From: an uncultured Syntrophaceae bacterium
GTDB taxonomy: Bacteria; Desulfobacterota; Syntrophia; Syntrophales; UBA6807
Assembly: GCA_964552105.1 (NCBI GenBank)
Contig: CAZKGS010000001.1
Span: 1-39,908 of the forward strand
DNA: 39,908 nucleotides
Direction: 5' to 3'
The notes under the pieces are model-generated. The model was not told the DNA's origin. It did no database searches and saw nothing but the letters and a program-made list of their open reading frames with translations. Below are positions 1-39,908 of this stretch, in pieces (the stretch's first letter is position 1; each line of letters begins with the position of its first letter). Both the position numbers and the translations under genes were made by a program.

Positions 1-96
1 ATCAGGGAAATCCGGGGTTCATACACGAATGTGGTCGGCCTTCCGCTTACGGAAGTTGTGACTGCATTAAAGAAAGTTGGCGCGCTGGTCTTTTAG
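1..96 (+). CDS. maf: 3' end of a Maf-family nucleotide pyrophosphatase / septum-formation protein gene (partial, enters from the left edge)
   Basis: Frame 1 reads IREIRGSYTNVVGLPLTEVVTALKKVGALVF then TAG at 94-96. The G-x-Y-x-x-V-x-G-L-P-L C-terminal signature is typical of Maf/YhdE. Confidence 0.6.
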   Translation: MREIRGSYTNVVGLPLTEVVTALKKVGALVF

Positions 97-192
97 ATTG
101 AGACCTTTTATATTTTTCGTTCTTTCGTGTTTTCGTGATAGGTTTTTACAAAGCATTTTGGTTGCGGCTTTGCCGCCCTGGGAGGAAAATTA

Positions 193-885
193 ATGTCAAC
201 AATAAGAGAAAACATAGAAAAAATAAGAGAAAATATTGCAGAGGCAGCCTTGAGGTCTGGTCGAAATCCCTCCGATATAAGACTGATGGCTGTAACCAAG
301 ACGGTAGATGATGACAGGATTATGGAAGCCATTGGTTGCGGCGTTGATATTATCGGTGAGAATTATGTCCAGGAGGGAAAAAGAAAGATTGAAAAGATGG
401 GGAAAACTGGCGAATGGCATATGATCGGGCATCTCCAGTCCAACAAGGCCAAATATGCCGTCAGATTGTTTGATATGATTCATTCTGTTGACAGGATGGG
501 ATTGGCACAGGAGCTGGATAAAAGATCACGCAATGCGGGCATGAAATCAAAGATATTGATTGAGATTAATGTAAGTGGCGAGGAAACCAAGAGTGGTGTT
601 CCGAAGAATAAAGCTGTTGATCTTGTTAAAGAGATTGCAAGTCTCGAAAATCTGTCGATACAGGGTCTGATGACCATGCCGCCATGGTTTGATGATCCTG
701 AAGATGCAAGACCCTACTTTGTAGCTCTCAGGGAGTTAAGAGACAGGATTGTTGAGGAAAATATTGAAAGTGTTAAGATGGTTGAACTTTCTATGGGAAT
801 GTCGGGTGATTACCAGGTAGCGGTGGAAGAGGGGGCAACTATCGTAAGAATAGGCACGTCTATCTTTGGTGAAAGAACGTACTGA
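193..885 (+). CDS. yggS: YggS-family pyridoxal-phosphate homeostasis protein
   Basis: 230-aa ORF with GGGAGGAAAA just upstream of the ATG. Motifs AVTKT, GENYVQE, HMIGHLQSNK, ELSMGMSGDY and IVRIGTSIFG are characteristic of YggS/PROSC. Confidence 0.9.
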   Translation: MSTIRENIEKIRENIAEAALRSGRNPSDIRLMAVTKTVDDDRIMEAIGCGVDIIGENYVQEGKRKIEKMGKTGEWHMIGHLQSNKAKYAVRLFDMIHSVDRMGLAQELDKRSRNAGMKSKILIEINVSGEETKSGVPKNKAVDLVKEIASLENLSIQGLMTMPPWFDDPEDARPYFVALRELRDRIVEENIESVKMVELSMGMSGDYQVAVEEGATIVRIGTSIFGERTY

Positions 886-909
886 ACATTTTGCAAAGGT
901 CTCAATCTG

Positions 910-946
910 TGAGAAGTTTTTCACAACATAAGTATGAAACTTCTCA
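910..946 (+). terminator. Possible intrinsic terminator after yggS
   Basis: 10-bp perfect inverted repeat TGAGAAGTTT (910-919) / AAACTTCTCA (937-946) with a 17-nt loop, followed by the A/T-rich TATATTATT. It lies 25 nt after the yggS stop. The long loop and AT-rich stem make it weak. Confidence 0.3.
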
Positions 947-1100
947 TATATTATTACCCCGATTATATGATAGCGATTTTTCTAACTATCCAAAAAGATA
1001 TAAAAGTATTTCCGAGAGAAATCGATCTGTAAGGATGAAATCTTTGAAATGGGAATATTGTTCCGACACACATTGGAAACGATTCTGAATCAGCACAAAT

Positions 1101-1247
1101 TTGATGCATTCGTAAAAAGTCAAAATTGTTCCCTCTCTCTCGATGGAAGAGGGTTGGGTGAGGGTGAATACAGTTCCATTTCATGCCCCTCCCCTTTATC
1201 CCCTCCCGTCAGGGGAGGGGAAAGCTGACTTTTTGCGAATGCATCAA
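1101..1247. repeat. Full copy of a palindromic MITE-like element (family A)
   Basis: Terminal inverted repeats TTGATGCATTCGTAAAAAGTCA (1101-1122) and reverse complement of TGACTTTTTGCGAATGCATCAA (1226-1247) match at 21 of 22 positions. Inside are two GC-rich hairpins (CCCTCT..AGAGGG and CCCCTCCC-GTCA-GGGGAGGGG). It matches 32254-32410 in the opposite orientation and the half copy at 6081-6135. Confidence 0.7.
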
Positions 1248-1288
1248 TCTTAAGTAAGGCAAAATAGAAAAAGTAAAAAGGAGACGTT

Positions 1289-1618
1289 ATGAAAAATATA
1301 AAATTGTTTACAGTTATCTTTTTGCTGAGCCTCTTTCTTGTTGTTGTGTCCTATCAAAGTGCTTTTGCCGGGTACAGGGCCGTCAGGCTGACAGTTCCGG
1401 CAATTGTCTCGCTCGATACGGCAAACAAGGCAGTTTTTATCCTGGAGAGCATCGATGGTGTGATAAAAGTGAGAACTAACTATAACGCCCATACCGCGGA
1501 GTTGCTTTTTGACGATGAGAAAACAAGTGTGAAAAAGATAAAAAAAACCCTCAGGAGAGAAGGTTTTCCTGTAAAAAGAAAAGTAAAGTATTTAGATATT
1601 TCTACTTTTCTGACATAA
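1289..1618 (+). CDS. Small secreted protein with a cysteine-free HMA-like (ferredoxin-fold) domain
   Basis: 109-aa ORF with AAAGGAG upstream. The hydrophobic N-terminus ends in SAFA-G. The remainder follows HMA-domain spacing (LTVP........K.....ESIDGVIKVRTNYNAHTAELLFDDEKTSVKKIKKTLRREGFPV), but the GMxCxxC site reads PAIVSLDTANK and the protein contains no Cys. Confidence 0.5.
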   Translation: MKNIKLFTVIFLLSLFLVVVSYQSAFAGYRAVRLTVPAIVSLDTANKAVFILESIDGVIKVRTNYNAHTAELLFDDEKTSVKKIKKTLRREGFPVKRKVKYLDISTFLT

Positions 1619-1620
1619 AA

Positions 1621-1760
1621 ATTGAAGCCGTTCGACAAACTCACAGTGAAGCCGTTCGAAGGGTACATCCTGAGTCCTTCGATTACACTCAGGACAGGCC
1701 AAGTCGAGGGACTCGCTGTGATGTTAGCCCGTTCGGCGAACGGGCCCTACATCCTCGATA
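1621..1760. repeat. Structured repeat-rich spacer between convergent genes (family D)
   Basis: Direct 12-mer GAAGCCGTTCGA at 1624-1635 and 1648-1659. Hairpin TCCTGAGT (1668-1675) / ACTCAGGA (1687-1694). Perfect 8-bp hairpin GCCCGTTC-GGC-GAACGGGC at 1727-1745. TACATCCT is repeated at 1664-1671 and 1748-1755. Confidence 0.45.
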
Positions 1761-1772
1761 TTGCACATAATT

Positions 1773-2726
1773 CTATTTCCCCTTATAAATAAATCTGTCG
1801 AATAACCTGTGATAAGGGGTCCAGTGTGATTCGTCATCACTTGAACCATTTATGAATTCCTGAAATGCGTTTACCTTGGCATCGAGATCGTCAATCATAT
1901 TAACAATCACAGCTTCCAGTGTCTTGGGGCGTTTGGGGGAACCGTATTCCAGAGCTCCGTGGTGACTCAACAATATATGCTTGAGTTCCAATGCCAGTTG
2001 TTCCGGAAAATCTTCTATGGAGGAAATCTTTTCGTCAACCAGTTCCACACCGATGACGATATGTCCGATCAGCCTGCCCCTGTCGGTGTAATCTGTTATT
2101 TTCATAAAGGAGAGTTCATGTATTTTTCCTATGTCATGTAGTATGCCACCGGTTATAAGAAGGTCTTTGTTTATTTGCTTGTAATGATCTGCGGCAAGAT
2201 CAAGAAGTCTCGTAACCGAAAGGGTATGTTCCAGAAGCCCCCCGATATAACAATGATGAAGCCCCTTGGCTGCCGGGGTTCTTTTGAACGCATGTGAAAA
2301 TTCCGTATCATTGAAAATGGCATTCATTAATTCCTTTAAGGGAGGAGTCTTGATCTCTTCGACAAATTTCATCAAGTCTTCAAACATCTTATCAATGTTC
2401 GATTTGGATGCAGGGGAATAGTCAGCGAGGTTAATATGGGCGTCTTCCACTTTTGCAATCTGGGCGATAGAAAGTTGAGTGACATTCCTGTAGTTTGTTG
2501 CCCGGGACCGTATCTCAATTACATCTCCCTTTTGAAAGAGCCTGTTTAGTACGGCAGCGTTCTCCCATACCCTTCCTTCTACTTCGCCCGTTTTATCTCT
2601 AAGACGAAGATTCAAATAGGGAGAGCCTTTTTGAGAAACGGCCATATTTTTTTCGGTAACAAGGAAAGTATCATTGACCTTGTTGCCGGCTTCTATATCT
2701 TTGACATAAATATTTTTAGTAATCAA
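1773..2726 (-). CDS. yhaM: YhaM-like 3'-5' exoribonuclease (N-terminal OB fold plus HD domain)
   Basis: 317 aa. OB-fold N-terminus (GDVIEIRSRATNYRNVTQLSI), HD-domain motifs HHCYIGGLLEHTLSV and GGILHDIGK, and LLSHHG. The TTG start overlaps the fdhD TGA stop (TTGA), with GGAAAGGG 7 nt upstream. Confidence 0.75.
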   Translation of the reverse strand: MITKNIYVKDIEAGNKVNDTFLVTEKNMAVSQKGSPYLNLRLRDKTGEVEGRVWENAAVLNRLFQKGDVIEIRSRATNYRNVTQLSIAQIAKVEDAHINLADYSPASKSNIDKMFEDLMKFVEEIKTPPLKELMNAIFNDTEFSHAFKRTPAAKGLHHCYIGGLLEHTLSVTRLLDLAADHYKQINKDLLITGGILHDIGKIHELSFMKITDYTDRGRLIGHIVIGVELVDEKISSIEDFPEQLALELKHILLSHHGALEYGSPKRPKTLEAVIVNMIDDLDAKVNAFQEFINGSSDDESHWTPYHRLFDRFIYKGK

Positions 2727-3499
2727 AACAGCACCCTTTCCTTATTGGAGTAAATACTCATCTTCCCATTCCTCATATATCCTATGACGGTTATTCCCGC
2801 CTCATCTGATAATGTTATGGCTCTTGAGGTGGGCACCGCGTGAGAAAGAATAATGGGTATTCCTAATTTCCAGACCTTGTATACAATTTCCGAAGAAACC
2901 CTTCCGGTTGTCGCGATAATCTTGTCGGAACAATCAATTTTATGAAAAAGAGAATATCCTCCCAGCATATCGATAGTGTTGTGCCTTCCGATGTCTTCCC
3001 GGGAAACTATTATTCGGCCCGTCGCGTCGGTGAGTGATGAGCAATGAGTTCCGTGCGTTACCCTGTGGATCTTTGTTGAATCAAGATGGCCGGCCATAAG
3101 GTTCAAAGCCCTCACAGCCGAAATATTAATATCTGATGTTATCATTTTTCTGGTTGCTTTCGGTCTGCTTTCTCTCGCACCGCTGGACAGGATATATTTT
3201 CCTTGAGACAGGATGTCCCGGTTTTTCGAGAAAACATGTACTTTGTAATCTTCATCGGACAAATAGATCTTTTCTATGTCCTTTAATGTTTCAATGACCC
3301 CTTCCGATTTGAGAAAGCCTGTTGCTAATTCCTTGAGGTGAATTCCGGCGCAGGCAATAGTTACTACATTTTGGCCATTAAAATAGATTTCTACCGGGAC
3401 TTCTCTTATTATATGATCTGTAATCCGGGAAGACTGCTTCCCATCATAAAATTGAATATCACATTCCTCTACGGGTGTTCCTGTATTTTCAGTTTCCAT
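2723..3499 (-). CDS. fdhD: FdhD-family formate dehydrogenase accessory (sulfurtransferase) protein
   Basis: EDIGRHNTIDMLGG matches the FdhD EDxGRHNAxDK signature, and THGTHCSSL aligns with the TGGxHAAAL segment. The likely start is the internal ATG at 3499 (METENTG), preceded by AGGGGAAAAAAAGGAA; the track ORF extends to 3538. The segment where E. coli FdhD carries SSCGxCG reads SSGARES. Confidence 0.8.
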   Translation of the reverse strand: METENTGTPVEECDIQFYDGKQSSRITDHIIREVPVEIYFNGQNVVTIACAGIHLKELATGFLKSEGVIETLKDIEKIYLSDEDYKVHVFSKNRDILSQGKYILSSGARESRPKATRKMITSDINISAVRALNLMAGHLDSTKIHRVTHGTHCSSLTDATGRIIVSREDIGRHNTIDMLGGYSLFHKIDCSDKIIATTGRVSSEIVYKVWKLGIPIILSHAVPTSRAITLSDEAGITVIGYMRNGKMSIYSNKERVLF

Positions 3500-5468
3500 T
3501 TCCTTTTTTTCCCCTGAGGACCCGATGGTCACCAACACGAATGGTTAATTTAGTTTTGTCAAAATATTCCATAAGTGGAATTATGTATTTTCTGGAGAGA
3601 CCGGTCATATCCCTGAAGGTTGCGGGGGTTGACTCTTTGTTCTTCAAAAGAAATTCTTTATAATCCTTTCGTAGCGTATCTATAAATTGTTTATGATAAT
3701 ACATGTCTTCATTAATCTTTATAAGGATTCCCTCATTGAACATTACATTCAGAACATTGACGGTTTCCGTTTTTCTGTCAGAAAACCTTTCCATTATTTC
3801 TTTGGTTGAGGGAGGTGTCAGCTTCGATTCAAGATATATACCTGCGATATTTTCCCGCAGATCTTCCAGTTTCCCTTTCAGATTAACACTGTGGTCCGCC
3901 CGGCGAATATTTTCCTGTTCAACAACGATATGTCCTTCATGTTCCAGGTCTCTTATGGCTTTATTAAAGAGTTTGGAATCTATAAATTTTCCGGCCCTGG
4001 TCCTGAGTTCCTCTTTGGGATGTCCTTCCCGCAATGGAAATCTTTTGTGATAGGCTTTTATTTCCTGTAATATTTTACTCTGCAGGGTCTTGTAGATTGA
4101 AAAAGATACAACCCTGAAGTCATCCCTGTCTAAAAGAAGGGCTTCTTTCCTTGAAAACATCCCTTCCATGATTTTATTTTGTTTATTTAAAGGGATTCCG
4201 GTTCTGACCGAAAGCTGCCGGGCAGATATGCCTCTGAGACGCACACGCTCTATGATGATTCTTGTTTTCTCCAGGCTATCTCCGCTCTTTAGTGTCTGTA
4301 ACTCTGTTAATCTTTGTTCAAAGTGCCTTTTGTATTTTTCTGCTATGGGATCGAGAATTTCACCACCTCCGATTGTGCTGACGGGAGAGTAGCTTCGAAT
4401 GACGAATCGATCTCCCGCTGTTGCAATTGTCGGCGATTCCAGAATGACCTGGGCATAAACTTCTTCACCCGGTTCAATCTCGTTTTTATCGAGCAGTATG
4501 ATTCTTGAAATTATTTCGCTGGTTCCTGTGTGGAAACGGACGGGAGTTCTGTTTTTTAGTTTTTTGCCGGTGCCGGGAAGATATTTTAAAGATATATCCA
4601 TTCGAACAGTAGGTTCGAAGGTGTCGGGAGGTGTGAGGATATTCCCTCTTTGTATGGTATCCTTGTCGATACCTTGCAAATTTATGGCGGTTCTTTGCCC
4701 GGCCATGGCTACCTCTGCCATTTCATTGTGTATTTGAATTCCCCTTATCTTCGCTTTTATCTGACCGGGCATTATTTGTATTGTGTCGCCTACCTTTGCT
4801 TTCCCCGACATCAAGGTTCCCGTTATTACTGTTCCAAATCCCTTCATGGTGAATACTCTATCGGCGGGGAGTCTGAAAAAGTCTGAATCAGCGCGTTTAT
4901 CAGTTACAGAGACGATTTCTTCCAGGGCTGAAATAAATTCCGGGAAACCTGCACCGGTAACGGCCGAAAGCGGGATAATGGGAGATTCCTCAAGGAATGT
5001 TCCTTTCAAAAAATTCCGGATATCTTCCCTGACAAGGTCACACCATTCTTCATCCACAAGATCGATTTTTGTGAGGGCTACAATCCCTTTTTTAATGCCG
5101 AGGAGCTGGCATATATCAAGATGCTCCCTGGTTTGCGGCATGACGCCTTCGTCGGCCGCTATTACCATGGCTACAACATCAATCCCGCCGGCGCCGGCGA
5201 CCATATTTTTTACAAACCTTTCATGACCCGGAACATCCACAATCCCGATTTTCTCGCCGTTTTTAAGTGTAAATTGGGCAAAACCGAGCTCAATGGTGAT
5301 TCCCCTTTCTTTTTCTTCCTTCAGCCTGTCTGTGTCGGTACCGGTCAGGGCTTTGATAAGAGCGGTTTTCCCATGGTCGACATGACCGGCGGTGCCAAGA
5401 ATGATGTGCTTCACAGCAATACGATTCCTTAATATAAAATTTACTGGTTTTTTGCTGGGCTTCGCCAA
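3489..5468 (-). CDS. selB: Selenocysteine-specific translation elongation factor SelB
   Basis: [40 protein letters not shown] is the classic SelB G domain, followed by DVPGHERF, a TKID G4 box and long C-terminal winged-helix repeats. The start may be the GTG at 5411 ([17 protein letters not shown] upstream) rather than the ATG at 5468. Confidence 0.9.
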
Positions 5469-5648
5469 CCTATATTATATATTTGGAGAGATAACAAAAT
5501 CTTTAAACTAGCACAATAACAAAAAAACGTATTTTTTGTTGGGTATCGTTCCTCAATCCAATCTGCTACCACACACTACACCCTAAAATTATATTGATTA
5601 TACTAATCATGATGTGTTAGTCCTCTTTGTCTTAATAGGGGTGCTGTC

Positions 5649-6071
5649 ATGAGGATACTTGGTATCGATTATGGAAGTAAGAGAATAGGGCTTTCGGTTT
5701 GTGATGAACTGGGGTTTACGGCTCAGGGTCTTACTACCATTACGAGAAAGAATAGGAAAAAGGATATGGAAGAAATATCCAGTTTCGTAGAAAAATATAA
5801 TGTTGAAAAGATCGTAATAGGATTTCCGGTAAGACTGGATGGAACAGAAGGAATCCAGTGCGAAAAAGTCAACAGATTTGCCGGCATTCTTGAGGAGATG
5901 TTTTCAATACCTGTTATTAAGTGGGATGAAAGTCTGTCAACGAAAGAAGCGGAAAGAATCCTCATCGAAGCAAATATGAGCCGCAAGAAAAGGAAGGGAG
6001 TGGTAGATAAACTTGCTGCCACCATTATACTTCAGGGATATCTGGATTATCTCGACAGAATGAAGAAATAA
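5649..6071 (+). CDS. ruvX: RuvX/YqgF putative pre-16S rRNA nuclease (Holliday-junction-resolvase-like)
   Basis: 140 aa. MRILGIDYGSKRIGLSVCDELG and later DESLSTKEAE are typical YqgF motifs. Confidence 0.9.
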   Translation: MRILGIDYGSKRIGLSVCDELGFTAQGLTTITRKNRKKDMEEISSFVEKYNVEKIVIGFPVRLDGTEGIQCEKVNRFAGILEEMFSIPVIKWDESLSTKEAERILIEANMSRKKRKGVVDKLAATIILQGYLDYLDRMKK

Positions 6072-6080
6072 TAGTTATAT

Positions 6081-6135
6081 CCTCCTCCCCTTAATCCCCT
6101 CCCGTTAGGGAAATGGAAATTCGACTTTTTGCGAA
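6081..6135. repeat. Half copy of MITE-like family A
   Basis: CCTCCTCCCCTTAATCCCCTCCCGTTAGGG...GACTTTTTGCGAA parallels the right half of 1101-1247. The 13-mer GACTTTTTGCGAA is identical (6123-6135), and the hairpin's right arm is degraded. This copy supplies the spurious ATG at 6113. Confidence 0.55.
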
Positions 6136-6160
6136 ACCTTCAGTTATGGATATTACAAGA

Positions 6161-7168
6161 ATGAAAAAGTTTGCAATACCTGTTGTTATTACCATATGTG
6201 TAATATTTTCCACGACGTTGCTGTTTTATTTATATTATTTAAACAGCTCTGTGGATACGGGTACTGAAAAGAGGAAAGTTAATATTGAAATTGCCAGAGG
6301 TTCCAGTTTTTCTGCAGTAGCTGACGTTCTGGAGGGATCAGATCTGATAAAACATAAGAGATTGTTTTATCTTCTGGCAGTTCTAAAGGGTGCACCGAAA
6401 CACATAAAGGCTGGTGAATATGAACTCGACAGCTCTATGACACCCGGAGAAATACTCGATAAACTGTTAAAAGGAGATATCAAGGGATACAGCATACCTG
6501 TCCCGGAGGGGTTCACTGTGCGTCAGGTTGTCTCCAGTTTGTCTGACTGGAAGCTCGTGAATGAAGAAAAATTCATGAAACTTGCCATCAATAAGGAGTT
6601 TCTTTCTTCACTTAATATACCCGGCAGCAGTGTTGAAGGATATCTTTTTCCTGATACGTATAAGTTTACACGATCCATGGGGGAGAAAGAGATTATAAGA
6701 TTTATGGTAAGGAGGTTCCGGCAGAAGGTGACGCCTGAAATGATGCAGAGGGCAACGAAGCTTGGTTTTACGCTGGAGAAAATTTTGACACTTGCATCCA
6801 TTATTGAAAAAGAAGGAGGTGTTAAAGAAGAAAAACCTTCAATCGCCGCAGTATTTTATAATAGATTGAAAAAGGGAATGAAGTTGCAGAGTGACCCAAC
6901 CGTCATTTATGGTATTGAAAACTTTGATGGAAATCTTACAAGGAAACATTTAATGAAGGTAACCCGTTACAATACATATCGTATAAAAGGATTGCCCCCC
7001 GGACCAATCTGTAACCCCGGAATAGATTCGATTATTGCCGCTCTTTATCCCGCCCCCGTAAACTATCTCTTTTTCGTATCGAAAAATGATGGATCCCACC
7101 ACTTTTCAGACAACCTCGCCAGTCACAATAAAGCAGTCATAAAGTATCAAATTAAAAGAAAAAGATAG
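6161..7168 (+). CDS. mltG: MltG/YceG endolytic murein transglycosylase
   Basis: N-terminal TM segment, then YceG-like motifs (GYLFPDTYKF, LASIIEKEG, SDPTVIYG, YNTYRIKGLPPGPICNPG). The start is set at ATG 6161 (MKKFAIPVV). ATG 6146 is possible, but 6113 lies inside the repeat. Confidence 0.9.
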   Translation: MKKFAIPVVITICVIFSTTLLFYLYYLNSSVDTGTEKRKVNIEIARGSSFSAVADVLEGSDLIKHKRLFYLLAVLKGAPKHIKAGEYELDSSMTPGEILDKLLKGDIKGYSIPVPEGFTVRQVVSSLSDWKLVNEEKFMKLAINKEFLSSLNIPGSSVEGYLFPDTYKFTRSMGEKEIIRFMVRRFRQKVTPEMMQRATKLGFTLEKILTLASIIEKEGGVKEEKPSIAAVFYNRLKKGMKLQSDPTVIYGIENFDGNLTRKHLMKVTRYNTYRIKGLPPGPICNPGIDSIIAALYPAPVNYLFFVSKNDGSHHFSDNLASHNKAVIKYQIKRKR

Positions 7169-7178
7169 TAATTTTTCC

Positions 7179-7207
7179 TTGACAAAGAAAAAGGACACCT
7201 TTATAGT
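7179..7207 (+). promoter_or_regulatory. Sigma-70-type promoter of the dcw cluster (Pmra-like)
   Basis: TTGACA (7179-7184), a 17-nt spacer, then TATAGT (7202-7207), about 45 nt upstream of the mraZ start. Confidence 0.5.
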
Positions 7208-7212
7208 CACCA

Positions 7213-7240
7213 TTAAGTGGAGAAAAGTGGGTGATTGTGG
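7213..7240 (+). promoter_or_regulatory. Candidate MraZ operator: three GTGG boxes at 10-bp spacing
   Basis: TAAGTGGAGA AAAGTGGGTG ATTGTGGAGG, with GTGG at 7217-7220, 7227-7230 and 7237-7240, immediately downstream of the -10 box. This resembles the direct-repeat MraZ boxes (TGGGN or AAAGTGG type, 10-bp period) described in other bacteria. Confidence 0.45.
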
Positions 7241-7251
7241 AGGTTATTCCA

Positions 7252-7698
7252 TTGTCTGTATTCAGGGGAAGATATTACCATACCATCGATGAGAAAAGCA
7301 GGATTATTTTTCCTGCCAGACTGCGTGAAATATTCGCCGAGAAATATGACAACAGAATGGTCATAACAAACTGGGACGGCTATCTTCTTGTTTTTCCCTA
7401 TGAAGAGTGGACGGCAATAGAGGAGAAGATCTTTCAGCAGTCTATTATCCGGAGAGAAGTCAGGGCCTTTCAGCGTCTTTTCATGTCAGGCGCTGTGGAC
7501 TGCACGTTCGACCCACAGAGGAGAATCCTTATACCGCCCGCACTGAGAGAATATGCAAAACTTGAAAAAGAGATCGTCATAGCGGGGATGGGTCGGAGTA
7601 TAGAAATCTGGAACAGGGAACTTTTTGAGCATGAACTCGGTAAATCAAGTCAGGATATAGAAATCTTTAGCGATTATATGGCTGATTTAGGAATATGA
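7252..7698 (+). CDS. mraZ: Transcriptional regulator MraZ
   Basis: [23 protein letters not shown] plus a second SpoVT-AbrB-like half ([14 protein letters not shown]). The likely start is TTG at 7252 (MSVFRG) with GGAGG 8 nt upstream; the track ORF starts at GTG 7231. Confidence 0.9.
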
Positions 7699-8636
7699 TG
7701 AAACCTGCCTTTCACGAACCGGTCATGCTTAAAGAGGCAGTCGATTCGCTTAATTGCAGGCCAGGCTGTATTTTTTTGGATGGAACTGTAGGAGGCGGAG
7801 GACATGCCTGTGAGATATTGAAAAGAACTGCTCCTGACGGGGTTCTTGTCGGTATCGATTTTGATGATGATGCCCTTCTTGAATCCCGGCGAAAATTAAA
7901 ACTGTTTGGCGACAGAGCCCTTCTGGTTAAAGGCAATTTCGCGGATTTGAGTACCATACTATCAAATCTTGACATCAAAAAAGTTGATGGGATCCTTTTA
8001 GATTTGGGGGTTTCCTCTTACCAGCTTAAAACGGCAGACCGGGGGTTTAGCATATTGGCGGATGCACCCCTTGATATGCGCATGAATCAAAACGGTGGTT
8101 TGAACGCTTATGATCTTGTGAACAATCTTTCGGAAAAGGAGTTAGAGAAAATCATAAGAGATTATGGTGAAGAAATAGCCGCTCGAAGGGTTGTAAGGGC
8201 AATATCGGCAAGAAGGAAGGAGGCTCCGATAGAAACAACAGGAGAACTTGCTGAAATTGTTACCGCTGCCATACCGCGGTACTTGAAAAAAAGGAAAATA
8301 CATCCTGCGACAAAAACCTTTCAAGCTATCCGGATAGCGGTGAATGATGAGCTTGCAAATCTCCATAAATCGATAAACGACGGTATGGATGTACTCAAAA
8401 AAAAAGGCAGATTTTCAGTGATTTCATTTCACTCACTTGAAGATAGAATTGTGAAAAATTTATTTCGTTCCTGGGAAAAAGGGTGTGTTTGCCCGCCTGA
8501 TTTTCCAATTTGTGTCTGTAATAGAGAGAGCAAACTGAAAGTGTTGACGAAAAAGCCGGTTATTCCCGGTGAGTCTGAAATAAATTCCAATCCGAGGGCA
8601 CGAAGTGCCAGGCTCAGGACTGCCGAGAGGATCTAA
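7695..8636 (+). CDS. rsmH: 16S rRNA (cytosine1402-N4)-methyltransferase RsmH/MraW
   Basis: [38 protein letters not shown] and [10 protein letters not shown] motifs. ATGA overlap with mraZ. Confidence 0.95.
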
Positions 8637-8637
8637 A

Positions 8638-8946
8638 ATGGCAAGATCAAACGCTATCAAAATTACTGATCATGAAACCAGCGGGGTAAAATATTCTTCA
8701 TTTATATATGCCGCATTGGTGTTCATGGTGATCGCTCTCATTTATGTTTGGTGCCACATACATATTACGGGGCTTAATTATGACATAGCCAGAGAAATAA
8801 AATTAAGGGATCGTCTGCTGAAAGAAAATAATGAATTGAAAATGGAAATCGGGATGTTGAAATCACCGGCCCGTATTGAGTCGTTTGCAAGGGATAAGTT
8901 GCAGATGCATTACCCGGAAAGAGATCAGGTTGTTATTTTGAAATGA
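8638..8946 (+). CDS. ftsL: FtsL-like cell division protein
   Basis: About 102 aa from ATG 8638 (GAGAGGA upstream, 1 nt after the rsmH stop). Single TM segment (YAALVFMVIALIYVW) followed by a coiled coil (LKENNELKMEIGMLKSP). Position between rsmH and ftsI. Confidence 0.7.
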   Translation: MARSNAIKITDHETSGVKYSSFIYAALVFMVIALIYVWCHIHITGLNYDIAREIKLRDRLLKENNELKMEIGMLKSPARIESFARDKLQMHYPERDQVVILK

Positions 8947-10913
8947 CCAATCAAGCAAAGAAATGGCTAAAATTCAGAGTTGTAACGGTATTGATTTTTT
9001 TTGCGGTGCTGTTTATAGCCCTCGTGTCAAGGGCATTCCAGCTTCAGATTCTTTCCGGAGAGGCGCTGAAAGCGAAAGCTGAGAAACAACACACGAGAAT
9101 CCTGGAGTTTCAAAGTGAGAGAGGTCATATATTTGACAGAAATGGGGAGGTTCTTGCGGCTAGTCTAATGGTTGATTCTGTTTATGCCAGCCCATCACGG
9201 ATAAAAAAACGTAAAAAGGTTTCCGCAAAACTTTCATCCATTCTCGGTATAAATAAAAAAGAGATAAATAAGAAGATATTAAAATATAAAAGGTTCTGCT
9301 GGATAGCCAGAAAGATTTCTCCGGAACAGTCACGTCGCATAAAATTGCTGAATATGGACGGCGTCTATCTCATAAAGGAACCGAAACGCTTTTATACAAA
9401 TAAGGGATCAGCCGGTCATCTCCTTGGGTTTGTGGGAATGGATTCAGATGGATTGGGAGGACTGGAGCTCAAATATAACAGATATCTGAAAGGAGCAATA
9501 AGGAAGGTTTCGTGGGGAAAGGATGCAAGGGGACATAGACTCTATATGGGGAGCAGCTCCGCTGATAAAGAAGAGGGCGGAGGTTGCAACCTGATTTTGA
9601 CGATCGACAGCAGGATACAGCATATTGTTGAATTACAGTTAAGAGAAGCAACAGAAAGCGCCGGTGCAAAAGGTGGAATTGCCATTGTCATGAACCCTGG
9701 GACTGGAGAAATACTGGCTATGGCAAATGAACCGGGCTTCAATCCCACAGTTTTTACTCGGTATTCAGATGAAATGAGGAAAAACAAAGCTGTTACCGAT
9801 TGTTTTGATCCCGGTTCAATCTTCAAACCATTTGTCGCGGCTGCCGCTTTAGAAGAGGGAGTTGTAGAAGATGGAGATGAAATTAACTGCGAAAACGGGG
9901 CATATCTTGTGGGAAACAAGATTATACACGACGCACAGGGAGAAAAATATGAGCGCCTCACTGTTCGGGAGATCCTTAAATATTCAAGTAATATAGGTGC
10001 TGTCAAAGTGGCAGAAAGACTTGGAAAAGAAAAGGTTTATCAATACGTGAGAAAATTTGGATTTGGTTCCAGGACAGGTATTAATCTGCCAGGCGAAGCC
10101 TCCGGAATTTTGAGAAAGTTTCAATACTGGACTGATGTTGATTTTGCAACGATGTCCTTCGGTCAGGGTATTTCGGTGACTGCAATACAGATGATTACTG
10201 CCATGTCAGCTATCGCAAATCAGGGTGTTTTAATGAAGCCTTATGTCGTTCGTGGATTGGTGGATAAGAATGGACGGGTTATCGAGGAATTTACACCGAC
10301 CGTTGTGGAAAAAGTCATTTCACCCCTTACCGCACAAAGGGTCACATCCTTTTTGACAGATGTCGTTGGTGATGAAGATGGTACCGGGAAAAAGGCCCGC
10401 ATAGTTAATGTCTCCGTGGCTGGTAAAACAGGAACATCACAGAAGTTTGATTTCAATGCCGGGCGATATTCATCAGATAAAGTACGGGCTTCGTTTATAG
10501 GATTTTTTCCAGCCGAAAATCCTCAGATAATCATTCTTGTTGTTCTTGATGAACCGAAGACGAAAAGATGGGGCGGACAGACGGCTGCTCCCGTCTTTAG
10601 AAACATTTCGGAACAGATATTAAGGCGCTTCAGCAGGAGTATAGGGGAAAGGGAGTTCGTCGCGGAGAAAATAAATATAGAAATGAAGAATGTTTCCGCT
10701 CCGGAAGTGATTATCGGCCATACCGAGATGGATGAATCAACCATGCCCGATTTCACGGGTATGGCAATGCGAGACGTTCTGAGAATTGCCGGGGAAATGG
10801 ATATGAATCTCAGACTTACAGGGAGTGGTTGGGTTGTGAGCCAGAAACCGGCCCCAGGGTCGCCGATTTCAGATCAGCTTCATTGCAGCGTTTTGTTAAG
10901 TCCCGGGGATTAA
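8943..10913 (+). CDS. ftsI: Peptidoglycan D,D-transpeptidase FtsI (class B PBP) with a C-terminal PASTA domain
   Basis: N-terminal TM segment and dimerisation domain. Transpeptidase motifs SIFK (SxxK), SSN (SxN) and KTGTS (KTG). The last 56 aa (MPDFTGMAMRDVLRIAGEMDMNLRLTGSGWVVSQKPAPGSPI) fit the PASTA pattern. Confidence 0.9.
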   Translation: MTNQAKKWLKFRVVTVLIFFAVLFIALVSRAFQLQILSGEALKAKAEKQHTRILEFQSERGHIFDRNGEVLAASLMVDSVYASPSRIKKRKKVSAKLSSILGINKKEINKKILKYKRFCWIARKISPEQSRRIKLLNMDGVYLIKEPKRFYTNKGSAGHLLGFVGMDSDGLGGLELKYNRYLKGAIRKVSWGKDARGHRLYMGSSSADKEEGGGCNLILTIDSRIQHIVELQLREATESAGAKGGIAIVMNPGTGEILAMANEPGFNPTVFTRYSDEMRKNKAVTDCFDPGSIFKPFVAAAALEEGVVEDGDEINCENGAYLVGNKIIHDAQGEKYERLTVREILKYSSNIGAVKVAERLGKEKVYQYVRKFGFGSRTGINLPGEASGILRKFQYWTDVDFATMSFGQGISVTAIQMITAMSAIANQGVLMKPYVVRGLVDKNGRVIEEFTPTVVEKVISPLTAQRVTSFLTDVVGDEDGTGKKARIVNVSVAGKTGTSQKFDFNAGRYSSDKVRASFIGFFPAENPQIIILVVLDEPKTKRWGGQTAAPVFRNISEQILRRFSRSIGEREFVAEKINIEMKNVSAPEVIIGHTEMDESTMPDFTGMAMRDVLRIAGEMDMNLRLTGSGWVVSQKPAPGSPISDQLHCSVLLSPGD

Positions 10914-10975
10914 ATTCGAATGTTCAAAACTGTTTCGAAAATTTGATATTCGAATTTCGGATTTGCGGATTTGCC
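10913..10975. repeat. Intergenic repeat module (family C) between ftsI and murE
   Basis: AATTCGAATGTTCAAAACTGTTTCGAAAATTTGATATTCGAATTTCGGATTTGCGGATTTGC. It shares the 12-mer ATGTTCAAAACT and TGTTTCG with 14036-14082, and ends in the tandem 8-mer GGATTTGC x2. Confidence 0.5.
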
Positions 10976-10992
10976 GCTTTAGAAAGATTAAT

Positions 10993-12513
10993 ATGAAACT
11001 GTTTAGCTTGATAGAAGGGATAGACGTTCTTGAGGTTTCCGGAGATACGGGGGGAGAAGTTCTGGATGTCTGCTATGATTCAAGAGAGTGTGGAAAGGAT
11101 TCTCTTTTCGTTGCTATTGTCGGCCTGAAGTTTGACGGACATGACTATGTATCAGAGGCTATAAAGAGAGGGGCCAGGCATATAGTTTATGAAAGAAATG
11201 TTCCGCAAGAACCGGGGATTACATTCATCAGGGTGGGAGACAGCCGGCGGACACTGGGTAAACTGGGGAAAAAGTTTTATAACAATCCCACAGCCGAATT
11301 GTGTTTGATTGGCGTTACTGGAACAAACGGAAAAACGACGGTTACATATTTTTTAGAATCGATTCTCAAGGCCGCTGGTTTTCGTGTTGGAGTAACAGGG
11401 ACTATTAATTATCGATTCAATGGGAAGGTATTTCAATCTGACATTACGACGCCGGAGTCTGTTAATCTGCAGAGAATTTTCAGAGATATGGTAGATGCCG
11501 GGGTTACCCATGTTATTGCAGAAGTATCCTCACACGCTCTTGATTTCAAAAGGGTCGATGATTGTGAGCATGACATCGGAATTTTTACGAATCTTTCCCA
11601 GGACCATCTTGATTATCACCACACGATAGAAAATTACTACCTGGCGAAAAAAAGATTCTTTCAGGAGTTATTGAAAGAAGGAAAAAAAATGATCATAAAT
11701 GTGGATGATCCCTGGGGGAGAAGGATGATTCATGAGATGGGAACAAGGGGGATTACGTTTGGCATCGAAAATCAGTGCGATATATATGCAGATGAATATG
11801 ATATTTCCCTGAATGGAATAAATGCAAACATAAAAACCTCAATGGGAAGTTTTTCCATATCATCTCCCATGACAGGGAAATTTAATCTGTATAATATTCT
11901 TGCATCAGCATCAGCAGCTACAATGCTTAATGTTTCAGAAAAAAATATTAAGAAAGGTATAGAAACATTACGAAGAGTTCCCGGTCGTTTTGAAAAGGTG
12001 AGCAAGGAGAATGAGCCTGCCGTTTTTGTGGATTATGCCCATACGGATGATGCACTGAAAAGCGTTCTTGAGAATTTGTCTTATTTTAAAACGAGTAAGG
12101 TAATCACCGTATTCGGCTGTGGTGGAGACAGAGATCGCGGAAAAAGACCCCTTATGGGAAAAGCGGCTTCAGAGTTGAGCGATCTGACTATAGTGACATC
12201 TGATAATCCAAGAACAGAAGATCCCCTTGAGATCATAAGCGAGATAGAACGGGGAATAAAGGAAAGTTCGATAAGAAAATATAATTCCGAAGATCTTTCG
12301 AAAGGTTTCAGTAAGAGGGGATATATTATTATACCTGATCGTGAAAAGGCTATTAATCTGGCTGTATCCCTTGCTGATCCTTTAGATATTATACTTATTG
12401 CCGGTAAGGGCCATGAGGATTACCAGATTACAGGTGAGAGGAAAATACCTTTTGATGATGTGTCGGTTGCCCGGAAGGCCCTCGCGAAACATCGGTTCAG
12501 GAGGATGCGTTGA
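10993..12513 (+). CDS. murE: UDP-N-acetylmuramoyl-L-alanyl-D-glutamate--2,6-diaminopimelate ligase MurE
   Basis: GVTGTNGKTT P-loop. The DNPR motif (SDNPRTEDP) indicates meso-DAP specificity. The likely start is ATG 10993 (MKLFSLIEG); the track ORF begins at 10963. Confidence 0.95.
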   Translation: MKLFSLIEGIDVLEVSGDTGGEVLDVCYDSRECGKDSLFVAIVGLKFDGHDYVSEAIKRGARHIVYERNVPQEPGITFIRVGDSRRTLGKLGKKFYNNPTAELCLIGVTGTNGKTTVTYFLESILKAAGFRVGVTGTINYRFNGKVFQSDITTPESVNLQRIFRDMVDAGVTHVIAEVSSHALDFKRVDDCEHDIGIFTNLSQDHLDYHHTIENYYLAKKRFFQELLKEGKKMIINVDDPWGRRMIHEMGTRGITFGIENQCDIYADEYDISLNGINANIKTSMGSFSISSPMTGKFNLYNILASASAATMLNVSEKNIKKGIETLRRVPGRFEKVSKENEPAVFVDYAHTDDALKSVLENLSYFKTSKVITVFGCGGDRDRGKRPLMGKAASELSDLTIVTSDNPRTEDPLEIISEIERGIKESSIRKYNSEDLSKGFSKRGYIIIPDREKAINLAVSLADPLDIILIAGKGHEDYQITGERKIPFDDVSVARKALAKHRFRRMR

Positions 12514-13958
12514 AAAATTCCCGACTCCCTACACTCGCAGCAGAGGAAATCATGAAGGCAACCGGGGGAAACCTTATTCAGGGTAGCGGTTGTCAGGTAT
12601 TCAATGGAGTATCAACAGATTCAAGAAACATAACAGGAGATACTCTTTTCATTCCTGTTGTGGGAGATCGGTATGATGGTCACGATTTTATTGAGGAAGC
12701 CCTGCGAAGCGGAGCCTCCGGTTTGCTTCTTCAAAGGGGAAAGGAAAAAGCAGTAGAAAAAGTTTCCGGAGATGTTCCCGTCATTTGTGTGGAGGATACC
12801 TTGAAGGCATTGGGGGATATTGCCCGTTTCCAGAGGGATCGGTTTAAGGTACCTGTTGTGGCCGTAACAGGAAGTTCAGGAAAGACAACGACAAAGGAAA
12901 TGATAGCATCAATAGCGGGGCTTTCAATGAATATCTTAAAAAGCCCGGGTAATTTTAATAACCTTGTAGGATTACCGTTAACCCTTCTGGAAATGAATTC
13001 TGACCATGAAGTGGCAGTTCTTGAAATGGGAACAAACAGAAGAGGAGAAATCGCCAGGCTGACGGAAATTGCAAGTCCCGACGTTGGGGTCATAACCAAT
13101 ATCGGACCGGCTCATCTGGAAGGGCTTAAATCGTTGGATGGAATTCGAGAGGAAAAGGGAGATCTTTTTTCCAATATGGAGGTCGGCGCGGTGGCAATCA
13201 TAAACTGTGATGATGAAGCAGTAAGGATGGTGGCAAAACAGCGGAAAGGAAAGTCCATCACCTTTGGTATGAAAAAAGATGCCTTTGTCCACGCAGAGAA
13301 TATAATAAAAAGGGGAGAAGATGGGGTAAGTTTTACCCTTGTCATGGGGAAATTCAAGAGAGAAATAGACATGTCAACATTCGGTGAACACAATATATAT
13401 AATGCCCTTGCTGCGGCCGCATGTTCCCTGGCTTTAGGTATTGATCATGACGTGATTTGCGAAGGATTGACAAGCTTCAGGCAAATTGACGGGCGGATGG
13501 ACCTTCACAGGTTAAAAAGTGGAGTGTATCTCATTGATGACACATACAATGCTAATCCTGCGTCAGTAAGAGAAGCCCTCAGGTCATTGAGGGATTTGAA
13601 AGGAACTAATGAGAGTATGGTTATCCTGGGAGACATGCTTGAGCTGGGGGATCAATCGGAGGAGATTCATGAAGATGTGGGGAGATATCTGGCAGACACT
13701 GGGGTAGACAAGGTTTTTCTCAGGGGAAGGTTTTCCCACGCGGTGGCAGCAGGGGCAACAAAGGGCGGGTTAAAAATTGATCAGATATTTTTTATCGATA
13801 ATCCCGGCAAAATGGCTGTGTGTCTGAAGTCATGTTTGAAGGAAGGGGACTGGGTGTTAATTAAAGGGTCCAGGAAAATGAAAATGGAAGATGTAACCAA
13901 GGCAATTATCGAAACGTTTGGTGAGGAAACGGCAGGGGAAAGCAATTTTGAATTTTGA
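12510..13958 (+). CDS. murF: UDP-N-acetylmuramoyl-tripeptide--D-alanyl-D-alanine ligase MurF
   Basis: AVTGSSGKTTTKEM P-loop, NIGPAHLEG, DDTYNANP. The TTG start overlaps the murE stop by 4 nt; ATG 12552 is an alternative. The last residues (SNFEF) are encoded by the 33-nt repeat. Confidence 0.95.
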   Translation: MKNSRLPTLAAEEIMKATGGNLIQGSGCQVFNGVSTDSRNITGDTLFIPVVGDRYDGHDFIEEALRSGASGLLLQRGKEKAVEKVSGDVPVICVEDTLKALGDIARFQRDRFKVPVVAVTGSSGKTTTKEMIASIAGLSMNILKSPGNFNNLVGLPLTLLEMNSDHEVAVLEMGTNRRGEIARLTEIASPDVGVITNIGPAHLEGLKSLDGIREEKGDLFSNMEVGAVAIINCDDEAVRMVAKQRKGKSITFGMKKDAFVHAENIIKRGEDGVSFTLVMGKFKREIDMSTFGEHNIYNALAAAACSLALGIDHDVICEGLTSFRQIDGRMDLHRLKSGVYLIDDTYNANPASVREALRSLRDLKGTNESMVILGDMLELGDQSEEIHEDVGRYLADTGVDKVFLRGRFSHAVAAGATKGGLKIDQIFFIDNPGKMAVCLKSCLKEGDWVLIKGSRKMKMEDVTKAIIETFGEETAGESNFEF

Positions 13959-13976
13959 ATTCTTAATTTTGAATTA
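13944..13976. repeat. 33-nt heptad-based repeat (family B), copy 1
   Basis: AATTTTGAATTTTGAATTCTTAATTTTGAATTA is identical to 16565-16597. Internally it is AATTTTG/AATTTTG/AATTCTT/AATTTTG/AATTA. It overlaps the murF stop codon. Confidence 0.85.
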
Positions 13977-14035
13977 CGGGTGGGTGGAATGGACAAACCA
14001 CGTGCGGTTCGACTGAGCGCTCACGTCGAAGTCGA

Positions 14036-14082
14036 AATTCGAAACAAATGTTCAAAACTTTATGAATTGTTTCGTGTTTCCG
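14036..14082. repeat. Intergenic repeat module (family C) between murF and mraY
   Basis: AATTCGAAACAAATGTTCAAAACTTTATGAATTGTTTCGTGTTTCCGG shares AATTCGAA, ATGTTCAAAACT and TGTTTCG with 10913-10975. Confidence 0.5.
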
Positions 14083-14108
14083 GTTTATCAGGCCTGGGGG
14101 ATCTGTAA

Positions 14109-15188
14109 GTGATTTATCATCTTTTATATCCATTAAGCGATACATACTCATACTTTAACGTTTTCCGTTATATAACCTTTCGGACGATCTATGCCGCCAT
14201 AACCGCCCTTGTGATATGTTTTGTTCTTGGCCCTTGGCTCATCGGCAAACTTCAATCATTACAAATCGGACAGCCCATCAGAGATGATGGTCCCGATTCT
14301 CATTTGTCAAAGGAAGGAACTCCGACGATGGGAGGTATCCTTATTATCTTTTCCGTAGTTTTGTCCACGCTTCTGTGGGCGAAGCTGACTGTGGATTATG
14401 TTTGGTTCATCCTCGTGATTACGGTTGGATATGGCCTGATAGGCTTTACAGATGACTACCGGAAGCTTACAAGCAGAAGCAGTAAAGGGATTCCGGGAAT
14501 TATAAGATTAACGGGAGAAGTAATCCTGGCACTTCTCGTCGGCATCTTTTTGTATATGAAGCCGGGTTTTGACTCACATGTAACAATACCTTTTTTCAAG
14601 GCGATTTTGCCGGATTTGGGATGGGGCTACATCGTTTTTTCAGTGTTCATTATAGTAGGTACGGCCAATGCAGTAAATCTTACGGATGGACTGGACGGTT
14701 TGGCCATAGGGCCTGCGACGATTTGTTTTGCCACCTATCTCCTTTTTGCATATTTTACGGGAAATATTAAGATATCCGGATACTTACAGATACCGTATGT
14801 GGCGGGTACGGGAGAGCTGGCTGTCTTCTGCGGGGCTATGGTGGGTTCCGGTATCGGATTTCTCTGGTACAATACGTACCCGGCTCAGATTTTTATGGGC
14901 GATGTGGGATCACTTTCACTGGGCGGTGCCCTGGGGACTCTCGCTGTTTTGACAAAGCAGGAGGTTCTTCTTGCGATAGTAGGCGGGATATTTGTTGTCG
15001 AAACAATCTCCGTCATATTCCAGGTGGGTTGGTTCAAGGTGTCAAATGGGAGACGTATATTCAAAATGGCTCCAATTCATCACCACTTTGAGCTGAAAGG
15101 ATGGGCTGAGCCAAAGGTGATTGTGCGCTTCTGGATTATCACCATTATTCTTGCCCTCGTTGCCATAAGTACGTTGAAGTTAAGATAA
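14109..15188 (+). CDS. mraY: Phospho-N-acetylmuramoyl-pentapeptide transferase MraY
   Basis: GTG start (MIYHLLYPL). Motifs [33 protein letters not shown] and APIHHHFE. Polytopic membrane protein. Confidence 0.95.
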
Positions 15189-15201
15189 GGTAATAGACGT
15201 T

Positions 15202-16560
15202 GTGGATCTTTCCGGTAGAAGGGTGATGATTATCGGTTTAGGGAAAACCGGAGTAGCTACAGCCAGATTTCTGGCAGAAAGGGGATCTCACGTTTTAATC
15301 GCTGATGAAAAGCCGGCTTCCGAACTGGAAGATGCAATTCGTTCACTCGGGGATTTGAATGTAGAGTTGGAACTGGGGGAAAATGACCCTCACATTCTTT
15401 CACACATTGATATTGTCGTACCTTCTCCGGGTGTTCCTCCTTTTAATTATCTGCTTGCGGGGGCACGAGAAAAAGAAATACCGATTTTAAGTGAGATTGA
15501 ACTTGCTTACAGATTTATAAGAAAGCCGATCGTTGCCATTACCGGTACAAACGGCAAGACAACGACAACAAAGCTGATTGGCCATATGCTTTTACAATCG
15601 GGGAAAAAGACATTTATGGGAGGAAATATCGGCAATCCCCTTATAGATTTTGTAAACGGGAAACAGGAAGAAGATTATCTGGTTTTAGAAATTAGCAGTT
15701 TTCAACTTCAGTGGACACATCTTTTCCGTCCTCATATATCGGTTCTTTTAAATATAAGCAATGACCATCTCGACTATCACAAAACTTTTGAGGAATATCG
15801 GGCAGCCAAGGAAATGCTTTTTGCAAATCAGGCTGAAGGTGATCTGGCCGTTCTCAATGCCGGCGATCCGTACTCGGGGGATCTTTCAAAAAAGATAATG
15901 GCCGACGTTAAATATTTTAGTTCTTCATCCACACTGGAAGAAGGGATTTTCATAGACAATACGGTTTTAAGATATCGGGATCGTGAAGGTAGAAACGAAG
16001 AATATGCCCTTGAAAACATGAAGTTGCGGGGAAAGCATAATCTCGAAAATATTATGGCTTCAATCCTTGTGTCAAGACAGTGTGGATGCCCGCCCGACAG
16101 GATTAAGAAGACGCTGGAGGTATTTGAGAGTCTGCCTCACAGGATAGAATTTGTCGGGGAAAGAGATGGCGTAGAATTTTACAATGATTCGAAAGGGACA
16201 AATATAGATGCGGTGAAGAGGGCCCTGGAGGCATTCTCCAAACCGGTTATTCTTCTTCTGGGCGGGAGAAATAAGGGTGGAGATTTCAAAGTCCTTTCCC
16301 ATCTTATCAGGAAAAGGGTTAAGGAGTTGGTTTTATTTGGTGAGGCAAGGAAAGAAATAAATGAACTCGTCGGTGGAATTGTGAAGACAAAAATAGCAGA
16401 AAATCTCGGGGAATCTACTTATGTGGCGTGGAGGGATTCTTCAGCCGGTGATGTCGTACTGCTTTCGCCTGGGTGTGCCAGTTTTGATGAGTTTGCCAAT
16501 TATGAGGAACGGGGAAGCTTTTTTAAGGATTTGGTCAGAGGGATCAAGGGAAAAGGATAA
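15202..16560 (+). CDS. murD: UDP-N-acetylmuramoylalanine--D-glutamate ligase MurD
   Basis: IIGLGKTG Rossmann N-terminus, AITGTNGKTTTT P-loop, NDSKGTN and LSPGCASFD motifs. GTG start. Confidence 0.95.
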   Translation: MDLSGRRVMIIGLGKTGVATARFLAERGSHVLIADEKPASELEDAIRSLGDLNVELELGENDPHILSHIDIVVPSPGVPPFNYLLAGAREKEIPILSEIELAYRFIRKPIVAITGTNGKTTTTKLIGHMLLQSGKKTFMGGNIGNPLIDFVNGKQEEDYLVLEISSFQLQWTHLFRPHISVLLNISNDHLDYHKTFEEYRAAKEMLFANQAEGDLAVLNAGDPYSGDLSKKIMADVKYFSSSSTLEEGIFIDNTVLRYRDREGRNEEYALENMKLRGKHNLENIMASILVSRQCGCPPDRIKKTLEVFESLPHRIEFVGERDGVEFYNDSKGTNIDAVKRALEAFSKPVILLLGGRNKGGDFKVLSHLIRKRVKELVLFGEARKEINELVGGIVKTKIAENLGESTYVAWRDSSAGDVVLLSPGCASFDEFANYEERGSFFKDLVRGIKGKG

Positions 16561-16564
16561 ATAT

Positions 16565-16597
16565 AATTTTGAATTTTGAATTCTTAATTTTGAATTA
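16565..16597. repeat. 33-nt heptad-based repeat (family B), copy 2
   Basis: Identical to 13944-13976. Lies between the murD stop (16560) and the ftsW start (16634). Confidence 0.85.
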
Positions 16598-16633
16598 AGG
16601 GCAAAGGATTAGGGATTAAAATGAGGGGGGACG

Positions 16634-17764
16634 TTGGAAGAGAAGAGATATGATCTTGTCATTTTGCTCGTTACCCTGGCTTTAGTAACGATAGGTACCG
16701 TTATGATATACAGCTCAAGCTCAATCATGGCTATGGAGAGGTTTAAGGATGGGTACTATTTCCTCAAAAAGCAGATTGTATTCGTATTCCTGGGACTGGG
16801 TGTAATGATCATCATGTCTAAAGTTCCCTATTATCACCTTAGAAAAGTTGCATATCCGGGTATTATCTTTTCTATTGCCCTTCTTTTCCTGCTTTTCGTT
16901 CCCGGTTTTGGCGTTAAGGTAAGTGGGGCAACCAGATGGCTTAAAATTGGAGGATTTACATTTCAGGTGACGGAACTGGTAAAAGTCGCTGTGGTTCTTT
17001 TTCTGGCACATTTTTTTACGAAAAAGATTGAACACATAAGGGAGTTTTTCAGAGTCTTTCTTGTTCCATTGACCATAACCTTCTTAATAGTAGGTTTTGT
17101 CTTGCTCCAGCCGGACTTTGGCACTTCTGTTGTTATAATAATTGTTATGATGTTTATGTTTTATCTGGCGGGGTGCAGAGTTCTGTATATGGCAGGCCTT
17201 GCAGCTCTTTTTGCTCCCGCCGGTGTGGCTTTAATTATTTATAAGAGTTACCGCCTGGAAAGATTACTTTCATTCCTTGATCCCTGGAAAGATCCGAGTA
17301 ATTCCGGGTTTCAGATCATCCAATCATTCATTTCTTTCGGTTCCGGTGGAACTTTTGGTGTCGGCTTCGGAAACAGTATGCAGAAATTATTTTATCTTCC
17401 TGAACCTCACACTGATTTTATTCTTTCCGTCATTGGCGAAGAGGGCGGCTTCTTTATGGTTGCTGTTGTTATTGTTCTCTTTGTCCTCCTGATTGTTCGG
17501 GGGCTTATGATTTCCGTTCGGTCTCCTGATGTATTCGGGACCCTTTTGGCCGGAGGGATGACGGTCATTATTGCAGTGGAAGCATTTATAAACATGGCCT
17601 GCGTTATGGGCCTGGTACCGACCAAAGGGTTGGCACTTCCCTTTTTAAGCTACGGTGGCACCTCGTTAATTATGAGCATGATAATAGTGGGTATTCTTTT
17701 GAATATATCGTCATATGTGCAAGCGGATGAAGGTAACGGGAAACAAAAAGCTGCACCCGCATAA
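16634..17764 (+). CDS. ftsW: SEDS-family peptidoglycan glycosyltransferase FtsW
   Basis: About 10 TM segments. Motifs PDFGT, GFQIIQS, GSGG, LPEPHTDFI and LPFLSYGGTS. Position between murD and murG. TTG start with GAGGGGGG upstream. Confidence 0.9.
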   Translation: MEEKRYDLVILLVTLALVTIGTVMIYSSSSIMAMERFKDGYYFLKKQIVFVFLGLGVMIIMSKVPYYHLRKVAYPGIIFSIALLFLLFVPGFGVKVSGATRWLKIGGFTFQVTELVKVAVVLFLAHFFTKKIEHIREFFRVFLVPLTITFLIVGFVLLQPDFGTSVVIIIVMMFMFYLAGCRVLYMAGLAALFAPAGVALIIYKSYRLERLLSFLDPWKDPSNSGFQIIQSFISFGSGGTFGVGFGNSMQKLFYLPEPHTDFILSVIGEEGGFFMVAVVIVLFVLLIVRGLMISVRSPDVFGTLLAGGMTVIIAVEAFINMACVMGLVPTKGLALPFLSYGGTSLIMSMIIVGILLNISSYVQADEGNGKQKAAPA

Positions 17765-17815
17765 CGTTTTGAGCAGCCGTGTTATGAAAACATGAACTGA
17801 TAAAGAAGGATTAAT

Positions 17816-17977
17816 ATGGTCAAGCTGATTGTCATGGGCATATTAATAGTAGCCTTCTTCACCATTTCAACGTGCAAGGTTGCCGGGAAGGAAGTACCAC
17901 CCGTGATATCTAAAACCTGGGAGAAAGAGGGAGCACTCCTGCAGGAGATACCTCGGCATGTTATAAAATCGAATTAG
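17816..17977 (+). CDS. Small (53 aa) lipoprotein-like ORF in the ftsW-murG gap (below the track's size cutoff)
   Basis: ATG at 17816 with AAGAAGGA 5 nt upstream. Translation: MVKLIVMGILIVAFFTISTCKVAGKEVPPVISKTWEKEGALLQEIPRHVIKSN. It has a hydrophobic signal with a lipobox-like ISTC. TAG at 17975-17977. Confidence 0.4.
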   Translation: MVKLIVMGILIVAFFTISTCKVAGKEVPPVISKTWEKEGALLQEIPRHVIKSN

Positions 17978-18047
17978 AGAAAAGATGTTCCGGACGCAAT
18001 GATGCAAGGCTTCGCATCTGGAATAAAGACGAGCCGCTAAATTTAGT

Positions 18048-19154
18048 ATGAATAAAAAAAAAGAAGGTGTGAAGATCATTATAGCTGGTGGTGGGACGGG
18101 GGGTCATTTATTTCCAGGTGTGGCAATCGCGGAAGAGTTCATGAAGAGAAATGAGAAACACAGCGTCCTTTTCATGGGAACCGAGAGAGGATTGGAGGGA
18201 AGAATCTTGAGGGATATGGGATTTCAACTTCATACAATTGACATCAAGGGAATAAGAGGAAAAGGTCTGCTAAAGTCCCTTGGTGGTTTATTGAAAATTC
18301 CTGTGAGCATGGCTCAATCAGCCTCGATTATTCGCAATTTTTGTCCTGATATTGTTATAGGTGTCGGTGGTTATGCGTCGGGGCCGGCTGTTATGATGGC
18401 ATGCTGTATGGGTAAGAAGACGGTCATAGCCGAGCAAAATGCCGTGCCCGGTCTTACAAATAAGATTCTCGGAAAGTTTGTGGATAAAGTTTTTGTAACT
18501 TTTTCAGAGACGGGGCGCCGGTTTTCAAGGAAAAAAGTTGTCATAACGGGGAATCCTGTAAGAGAAGGATTTATTAAAAAAGAAGAGAAGGAAAGACACC
18601 CGGGGGATAAGTTTACGCTCCTCATATTTGGAGGGAGCCAGGGTGCTTCTGGGATCAACAGGGCCGTTGTTGATTCCCTCCCGTACCTGGAAAAAATGAG
18701 CAATGGATTAAAGATTGTCCATCAGACCGGAAGGGCAGATGCGCATAAGGTTTCAAAGGCTTATACGGATTATCATATGGATGCCGAGGTATTCCCGTTT
18801 ATTAATAATATGGCGTATGCCCACGATTCGGCGGATTTGCTTATCTGCAGATCGGGGGCGACGACAATAGCCGAAATAACTGTGAGCGGAAAGGCGGCGA
18901 TCTTAATACCTTTTCCTTTCGCAGTGGGTGACCATCAGAGATTAAATGCCCGGTTGCTCGTCGATGCGGGAGCGGCAGAAATGATACTTGAAAGAGACCT
19001 GGATGGGAAAAAAGTTGCTCAGATTATTGAGCGACTTTACCATGATCGAGAGAGAATCAAACAAATGGAGGATAAATCACGCATGTTGGGCAACACAAAG
19101 GCTGCTGCTGATATCGTTGATGAATGTTTAAACTTGATAGCAAGGAGAAATTGA
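18048..19154 (+). CDS. murG: Lipid II synthase MurG (undecaprenyl-PP-MurNAc-pentapeptide GlcNAc transferase)
   Basis: IIAGGGTGGHLFPG, GGYASGP, GGSQGA and RSGATTIAE motifs. Confidence 0.95.
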   Translation: MNKKKEGVKIIIAGGGTGGHLFPGVAIAEEFMKRNEKHSVLFMGTERGLEGRILRDMGFQLHTIDIKGIRGKGLLKSLGGLLKIPVSMAQSASIIRNFCPDIVIGVGGYASGPAVMMACCMGKKTVIAEQNAVPGLTNKILGKFVDKVFVTFSETGRRFSRKKVVITGNPVREGFIKKEEKERHPGDKFTLLIFGGSQGASGINRAVVDSLPYLEKMSNGLKIVHQTGRADAHKVSKAYTDYHMDAEVFPFINNMAYAHDSADLLICRSGATTIAEITVSGKAAILIPFPFAVGDHQRLNARLLVDAGAAEMILERDLDGKKVAQIIERLYHDRERIKQMEDKSRMLGNTKAAADIVDECLNLIARRN

Positions 19155-20525
19155 ATGCGCAGAAGGGTAAAACATATTCATTTCGTTGGCATAGGCGGCA
19201 TCGGTATGAGCGGAATAGCGGAAGTGCTGCTGAACCTAGGTTATATAATCAGTGGATCAGATATCAGCAAGTCGGATATTACAAAGAGATTGGTGTCTCT
19301 TGGAGCAAGAATATTTTATGAACACAGTCCATCAAATCTCGGCGAAATTGATGTGGTGGTTACGTCAACGGCAGTTGAAGATGATAACCCCGAAGTAATA
19401 GAAGCGCACAAACGAAATATTCCGGTTATTCCACGAGCGGAAATGCTTGCAGAACTTTTAAAAATGAAACTTTCCGTTGCCGTGTCGGGTACTCATGGAA
19501 AAACAACGACAACATCCATGGTTTCAACGATTCTCGCATACGGAGGGCTTGATCCCACCATGGTTATAGGTGGAAAGCTTGCCAGTATAGGGAGTAATGC
19601 CAGGCTGGGAGATGGCGAAGTGCTGGTGGCCGAAGCTGATGAGAGTGACGGCTCTTTTCTGAAGTTGTGTCCTTATATTGCCGTGATTACCAATATAGAG
19701 CGTGAACATCTCGATTATTTTGCCGGCATTGATGAAATCAGGGAGGCCTTCTTGCAGTTTGCTAATCTTGTTCCTTTTTACGGTACGACCATATTATGCC
19801 TTGATGACGAAAATGTGAAGAAAATTTTACCGAGAGTAAAAAGGAGATTCATAACATACGGGCTGTGCGATGGGGCAGACTACCAGGCAAAGGATATAAC
19901 CTTCAGCGGATCAACGACGCGGTTTTCACTCTATTACAAAAATAGTTTTCTGGGAAAAATTTTACTTAATGTGCCTGGCATCTTTAATGTCTGCAATTCT
20001 ATGGCGGCGATTGCCGTAGCGCGTGAGCTTGATATGGAGTTCTCTGCGATTACCGAGGGTCTTCAAACCTATACCGGTGTACAGCGCAGATTGGAAACTA
20101 AAGGAGAAAAGAGGGGCATTACCGTAGTTGATGATTATGCCCATCATCCTACGGAGATCAGGGCAACCCTTCGAGCGGCCCAACAGGCCTGGGAAGGAAG
20201 AAGAATCGTGGTGGTATTCCAGCCTCATCGCTACACCCGGACCAAGGCACTCTTTGACGAGTTTTTAGATGCCTTTCATGATGCGGATGTTCTCCTTATT
20301 ACTGATATTTATGCGGCCAGTGAAAAAGAGATAGAAGGGGTTCATTCAATAAATCTGTACCGTGGTGTCAGAGATCGAGGACATAAAAATGTTACCTATT
20401 TGTCAAGTTTCGACGAGATTGTTTCCCATTTGTCCACGATTGCACATGCGGGAGATGTGATTATTACAACGGGTGCCGGAAACGTATGGAAGATCGGGGA
20501 AGAATTTCTGAAGCTGCAGTCTTAG
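19155..20525 (+). CDS. murC: UDP-N-acetylmuramate--L-alanine ligase MurC
   Basis: IHFVGIGGIGMSGIAEVL, GTHGKTTTTSM and DDYAHHPTEI motifs. AAGGAGAAA RBS. Starts 1 nt after the murG stop. Confidence 0.95.
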   Translation: MRRRVKHIHFVGIGGIGMSGIAEVLLNLGYIISGSDISKSDITKRLVSLGARIFYEHSPSNLGEIDVVVTSTAVEDDNPEVIEAHKRNIPVIPRAEMLAELLKMKLSVAVSGTHGKTTTTSMVSTILAYGGLDPTMVIGGKLASIGSNARLGDGEVLVAEADESDGSFLKLCPYIAVITNIEREHLDYFAGIDEIREAFLQFANLVPFYGTTILCLDDENVKKILPRVKRRFITYGLCDGADYQAKDITFSGSTTRFSLYYKNSFLGKILLNVPGIFNVCNSMAAIAVARELDMEFSAITEGLQTYTGVQRRLETKGEKRGITVVDDYAHHPTEIRATLRAAQQAWEGRRIVVVFQPHRYTRTKALFDEFLDAFHDADVLLITDIYAASEKEIEGVHSINLYRGVRDRGHKNVTYLSSFDEIVSHLSTIAHAGDVIITTGAGNVWKIGEEFLKLQS

Positions 20526-20531
20526 GAATCT

Positions 20532-21458
20532 ATGATGATCAAGAACAAAGAGTTCAGGGAAAAAATACAGGATATCGTTTCAGGGCAGGTACTTTTTGAT
20601 GAGCCCATGCACCTTTATACTTCTATGGGAGTGGGAGGTAAGGCAGATATTCTCGTTTCTCCCGGCAGTATTGAGGAACTGCAAAAGACAATTCTTTATC
20701 TTGTAAAATGTAATGTCCCCTTTGTTCCTGCCGGAAATTGTACAAATCTCATCGTCAGGGATGGTGGGTACAAAGGAGCCGTTATTTCCTTGAAGAGGCT
20801 TGAAAAAACAGTTTTGAAGAAGGGGGAGGGTGGTTATGTTTATCTTTATGCCGAAACGGGTGTTTCCCTCTCCAGCCTGGTGGAATTGTCAATACGGGAA
20901 TCCCTTTCGGGGATTGAATTTTGTGCCGGCATTCCTGGAAGTGTAGGTGGGGGGATGAAGATGAATGCCGGTGCCTACGGGGAAGAGCTGAAAGACGTTG
21001 TAAAAAAGATCTCCCTCATAAATAGTAAGGGAACGATAAAGGAAACAGGAAGAGATGATCTCAGGTTCGAGTACCGAAACCTGATTTTGTCGGAAGGGAA
21101 TGTTATCGTCAGTGCCGTCTTCGGCCTGCAGGCTGGATCGAAAGAAAAAATTAAGGAAAAAGTTTCAGATATTATTGACAGGAGGAAAAAAAAGCATCCC
21201 CTTGCATATCGCAGTGCCGGTTCTGTCTTTAAAAATCCGGAAAATGTTCCCGCCGGTAAGATCATTGATGAGGTTGGTCTCAAGGGGTTTCAAATTGGGG
21301 ATGCGAAAATATCGGAGATCCATGGAAATTTTATCGTGAACCTGGGTAAGGCGAAGGCTAAAGATATTACCCTCTTGATTGAAATGATCCGTAAGAGAGT
21401 TTTGGAAGAAAAGGGAATAACTCTGGATCCTGAAATAAAGATTATTGGAGAAGAATGA
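20532..21458 (+). CDS. murB: UDP-N-acetylenolpyruvoylglucosamine reductase MurB
   Basis: FAD-binding PCMH-type N-terminus (MGVGGKADI), GIPGSVGGG, and RSAGSVFKNP plus the GNFIVN C-terminal domain. Confidence 0.9.
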   Translation: MMIKNKEFREKIQDIVSGQVLFDEPMHLYTSMGVGGKADILVSPGSIEELQKTILYLVKCNVPFVPAGNCTNLIVRDGGYKGAVISLKRLEKTVLKKGEGGYVYLYAETGVSLSSLVELSIRESLSGIEFCAGIPGSVGGGMKMNAGAYGEELKDVVKKISLINSKGTIKETGRDDLRFEYRNLILSEGNVIVSAVFGLQAGSKEKIKEKVSDIIDRRKKKHPLAYRSAGSVFKNPENVPAGKIIDEVGLKGFQIGDAKISEIHGNFIVNLGKAKAKDITLLIEMIRKRVLEEKGITLDPEIKIIGEE

Positions 21459-22294
21459 TGGGACGATCTTTCAAGTCGATTGTTGAGACAAAAAAAAACA
21501 GACTCAGGAGACGTTCAGGTAAGATTTTTGGGGAAATAGTGAAGGCTGTTACGCTGACTGTAGCCATCGGCAGCCTGGCCTTCATTATGGTTTACATATA
21601 CAATTTTGTCATAACAACATCCTATTTTCAATTAACGGATATCTCCGTCAAGGGGACCGGGATAATTGCCCGTAAAGAGGTTTTGAGCCTGGCGGGTGTT
21701 GGCTCCCATAACAATATCTTAACACTGAACCTGAAAGAGATTTCGCGAAAAGTTGAAACAAACCCCTGGGTAAAAAGTGTATCAATAGGAAGAGAACTTC
21801 CCGACAGATTGGTTATAGAGGTTACAGAAAGATGCCCTGAGGCTCTCGTGCTCGTGGATGGGAATTTCTATATTATGGACCGGGATGGATACATATTTAA
21901 AAGATATGAAAAGGGTGACGGTTTTCATCTGCCCGTACTGAACGGTTTTTGCAAAAATGGAACTATTAACAGGGGTCTCATAAAAAAAGTCGTGATTCTT
22001 CTGAGTTTTATTTCGTCCAACAGGGATTTCCCCGGGATGGAACATATCTCTGAAATATATGGAGATGACACTTACGGCTTTTCGCTTTTCACAAGGAGAG
22101 GGTTGTGCCTTCACCTCGGTTTTGGGAATTATGGGGGTAAACTGGAGAGACTCAGGCCGGTCCTGACAGATCTAACCCGGAAAAACCTGAATAACGTCTA
22201 TTTGAGCATTGATCTTTCCGATTCTAATAGGGTTGTTGTTAAGCGAAACAATATTTTTAATCAGAAACGTTCGCCAGCGGGCTACAGCGCATAA
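21455..22294 (+). CDS. ftsQ: Cell division protein FtsQ (POTRA domain)
   Basis: N-terminal TM segment, then a POTRA-like ISVKGTGIIARKEVLSLAGV...NPWVKSVSIGRELPDRLVIEVTER. Position between murB and ftsA, with ATGA overlap with murB. Confidence 0.8.
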   Translation: MMGRSFKSIVETKKNRLRRRSGKIFGEIVKAVTLTVAIGSLAFIMVYIYNFVITTSYFQLTDISVKGTGIIARKEVLSLAGVGSHNNILTLNLKEISRKVETNPWVKSVSIGRELPDRLVIEVTERCPEALVLVDGNFYIMDRDGYIFKRYEKGDGFHLPVLNGFCKNGTINRGLIKKVVILLSFISSNRDFPGMEHISEIYGDDTYGFSLFTRRGLCLHLGFGNYGGKLERLRPVLTDLTRKNLNNVYLSIDLSDSNRVVVKRNNIFNQKRSPAGYSA

Positions 22295-22355
22295 AGAAGG
22301 ATATGGATGGATAATTCAGGTGTTTGATTATTAATCGAGGAAAGGCGGAAGATAT

Positions 22356-23582
22356 ATGGCAAAGCGTGGCAACATGATTGTAGGATTGGATATAGGAACT
22401 ACCAAGACCTGTGCCATTATCGGTGAGGCCACTGATTCAGGAGTCGATATCATCGGAATAGGCTCTCATCCTTCGCGGGGATTGAGAAAGGGAGTTGTAG
22501 TTAATATCGATAGTACCGTCGATTCCATAAAAAGAGCCATAGAAGAGGCTGAACTGATGTCCGGATCTGAAATAGGATCTGTTTATGCGGGTATCGCGGG
22601 GAGCCACATAGAGGGATTGAATAGTCACGGTATTGTGGCGGTCAAGGGTCGTGAAGTTGATGGAGACGATGTTCGAAGGGCAATTGAAGCAGCCAGGGCT
22701 ATTGCTATTCCCCTCGATAGAGAAATTTTCCACACATTGCCCCAGCATTTCATTGTTGATGATCAGGATGGGGCAAAGAACCCCATAGGGATGTCGGGAG
22801 TTCGACTTGAGGCAAAGGTTCATATTGTTACCGGTGTTATAACATCGATTCAGAACATTGTTAAATCAGTTAACCGTGTAGGATTAGATGTGAGCGATAT
22901 TGTTCTCGAGCAGTTAGCATCAAGTGAAGCGGTTCTCAGTCAGGATGAAAAGGAACTGGGAGTGGCCATAATAGATATTGGAGGTGGGACTACAGATGTC
23001 GCGGTATTTGTGGAAGGAAGCATCAAACATACTGCTGTCTTGTCGGTTGCAGGTGATTATCTTACCAATGACATAGCTGTTGGTTTGCGGACTCCCATGA
23101 ATGAGGCTGAAAAAATAAAGATAAAGTACGGATGTGCCTATACCCCTTTAATCTCGTCGGACGATAGTATAGAGGTTCCCAGTGTGGGTGGGAGGACTCC
23201 AAGGAAGGTCTCACGGCAGATTCTCGGAGAGATTATTGAACCCCGGGTGGAAGAAATTTTCCGTTTGGCCCACAGGGAGATTATTAAATCGGGTTACGAA
23301 GATCTTCTGGCCGCAGGTATTGTTTTGACAGGGGGAACGGTAATCATGGAGGGTATAACAGAATTAGGTGAACATGTATTTAATATGCCCATACGTCGTG
23401 GATATCCAATAGGCATAGGAGGACTTACCGATGTTGTTAACAGTCCTTTGTATGCTACCGGTGTGGGACTGGTTGTTTATGGAAGCAAGAACAGGTCTGA
23501 ACGTGTGTTCAAAAAAAGTGAAGGTAATATATTCGGCAAAGTTGCCCGCAGGGTGAAAAAATGGTTTGTTGATTTTTTTTAG
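22356..23582 (+). CDS. ftsA: Cell division protein FtsA
   Basis: Actin-fold motifs [24 protein letters not shown] and VLTGGT. C-terminal amphipathic [14 protein letters not shown] membrane-targeting helix. Confidence 0.95.
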
Positions 23583-23598
23583 AAGGGAGGGAGTGTGT

Positions 23599-24750
23599 AT
23601 GTTCGAATTAGTAAAAGGAGGTAGTGAGAATTCGGCGAAGATTAAAGTTGTCGGTATTGGAGGTGGTGGAGGCAACGCCGTAAACGCGATGATATCTTAT
23701 GATCTGAGCGGTGTTGATTTCATAGCAGCAAATACTGATTCTCAGTCTCTGGCAGTATCACGGTCACCCATTAAAATTCAGGTTGGCAGTGAGATCACAA
23801 AAGGTCTTGGAGCGGGGTCAGATCCTGATGTGGGGAAGAAGGCAGCCCTTGAATCCAAAGATGTACTGAGGGATAATCTGAGCGGAGCTGATATGGTTTT
23901 CGTTACGGCAGGCCTTGGTGGTGGTACGGGAACAGGAGGAGCACCCGTTGTGGCCGGGATTGCTAAAGAACTCGGGGCGCTTACCGTCGCTGTTGTAACA
24001 AAACCTTTTCAGTTTGAAGGAAAGAAAAGGGAAAAACAGGCGGAAGAGGGAATAGCCGAGTTGAAAGAAACGGTTGACACGCTTATTGTCATACCAAACC
24101 AGAGACTTCTGAGTGTCGGTGGTCGAAATATGTCGCTTCTGGATGCCTTCAAAAAGGCAGATGATATCCTTTATCACGCTGTGAAGGGGATATCTGATCT
24201 CATAATGGTTCCCGGTTTAATCAATCTTGATTTTGCCGACGTGAAAAACGTCATGTCGGAAATGGGATTGGCTCTCATGGGGACGGGAATTGCAAGCGGA
24301 GAAAACAGAGCTGTAGAAGCGGCCCAGAAGGCCATATCTTCTCCTTTGCTGGAAGATAACACCATTCAGGGCGCCCGCGGTGTGCTGCTCAACATTACCG
24401 GTGGATCAGAAATGACACTATTTGAGGTAAATGAAGCATCAACCCTTGTGCAGACGGAAGCACATGATGATGCCAATATCATCTTCGGGACGGTTATTGA
24501 TGACAATATGGGAGATGAAATGCGTATCACGGTGATTGCCACCGGATTCGATTCAAAAGGAAGGAACAAACAGGATATTCCATCTGTTTCAGGTTTTGTT
24601 AGCTATAAAAGAGAGGATCTCTCAACGCCTGCTTTTATCAGGAAGGAGAAGAGTGCGGATAAGCCTGTTGTTGTAAAGATGGGAATGATCGATGATGTTG
24701 ATAATACCGACTTTGAAGTTCCAGCATTTTTAAGAAGACAGGCAGATTAG
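23599..24750 (+). CDS. ftsZ: Cell division GTPase FtsZ
   Basis: [34 protein letters not shown] and the C-terminal [12 protein letters not shown] peptide. The start is set at ATG 23599 (GGGAGGGAG RBS); the track ORF begins at 23566. Confidence 0.95.
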
Positions 24751-24809
24751 CGACGGCACATTCGCAGTCACTATATCGTTCTTTAAAATACCCTCCCTTC
24801 ATTGGTTTA

Positions 24810-24829
24810 CCCCGCCTTTTGAGGCGGGG
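24810..24829. terminator. GC-rich hairpin between convergent ftsZ and the GGDEF gene (possible bidirectional terminator)
   Basis: CCCCGCC (24810-24816), TTTTGA, GGCGGGG (24823-24829). No clear U-tract on either strand. Confidence 0.4.
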
Positions 24830-24861
24830 AGATTCATTCGGTGACAGGAGATGATCTGAAC

Positions 24862-25902
24862 TTATTTAGACCTGCCGAGGCTTTTTTGCTTCCTGGTTAC
24901 ATAGCGCCGATCATCGGCTTTTCTCAGAAGATCGCCAGGACTCTTGATTTCAGGATCTTCTGTTGATGCTATTCCGCAGCCGATAGAAATGGGAATAGTG
25001 GTGTCATTGAACTTCATCGGATATTCCTGAAAAAAGATACGAAGCCGTTTTAAAACTTTCAGTGCTTCGCCTGAATTCTGATTGGGTAAAATAATGACAA
25101 ACTCATTTCCACCAAATCTTGCAACCACATCTTCTTTTCGGATCATTTTCGTTATTTGACGTGCCATATACCGGAGCAGGTCGTCACCACGCTTATGACC
25201 GTAAGAATCGTTCACTGTTTTTAAATCATCACAGTTAATGAGCAACAAAGCCAGGGGCGTGTCGTAGCGCTTAGCCCGGCTGAATTCTCTTTCCAGCATA
25301 AACTCCATTTCTCTTCGGTTAAGAAGACCTGTAAGAGTGTCCCTTGTGGCAAATTGCTTAAGTTTTTCCCGCGAGGTAATGTTGGAAAGGCAGACGGAAA
25401 TCTTTACAGCTAACTGGGAGAGGAAAAAGATATCCATACTGGGTTGAAAGCGGGATGCAGAATAATCACCCAGGTTCAGACTGCCTATTACATTGCCGTC
25501 AAGTATAAGAGGGGCAACAGCCAAAGACTTGACAAAAAATTTCTTCCTTATCGGGAGGAGTTTATAATACGGTTTCAGGCCTTCATTGACCAGGACAGGA
25601 GTTTTTTCATCTCTGATGAGTTGTAAGAATGTGCTTTTTCCAACAAGGGTTAAGCGGTTTTTGAGCAGGTCTGATGATTCTAATGCTTCAATAATACGAG
25701 CGACCTCACAGCCATTAATGATAGAAATCCATACGTGAGGGATCCCAAATTTTTTCTCAATTAATAAAAGCAATTTTTCGAAAAAGTCTTTGAAGTTACA
25801 AACAGAAAGAATACTCGCTTCAATTTCAAAGAATTTATTTGCGATTTCTTCATTAACCTTGGCATTTTCCAATGGATAATCCGGAGTCAAATCTTGAGCC
25901 AT
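24862..25902 (-). CDS. GAF/DUF484-like sensor fused to a GGDEF domain with a GGNEF active site
   Basis: The C-terminal half has RDTLTGLLNRR, DDLKTVNDSYGHKRGDDLL and RKEDVVARFGGNEFVI. AAT (Asn) at the third GGDEF position was verified in the DNA (25099-25113, reverse complement GGTGGAAATGAGTTT). Confidence 0.85.
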   Translation of the reverse strand: MAQDLTPDYPLENAKVNEEIANKFFEIEASILSVCNFKDFFEKLLLLIEKKFGIPHVWISIINGCEVARIIEALESSDLLKNRLTLVGKSTFLQLIRDEKTPVLVNEGLKPYYKLLPIRKKFFVKSLAVAPLILDGNVIGSLNLGDYSASRFQPSMDIFFLSQLAVKISVCLSNITSREKLKQFATRDTLTGLLNRREMEFMLEREFSRAKRYDTPLALLLINCDDLKTVNDSYGHKRGDDLLRYMARQITKMIRKEDVVARFGGNEFVIILPNQNSGEALKVLKRLRIFFQEYPMKFNDTTIPISIGCGIASTEDPEIKSPGDLLRKADDRRYVTRKQKSLGRSK

Positions 25903-25932
25903 AAATTATTTCCCTTTCGGGGGATTCCCCTG

Positions 25933-26574
25933 CTAAGCTTGTTTCTTCTTTACTCCTCTGATCACGACAAAAGAACCTTCCCCGTATCCCTCCTTTACCG
26001 GTTCAATATTATTTATTTCATTCAGATGACTGAAAATAGTTTGCGAGAAAGTGAAATCCTTGAATCCCGCTTTCTTCAGAAAAGATATAACTTCATCGAC
26101 AGAAAAAAAGGTAGCATCTTTGTAGAATACATTTTCATCTTTGTGTTTTTCATACATCATCCCGACGGGACTTTTTCGGTCAACAAAACCGATGATAAAG
26201 GTACCATCGGTTTTCAACACTCTGAAAGCCTCTTTAAAAGATTCTTCTATATCGTCGAGGAAACAGATCGTTGTAACCATGAGCGCAAAATCAAACTGTG
26301 CATCATCAAAGGGGAGCTCTTCTGCTATTCCATCAAGGACTTCGATACCTTTTTGCCGTGCGATATTTCCCATTTCCTGGGATGGCTCAACCCCGAGTTT
26401 AATGCCCAGCGGTGCAGCGAATCTTCCCGTTCCCACACCGATCTCAATGCCTGTCCCATTTTTGGGCAGTAGCGTTTTTACCGCTCGAAGCTCCGATTCA
26501 TAGGCGAATCGATTTTTCTCGAACCATTTTTCATACTGGTCTGTATGTTTTTCAAAGGGTTTTACTCTTGGCAT
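25933..26574 (-). CDS. Class I SAM-dependent methyltransferase (Methyltransf_11-like)
   Basis: The IEIGVGTGRFA glycine-rich SAM loop, the acidic residue of GVEPSQEM, and LKTDGTFIIG (post-II motif). GGGAGAAG RBS. Confidence 0.8.
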   Translation of the reverse strand: MPRVKPFEKHTDQYEKWFEKNRFAYESELRAVKTLLPKNGTGIEIGVGTGRFAAPLGIKLGVEPSQEMGNIARQKGIEVLDGIAEELPFDDAQFDFALMVTTICFLDDIEESFKEAFRVLKTDGTFIIGFVDRKSPVGMMYEKHKDENVFYKDATFFSVDEVISFLKKAGFKDFTFSQTIFSHLNEINNIEPVKEGYGEGSFVVIRGVKKKQA

Positions 26575-26612
26575 CTGACTTCTCCCGCTCCGCAGAATGA
26601 TTCTCGATTAAA

Positions 26613-27254
26613 TTATATATCAATCACCCGGCCGGCTCCGCCTTCGACATAAATGTCAGGATAATGTGATCTTATTTCTGGTATATGCTGTGTACAATGC
26701 GTAGCACAGATCATGCCTAAATCCCTGACAACATCAAATTCATTAAAACCGTGCAATCCTCCTATGAGTGCATGAACTTTTCCATATTTGGAAGCAACTT
26801 CTAAAATGTCTTTAACTCCCGGGTGTGAACATCCTACGATAACAATTAATCCCTTTGCTGTATCGACGATGAGTGATTGCTCAATACCCTTAATCTCTCC
26901 AGTAGAGAAAATATGTTCAGCGATTGTAACTGGTTCTTTTACACTGATGACCTCTTTTGCTGCATTGGAGGGTATGCTGAACGATGCCGGAACATACAGT
27001 CTTACTTCTTCATTTTTCATCAGAAAACTTGCAAGACCGCCCGTATGATCCCAGTGGGAATGCGAAATAACAACGTCATCAATAGATTTGGGGTCAATGT
27101 TCAGCTTATTCATATTGCCAAGGAGTATAGAACCGTTTGCACCGGTATCAAAGAGTATTCTCTTGCCATATACTTCGGCAAGGCAGGCAAAACCCCAGTC
27201 AGCTATAAGATCTTTTTCCCAGACCTCGTTGTCATAAATAATGGTAATTTTCAT
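26613..27254 (-). CDS. MBL-fold metallo-hydrolase (COG1237-like)
   Basis: The ISHSHWDHTGG (HxHxDH) motif and a later GCSHPG. The likely start is ATG 27254 (MKITIIYDN, AGGAAG RBS); the track ORF begins at 27272. Confidence 0.75.
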   Translation of the reverse strand: MKITIIYDNEVWEKDLIADWGFACLAEVYGKRILFDTGANGSILLGNMNKLNIDPKSIDDVVISHSHWDHTGGLASFLMKNEEVRLYVPASFSIPSNAAKEVISVKEPVTIAEHIFSTGEIKGIEQSLIVDTAKGLIVIVGCSHPGVKDILEVASKYGKVHALIGGLHGFNEFDVVRDLGMICATHCTQHIPEIRSHYPDIYVEGGAGRVIDI

Positions 27255-27337
27255 TTCGTTCTTCCTCATCATGATTTAAACTTTAGCATTGCAGGAGAAA
27301 AACGGAACAGTTGTTCTGTATTTCAGGAAGAAGTATC

Positions 27338-28024
27338 TTAATCGGTCTTTTCCTCTGCCGGTTCCTGCTCGTTTGCGACTGGTTCAGTAACCTTTTCCTG
27401 GGCTTTTCCTTCGTCAGATTTTACATCCTTACCTTTTTCTTCCTGTTCTTCAGTCGCTGGTGTTGCAATAGCCTCCGGGACTTCACCTTCAGCAGACTTC
27501 ATTGCCTCGATTTTTGCTTCCTGCTCTTTTATCTGTTCGGTCAGGTCTTTAATCTGCCGTTCTGTAATTGAAACCCCGGCTTCTATATTGATCCTTTCAC
27601 CTTCAATCTTATGTTTTTTGGTCTTGAGACTGGCTATGTCCTTGATGTTATCTTCCTTCTTGCCAAGACCCGATCTGTCAATTGCTTTCAGCTTCACAAT
27701 GTCCAGGGAAAAAGAAGCTGCCTTTAAATCCTTTTCGGCCAGATCCTGCTTATAATCTGCGTATTTTTTCTGATTTGAGGCCAGATCATATTTGAGTTCG
27801 GCAAGCTTCAATTTTTCTTCGTTAACTTTCAAGTCATACCCAGCCTTCTGAATTCCTTCCTTTTGGTCTTCGGGGACCTGTGCGAACAGATCCTGGTCGA
27901 CATCAGATGTGATTGAACTTACCTTTGAGGTTATGGAACTCGTTATGCTTTCGGTAGTTGCACATCCGAATAATAGAGAAAACGCAAATAGTAGTGTCAG
28001 GTTGATGTATAAAAAACGTTTCAT
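27338..28024 (-). CDS. Coiled-coil lipoprotein with an acidic C-terminal tail
   Basis: ATG at 28024 is preceded by GGAGGGGG. Signal plus lipobox (FAFSLLFGC). The long heptad-like K/E-rich middle (LKLAELKYDLASNQKKYADYKQDLAEKDLK) and E/Q-rich tail give no recognisable family. Confidence 0.6.
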   Translation of the reverse strand: MKRFLYINLTLLFAFSLLFGCATTESITSSITSKVSSITSDVDQDLFAQVPEDQKEGIQKAGYDLKVNEEKLKLAELKYDLASNQKKYADYKQDLAEKDLKAASFSLDIVKLKAIDRSGLGKKEDNIKDIASLKTKKHKIEGERINIEAGVSITERQIKDLTEQIKEQEAKIEAMKSAEGEVPEAIATPATEEQEEKGKDVKSDEGKAQEKVTEPVANEQEPAEEKTD

Positions 28025-28213
28025 GATTTCCCCCTCCTTTGGAAGCAGTAAATTTAGGTGACAGGCATCCAGGAATTTTAGATATTCCGGATTGTTGTAA
28101 AACGCCCTCAAATTATCATGAAAAGAGACTCTGGTAAAGATTTTAATATGAATTTTTCTGAGGCTAGAGGATACGAAAACTTGTTTAGTCTTTAAAATAT
28201 GCGAGCCGGTTTT

Positions 28214-29251
28214 CTAAAAATTATGAATGGCCGTTGATTTGAAGGAAAGTAACATTTCGATCCCTTCCTGAATTCCTAATTCAAAAAGTGAACTTTTTGT
28301 AATCAGGGATTTGAAGGTGACATTTTCTACCATAACATCAACTTCATAATAGAGACCTTGATCAAGCACTCCGGTGACTGTTCCTCTGAATGAATTCCTC
28401 ATGCTGGAGGCCAGGCTTTCTTTACTGAGAACTATGTTCTCAGGCCGGATAGCAATGTAGCCATGGCTGTTGGCCGGTTTACGTCCCAGTTCAATTTCTA
28501 TACTGCCTGTCAAGGCTTTTGTGTCTCGAAATTGTGCTGCAAAAAGATTTTTCATTCCCACAAAATCGGCCACAAAGGTCGAATCAGGCCGCTGAAAAAT
28601 ATCTTCCATGCTTCCTGTCTGTTCTATTATCCCATTGTTCATGACGGCTGCCCGATCTGCAAGAGAAAGGGCTTCGGCGAAGTCGTGGGTCACCATCAGG
28701 AATGTAACGTTGGAATTTTTATGAAGCCTTTTCAGGCCGGCCCTTATCTCTTCTCTGAAGTTGGTATCCAGTGCGGAAAGGGGCTCGTCAAGGAGAAGCA
28801 CGCTCGGGTTTACCATCAAGGCCCTTGCCAGTGCGACGCGCTGCAATTCGCCGCCGCTCAAGTTGAGGGGGAAGCGCTTTAAGAGGTGAGAAAGATTCAG
28901 ATCTTCAACGAGGCGATTCAGCCTTTTTTCCGCCTGGGGTTTGTCGATTTTATGAAAGTGAAGGCCGTAATTAATATTCTCCAAAACGGTCAGGTGTGGA
29001 AATAGAGAGTAGTCCTGATAGACGATTCCTACTCCCCGTTTTTCGGGAGGTAATTTCGTTATATTTTTTTTACCTATGATGATGTTACCGCTTTTAGTCT
29101 TTATCAGGCCGGCTAAGGCTTCAAGGAGAACAGTCTTTCCTGCTCCTGTAGGTCCCATTAAGATAAAAAATTCATTTTCCTCAATGTTCAGATTAATATC
29201 ACGAAGATTGAATTCACTGAGATGAATGTTGAGGTTTTCTATTTTGATCAT
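28214..29251 (-). CDS. wtpC: Tungstate/molybdate ABC transporter ATP-binding protein with a C-terminal TOBE domain (WtpC/ModC-like)
   Basis: Walker A GPTGAGKT, LSGGELQRVALARAL signature, Walker B LLLDEP. The C-terminal 70 aa are TOBE-like (FRGTVTGVLDQGLYYEVDV). The ATG at 29251 overlaps the permease stop (ATGA). Confidence 0.8.
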   Translation of the reverse strand: MIKIENLNIHLSEFNLRDINLNIEENEFFILMGPTGAGKTVLLEALAGLIKTKSGNIIIGKKNITKLPPEKRGVGIVYQDYSLFPHLTVLENINYGLHFHKIDKPQAEKRLNRLVEDLNLSHLLKRFPLNLSGGELQRVALARALMVNPSVLLLDEPLSALDTNFREEIRAGLKRLHKNSNVTFLMVTHDFAEALSLADRAAVMNNGIIEQTGSMEDIFQRPDSTFVADFVGMKNLFAAQFRDTKALTGSIEIELGRKPANSHGYIAIRPENIVLSKESLASSMRNSFRGTVTGVLDQGLYYEVDVMVENVTFKSLITKSSLFELGIQEGIEMLLSFKSTAIHNF

Positions 29252-30033
29252 GCTTCTTTCTTGTTTCGTAGTGTAAGAATCCGTAAAATCAGGAACAGGG
29301 CCAGACAAACAGAAACCAGCCAGACTGCAACGGGCTGCGAGTATTTAAGTCCGTATGCCTCGAAGCGTTCGTAGATCATTACCGGTGCGATCATTGGATG
29401 ATAGGCAACGATCACGACCGCACCAAATTCACTGATCGCGCGGGCGCTGCACATTATAATGCCAATTAGCATACTGCGCCAGGCAAGAGGAAACGTAATC
29501 CTGAAAAAGGTGCTGAACATTGAGGCTCCAAGACTCCGTGACACATTCTCAAGTCTCGGGGATATGCTTTCAAATCCGTTCTTGACGGCATTCACATAGA
29601 AAGGCAATCCCACGAAAGTCAGAACCACGACAATGCCTGTTACGCTTCCCATTATTCTTATGCCGAGGTCGCTGAAAAATTGACCTATCCAGTGATTTCT
29701 TCCTGCAACACTGAGGATTGCGATTCCCACAACGGGATGCGGGATTACAATAGGAAGATCGATAATACTTTCAACAAATCGCTTGCCTGTGAAATCGGTT
29801 CGGGCCAGAAGGTAAGCGAGGGGCGTTCCAAAGACAAAGGAGATAATTGCGGCCAACCCGGCTGTGTAAATACTCAGCCAGATCGACCGCACAACATCTT
29901 TGTCCTTAATGGTTTCCTTAAGCATGGCAAAAGAAGGCGCCGTCATCATTTCGACGAGGGGGATAAGGATAAAGGCCATTATTACAATGCCGCATGAAAT
30001 AGTTATCCAGAAAAAAGGTTCTTTTGACCTCAT
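29248..30033 (-). CDS. wtpB: Tungstate/molybdate ABC transporter permease (WtpB/ModB-like)
   Basis: Six TM segments, the IDLPIVIPHPVVG motif and the EAA-loop region SRSLGASMFSTFFRITFPL. Confidence 0.8.
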   Translation of the reverse strand: MRSKEPFFWITISCGIVIMAFILIPLVEMMTAPSFAMLKETIKDKDVVRSIWLSIYTAGLAAIISFVFGTPLAYLLARTDFTGKRFVESIIDLPIVIPHPVVGIAILSVAGRNHWIGQFFSDLGIRIMGSVTGIVVVLTFVGLPFYVNAVKNGFESISPRLENVSRSLGASMFSTFFRITFPLAWRSMLIGIIMCSARAISEFGAVVIVAYHPMIAPVMIYERFEAYGLKYSQPVAVWLVSVCLALFLILRILTLRNKKEA

Positions 30034-30046
30034 TTGTTGTTACCTG

Positions 30047-31060
30047 TTACTCTTTAATTTCCACCAGTCTTTGCAGTCCCGCAGGCAGTATTGCCATCAT
30101 TTCTGCTGTTGAAACCCTGCATGGGATAAAGGGAGGCTGTCCCATTTCTTTGAGAATTTTAAGTCCGCCCTCCGGATTAAGCATATACTGTAAAAAGGCA
30201 ATGGCTGCCTCCCTGTTGGGCGCATCTTTTATCAGAGTAACTCCGTACGTGCAAGATTTTCCATTTTTCTTTATGGTCGTACCCGGTTTTTTGCCCGTGA
30301 GTTCAACCATCGCCTGCTTATAAAAGTTGTCATACTTATAATTTCCCAGGTTTATCTGATCGGGAAGTTCCACGAATTTGAGGCCATGCTGAACAGCTAC
30401 GGATCGGTACTCCCAGGCATAATCCATATTTCCGGTCTGTAGAAGGGCAACCAATTCCACCGATTTGGGTCTGATGTTTTCCTTCGGGCGGTTGTTGATA
30501 AGATTTTGATAAAGCCCTGGTTTTTTATAGTGTTTTTCTGCCAGTTGAAGGACCATGAGAGATCGGTAACCGCAGGGATCAGCGTTCGGATCGGAGTGTC
30601 CCCACACCACGCCCTTCTTTGTCAGAATCTTGTACCAGTTCCCGGCATTAATTTTATTGGCGTATCTGCTTTTGTCCGTGTAGCAGAGGACCAAACGATT
30701 CGTGGCAAAGCGAATATTCCAGTTCGCATATTCCGGGATGAGCATTGTGTTAATGACGGTGAAATCAGCGGATGCCATAATGTCGCAGGGTTTTTTGAGA
30801 TCGGATATCTTTCTCGCGCACCTGCGGCTTCCCGCTGCTTCCCGTACAATATCCACTCCCGGGTGTTTGGCCTCAAACGCCTTTTCCATTTTGGCGAGTG
30901 GAACGGTCAAGCTCCCGGCCTGAAATATAATCACCTTGCCGGTTGGCTGTTTATCCTTTGCCCATCCCGTATGGGGATAGGCTAGTAGACTTGCCATAAA
31001 AAGCGTCAAAACCGGTAGGATTACCAGAAGCCATTTGCATCTATTTTTCTTTTTCATCAT
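30047..31060 (-). CDS. wtpA: WtpA-type tungstate/molybdate periplasmic binding protein
   Basis: Signal peptide, then [54 protein letters not shown] and [20 protein letters not shown]. These closely follow the archaeal/anaerobe WtpA family as I recall it. AAGGAGGAG RBS. Confidence 0.8.
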
Positions 31061-31126
31061 AACTCCTCCTTAGGCTGAAGAATATAAAAATAATCTTGAT
31101 TTTTGATACCTTAAATCTTTTTAACA

Positions 31127-31621
31127 TCACTCGCTTCTATGCTTACCTGCTTCGCCCTTAAACATGTCCAGATGTGGGTTGCTCACCCATCCGCTTTTTG
31201 CATCCGGTTTGTTGTCAAACAGAGGGACATAGGGTTTAATATCCAGAAGTGGAGTGCCATCCAGAATATCCACATCTCCAATCTCCAACAGGTTGCCCTT
31301 GACATTTTCTAATTTAACAATAGAAAGACCTATGGGATTTGGCCTGTTAAAATGCCTTATTGAGAAGATTCCGTGTTGCTCGTCCTCTAAGAAAGGCATT
31401 GAAATCAAAGAGTAACCGTTGGACAGATGAAAATGGTAGATGAGGATAAGATGGGAGAATTCTTCTATATCCTTGAGCCCGTCTGCGTATTCCTGGAATA
31501 TCTCTACTGTACCCTTCGCATCTTTAGCAAATGTGCCTTGAATAGGGGCATTTGCCTTATCAGTAAATTCTGAATGTATAACCCCAATAGCCTTGTATTT
31601 TATCTCATTTATATTGCTCAA
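31127..31621 (-). CDS. TsaA/TrmO (YaeB, UPF0066) family protein
   Basis: IGVIHSEF, APIQG, FSHLILIYHFH, RPNPIGLSIVKL and DGTPLLDIKPYVP align with TrmO. TTG start with GAGGA 8 nt upstream. Confidence 0.8.
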   Translation of the reverse strand: MSNINEIKYKAIGVIHSEFTDKANAPIQGTFAKDAKGTVEIFQEYADGLKDIEEFSHLILIYHFHLSNGYSLISMPFLEDEQHGIFSIRHFNRPNPIGLSIVKLENVKGNLLEIGDVDILDGTPLLDIKPYVPLFDNKPDAKSGWVSNPHLDMFKGEAGKHRSE

Positions 31622-31690
31622 CTTTTCATCCTCACTTTTTGCATAGATCTAAGTCATGTGGTTCCACAATACATATCCAACAAATGATAT

Positions 31691-31897
31691 TTACTCCCTT
31701 CCTACCATAATTTCCGTAGCTTTGATTAAAGCAACAGCCTTGTCACCAGCTTTTAACCCTAATCCTTCAGCCGATTTTTTTGTAACAATGGCAACTACTT
31801 CATTTTCCCCTATCTTGAGGGTAATCTCTGCCATGACCTGCCCCATGTTTATCTCCTTGACTGTACCAGCCAATTTGTTTCTTGCACTTACTTTCAT
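31691..31897 (-). CDS. mop: Mop/TOBE molybdate- or tungstate-binding protein (molbindin)
   Basis: 68 aa from ATG 31897 (AGGGGG RBS): MKVSARNKLAGTVKEINMGQVMAEITLKIGENEVVAIVTKKSAEGLGLKAGDKAVALIKATEIMVGRE, a typical single Mop domain. Confidence 0.8.
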   Translation of the reverse strand: MKVSARNKLAGTVKEINMGQVMAEITLKIGENEVVAIVTKKSAEGLGLKAGDKAVALIKATEIMVGRE

Positions 31898-32026
31898 CGT
31901 AGATGCCCCCTGTTTTTCATAGCTTGTATCCGGATATGTTGTGAAACCACATTTTTTAAATATAGCTTTTCCTTCGGGAGATGCAACAAAATTCACAAAT
32001 TCTTTTACCAGCTTTGTATTCCCCTC
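31898..32026 (-). pseudogene. Remnant of the C-terminus of a ModA-type periplasmic binding protein, in frame with mop
   Basis: After a TGA at 32027-32029 the minus-strand frame reads EGNTKLVKEFVNFVASPEGKAIFKKCGFTTYPDTSYEKQGAST and runs into the Mop ATG with no stop. KEFVxFxxSPEGxxIFKKxGF is the usual C-terminal helix of ModA-like binding proteins. No N-terminal part of that protein is present upstream. Confidence 0.5.
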
Positions 32027-32253
32027 TCAATTCAACTTTTCTTTGTCAGTTTTTTTGACTGAGTTCGCCAGAAGGATCTCTTGATTAAATATGCGATCTG
32101 GTAGTTTATGTCAATATTAAATATTATTGGTTAGTATAGCATATATTAGGACATTATTCTCCTGTTATATGCTTTATCCGTAACTCCTGCGTCTTTTGTG
32201 CAAGTATTGGTATAGACAGCTAAAGGTTGAAAGGTGAGAGTAAAAAACCAATT

Positions 32254-32410
32254 TTGACGACTTAGTAAAAAGTAGAACCTCCTCTCCCCTGGCAGGAGGG
32301 GGTAAAGGGAAGGGGGCATAATGACATGAAATAATGTTGCATTCACCCTCACCCCAACCCTCTCCCATCTAGGGAGAGGGGGCATTTTTGACTTTTTGTG
32401 AGACTGTCAA
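32254..32410. repeat. Full copy of MITE-like family A (inverted relative to 1101-1247)
   Basis: Ends are TTGACGACTTAGTAAAAAGTA (32254-) and TGACTTTTTGTGAGACTGTCAA (32389-32410). The interior, CCTCTCCCCTGGCAGGAGGGGGTAAAGGGAAGGGGGCAT ... ATTCACCCTCACCCCAACCCTCTCCCATCTAGGGAGAGGG, is collinear with the reverse complement of copy 1. Confidence 0.7.
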
Positions 32411-32535
32411 TTCTGACCTTTAAACCCTTCAGTCCTTTGTCCCTTGCCCCTTACCTTTAGTTTCATAAATCGTTATTATCGGTAATATATTATTATAATC
32501 TGTTTATATGTGTCAGAATATATCACTTTCAGGTC

Positions 32536-32563
32536 TTGACAATACATTATACTATGATATGTT
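32536..32563 (+). promoter_or_regulatory. Possible sigma-70 promoter of the TonB-dependent operon
   Basis: TTGACA (32536-32541), a 16-nt spacer, then TATGTT (32558-32563), about 60 nt upstream of the receptor ATG. The -10 box is weak. Confidence 0.3.
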
Positions 32564-32622
32564 CTCACCGCAGAAAATAAGGTCAGGAAGAATATTCCAA
32601 AGACACAGAAGGAGGCATTTCA

Positions 32623-34701
32623 ATGAATGTAAGGTTTTTGTCAGCACTGTTATTAGTTTTTATCTTATTGTTTTTTTCGAGTCCTGCATGGTCGGCAGGG
32701 GACGCTGATCAGCCGGATTATAAGGTCTACACATTGGGGGAAATCCTTGTAAGTGAAGAGAACCCGGCGGTTAAGGAGATTGCCATAACGAATGAGGTAA
32801 CAGCCGAAGATATCAAGGCTACAAACAGCCGAACAGTTGCTGAGGCCCTGAGCTATGTTCCCGGGATTCAGGTTACCACAGGCCGGAAAGCTGAGCCAAA
32901 TATTTCCATTCATGGATTTGGTCAGGGGCAGACATTGATTCTTGTTGATGGTGTTCCATATTATGAAACGAATTATGGAAAATTGAATCTTGATCAGATT
33001 CCAGCGGATATTATTGCGAAGATTGAAGTCACAAAAGGGGCCCCCTCGGTCCTCTACGGGCCAAATGCTGAAGCAGGAGTTATAAATATTGTTACCAAGA
33101 AGCCTTCTGAAAAACCTTCGGCGTCGGCAAGCTTTGAGGTAGGGGAAAAAAGCTATAACAGGGAATCGGTTTCTCATGGCATGAAGACCGGTATATTTAA
33201 TTACTGGCTCAATTACACGCACAGCGAGACTGATGCCTGGAAAATGGCCAACAGTTTTGATCCGAGATTAGGGACTACTACAAAGAAACCTGGGGGGAAA
33301 TCCCAGGCTATATTGGAAGATGGCAGTTTCCGCGATAATTCTGACTCCGAGAGTAACAGTTTCTGGGCAAAATTGGGCATAGAACCAAATCCGGACTCTG
33401 AATATTATGTGAATTTTCATCTTATAAAGACAGAAAAAGGTATGCCTTCATCAATCTCTGAAAATAGTGTATTTCCGAACAGGCCCGCATTTTCTCAATT
33501 TGGCCGGATAGACAAATATAATGACTGGGGTATCGACTTAAATGGGAGGCAGAAAGTTATTGATCAACTGATCTTGAAGACAAATTTCTTCTATCATAAT
33601 CACGAAGATGATTATGTCTCTTATGATGATCAAACTTACAGTACACCTCTCGGGATCAGCACATACAAAGACTATCTCGCGGGAGGCAATTTGTTGGCTG
33701 ATTACAAGCCTGTGGAGTGGAACGTCTTGAGAGCTGCCGTTCACTTCAAGGTTGATTCTCACAGGGAACGCGATGAAACATATCTGCCATTTGCGGAATC
33801 GTTATCGCATACCGGATCCATTGCCCTCGAGAATGAATTCAATTTAATAGAAAACCTCTCCATAGTAGCCGGGTTGAGTTATGATTCATTTCGAGTTGTG
33901 AAGGCAAAGTATAACGACACCGACGGCAGTGGCAACCTTATCAATCAGAATGATGCGGCTAGCTCTAATACAAAAGATGCTTATAACCCGATGATCGGTG
34001 CGGTTTATACGTTTGCGGATTCTACCAAACTTTTCGGATCTGTAGCCAAAAAGACGCGTTTTCCCACTTTGAGTCAGCTTTACTCGACCAAGTCTGGAAA
34101 TCCTGATCTGGGTGCGGAACAGAGTATTAATTATACGGTTGGTGCTTCCCACACCTTCTTTGATATATGCAGGGCGGAACTATCCTTTTTCCATCACGAT
34201 ATATCTGACTGGATAAGTCGTGACGGACCCGTCTGCTACGGTAATACATATCAAAACTGGGCCGAGATCAAGATGTATGGTTTTGAGTTCAGCTCCGATA
34301 TTTACCCGATGGAAGATCTTATCCTTAAGTTGGGTTATACCTACAACTACGCTCGCGATAAAAGTGACGGCCATGTAACGGATAATGTTACAGACGTTCC
34401 CGAACACAAGATAGATGCCCAAATCCAGTACACCATTCCTTCGCTGAAAACGAAGCTTAATCTTAACGGTATGTATATGGCAAAAACGTACTCGCAATTG
34501 CCAACGCCATCAAAGCCTGCACTTGAAGAACGCGAGGGGGATGACTACTGGCTTTTTGGTGCGAGAATTACACAGCCTGTTATGAAATATCTTGAGGCAT
34601 ATATCGCAGTCAATAACATGTTTGACAATGATTATGAGCCGGATGATGGCTTCCCTGCTCGTGGAAGGGAAATTTTCTGTGGCATTACAGCAAAATACTA
34701 A
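32623..34701 (+). CDS. TonB-dependent outer-membrane receptor (plug plus beta-barrel)
   Basis: Signal peptide ending AWSAGD, TonB-box-like TLGEILVSE, plug motifs (TAEDIKATNSRTVAEALSYVPGIQV, IHGFGQGQTLILVDGVP, IEVTKGAPSVLYGPNAEAGVINIVTKKP) and a long barrel ending ...GREIFCGITAKY. AAGGAGG RBS. Confidence 0.9.
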   Translation: MNVRFLSALLLVFILLFFSSPAWSAGDADQPDYKVYTLGEILVSEENPAVKEIAITNEVTAEDIKATNSRTVAEALSYVPGIQVTTGRKAEPNISIHGFGQGQTLILVDGVPYYETNYGKLNLDQIPADIIAKIEVTKGAPSVLYGPNAEAGVINIVTKKPSEKPSASASFEVGEKSYNRESVSHGMKTGIFNYWLNYTHSETDAWKMANSFDPRLGTTTKKPGGKSQAILEDGSFRDNSDSESNSFWAKLGIEPNPDSEYYVNFHLIKTEKGMPSSISENSVFPNRPAFSQFGRIDKYNDWGIDLNGRQKVIDQLILKTNFFYHNHEDDYVSYDDQTYSTPLGISTYKDYLAGGNLLADYKPVEWNVLRAAVHFKVDSHRERDETYLPFAESLSHTGSIALENEFNLIENLSIVAGLSYDSFRVVKAKYNDTDGSGNLINQNDAASSNTKDAYNPMIGAVYTFADSTKLFGSVAKKTRFPTLSQLYSTKSGNPDLGAEQSINYTVGASHTFFDICRAELSFFHHDISDWISRDGPVCYGNTYQNWAEIKMYGFEFSSDIYPMEDLILKLGYTYNYARDKSDGHVTDNVTDVPEHKIDAQIQYTIPSLKTKLNLNGMYMAKTYSQLPTPSKPALEEREGDDYWLFGARITQPVMKYLEAYIAVNNMFDNDYEPDDGFPARGREIFCGITAKY

Positions 34702-34722
34702 TACGGCAAAGCCACAAGGGCT

Positions 34723-34757
34723 GAGCAATGAGCAATGAGCGATGAGGACTGAAGGCT
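34723..34757 (+). repeat. Heptamer tandem repeat immediately upstream of the tonB start
   Basis: GAGCAAT GAGCAAT GAGCGAT GAGGACT GAAGGCT followed by ATG (34758). The last units double as the RBS. Confidence 0.6.
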
Positions 34758-35456
34758 ATGAAATTCCGGCATTGTGTTTTCATAGCAATCGTTTTCCACC
34801 TTTCTATTATGGTAATTCCGATGGAAGCCACTGTCGGCAGGAAATATGGAAACGTTAAGTTAATTATTGCGGATGGGGAGATTGCCCTGTCTTCGAATCC
34901 TGAACAAAAAAAACGTGTAAAAATTACCCCTCCGGTAATTCGAAAAGATGCGACTCTTCGGAAGAAGAAAAAGACCATCAGAAAAAGCATCAAAAGAAAG
35001 TATGTTGAAAAACGAAAGGCTCCGTCGCTGATAAAACCCCCTTTGGATGTTCAGCCTGATGCAGCAGACACATTATCGATGGATGTTTCTGTTTTAAATC
35101 ATGAGACTGATAATCCTGATGTCCAAGATCCTGCGCATGCACCCTTAGCCGTGACAGGGGGCGAACCTGTAGTGGTGAAGTTTGGTTCAGCGGAAGGGCC
35201 GCATTTCCAGAGACGGGTTTTGCCAAGGTATCCCTTTATGGCAAAGAGATTAAACAAAGAAGGGGAAGTGATCCTGATGCTGACCATAGATGAAGATGGG
35301 AAGCTTACAAATGTAGAAGTAATAAAAAAAGCGGGATTCGGATTCGATGAAGAGGCCCTGAAAGCTGTCTGGAAATCTCTCTTTTCCCCTTCTGTGATAA
35401 ACGGCAGGTCCATGATCTGTAGGGTAATTCTCCCTGTGCGGTTTGAATTGAGGTAA
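34758..35456 (+). CDS. tonB: TonB-family energy transducer
   Basis: N-terminal TM segment with His (VFIAIVFHLSIMVI), a K/R/P-rich linker, and a C-terminal TonB_C domain (PRYPFMAKRLNKEGEVILMLTIDEDGKLTNVEVIKKAGFGFDEEALKAV). Confidence 0.85.
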   Translation: MKFRHCVFIAIVFHLSIMVIPMEATVGRKYGNVKLIIADGEIALSSNPEQKKRVKITPPVIRKDATLRKKKKTIRKSIKRKYVEKRKAPSLIKPPLDVQPDAADTLSMDVSVLNHETDNPDVQDPAHAPLAVTGGEPVVVKFGSAEGPHFQRRVLPRYPFMAKRLNKEGEVILMLTIDEDGKLTNVEVIKKAGFGFDEEALKAVWKSLFSPSVINGRSMICRVILPVRFELR

Positions 35457-35461
35457 TTCAG

Positions 35462-36007
35462 GTGATTAATTTTTTTCTAAAAGGGGGGCTGCTGATGTGG
35501 CCCATACTTTTTTGTTCCATTATGGCCTTGGCCATAACTATTAATAAAACAGTGCAATTCAAGATTCTTCTGAAACAGCTCGCTTGTCCTGCGCCGGATA
35601 TTTTCGACAATAAACCGGATCATATCGCTTCATTGCTGGATGCTCTGGAAAAAAAACTGGACGAAAAAGAGGTCTCATTGATTGGTGCTGGGGCGCTGAA
35701 AGTCCTGGAAAAGGGAGTAGGTTCTTTATCCCTTATTGCCGCTATTACACCGCTGCTGGGTCTTACCGGTACAGTGCTGGGTATGATAGCCAGTTTTCGT
35801 GTCATTGCTGCCCAGGGAAGTGTTTTGAGGGTAGAGATGCTGGCAAATGGGATATGGGAAGCCCTGATTACGACGGCTGCCGGACTTCTCGTGGCCATAC
35901 CGGTTGAAATAGCCTACTACTATCTCGAAGGACGTCTGGACGAGATTGCTATCGGCATGAAGCGCTTGGCGATGCATTTTAACCCGGAGAAGAAAGATGG
36001 AATTTAG
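35462..36007 (+). CDS. exbB: ExbB/TolQ/MotA-family proton channel
   Basis: 181 aa, three TM segments. GGLLMWPILFCSIMALAITINK at the N-terminus and LGLTGTVLGMI...ALITTAAGLLVAIP at the C-terminus. Confidence 0.85.
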   Translation: MINFFLKGGLLMWPILFCSIMALAITINKTVQFKILLKQLACPAPDIFDNKPDHIASLLDALEKKLDEKEVSLIGAGALKVLEKGVGSLSLIAAITPLLGLTGTVLGMIASFRVIAAQGSVLRVEMLANGIWEALITTAAGLLVAIPVEIAYYYLEGRLDEIAIGMKRLAMHFNPEKKDGI

Positions 36008-36392
36008 AAGAAGAAAACGAGTTTTTCTTCGTACAAACATTGCTCCCCTTGTGGATGTCGTTTTTCTCCTTTTGCTTTTTTTCATGCTGACATCACGTAT
36101 AGCGGCGGAACCGGCTATCGAAATCAAACTCCCGGAATCGAAAACCGCCGCTGTGCAGGAAGTGGAGGATATAGTCATTTCAATAACGAAAGAAGAGATG
36201 ATTTATATGGGAGGGGAAAAGATTGCCCTGAATGAAATTTTATCCACAATCAAGAACAGGTTAAGGGGATGTAAGCAGTCAGTAAAGATAAAAGCAGATA
36301 AAAATGTCTCACTCGGTTTTCTGGTGAAAGTAGTGGATGAAGTTAAACTTTCCGGAGCCCCGGCTTTTAATATTGTAACAGAGAGGATGTAA
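35997..36392 (+). CDS. exbD: ExbD/TolR-family protein
   Basis: 131 aa. NIAPLVDVVFLLLLFFM TM segment followed by a periplasmic domain (VKIKADKNVSLGFLVKVVDEVKLSG). Overlaps exbB by 11 nt. Confidence 0.85.
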   Translation: MEFRRRKRVFLRTNIAPLVDVVFLLLLFFMLTSRIAAEPAIEIKLPESKTAAVQEVEDIVISITKEEMIYMGGEKIALNEILSTIKNRLRGCKQSVKIKADKNVSLGFLVKVVDEVKLSGAPAFNIVTERM

Positions 36393-36402
36393 GGAGTCTG
36401 AA

Positions 36403-37410
36403 ATGTTAAAAAAAATACTGATCTTTTTAATTTCCCTTGAGTTAATTCTTTTTGCCTTTCAGATATGGATAGTTCCTGTCTCCGTGTTAAGTGTCACGGG
36501 TGAGGTAAAACAGAAGCTGCACATGGATATGGATGATCTTACAGAGTTCGATTGTGCCACCGTCAGGCTTAACGAGGTATCGAAGGATGGACGTTTTCAC
36601 GGTGTGTTTTGTTATAGGGGCCCAACACTGAGGGAATTGCTCGAATCTGCCATAATTGAAAAGTCAAAACCGGATTTTAACAAAGACCTTGACCTTGCCA
36701 TTGTAGTCCGCAACAAATCAGGGGACGAGGTCGTTCTCTCGTGGGGTGAAATATTTTACAGGAACCCGGCAGACGTTATAATAGCACTGGAGGCCATGTC
36801 CGTTATGCCTCACCATGACAAAGCTCATGTCCCCGAAGTTTACTGGTCCTGGCTGGATCAGCTCAATCGCAAAGTCGGTATGCCGAGGCTTGTAATTGCA
36901 AATGATTTTTACACGGATCGCTCCCTCGAAGAAATTACGGAGATTAAGGTGGTTGATTTGCACCCAAAGGTCGACAAGAAAGTTATGAACATTCTGTTTT
37001 CACCTGAATTCACTGTATCCGGCGATGTAGAACATCCTTTGGATATCGATACATTGTCTTCTTGGCAGCGTAAAGAGATTCTTTATAAAGAAGTCGGAGA
37101 TGGACAGGGTTATCATGGACTGAAGCTGGCAGGTGGTGTGCCCCTGGTGGACATCCTTAAGAAGGCGGGTATCAGGGACGATTTATGTTCTGCCGTTGTA
37201 GTTTCTGCCCCGGATGGTTATCGGACTCTTTTATCATATGGCGAACTGTTCATGGCGCCTTCCGGCAGGAATGTTATGATCGCTGATATGAAAGCCAAAA
37301 GACCAGTGAAAAAAGGGGGCAGGTTTTTCATGGTCATACCGGATGATCTCTCCGCGGACAGGAATGTAAAGGCTGTAGAAAAAATAGAGGTAATAAGCCT
37401 GCAAAGGTAA
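36403..37410 (+). CDS. Signal-anchored periplasmic protein with two tandem sulfite-oxidase/YedY-like (Oxidored_molyb-like) domains
   Basis: Domain 2 (about 37009-37401): TVSGDVEHPLDIDTL...GGVPLVDILKKAGI...VVVSAPDGYRTLLSYGELF...GGRFFMVIPDDLSADRNVKAVEKIEVISL follows the V-G-x-V...W/GV-x-L-x-D-L-L...DGY...P-x-R-x-V-x-P...VK-x-V-x-x-I pattern of small Moco-oxidoreductase-fold proteins. Domain 1 (about 36484-36990) is a divergent copy (SVTGEVKQKLHMDMDDL...LRELLESAII...IVVRNKSGDEVVLSWGEIF...PRLVIANDFYTDRSLEEITEIKVVDL). Confidence 0.55.
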   Translation: MLKKILIFLISLELILFAFQIWIVPVSVLSVTGEVKQKLHMDMDDLTEFDCATVRLNEVSKDGRFHGVFCYRGPTLRELLESAIIEKSKPDFNKDLDLAIVVRNKSGDEVVLSWGEIFYRNPADVIIALEAMSVMPHHDKAHVPEVYWSWLDQLNRKVGMPRLVIANDFYTDRSLEEITEIKVVDLHPKVDKKVMNILFSPEFTVSGDVEHPLDIDTLSSWQRKEILYKEVGDGQGYHGLKLAGGVPLVDILKKAGIRDDLCSAVVVSAPDGYRTLLSYGELFMAPSGRNVMIADMKAKRPVKKGGRFFMVIPDDLSADRNVKAVEKIEVISLQR

Positions 37411-37424
37411 AAATCTTAAATTCC

Positions 37425-38198
37425 ATGGAAACCGGACTTACACTATTTAAGAGCTGCACCGCGATTGCATCAATGTTGTACCTTGTCTCGGGTATTTCTT
37501 GTTTTATCCATGCAAAACGGATGGGGATCTTTCTAATCCTCATCGGATTGACGGTCAATATCGCCATCCTTGTTATGAGAGGACATGTCGAGGGAAGGTG
37601 GTATCTTGATCTGATGTTTACCGAGGGGGCGGAATTGCTTGTCCTCCCTGCCGGGATGGCGTGTGTCGTCCTCTTCCTCCTGTGGCGAGGTGCCGATACC
37701 GAAGGGCTTATTGTTATGATTCCCCTTGTGATAACTTCCATTATTCCCTTTGTTATCCCGGAGGATGTTGTCCTTCCTTCAATGAAGGCTCAAGTGCTGG
37801 TGGCCCCACTATTTTTTCTGACAGAGGCACTAAGCGCCGCCCTCTTTATTTCTGCAGGTGTCCTGGCCTTTGCATACCTTGTCTCCGGCTTGAATTCTGA
37901 AATGGTCTACAGCCGTAGGTTTGCCCTTTGGGGCTTTCTCATATTTACCTTATGCCAGATTATCGGGGCAATATGGGCATATATTGGATGGTCATACCCC
38001 TTTTCATGGAGCAGTAGACATCTGGCGAGCGCCTCGGTCTGGTGTGTCTATGCGGCCCTGATACATGTTCGTCTGATCGAAATACGACCGGAGATAAAAG
38101 CCGTTTGTGCGGTGCTGGGATGCATTCCTTTGATATACATTTTCTATCACCATGAGATAGTAGAAGTCTTGCACGGGGGGGTGTTTTGGTTGATATGA
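37425..38198 (+). CDS. CcsA/ResC-like (heme-handling protein family) polytopic membrane protein with a degenerate WWD motif
   Basis: GAIWAYIGWSYPFSWSSRHLASASVWCVYAALIH (37965-38066) aligns with the CcsA/ResC core GAxWAxxAWGxYWxWDPKExWxLxxWxxYAxxLH. The flanking G-A-x-W-A, S-W, W-x-x-Y-A and L/I-H are retained, but W-D-P-K-E is replaced by W-S-S-R-H. About 7-8 TM segments. Confidence 0.6.
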   Translation: METGLTLFKSCTAIASMLYLVSGISCFIHAKRMGIFLILIGLTVNIAILVMRGHVEGRWYLDLMFTEGAELLVLPAGMACVVLFLLWRGADTEGLIVMIPLVITSIIPFVIPEDVVLPSMKAQVLVAPLFFLTEALSAALFISAGVLAFAYLVSGLNSEMVYSRRFALWGFLIFTLCQIIGAIWAYIGWSYPFSWSSRHLASASVWCVYAALIHVRLIEIRPEIKAVCAVLGCIPLIYIFYHHEIVEVLHGGVFWLI

Positions 38199-38941
38199 GA
38201 CGCATCCCGGCCTTTTTAGAACGTATGGATATTGGATTCTGGTTACTCATTGCGGCATCAATAACCCTTTTTTGTGGTGCACTGATTGCAGATTTCAATC
38301 CGTCGGAATTAAGAAGATTAAATACACTCCACTTTCCGGAATGGCTGGCCGGGTTTTACAATCGCCCTGAGCTCTATCTATGGATACTTGTGCTCTTTGC
38401 CATACTCTTTATGCTTGTGGTCGATACAATCTTCTGTACCGTTGCGTACATTAAAAATCATTGCAGCTCCGGGATATCATTCAGAAAACTCAGCATAATC
38501 ATGTTTCATGTGTGTTTTTTATTGTTTCTCTCGGGACATTTTTTGAATGAATTTTCAGGGGTTAACGAGACACTGATCCTGGAAAGGGGGACTGTAACCG
38601 GCATGGGTGCGGACGGGCGGCTGATGATTAAACCGGCATCTATTGAGAGAAGCTCATTTAATATAGAAGGGCAGGTAGTCTCAAGGGGTGTAAAGACGGT
38701 CTTATATGTCAGGAACAATGATGGAAATATGACAACGATCTGTCCTGAAACCATGAATCCGGACTTTGCATCAGGATACAGCTTCCACATTTCTATGAAA
38801 GACAGGGATTTATCAGATAAACAGGTCAGGATTATCGTGCGGAGAGATTATGGTCTGTACCCCTTTGCTATTGGCGGGATAATAACCATTGTGGCCATTT
38901 TTTTCTACATACTGAGTTCAATCCATCCTCGCAGGTTATAG
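38195..38941 (+). CDS. Short ResB/CcsB-like membrane protein
   Basis: The ATG at 38195 overlaps the preceding stop (ATGA). It has an N-terminal TM segment, YLWILVLFAILFMLVVDTIFCTV (a ResB-like second TM segment ending in Cys), and SIIMFHVCFLLFLSGHFL followed by a roughly 100-aa soluble segment (ETLILERGTVTG...NIEG...TVLYVRNNDG...MNPDFASGYSFHIS) and a final TM segment. This is ResB topology at about half the usual length. Confidence 0.5.
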   Translation: MRRIPAFLERMDIGFWLLIAASITLFCGALIADFNPSELRRLNTLHFPEWLAGFYNRPELYLWILVLFAILFMLVVDTIFCTVAYIKNHCSSGISFRKLSIIMFHVCFLLFLSGHFLNEFSGVNETLILERGTVTGMGADGRLMIKPASIERSSFNIEGQVVSRGVKTVLYVRNNDGNMTTICPETMNPDFASGYSFHISMKDRDLSDKQVRIIVRRDYGLYPFAIGGIITIVAIFFYILSSIHPRRL

Positions 38942-39025
38942 ATCTGCAGCCCATGAAAATCCGGGTTAAATCATGTTTTGTAATGTTATTGACCACTATA
39001 ACGTTAAGTGGTAAGAACGATACTT

Positions 39026-39907
39026 ATGAAAGAAGAACTTCTTACTACAAAGGAACTTGCCGATTTTCTGAGGCTTAACGAGAAGAAAATATACCAACTC
39101 GTTAAAGAGAGTGGTATCCCCCATGTAAGGATTGCGGGGAAGTGGCTCTTTCCTAAAGATCATATCATTCGCTGGATTGATGAAAACGTGCAAAGGGAAA
39201 AAGACATCCACATTATAGGGAGTGACGATATGCTTCTGGGAAGGCTTTTGTCGATTTATTCTCGTGAGAATTTCCCCGAATCCATTGCTTTTTATTCGTC
39301 AGTGGGCAGCCTGAGAGGTATTCAGGCCCTGTCCGGGAAGAAAGGACAGGCATGCTGCACACATCTCCTTGATATGGAAACGGGAGAATATAATCTTCCC
39401 ATTCTGAGCAGGATACTTTCCCCTCAACGGTATGTCGTAGTCAATTTATGGCACAGGGAACAAGGTCTTATCGTTAAAAAAGGCAACCCTCTCGCCATAA
39501 AGGGTCTGGGGGATCTTGCAGGAAAGAAGGCAAGGTTCGTTAACAGGAATGAGGGGTCCGGCACGCGGACTCTGCTCGAGTATTTCCTGATGGAGAAGAG
39601 TTTATCTGAAAAGGATATCATCGGTTTTGCTGACGAAGTCAATACTCATGTAGAAGTAGCCCTTAAGGTCTTCTTTGATGAAGCGGACGTGGGTTTGGGT
39701 ATCGAGTATGTTGCCCATCTCCTCCCTCTCGATTTTATTCCACTCAGGGAAGAACGTTTTGATCTTGTTGTTCCAAAAGAACTCTGGTCGACAAGCGTCA
39801 TGAAAGGGTTTATTTCTTATATCGAACCAACAAAAATAAGCAAATTATCTCATAATCTGCCCGGTTATAATTTAAAAGATACGGGGAAAATTATTTTTGA
39901 AGGTTAA
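39026..39907 (+). CDS. Transcriptional regulator: excisionase-type HTH plus PBP-like oxyanion-binding domain (TunR-like)
   Basis: The N-terminus LLTTKELADFLRLNEKKIYQLVKESGIPHVRIAGKWLFPKDHIIRWI is an HTH_17/excisionase-type motif. The remainder (IHIIGSDDMLL...VGSLRGIQALSGKKGQACCTHLLD...VNRNEGSGTRTLLE...FDLVVPKE) fits the PBP_like domain found in MoeA-associated and tungstate-responsive TunR-type regulators. TAA at 39905-39907. The track ORF begins at GTG 39008. Confidence 0.65.
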   Translation: MKEELLTTKELADFLRLNEKKIYQLVKESGIPHVRIAGKWLFPKDHIIRWIDENVQREKDIHIIGSDDMLLGRLLSIYSRENFPESIAFYSSVGSLRGIQALSGKKGQACCTHLLDMETGEYNLPILSRILSPQRYVVVNLWHREQGLIVKKGNPLAIKGLGDLAGKKARFVNRNEGSGTRTLLEYFLMEKSLSEKDIIGFADEVNTHVEVALKVFFDEADVGLGIEYVAHLLPLDFIPLREERFDLVVPKELWSTSVMKGFISYIEPTKISKLSHNLPGYNLKDTGKIIFEG

Positions 39908-39908
39908 A

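What the first reader, a model, noticed from the sequence alone, without database searches (positions are those of the whole stretch)
32623..38941. Seven-gene TonB-dependent operon whose inner-membrane part is a CcsA/ResB-like pair instead of an ABC or MFS importer
Seen in the sequence: seven same-strand ORFs with junctions of 56, 5, -11, 10, 14 and -4 nt. They encode a TonB-dependent receptor, TonB, ExbB, ExbD, a signal-anchored protein made of two sulfite-oxidase/YedY-like domains, a CcsA/ResC-like polytopic protein and a short ResB-like protein.

Established knowledge: TonB-dependent uptake loci normally continue with a periplasmic binding protein plus an ABC (or MFS) importer. CcsA/ResB form the System II cytochrome c synthetase and heme exporter, and they usually sit with thiol-redox partners or cytochrome genes.

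Here there is no ABC or MFS component, no thioredoxin-like partner, and no CxxCH motif in any of the seven proteins.

Inference: this looks like a dedicated envelope-spanning module in which a diverged heme-handling-protein pair and a duplicated Moco-fold periplasmic protein take the place of the usual binding-protein/ABC leg. Two hypotheses fit. (a) Uptake or handling of a tetrapyrrole (heme or corrinoid), using the ligand-translocating ability of the CcsBA fold. (b) Uptake of a W/Mo chelate with periplasmic processing, given the flanking wtpABC, mop and TunR-like genes. I do not recognise this as a described system.
Basis: partly seen in the sequence, partly recalled or inferred. Interest (0 to 1): 0.85.

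Follow-up and report, generated by a model that had tools for sequence, protein, structure and literature searches.

The report
Tungsten-linked TonB uptake operon, odd helpers
This is a real, widely conserved seven-gene operon of anaerobic bacteria that most likely helps bring tungsten (or molybdenum) across the outer membrane to feed the neighbouring tungstate pump, using three undescribed helper proteins borrowed from cofactor-binding and haem-handling families.

Summary
The seven ORFs, their junctions and the absence of CxxCH are confirmed. TBDR, TonB, ExbB and ExbD are clear. ORF5 is a Sec-exported tandem of two minimal sulfite-oxidase-fold domains that lack the Mo-binding cysteine (PruR-like). 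ORF6 is a diverged CcsA-type protein. ORF7 is a 248-aa "mini-ResB", supported at family level only.

The trio does not replace an ABC importer. WtpABC lies divergently next door. In 47 well-flanked homologous loci, 94% pair ORF5 with a TBDR, 70% carry a tungstate/molybdate-type ABC system within 10 kb, and only 49% have ORF6/7. One homologous operon sits behind a Moco/Tuco riboswitch; others sit beside TunR-like regulators.

Most ORF5 homologues carry a CxxCH haem-c site. The window's clade lost it, always keeps ORF6/7, and its ORF6 lost the P-His1 histidine but kept the membrane-haem histidines.

Best reading: a tungsten-responsive TonB-dependent acquisition module feeding WtpABC, with ORF6/7 supplying haem or electrons to ORF5. 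I found no description of it in the paper library. The cargo and chemistry are inferred, not shown.

The parts
28214..29308 (-). wtpC-like ABC ATPase with a C-terminal TOBE domain
   Evidence: Pfam ABC_tran and TOBE. NCBIfam tungstate_WtpC scores 399 bits, below the cut-off of 440.
29248..30033 (-). wtpB-like ABC permease
   Evidence: Pfam BPD_transp_1. NCBIfam tungstate_WtpB scores 306 bits, below the cut-off of 340.
30047..31060 (-). wtpA, tungstate ABC substrate-binding protein
   Evidence: NCBIfam equivalogs NF003196 (452.8 bits, cut-off 355) and TIGR03730 (386.6 bits, cut-off 242.75) are both passed.
31127..31621 (-). TrmO/TsaA-like protein inside the wtp-mop gene string
   Evidence: Pfam TrmO_N, E=7.5e-41. 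TIGR00104 scores 134 bits against a cut-off of 93. TrmO-like genes recur next to ORF5 in L086 and L088, and also occur in L045, L063 and L103.
31691..31996 (-). Mop/TOBE molybdate/tungstate-binding protein
   Evidence: Pfam TOBE, E=8.6e-17. TIGR00638 Mop scores 68.1 bits against a cut-off of 55.
32107..32117 (+). TATGTCAATAT motif, a candidate operator of the TunR-like regulator
   Evidence: It is the only exact match in the window. The same 11-mer lies in the wtpA-TBDR or tunR-TBDR intergenic region of L007, L009, L010, L011, L077, L047 and L067, which is 7 of the 9 matches among 88 loci. Its function is inferred.
32536..32563 (+). Promoter-like site of the seven-gene operon
   Evidence: TTGACA, 16 nt, TATGTT, with an extended TG. 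The -35 hexamer is invariant, and the flanking AATATGTCA..TTTCAGG is conserved in several of the six orthologous upstream regions (A6).
32623..34701 (+). TonB-dependent outer-membrane receptor, 692 aa, with a signal peptide
   Evidence: Pfam Plug and TonB_dep_Rec_b-barrel. No NCBIfam equivalog cut-off is reached, so substrate class is undefined. A TBDR lies within 6 kb of ORF5 homologues in 94% of loci.
34758..35456 (+). TonB
   Evidence: Pfam TonB_C, 63.6 bits, with an N-terminal TM segment.
35462..36007 (+). ExbB
   Evidence: Pfam MotA_ExbB, 84.7 bits. Public gene calls use a start 33 nt downstream, giving 170 aa.
35997..36392 (+). ExbD
   Evidence: Pfam ExbD, 96.3 bits.
36403..37410 (+). 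ORF5: an exported tandem of two minimal SUOX-fold (PruR-like) domains. It has no Mo-ligand Cys, and the haem-c site present in most homologues is lost here.
   Evidence: - The AF2 model has pLDDT 88.6.
- Foldseek matches SorA, YedY, SoxCD and nitrate reductase at E about 1e-7, and PruR 7kom at TMt 0.72.
- The YedY Mo-Cys aligns to V59.
- All family members have Sec or lipoprotein signals.
- CxxCH sits at a conserved site in most homologues but is deleted here.
37425..38198 (+). ORF6: an 8-TM CcsA/CcmC-family (haem-handling protein) homologue with a re-written WWD loop, GWSYPFSWSxRH
   Evidence: - Pfam Cytochrom_C_asm scores 32.1 bits against a cut-off of 29.9.
- TIGR03144 scores 37.7 bits against 187.6, so it is not met.
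- The motif and H199, H214 and H243 are invariant.
- The wider-family alignment is, and the TM segments.
38195..38941 (+). ORF7: a 4-TM 'mini-ResB' with a roughly 105-aa periplasmic beta-rich loop
   Evidence: - W50, W63, C81, H105 and H115 are invariant across 31 diverse members.
- 20 of 31 members hit Pfam ResB, with a best E-value of 3e-5; the window's own protein scores E=0.72.
- 173 cluster representatives were found, all about 250-295 aa.
- It always follows ORF6.
- The AF2 model is poor, at pLDDT 48.
39008..39907 (+). TunR-like regulator (HTH_17 plus PBP_like)
   Evidence: Pfam PBP_like at E=6.9e-59 and HTH_17 at E=3.4e-13. It occupies the same position after ORF7 in L001, L007, L012, L013, L017, L077, L089-L091, L093 and L106.

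Best explanation
The seven genes are the outer-membrane and periplasmic half of a tungsten-responsive (possibly W/Mo-responsive) acquisition system. The inner-membrane half is the divergently transcribed WtpABC tungstate importer, not ORF6/7.

**Proposed steps**
1. When tungsten is scarce, the TunR-like regulator derepresses both divergent gene sets. This is inferred from the gene architecture and a shared conserved motif.
2. The TBDR, energised by its own TonB-ExbB-ExbD, moves a scarce tungsten species across the outer membrane. The species could be tungstate itself, or a thio-, poly- or ligand-bound form. Its identity is not shown.
3. ORF5 receives or processes that cargo in the periplasm, so that WtpA can bind free oxyanion. 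ORF5 is a Sec-exported protein made of two cofactor-less sulfite-oxidase-fold domains, and in most relatives it is also a monohaem cytochrome c. This step is inferred.
4. ORF6/7 is a miniaturised, diverged CcsBA-type haem-handling pair that serves ORF5. It keeps the two membrane-haem histidine positions: ORF6 H214, and ORF7 H105 or H115. I infer that it holds a haem in the membrane. It then either passes electrons to ORF5, as the accessory haem of CcmF is proposed to do, or hands haem to ORF5 non-covalently in this clade, which has lost the CxxCH site.

**Status of the evidence**
- Shown: gene content, protein folds, conserved linkage and the regulatory context.
- Inferred: the cargo, the chemistry ORF5 performs, and the role of ORF6/7.
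For: **Operon and domains**
- The ORFs, junctions and Pfam assignments are confirmed.

**Link to tungsten**
- WtpA passes its equivalog cut-offs. WtpB, WtpC, Mop and a TunR-architecture regulator flank the operon.
- ORF5-seeded survey of 185,579 species genomes, counting the 47 loci with at least 3 kb on each side:
  - TBDR within 6 kb in 94%
  - TupA/WtpA-like SBP, WtpB-like permease or a Mol-type (Peripla_BP_2 plus FecCD) importer within 10 kb in 70%
  - TunR-like regulator in 21%
  - Mo/W-bisPGD oxidoreductase in 17%
- L086 has a Moco/Tuco riboswitch (RF01055, 59.9 bits against a cut-off of 36). It lies directly upstream of TBDR, Peripla_BP_2, FecCD, ATPase, ORF5, TrmO-like and a TOBE-ATPase. 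A second riboswitch precedes two TupA-like SBPs.
- In L008 the order is TBDR, ORF5, TonB, two TupA-like SBPs, permease, ATPase, all on one strand.
- The TATGTCAATAT motif is shared by TBDR upstream regions in several lineages. The promoter is conserved.

**ORF5**
- It has the SUOX/PruR fold, no Mo-Cys and Sec or lipoprotein signals.
- CxxCH is present in 40 of the 50 well-flanked ORF5 copies and in most of the 80-odd ORF5 copies aligned.

**ORF6/7 serves ORF5**
- An ORF6-seeded metagenome survey found TBDR and ExbBD adjacent in 9 of 11 informative loci, and ORF5 in 8.
- Every CxxCH-less ORF5 has ORF6/7 beside it: 10 of 10 and 9 of 9.
- The narrow ORF6 clade (GWSYPFSWSxRH, with P-His1 replaced by Ser) co-occurs only with the ORF5 clade that has the 2-aa deletion and an invariant PHH.
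- The positions of the TM-His residues follow the CcsBA and CcmF description in PMC10663686.
Against: - There is no experimental evidence for any step.
- The TBDR reaches no NCBIfam substrate-specific cut-off.
- About 28% of well-flanked loci show no W/Mo gene within 10 kb.
- The TupA-like class was defined by BLAST clustering plus Pfam and NCBIfam hits that fall below the equivalog cut-off. Some members could bind other oxyanions.
- A haem- and SUOX-fold protein has no obvious chemistry to perform on tungstate.
- ORF5's fold is that of pterin/Moco binders, which fits a cofactor cargo at least as well as an oxyanion cargo.
- Two ORF6/7 pairs stand alone, without a TBDR or ORF5 (L002; L004, the same contig as L099; L105 also stands alone).
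- Haem binding by ORF6/7 is inferred from residue positions only. The ORF7 structure model failed, and PDB sequence profiles did not reach CcsBA.
- In L063 the TBDR is preceded by a c-di-GMP-I riboswitch, not by a W/Mo signal.
Confidence: 0.5

Rival explanations
1. The CcsA/ResB-like pair is the inner-membrane translocator and ORF5 is the periplasmic binding protein. Together they replace a binding-protein/ABC leg and import a tetrapyrrole (haem or corrinoid) or a W/Mo chelate.
For: - There is no ABC or MFS gene inside the seven-gene operon.
- CcsBA-type proteins do move a planar cofactor through the membrane (PMC10663686).
- About 40% of ORF5 homologues carry a periplasmic TP_methylase-like domain, which is a tetrapyrrole-methylase fold.
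- One public annotation of a TBDR fragment calls it a cobalamin receptor.
Against: - WtpABC is adjacent in the window. W/Mo-type ABC importers are within 10 kb in 70% of homologous loci and sit in the same operon in L008 and L086.
- ORF6/7 is absent from half of the TBDR-ORF5 loci, so it cannot be the obligatory inner-membrane leg.
- No cobalamin riboswitch was found in the window or in 23 homologous loci. One locus has a Moco riboswitch instead.
- Inward transport by a haem-handling protein is unknown.
- The TP_methylase fusion correlates with an APC permease (18 of 21), not with ORF6/7.
Confidence: 0.1
2. This is a cofactor or pterin salvage model. The TBDR imports a pterin-type molecule released by other anaerobes, such as molybdopterin, Moco/Wco or a precursor. 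ORF5, with its pterin/Moco-binding fold, is its periplasmic carrier, with the haem keeping it reduced. ORF6/7 or another carrier takes it inward. The system is switched on together with WtpABC when tungsten cofactor is short.
For: - Each ORF5 domain is a minimal SUOX fold. Its closest small structural match is PruR, a periplasmic pterin-binding protein that also lacks the Mo-Cys (PMC11194511).
- Export is Sec-dependent, so any cofactor must be acquired outside the cytoplasm.
- Regulation by a cofactor-sensing (Moco/Tuco) riboswitch in L086.
- The family is confined to anaerobes, where free reduced pterins could survive.
Against: - Bacterial Moco or pterin import is not known.
- PruR's pterin-stacking residues and PW motif were not demonstrated in ORF5. 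The Cys-equivalent position is Val.
- The tight linkage is to oxyanion-type ABC importers (Wtp, Tup, Mol), which suggests that the final cargo is the oxyanion.
- Moco riboswitches also control plain molybdate and tungstate transporters.
Confidence: 0.15
3. ORF6/7 is simply a dedicated System II-type cytochrome c synthetase for ORF5's haem-c site. In the window's clade, where the site is gone, it is a decaying relic.
For: - Most ORF5 homologues have CxxCH at one conserved site.
- Broad-family ORF6 proteins keep candidate P-His1, TM-His and P-His2 residues.
- Dedicated CcsBA isoenzymes for single special cytochromes are known in Wolinella (my own recall, not checked here).
Against: - 24 of 40 CxxCH-bearing ORF5 loci have no ORF6/7 nearby, so general maturation suffices.
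- All CxxCH-less ORF5s keep ORF6/7. This holds for 10 of 10 and 9 of 9 cases and at least three independent losses.
- The narrow-clade ORF6 and ORF7 are strongly constrained. ORF6 has 47 invariant columns, including the whole re-written WWD loop, across sequences only 38-45% identical. ORF7 has 33 invariant columns. That is not decay.
Confidence: 0.1
4. This is a housekeeping ccsBA pair, the cell's general cytochrome c maturation system, that happens to sit beside a TonB locus.
For: ORF6 passes the Pfam Cytochrom_C_asm cut-off. I could not check whether the genome has another ccs or ccm system.
Against: - ORF6 scores 37.7 bits against the 187.6-bit CcsB equivalog cut-off.
- The canonical WWD motif and P-His1 are missing.
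- ORF7 is 248 aa, and its whole family is 250-295 aa. I recall canonical ResB as roughly twice that length, but did not check this here.
- The pair co-varies with ORF5 and is linked to TBDR and ExbBD in 9 of 11 independently seeded loci.
- It is absent from half of the related loci, in lineages I recall as cytochrome-rich (lineage trait not tested).
Confidence: 0.03

Closest known systems
TonB-dependent metal acquisition systems (TBDR plus TonB-ExbBD feeding a periplasmic binding protein and ABC importer), such as siderophore, haem, cobalamin, Ni, Zn or Cu systems
   Same: It has a Plug plus barrel receptor with its own TonB, ExbB and ExbD. A high-affinity ABC importer (WtpABC) lies adjacent. 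Metal-responsive regulation is implied by a TunR-like regulator and, in a relative, a Moco riboswitch.
   Different: - The associated importers are tungstate/molybdate types (Wtp, Tup, Mol).
- I found no description of a TonB-dependent tungsten route with these partners in the paper library.
- The conserved periplasmic partner is a haem and SUOX-fold protein, not a classical binding protein.
CcsBA (ResB/ResC), the System II cytochrome c synthetase and haem exporter, and the wider haem-handling protein family (CcmC, CcmF)
   Same: - ORF6 is a Cytochrom_C_asm family member with an 8-TM core and a Trp-rich periplasmic loop at the WWD position.
- A His lies 15 residues after that loop, which is the TM-His position.
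- A His lies in the C-terminal periplasmic tail, which is a P-His2 candidate.
- ORF7 has the ResB-like order of three TMs, a periplasmic beta domain and one TM, with invariant His in TM3 and a WW...N(T/L)xxC...R motif.
- The two genes are always adjacent and overlapping.
   Different: - The WWD motif is rewritten to GWSYPFSWSxRH.
- P-His1 is Ser in this clade.
- ORF7 is roughly half my recalled length for ResB.
- There is no CxxCH client or thiol-redox partner in the operon.
- The CcsB equivalog cut-off and the ResB Pfam cut-off are not met by the window's proteins.
- The pair is linked to a TBDR and a tungsten locus rather than to cytochrome genes.
PruR, the periplasmic pterin-binding SUOX-fold protein of Agrobacterium and Vibrio (PDB 7kom, 7kos; PMC11194511)
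   Same: It is a small, secreted SUOX-fold domain without the Mo-coordinating cysteine and without catalytic add-on domains. The structural match has TMt 0.72 and rmsd 3.1 A over 143 columns.
   Different: - ORF5 is a tandem of two such domains.
- It is ancestrally a c-type cytochrome.
- It is encoded with a TBDR and W transporters, not with a DcpA-type c-di-GMP enzyme.
- The PW motif of PruR is not present.
MsrPQ (YedYZ): a periplasmic SUOX-fold enzyme fed with electrons by a haem-b membrane partner. Also FoxB/PepSY-type periplasm-facing haem reductases that act on TBDR cargo.
   Same: The logic is the same: a periplasmic SUOX-fold protein encoded next to a polytopic membrane protein with conserved TM histidines. 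A redox helper is encoded beside a TBDR.
   Different: - ORF5 has no Moco and no Tat signal.
- The membrane partner belongs to the CcsBA family, not to the YedZ/FRD or PepSY_TM families.
- The resemblance is functional analogy only. It is drawn from my own recall of these systems and is untested.
TunR/WtpABC/TupABC tungsten homeostasis and Moco-riboswitch regulons
   Same: WtpA is a true equivalog. The regulator has the HTH_17 plus PBP_like architecture that I recall for TunR. Mop/TOBE is present. In L086 a homologous operon is riboswitch-controlled.
   Different: To my knowledge, known regulons comprise ABC importers and cofactor-biosynthesis genes. A TBDR, ORF5 and ORF6/7 module has not been listed as part of them.

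Membership tests
TonB-dependent transport system | Receptor with an N-terminal Plug and a 22-strand barrel domain | tested here: met
   Pfam Plug 90.9 bits and TonB_dep_Rec_b-barrel 110.3 bits.
TonB-dependent transport system | Energising TonB (C-terminal domain), ExbB (MotA_ExbB) and ExbD | tested here: met
   TonB_C 63.6 bits, MotA_ExbB 84.7 bits and ExbD 96.3 bits, all above cut-off.
TonB-dependent transport system | Assignment to a substrate-defined receptor family (siderophore, haem, B12 and so on) | tested here: not met
   The best NCBIfam hits are TonB-siderophor at 179.7 bits (cut-off 223.5), TonB-hemin at 148 bits (cut-off 317) and BtuB at 116-121 bits (cut-offs 600-836). All are below cut-off.
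CcsBA / System II cytochrome c synthetase | CcsA-type core (Pfam Cytochrom_C_asm) | tested here: met
   32.1 bits against a cut-off of 29.9, covering residues 106-243. Most family members carry PF01578 in the precomputed annotation.
CcsBA / System II cytochrome c synthetase | CcsB/CcsA equivalog-level similarity | tested here: not met
   TIGR03144 scores 37.7 bits against a cut-off of 187.6. PDB profile searches did not reach CcsBA.
CcsBA / System II cytochrome c synthetase | Canonical WWD motif (WGxxWxWDPKE) | tested here: not met
   The invariant replacement is GWSYPFSWSxRH, in which Asp becomes Ser and Glu becomes His. The wider family has GW(G/A/S)xx(F/I)xWxx(R/K)H. The canonical motif is quoted from my own recall.
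CcsBA / System II cytochrome c synthetase | [quoted passage not shown] | tested here: not met
   The P-His1 position, about 52 residues before the loop, is Ser137 in the window's clade and His in most broader-family members. The P-His2 candidate H243 is invariant in the clade. Positions were assigned from the alignment and the literature, not from a structure.
CcsBA / System II cytochrome c synthetase | TM-haem histidine pair, one in CcsB TM3 and one in the CcsA TM after the WWD loop | tested here: inconclusive
   ORF6 H214 is invariant and lies 15 residues after the loop. ORF7 H105 and H115 are invariant in TM3 across 31 diverse members. Haem binding was not tested.
CcsBA / System II cytochrome c synthetase | ResB/CcsB partner (Pfam ResB, with a large periplasmic domain) | tested here: inconclusive
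   The window's ORF7 scores 9 bits (E=0.72) against a cut-off of 24.6. Of 31 family members, 20 hit ResB at E<=1, with a best E-value of 3e-5. The family is 250-295 aa. The AF2 model was unusable.
CcsBA / System II cytochrome c synthetase | A CxxCH apocytochrome client and a thiol-redox partner | tested here: not met
   None of the seven proteins has CxxCH or CxxC. No thioredoxin-like gene was found among the window ORFs annotated. ORF5 homologues outside this clade do carry CxxCH.
Sulfite oxidase (SUOX) family Moco enzymes (SorA, YedY/MsrP) | SUOX Moco-domain fold | tested here: met
   Foldseek probability is 1.00 for 2blf, 1xdq, 2xts, 1ogp and others, at E=1e-7 to 1e-5. Pfam Oxidored_molyb scores 26.3 bits against a cut-off of 24.
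Sulfite oxidase (SUOX) family Moco enzymes (SorA, YedY/MsrP) | Conserved cysteine that coordinates Mo | tested here: not met
   The YedY Cys aligns to V59 in 'RLNEV'. There is no invariant Cys anywhere in 36 family members.
Sulfite oxidase (SUOX) family Moco enzymes (SorA, YedY/MsrP) | Tat export of the cofactor-loaded protein (for periplasmic members) | tested here: not met
   The N-termini are Sec-type or lipobox signals without a twin-arginine motif. This was judged by reading alignment A3; no dedicated predictor was run.
PruR-type pterin-binding proteins | Small secreted SUOX fold that lacks the Mo-Cys | tested here: met
   Match to 7kom has TMt 0.72 and rmsd 3.1 A; 7kos is also hit. The features are as described in PMC11194511.
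PruR-type pterin-binding proteins | PW motif at the Cys position, pterin-stacking Tyr and Trp, and a pruR-dcpA operon | tested here: not met
   The Cys-equivalent residue is Val, not Trp. The gene context is a TBDR and W transport, not DcpA. The stacking residues were not mapped.
Tungstate acquisition regulon (WtpABC/TupABC, TunR, Moco riboswitch) | Physical linkage to a bona fide tungstate ABC importer | tested here: met
   WtpA passes its equivalog cut-offs. 70% of the 47 homologous loci have a W/Mo-type ABC system within 10 kb.
Tungstate acquisition regulon (WtpABC/TupABC, TunR, Moco riboswitch) | Control by a W/Mo-sensing device | tested here: inconclusive
   A regulator with TunR architecture is adjacent and there is a shared upstream motif. 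A Moco/Tuco riboswitch precedes the homologous operon in L086. There is no riboswitch in the window. Ligand response was not tested.
Tungstate acquisition regulon (WtpABC/TupABC, TunR, Moco riboswitch) | W-dependent expression and W transport | not testable with these tools
   This needs expression and uptake experiments.

The most novel reading that the evidence does not exclude
ORF6/7 may be a CcsBA-derived machine that has been re-tooled to serve a periplasmic protein without forming thioethers. In this clade it would deliver non-covalent haem, or electrons through a fixed membrane haem, to ORF5, which has lost its CxxCH. Alternatively it handles a pterin-type cofactor. All of this would sit inside what would be the first described TonB-dependent tungsten acquisition pathway.

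If the haem-delivery version is right, it would give a concrete candidate for how a periplasmic b-type haem protein obtains its haem.
Probability: 0.2. Interest if true: 0.88.

Novelty: new variant of a known kind. Interest (0 to 1): 0.72.

Why it matters
Tungsten and molybdenum enzymes drive formate, aldehyde, benzoyl-CoA and other key reactions in syntrophs, sulfate reducers and metal reducers. Outer-membrane passage of these oxyanions is usually assumed to be passive.

A TonB-energised route would change that picture. It is conserved across Thermodesulfobacteriota, Nitrospirota, Desulfuromonadales, Spirochaetota and Acidobacteriota, and it is wired to tungstate ABC importers, TunR-like regulators and a Moco riboswitch. 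It would alter how trace-metal limitation in anoxic habitats is understood.

The module also gives three currently uninformative annotations a context: "hypothetical protein", "molybdopterin-dependent oxidoreductase" and "precorrin-4 methylase".

In addition, it supplies a natural experiment for the haem-handling protein family. This is a miniature CcsBA whose WWD loop and P-His1 changed in step with loss of the CxxCH site in its partner. That makes questions about haem export and non-covalent haem delivery to the periplasm directly testable.

Tried and rejected
- **ORF7 structure.** The alignment had only 9 sequences and gave pLDDT 48. I did not use it for a fold search.
- **PDB sequence profiles.** Profile searches with the ORF6 and ORF7 families found no CcsBA, CcmF or CcmC. 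The link to those families therefore rests on Pfam hits and motif positions.
- **ORF6 family size.** The word-indexed homologue search for ORF6 returned only 20 proteins and suggested a tiny family. HMMs on the fetched loci showed the family is much broader.
- **CxxCH and ORF6/7 (idea rejected).** I first thought ORF6/7 occurs only with CxxCH-less ORF5. That is wrong: 16 of 40 CxxCH-bearing loci also have it. Only the converse holds.
- **ORF6/7 versus the APC permease (idea rejected).** I considered them alternative inner-membrane legs. They co-occur in at least 10 loci. The permease instead tracks the TP_methylase fusion.
- **Riboswitches.** Rfam found none in the window at gathering or relaxed thresholds. 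There is no cobalamin riboswitch in the 23 homologous loci scanned.
- **Literature.** Searches for a TonB-dependent tungsten or molybdenum system with these partners found nothing relevant. The TunR paper itself is not in the searchable library, so the TunR architecture is quoted from memory.
- **Source organism.** It could not be named. The window's species is not among the genome representatives (best ORF5 identity 62%), and cluster look-ups carry no names.
- **Other maturation systems.** I could not test whether the genome has a separate ccm or ccs system.

Full report
**Observation**

- TBDR: 32623-34701
- TonB: 34758-35456
- ExbB: 35462-36007
- ExbD: 35997-36392
- ORF5: 36403-37410
- ORF6: 37425-38198
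- ORF7: 38195-38941

The junctions are 56, 5, -11, 10, 14 and -4 nt. None of the seven proteins has CxxCH or CxxC. A promoter-like site (TTGACA, 16 nt, TATGTT, with an extended TG) lies at 32536-32563. Its -35 hexamer is invariant in six orthologous upstream regions. The rest of the window is a dcw cell-wall cluster, selB and unrelated genes.

**Domain assignments**

Pfam supports Plug plus barrel, TonB_C, MotA_ExbB and ExbD strongly. It supports Oxidored_molyb for ORF5 (26.3 bits, cut-off 24) and Cytochrom_C_asm for ORF6 (32.1 bits, cut-off 29.9) only marginally. NCBIfam places the receptor in no substrate-defined family. ORF6 scores 37.7 bits against the 187.6 needed for CcsB.

Pfam does not recognise the window's own ORF7 as ResB (E=0.72). 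However, 20 of 31 diverse family members hit ResB at E<=1, with a best E-value of 3e-5. The family numbers 173 cluster representatives in 1.84 billion, and all are about 250-295 aa. ORF7 has three TM segments, a roughly 105-aa beta-rich loop and a fourth TM segment. Across the family, W50, W63, C81, H105 and H115 are invariant. I call it a mini-ResB. That is a family-level inference, not a demonstrated membership.

**ORF5**

With a 36-sequence alignment, AlphaFold gave a confident model (pLDDT 88.6). Foldseek matches only SUOX-family Moco domains (SorA, YedY, SoxCD, nitrate reductase, plant and Thermus sulfite oxidases; E=1e-7 to 1e-5). Among small proteins it matches PruR, the periplasmic pterin-binding protein (7kom, TMt 0.72, rmsd 3.1 A).

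Several features show that ORF5 is not a Moco enzyme:
- The Mo-coordinating Cys of YedY aligns to V59.
- No Cys is invariant in the family.
- Every member starts with a Sec-type or lipoprotein signal, not a Tat signal.

ORF5 is therefore two PruR-like, cofactor-less SUOX domains in tandem (PruR features from PMC11194511). Unexpectedly, most homologues carry CxxCH at one conserved site in domain 1 (MPHxxCxxCHxPE). They are monohaem c-type cytochromes. The window's clade has a 2-aa deletion that removes both cysteines and leaves an invariant PHH.

**Conservation and neighbourhood**

I ran two independently seeded surveys.

(i) ORF5 profile against one genome for each of 185,579 species. This gave 80 loci from Syntrophales, Desulfobacterales, Desulfarculales, Desulfuromonadales/Geobacter, Thermodesulfovibrionales/Nitrospirota, Spirochaetota, Acidobacteriota and Abyssobacteria. 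Among loci with at least 3 kb on both sides:

| Feature near ORF5 | Share of loci |
|---|---|
| TBDR within 6 kb | 94% |
| ExbB | 49% |
| ORF6/7 | 49% |
| C-terminal TP_methylase-like fusion to ORF5 (18 of 21 have an APC permease next door) | about 42% |

(ii) The narrow ORF6 motif against metagenome contigs. This gave 18 loci, of which 11 have enough flank. Nine of those have TBDR plus ExbBD beside ORF6/7, eight also have ORF5, and two pairs stand alone.

It also shows that the invariant core is TBDR plus ORF5, and that ORF6/7 is an accessory.

**Link to tungsten**

- In the window, WtpA passes both NCBIfam equivalog cut-offs (452.8 bits against 355). WtpB, WtpC and Mop follow. A TrmO-like gene lies between wtpA and mop, and a regulator with HTH_17 plus PBP_like domains follows ORF7. 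I recall that architecture as TunR's.
- Clustering of unassigned neighbours across the 80 loci found TupA-like binding proteins in 23 loci, FecCD in 11, Peripla_BP_2 in 8, Mo/W-bisPGD oxidoreductases in 9 and LysR regulators in 7.
- 70% of 47 well-flanked loci have a Wtp-, Tup- or Mol-type ABC system within 10 kb.
- In L008 the order is TBDR, ORF5, TonB, two TupA-like proteins, permease, ATPase, all on one strand.
- In L086 a Molybdenum/Tungsten-cofactor riboswitch (RF01055, 59.9 bits) sits directly upstream of TBDR, Peripla_BP_2, FecCD, ATPase, ORF5, TrmO-like and a TOBE-ATPase. A second copy precedes two TupA-like genes.
- An 11-mer, TATGTCAATAT, occurs once in the window, in the mop-TBDR spacer. 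It recurs in the TBDR upstream spacer of seven other loci from more than one lineage.
- No riboswitch is present in the window itself. No cobalamin riboswitch was seen in the 23 loci scanned.

They contradict the premise that an ABC leg is missing.

**ORF6/7 as haem-handling proteins**

PMC10663686 gives the family's defining features. They are four core TMs, the WWD loop, P-His1 and P-His2. For CcsBA there is also a TM-haem ligated by one His in CcsB TM3 and one in the CcsA TM that follows the WWD loop.

| Feature | Finding in ORF6/7 |
|---|---|
| WWD loop | Rewritten to the invariant GWSYPFSWSxRH |
| TM-His position in ORF6 | H214, 15 residues after the loop, is invariant |
| TM-His in ORF7 TM3 | H105 and H115 are invariant |
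| P-His2 | H243, in the C-terminal periplasmic tail, is a candidate |
| P-His1 position | Ser in the window's clade, His in most of the broader family |

The membrane-haem site therefore looks preserved and the external active site looks remodelled.

The two remodelled partners go together. Every locus with the narrow ORF6 type has the CxxCH-less, PHH-type ORF5. Conversely, every CxxCH-less ORF5 has ORF6/7 beside it. That covers 10 of 10 and 9 of 9 cases and at least three independent losses, including L026/L087 and a second copy in L068. By contrast, 24 of 40 CxxCH-bearing loci do without ORF6/7.

This pattern argues against ORF6/7 being merely the lyase for ORF5's CxxCH, and against it being a relic. 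It is what one would expect if the pair supplies ORF5 with something that becomes indispensable once the covalent haem is gone. That something could be electrons through a fixed membrane haem, as proposed for CcmF's accessory haem. It could also be non-covalent haem.

**Mechanism I commit to (about 0.5)**

1. Tungsten scarcity derepresses the divergent wtp-mop string and the seven-gene operon.
2. The TBDR, with its private TonB-ExbBD, concentrates a tungsten species in the periplasm.
3. ORF5, serviced by ORF6/7, receives or converts it.
4. WtpABC imports the oxyanion.

Shown: genes, folds, linkage and regulatory context. Inferred: the cargo, ORF5's chemistry and haem in ORF6/7.

Rivals, with my estimates:
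- The trio replaces the ABC leg and imports a tetrapyrrole or chelate: 0.10.
- Salvage of a pterin or Moco-type cofactor, with ORF5 as carrier: 0.15. This is attractive because of the PruR fold, Sec export and cofactor-sensing riboswitch.
- A dedicated cytochrome c synthetase, now vestigial: 0.10.
- A housekeeping ccsBA pair: 0.03.

**Comparison and novelty**

The system works like a TonB-dependent metal acquisition system. It is a member of that kind for the TBDR, TonB and ExbBD parts. ORF6 is a member of the haem-handling protein superfamily, but it fails the CcsA-defining WWD and P-His1 tests. ORF7 is only ResB-like. ORF5 has the SUOX fold but fails the defining Cys test, so it is not a Moco enzyme. 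It resembles PruR in fold but not in motif or context.

I found no paper describing this module or a TonB-dependent tungsten route with these partners. The library is incomplete, however. I rate it a new variant of a known kind, with a genuinely novel accessory trio.

**Limits**
- The source organism is unidentified.
- I could not check the genome for a canonical ccm or ccs system.
- The TupA-like class rests on sub-cut-off hits.
- All functional statements are inferences from sequence and context.

Noticed in passing
L006:10001-11758, L016:10001-11746 and about 20 further loci (for example L014, L022, L027, L049, L054, L096, L098): About 40% of ORF5 homologues carry a C-terminal TP_methylase (CbiF/CbiL-like) domain. 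The domain sits behind a signal peptide and a haem-c site, so this SAM/tetrapyrrole-methylase fold would be periplasmic. In 18 of 21 such loci an APC-family permease lies next door. The function is unknown, and public annotations call these proteins precorrin-4 methylase.
   Followed up: partly
L086:4577-4695 and L086:2453-2572: There are two Moco/Tuco riboswitches (RF01055). One lies directly upstream of an operon ordered TBDR, Peripla_BP_2, FecCD, ATPase, ORF5, TrmO-like, TOBE-ATPase. The other lies upstream of two TupA-like genes.
   Followed up: yes
L063:7231-7311: A c-di-GMP-I riboswitch (47.8 bits) lies just upstream of the TBDR in a Pelobacter-like MAG. The operon there is TBDR, ORF5/TP_methylase and APC permease. 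This is a different regulatory input from the W/Mo signals seen elsewhere.
   Followed up: no
window 31127-31621 (-); also L086:10948-11751, L088:2607-3473, L045, L063, L103: A TrmO/TsaA-like gene sits inside the wtpA-mop string of the window. TrmO-like genes recur immediately next to ORF5 in Desulfuromonadales loci. This placement is unexpected for a tRNA methyltransferase family.
   Followed up: partly
window 32278-32382: A GC-rich inverted repeat (..CCTCTCCCCTGGCAGGAGGGGG.. / ..CCCTCTCCCATCTAGGGAGAGGGGG..) lies in the 626-nt mop-TBDR spacer. It gives weak spurious miRNA hits in Rfam and a terminator-like hairpin at 32358-32380. It looks like a REP-type intergenic repeat and is absent from the shorter spacers of orthologous loci.
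   Followed up: no
window 32107-32117; L007:6009-6019, L009:1716-1726, L010:702-712, L011:5752-5762, L077:5775-5785, L047:7678-7688, L067:5738-5748: The 11-mer TATGTCAATAT is conserved in TBDR upstream spacers of several lineages. A related AATATGTCA..TTTCAGG abuts the -35 box. These are candidate operators for the TunR-like regulator.
   Followed up: partly
window 37425-37628: Public gene calls for this contig start ORF6 at an internal codon, giving 194 aa and leaving a gap of about 200 nt. Homologues at 40-50% identity align from Met1, so the 257-aa form is the real one.
   Followed up: yes
L002:10001-11490, L004:10001-11517 (the same contig as L099), L105:9974-11478: Narrow-type ORF6/7 pairs also occur alone, with no TBDR or ORF5 within 10 kb. 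In L004 a tungsten-type aldehyde:ferredoxin oxidoreductase gene lies 4 kb away.
   Followed up: no
window 3489-5468 (-): This is a selenocysteine elongation factor SelB gene. The window's TBDR also gives weak hits, far below cut-off, to NCBIfam families of selenocysteine-motif TonB-dependent receptors (CU, PUIUD, PCPU, FCYXU types).
   Followed up: no
L026:9998-15308 and L087:10001-15310: The ORM2a-type Thermodesulfobacteriota carry two ORF5/TP_methylase paralogues flanking ORF6/7. Both lack CxxCH, and this is an independent loss of the haem-c site.
   Followed up: partly

Follow-up and report, generated by a model that had tools for sequence, protein, structure and literature searches.

The CcsA-like protein encoded at positions 37425..38198 of the window (the whole stretch of DNA that was analysed, 39,908 nucleotides) is taken here as founding member of a 'WSYPFSWSxRH' clade within the heme-handling (PF01578) family, and it probably performs a new job. 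We consider it slightly better than an even bet that the protein is no longer a cytochrome c synthetase and that, with a small partner encoded next to it, it makes up a non-lyase mini-CcsBA module in a TonB-dependent tungsten-acquisition system. The defining feature of the heme-handling family (CcsA, CcmC, CcmF) is a WWD loop flanked by two periplasmic His residues, and every member characterised so far, to our knowledge, joins heme to protein. The whole clade described here has lost one of the defining His residues and has its loop rewritten, yet it is under strict selection and always occurs with a mini CcsB; it is thus a natural separation-of-function variant, in which the respective roles of the transmembrane heme site and of the WWD platform might be told apart. 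The obligate mini-CcsB partner and a TonB operon linked to tungstate form the context that gives the WWD finding its meaning, and they bear on how tungsten crosses the outer membrane of tungstoenzyme-dependent anaerobes. The features of the pair are as follows.

37425..38198, plus strand: CcsA-like 8-helix membrane protein of 257 aa, intact ORF, PF01578 family
37812..37826, plus strand: F130-F131-L-T-E134 at the outer end of helix 5, with F131 at the P-His1 position (H761 of CcsBA) and E134 a new invariant acid
37974..38021, plus strand: remodelled WWD loop W184-A-Y-I-G-W189-S-Y-P-F193-S-W195-S196-S-R198-H199, with three of the four Trp kept and WD(P/S)KE changed to WSxRH
38064..38066, plus strand: H214, equivalent by alignment to 7s9y of TM-His2 (H858 of CcsBA), at the axial ligand position of the inner-leaflet heme site
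38148..38153, plus strand: H242-H243 near the periplasmic end of the last helix, candidate P-His2 equivalent from conservation within the clade
38186..38941, plus strand: mini CcsB/ResB-like partner with four TM helices and a beta-rich periplasmic domain of ~100 aa; likely true start ATG 38195

Homology of the CcsA-like protein to CcsBA is established here by profile and structure comparison. The Pfam score of the ORF for PF01578 (Cytochrom_C_asm) is barely over threshold (32.1 vs 29.9 bits), and PDB sequence searches with the single protein or with a narrow 19-sequence profile gave no heme-handling match; CcsBA was reached in the PDB by a 70-sequence profile only, which aligns residues 9-250 with residues 638-895 of H. 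hepaticus CcsBA (PDB 7s9y) at E 2.3e-25. The AF2 model has a pLDDT of 93.6, and its best PDB match by Foldseek is CcsBA (TMq 0.79 to 7s9y); CcmF (PDB 6zmq) gives a profile E of 4e-7 and ranks third in Foldseek. The PF01578 core fold, a helical bundle around a Trp-rich loop, is present by Pfam, profile and AF2/Foldseek. Positive-inside charge counts are too weak to set the topology independently, and the orientation of the protein therefore rests on its homology to CcsBA. Relatives in metagenomes were sought with the core-clade alignment.

The preliminary description had translated positions 37965-38066 (plus strand) as GAIWAYIGWSYPFSWSSRHLASASVWCVYAALIH, which is exactly what the DNA encodes, and had placed in it, by eye, a WWD domain with an altered core. 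That register is right according to hmmalign, the 70-sequence profile to 7s9y and the AF2/Foldseek match to CcsBA, and a search for a second WWD motif elsewhere in the CcsA-like protein found none. In an hmmalign alignment of 169 relatives WAYIGWSYPFSWSSRHL falls under the canonical WAxxAWGxYWSWDPKETW; in the 70-sequence profile W184, W189, F193, W195 and H214 correspond to W828, W833, W837, W839 and H858 of 7s9y, and the core positions S196, 197, R198 and H199 to D840, S841, K842 and E843. The loop thus reads W-S-Y-P-F-S-W-S-x-R-H in place of the canonical W-G-x-aromatic-W-x-W-D-(P/S)-K-E, which appears as WGxYWSWDPKET in the canonical sequences of the same alignment. The earlier wording that W-D-P-K-E has been altered to W-S-S-R-H stands with two qualifications: the change of Lys to Arg at position 198 is conservative, and the Pro of WDPKE is not universal, H. 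hepaticus CcsBA itself reading WDSKE.

Conservation of the rewritten motif is far beyond chance. GWSYPFSWSxRH is invariant in ~30 distinct Syntrophales/Desulfobacterota loci; among 19 homologues with identity down to 38%, 16 of the 20 columns from 181 to 200 are invariant, compared with 47 of 257 overall; and R198 and H199 are invariant throughout a wider 'RH' supergroup in which identity falls to 23%. At the DNA level the 36-nt motif occurs in 26 versions across 36 loci, and all differences are synonymous except at codon 197. Because the motif is invariant and its DNA versions differ only synonymously apart from that codon, the gene is not decaying, as had been proposed from the intact ORF and its translational coupling; a CcsA pseudogene in decay or a resemblance due to chance, to which the barely sufficient Pfam score might have pointed, is ruled out by the motif invariance in ~30 loci, the synonymous variation and the profile match to CcsBA, and the intact ORF, the high-confidence AF2 model and the conserved synteny likewise speak against it. 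The ORF can be regarded as a probably functional, strongly constrained paralogue of system II CcsA. In the phylogeny the WSYPFSWSxRH-type sequences form a clade of their own, and canonical CcsA-type sequences, which keep WDPKE and P-His1, fall in a separate clade; the variant is thus not common in bona fide synthetases, the outcome that would have spoken against the original reading.

The residues that would ligate heme have fared differently at the two sites. P-His1 is required in CcsBA and helps to define the heme-handling family (PMC6299221), whose definition includes the P-His residues flanking the WWD loop (PMC6299221, PMC10663686). P-His1 is the periplasmic axial heme ligand, in the helix preceding the WWD helix pair; in 7s9y it is H761, which aligns with F131, and throughout the RH group the sequences read FFxxE where canonical sequences read xHVxxx (alignment to 7s9y, phylogeny set). 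E134 and Q178 are new invariant residues of the CcsA-like clade. H214, at the TM-His2 position, is at least 90% conserved over 70 sequences including canonical CcsA and is invariant in the RH group. The 7s9y alignment stops before P-His2; of the candidate pair H242-H243, H243 is carried by all 19 aligned core-clade sequences, missing from the further WSYPFSWS-type sequences P0023-P0028 and not conserved in the wider RH group. The transmembrane heme site would then appear to be kept, made up of H214 and an invariant His in TM3 of the partner, and the external active site would appear to have been rebuilt, through the replacement of P-His1 by Phe, the change of WD(P/S)KE to WSxRH and the new residues E134 and Q178.

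Loss of lyase chemistry, offered in the preliminary description as one of two possible consequences of the altered core, is strengthened by the Phe at the P-His1 position and by the fact that no CXXCH protein is encoded in the window. None of its ORFs of at least 80 aa contains CXXCH, and no CXXCH, CXXCK or CXnCH protein was found in the operon. These results bear directly on the proposal that the protein is a cytochrome c synthetase isoenzyme dedicated to some unusual heme-binding motif, like Wolinella NrfI and CcsA1, which serve CX2CK and CX15CH sites. Full-length homology to CcsBA and the presence of a CcsB-like partner would be expected of such an enzyme; however, the specialised Wolinella isoenzymes keep, as far as we know, the WWD motif and all four His, unlike the present protein with its Phe for P-His1 and its changed motif core. 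Together with the missing substrate motifs, a score far below the cutoff of the NCBIfam CcsB equivalog for c-type cytochrome biogenesis (TIGR03144; 37.7 vs 187.6 bits) makes this proposal very unlikely.

In each of the 28 loci whose sequence continues beyond the CcsA-like gene, the next gene 3' of it is the partner gene. The start of the partner is inferred from the N-termini of homologues, which are 248-251 aa long, and a start at ATG 38195 would overlap the stop codon of the CcsA-like gene as ATGA. The earlier claim that the CcsA-like gene is translationally coupled on both sides accordingly holds, given this start, on the downstream side and not on the upstream side, where the preceding gene ends 14 nt before the start codon. 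Invariant residues of the partner are C84 and, in TM3, H108 (38507-38509) and H118 (38537-38539), the two His being invariant even in homologues at 19-26% identity; H201 (38786-38788) is nearly invariant. In sequence and predicted structure the partner resembles a miniature CcsB/ResB, a likeness suggested by Pfam ResB matches that are all sub-threshold (11 of 18 members, best E 0.0025) and by the top three Foldseek matches of its model, which are open CcsBA, closed CcsBA and CcmF. The model, built from a 14-sequence alignment, is poor, and because its pLDDT is 62 the Foldseek result is only suggestive; against a CcsB identity stand the sub-threshold matches, this poor model, and sequence profiles of the partner that found no CcsBA and nothing relevant in the PDB. 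The two proteins may nonetheless form a small CcsBA-like inner-membrane complex.

Compared with CcsBA/ResBC (H. hepaticus, PDB 7s9y/7s9z), the pair shows the same fold across the CcsA part, an equally placed Trp-rich periplasmic loop that keeps three of its four Trp, a retained TM-His2, a retained basic residue after the loop (K842 to R198) and the same two-gene layout, in which a His-bearing partner is translationally coupled to the CcsA-like gene. It differs in that P-His1 is Phe, D840 is Ser and E843 is His, in the new invariants E134 and Q178, and in the size of the partner, ~250 aa with a small periplasmic domain compared with ~540-630 aa for CcsB. It differs also in its setting: neither a CXXCH substrate nor thiol-redox genes are found in the vicinity, the score does not reach the equivalog cutoff, and the pair is part of a TonB operon linked to tungstate transport. 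The genes of this neighbourhood are as follows.

28214..31060, minus strand: tungstate ABC transporter WtpABC, divergently transcribed (NCBIfam)
28214-29308, minus strand: WtpC (NCBIfam best match, just under cutoff)
29248-30033, minus strand: WtpB (NCBIfam best match, just under cutoff)
30047-31060, minus strand: WtpA (NCBIfam WtpA equivalog, 452.8 bits vs 355 cutoff)
31691..31897, minus strand: small Mop/molbindin-type TOBE protein containing a SARN segment, between trmO and the receptor gene (Pfam TOBE, E 8.6e-17)
32623..34701, plus strand: TonB-dependent outer-membrane receptor of a specific subfamily (Pfam Plug and barrel)
34758..36392, plus strand: energising module of the next three genes
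34758-35456, plus strand: TonB (Pfam)
35462-36007, plus strand: ExbB (Pfam)
35997-36392, plus strand: ExbD (Pfam)
36403..37410, plus strand: periplasmic protein of 335 aa with two Oxidored_molyb (sulfite-oxidase-fold)-like domains (Pfam PF00174, 26.3 vs 24 bits)
39008..39907, plus strand: regulator of HTH_17 + PBP_like (PF12727) architecture with an oxyanion-binding-type sensor domain (Pfam PBP_like 198.7 bits, HTH_17)

The receptor and TonB, ExbB and ExbD form one operon in the window, an arrangement that recurs in at least 14 related loci. Receptors 47-62% identical are found in L018, L024, L026 and all full loci, and this subfamily accompanies the Oxidored_molyb-like protein. The latter reaches up to 44 bits for its domain in homologues and carries lipoprotein signals in most of them, and its gene adjoins the CcsA-like/partner pair in three different gene orders. 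Among 10 homologues there is no conserved Cys, C51 being ruled out as a Mo ligand on this ground, and the protein, having no conserved Mo-ligating Cys, may therefore be a binding protein and not a redox enzyme. The regulator matches the C-terminal domain of a MoeA-type 'molybdopterin biosynthesis protein' model and is conserved in L001, L004, L005, L009, L022, L024, L031, L046 and others. A 'TunR-like' label for it was dropped in view of its HTH_17 + PBP_like architecture, TunR domains being ModE-like and XerC-like. Neither a Moco nor a cobalamin riboswitch was detected when the window and the 1-kb leader were scanned with Rfam.

Linkage to tungstate is provided by the tungstate-specific transporter and the oxyanion-sensing components (WtpA, the Mop/TOBE protein and the PBP_like regulator) that accompany the TonB operon. 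WtpA occurs at the same position in L001, L007-L009, L012, L031, L039 and L041, with WtpB and WtpC only in L001 and L031, and again in the distant relative L046, where it is over the equivalog cutoff at 398.4 bits; TupA-like binding proteins are found in L024 and L026, and L024 also has a TOBE gene of 69 aa. Recurrent linkage of the receptor, TonB-ExbBD, the Oxidored_molyb-like lipoprotein, WtpABC/TupABC, Mop and the PBP_like regulator suggests a TonB-dependent tungsten-acquisition system, of which we found no description in the literature; a search for TonB-dependent tungstate or molybdate systems, or for CcsA-like proteins in TonB operons, returned nothing relevant. Judging from the gene neighbourhood, tungsten or a tungsten complex would be the cargo of the receptor. 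The acquisition system would comprise the specific receptor, TonB-ExbBD and the periplasmic Oxidored_molyb-like lipoprotein, with the CcsA-like protein and its partner as an accessory inner-membrane part, and it would be presumably co-regulated with the genes beside which it is found, those for WtpABC or TupABC, the Mop protein and the oxyanion-type HTH/PBP_like regulator.

How closely the pair belongs to this system can be judged from its neighbours across loci. In the core clade the Oxidored_molyb-like gene lies directly 5' of the pair in 17 of ~30 distinct loci, and a receptor gene lies downstream in 2 more. TonB-system, Oxidored_molyb-like or regulator genes also flank the pair in distant RH-group relatives (three of them at 27-33% identity) in other gene orders, namely receptor, pair, ExbBD and TonB in L018; Oxidored_molyb-like protein, pair, regulator, ExbBDD and TonB in L022; pair and Oxidored_molyb-like protein in L023; and receptor, pair and Oxidored_molyb-like protein, plus regulator and WtpA, in L046. 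Against a fixed linkage, no TonB-system genes were seen in the 5-10 kb examined around the pair in seven core-clade loci and in L020 of the RH group, and in L024 and L026 the receptor and the Oxidored_molyb-like protein are present without the CcsA-like pair.

The same neighbourhoods decide against a role in regulating heme synthesis, for which a precedent exists in HemX, a PF01578 protein with a non-synthetase role in an organism without c-type cytochromes (PMC5801465). A HemX-like regulator, sensing membrane heme and adjusting heme synthesis as S. aureus HemX does, might explain why L022 adjoins alternative heme-biosynthesis genes; however, no hemA or heme-synthesis genes lie in the window, and L022 is the only one of ~35 other loci to adjoin heme-synthesis genes. 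HemX of S. aureus and B. subtilis resembles the present protein, as read here, in being a PF01578 member that is not a cytochrome c synthetase, but it is hemA-linked, regulates glutamyl-tRNA reductase abundance and has neither a CcsB-like partner nor a TonB/tungstate context, so that the obligate partner and gene neighbourhood found here are alien to it and a function of this kind is highly improbable.

For the mini-CcsBA module in tungsten acquisition the mechanism that we favour, tentatively and at odds well short of even, is that the pair holds permanent b-type heme and serves as an electron conduit across the membrane. One heme would sit in the inner-leaflet TM-His site, and a second might occupy the remodelled WWD pocket, liganded by H199, by H118 or H201 of the partner, or by H243; electrons would cross the membrane and feed a periplasmic reaction in which tungsten is released from the imported species for WtpA. 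Such a conduit would have parallels in the stable heme b of CcmF, in MsrQ feeding MsrP, and in the di-heme reductase FoxB with its FoxA receptor. MsrPQ (YedYZ) combines a periplasmic Oxidored_molyb-family protein with a membrane heme-b protein that supplies its electrons, and the pairing of a periplasmic protein of this family with a membrane protein recurs here; however, a conserved Cys binds Moco in MsrP and MsrQ is a member of the ferric-reductase-domain family, whereas here no Cys is conserved and the membrane partner is CcsBA-derived. CcmF contains a stable transmembrane heme liganded by TM-His1 and TM-His2 (PMC10663686). This system I holocytochrome c synthase (PDB 6zmq) shares the heme-handling fold, and its heme b, held between two TM His for electron transfer and not for transit, is the model proposed for H214 and the partner His; CcmF differs in having a canonical WWD and both P-His, in working with CcmH and CcmE, and in being a lyase. 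FoxB resides in the inner membrane, binds its hemes tightly and works on the cargo of the TonB-dependent receptor encoded beside it (bioRxiv 10.1101/2021.01.28.428567). Reductases of the FoxB/FpvG type (PepSY_TM) thus follow the same system logic beside TonB-dependent receptors as would the pair; the likeness is a functional analogy only, as their fold is unrelated and the metal there is iron or copper.

Several observations weigh against the electron conduit. That the rebuilt WWD loop does not vary suggests that it binds a specific ligand on the periplasmic side, and it is not obvious why a simple wire should need such a site; the Oxidored_molyb-like protein lacks a conserved Cys that could ligate Mo; and in L024 an APC-family permease lies between the Oxidored_molyb-like gene and exbB, in a slot similar to that of the CcsA-like pair, which hints at transport. 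WtpA and TupA bind W(VI) tungstate, so that a reductive step is not obviously required.

Transport of heme itself is one alternative. The pair could act as a heme exporter without ligation, moving heme from the cytoplasm to the periplasmic face and giving it non-covalently to an acceptor other than CXXCH, such as the Oxidored_molyb-like lipoprotein or its TP_methylase-like domain. The TM-His ligands for heme transit and most of the aromatic WWD platform are kept, no CXXCH substrate is nearby, and sulfite-oxidase-fold proteins commonly have heme partners, as in SUOX, SorAB and MsrPQ. However, P-His1, which would hold heme at the external site, is lost, and the Oxidored_molyb-like protein, as a heme acceptor itself only putative, often occurs without the pair, as does the pair without it; we consider export improbable.

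The preliminary description had also offered a changed ligand, and this alternative to the favoured electron conduit is possible, at perhaps one chance in several. The CcsBA-type channel would be kept, and the rebuilt periplasmic pocket, with Ser190, Tyr191, Ser194, Ser196, Arg198, His199, Lys121 and Glu134 as candidate residues, would bind a non-heme ligand that is moved across or handed over at the inner membrane; candidate ligands are a tungsten species or chelate imported by the receptor, a pterin-type cofactor or another tetrapyrrole. CcsBA forms a channel for heme (PMC10663686), and the invariant loop is rich in Ser, Arg and His, which may be set beside the known molybdate pockets, such as that of ModE, that use Ser, Arg and Lys (PMC11672702). 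The permease of L024 points the same way, as do L018 and L040, in which the pair adjoins the receptor without the Oxidored_molyb-like protein. A bolder version, which we rate as rather unlikely, has the WWD pocket repurposed for non-heme cargo (a tungsten complex, thiotungstate or even a pterin-type W/Mo cofactor) delivered by the dedicated receptor and the periplasmic degenerate molybdopterin-fold protein, the pair providing the inner-membrane step of a hitherto unknown route of TonB-dependent tungsten (cofactor) import in anaerobic Desulfobacterota and Nitrospirota. Against a changed ligand, H214 and the partner residues H108 and H118 are invariant, which is hard to explain without a metal centre with axial His, most simply heme; moreover, conservation of Ser190, Ser194 and Ser196 does not extend to the wider RH group, oxyanion import is already covered by WtpABC or TupABC, and no energy-coupling component is evident. 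A tetrapyrrole-type ligand is kept in play by two further observations: a sister group of the clade (L019) lies inside a corrinoid uptake/chelatase cluster, and among the homologues of the Oxidored_molyb-like protein, which form at least 349 clusters, many are fused to a TP_methylase (tetrapyrrole-methylase) domain.

The stretch 37965-38066 (+) translates to exactly the peptide given in the preliminary description, and it lies inside an intact open reading frame of 257 aa (37425-38198), the CcsA-like gene. Its product matches Pfam PF01578 (Cytochrom_C_asm) barely over threshold (32.1 vs 29.9 bits) and falls far short of the NCBI equivalog for the system II protein (37.7 against a cutoff of 187.6). 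In an HMM alignment of 169 relatives WAYIGWSYPFSWSSRHL falls under the canonical WAxxAWGxYWSWDPKETW, and a profile built from 70 sequences matches the protein over its whole length to H. hepaticus CcsBA (7s9y, residues 638-895; E 2.3e-25), pairing W184 with W828, W189 with W833, F193 with W837, W195 with W839, S196 with D840, R198 with K842, H199 with E843 and H214 with H858. Both alignments agree with the register first set by eye, and the protein holds no second, normal WWD motif whose presence would have undone that reading. Among PDB structures the AlphaFold model (pLDDT 93.6) most resembles the open state of CcsBA (TMq 0.79), with CcmF and CcmC next in rank. The proposed change of W-D-P-K-E to W-S-S-R-H is a real alteration of the core, but its K-to-R step is conservative and the Pro is not universal in canonical proteins, H. 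hepaticus having WDSKE.

Judged from the alignment to 7s9y, remodelling of the protein extends beyond the WWD motif. In the numbering that we assume for 7s9y, H761 is the first periplasmic heme-ligand histidine (P-His1) and H858 the second transmembrane one (TM-His2). The topological description in PMC10663686 is consistent with this assignment; the heme-handling family is defined by a WWD loop between two periplasmic histidines, and CcsBA has two further transmembrane histidines, all four being required for function (PMC6299221, PMC10663686). The P-His1 position is occupied by F131, inside an invariant LFFLTE, and every sequence of the wider RH group (GWxxxFxWxxRH) reads FFxxE at this site, where canonical ones read xHVxxx. 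TM-His2 is retained as H214, at least 90% conserved in every group. Five polar residues, E134, Q178, R198, H199 and H214, are unchanged in all of 31 RH-group sequences, of which the most divergent has 23% identity; H243, a candidate for P-His2, shows such constancy only among the 19 aligned members of the core clade (WSYPFSWSxRH relatives).

Among 5.8 billion proteins a word-indexed search recovered only 20 relatives; full HMMER scanning of 1.84 billion representatives gave 346 (E <= 0.001). The family is labelled hypothetical or, at best, 'cytochrome c biogenesis protein CcsA'. Aligning the 19 nearest relatives, the most distant at 38% identity, leaves only 47 invariant columns in the whole protein, and 16 of them fall within the 20 columns 181-200. 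At the DNA level the GWSYPFSWSxRH stretch (36 nucleotides) is found in 26 versions over 36 loci; in these, each degenerate codon varies synonymously (four codons for Gly, four for Pro, five for Arg from both codon families) and the residues are fixed save at position 197, where ten different residues occur. The loop is under selection, not decay, and the gene, as had been argued from its intact frame, is no decaying pseudogene. Throughout the 26 versions Ser196 (38010-38012, the canonical Asp position) is always AGC or AGT and Ser190 and Ser194 are always TCN, the two Ser codon families never being mixed. In a rough neighbour-joining tree without bootstrap support the WSYPFSWSxRH sequences form one clade, the grouping that had been asked about for WSxxFSWSS-type sequences; it adjoins the RH group and stands apart from the canonical WDPKE clade.

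The surroundings of the gene in the window are as follows.

Divergent from the receptor operon: ABC transporter with a WtpA binding protein (equivalog 452.8 against a cutoff of 355)
Divergent from the receptor operon: trmO
31691-31897 (likely; ORF 31691-31996), -: Mop/molbindin-type TOBE gene (E 8.6e-17, SARN segment present), filling part of the 1-kb gap from trmO to the receptor gene
32623-34701, +: TonB-dependent receptor, first in gene order
After the receptor gene, +: TonB, ExbB, ExbD
36403-37410, +: periplasmic protein with two Oxidored_molyb-like domains (OxMo), before the CcsA-like gene
Between the OxMo and regulator genes, +: CcsA-like gene and its partner
38186-38941, +: partner ORF, directly after the CcsA-like gene
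Last in gene order, +: HTH_17 and PBP_like regulator

The Mop/TOBE ORF is extended in frame at its N-terminus by ASPEGKAIFKKCGFTTYPD, which is similar to the C-terminus of ModA/WtpA-type binding proteins and may be a gene remnant. Between 250 and 490 nt 5' of the receptor gene lie an inverted repeat, TATAGCATATATTAGGA / TCCTGTTATATGCTTTA (17-nt arms, 8-nt gap; 32135-32176), and two GC-rich palindromic blocks, CCTCTCCCCTGGCAGGAGGGGG and CCTCTCCCATCTAGGGAGAGGG (32281-32380); neither region matches an Rfam family, and they may be operators for the HTH_17/PBP_like regulator or transcript structures. Just past wtpC, a 257-aa ORF (27338-28111, -) without Pfam or NCBIfam match has a homologue, 57% identical, immediately upstream of the receptor gene in another locus (L034, 1218-1757), and may belong to the same receptor system.

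The partner most likely starts at ATG 38195, in agreement with homologue N-termini and overlapping the CcsA-like stop as ATGA. It is directly 3' of the CcsA-like gene in all 28 loci with enough downstream sequence. In a low-confidence model (pLDDT 62) it has four TM helices and, in the periplasm, a beta-rich domain of ~100 aa; C84, H108 and H118 (TM3, FHxCFLxFLxGH) are invariant and H201 nearly so, even among homologues of 19-26% identity. ResB matches were obtained for 11 of 18 members, all sub-threshold (best E 0.0025). Locus L018 shows a collinear N-terminal ResB match, and the partner of a sister-group protein (L019) gives a faint one. The top three matches of the model among 350,000 PDB chains are CcsBA open, CcsBA closed and CcmF; sequence profiles of the partner alone did not reach CcsBA in the PDB. 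Together these results are suggestive, not conclusive, of a shrunken CcsB/ResB.

Loci from the genome and metagenome scan come only from Syntrophales, Syntrophaceae and 'Deltaproteobacteria' MAGs. OxMo is directly upstream of the pair in 17 of ~30 distinct core-clade loci, mostly with the full receptor/TonB set and often WtpA; the receptor is downstream of the pair in two, and the pair stands alone in seven. Distant RH-group relatives (27-33% identity) repeat the association in differing gene orders.

L018: receptor-pair-ExbB-ExbD-TonB
L022: OxMo-pair-regulator-ExbB-ExbD-ExbD-TonB
L023: pair-OxMo
L046: receptor-pair-OxMo, with regulator and WtpA-type transporter (398 bits; cutoff 355)

Two further loci (L024, L026) have the receptor (50-58% identity) with OxMo (51-53%) and no pair, adjoining TupA-like transporters and genes for a TOBE protein and a regulator of the same type. 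At the heart of the system, then, are the receptor, OxMo and TonB, linked to tungstate transport; the pair is one optional addition at the inner membrane. Between the OxMo gene and exbB of L024 lies an APC-family amino-acid-permease-type transporter (10768-12105), in a position comparable to that of the pair in the window, and this could be a non-orthologous replacement.

No CXXCH, CXXCK or CXnCH (n = 3 or 4) was found in the operon proteins, nor CXXCH anywhere in the window among ORF segments of 80 aa or longer. With P-His1 lost as well, a cytochrome c synthetase, specialised isoenzyme included, is unlikely, in line with the loss of lyase chemistry initially suggested. HemX is evidence that PF01578 proteins can serve non-synthetase roles (PMC5801465), and the CcsA-like gene has no heme-synthesis linkage of the HemX kind. 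The only heme-synthesis linkage among ~35 loci is in L022, where siroheme/alternative heme-biosynthesis genes (7252-10252, -: precorrin-2 dehydrogenase, radical-SAM proteins, NirDL-like regulators) lie back to back with the RH-group locus. The CcsA-like protein is best described as a member of a known heme-handling family with a new active-site build in a new functional context; literature searches of incomplete coverage found nothing on CcsA-like proteins in TonB operons or on a TonB-dependent tungstate system.

We infer that the CcsA-like protein and its partner form a mini-CcsBA complex, in which H214 and either H108 or H118 of the partner would still ligate a heme at the inner-leaflet site. 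A stable heme b would then carry electrons to a periplasmic processing step of the receptor's cargo, a reading that we favour, tentatively, and that has three precedents in its support. Oxidored_molyb proteins typically receive electrons from heme partners, as in MsrPQ. CcmF retains a stable TM heme b (PMC10663686), and a recurrent partner of TonB-dependent receptors is an inner-membrane heme reductase, for instance FoxB with its two hemes (bioRxiv 10.1101/2021.01.28.428567). Counting against electron transfer, no Mo-ligating Cys is conserved in OxMo, and the pair without OxMo and OxMo without the pair are both seen. Tungstate, moreover, is W(VI) already, and a reductive step is not obviously needed. 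That the rebuilt pocket instead binds a different ligand, the pair being a translocator, is the main rival and somewhat less likely; Ser, Arg and His abound in this pocket, which does not vary, and Ser, Arg and Lys line molybdate pockets such as that of ModE (PMC11672702).

There are also hints of tetrapyrroles. The sister group (L019, 1-16768) has small CcsA-like proteins with the loop GWGxxVVWED and a 274-aa partner, in a cluster of ChlI/ChlD/CobN, ABC2, Peripla_BP_2/FecCD/ABC (BtuFCD-type), CobO and CbiK; loci for the uptake of tetrapyrroles or metal chelates may therefore generally have a mini CcsB/CcsA pair as an accessory. OxMo is very often fused C-terminally to a tetrapyrrole-methylase domain, PF00590 (L023, 2162-3418; L024, 9001-10758; L034, 6219-7973; and protein P0334, 115 bits), under the annotation 'precorrin-4 methylase'. 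A signal peptide is present in these fusions and the two domains are not separated by a TM helix, which would place the methylase fold in the periplasm, where no SAM is expected. The GxGPGD motif is degenerate in the L034 fusion.

The upstream half of the window holds a dcw cluster (ftsI, murE, murF, mraY, murD, ftsW, murG, murC, murB, ftsQ, ftsA, ftsZ) followed by genes for a GAF-GGDEF protein, a methyltransferase and a metallo-beta-lactamase-fold protein; this region (8943-24750) is ordinary and unrelated to the CcsA-like gene.
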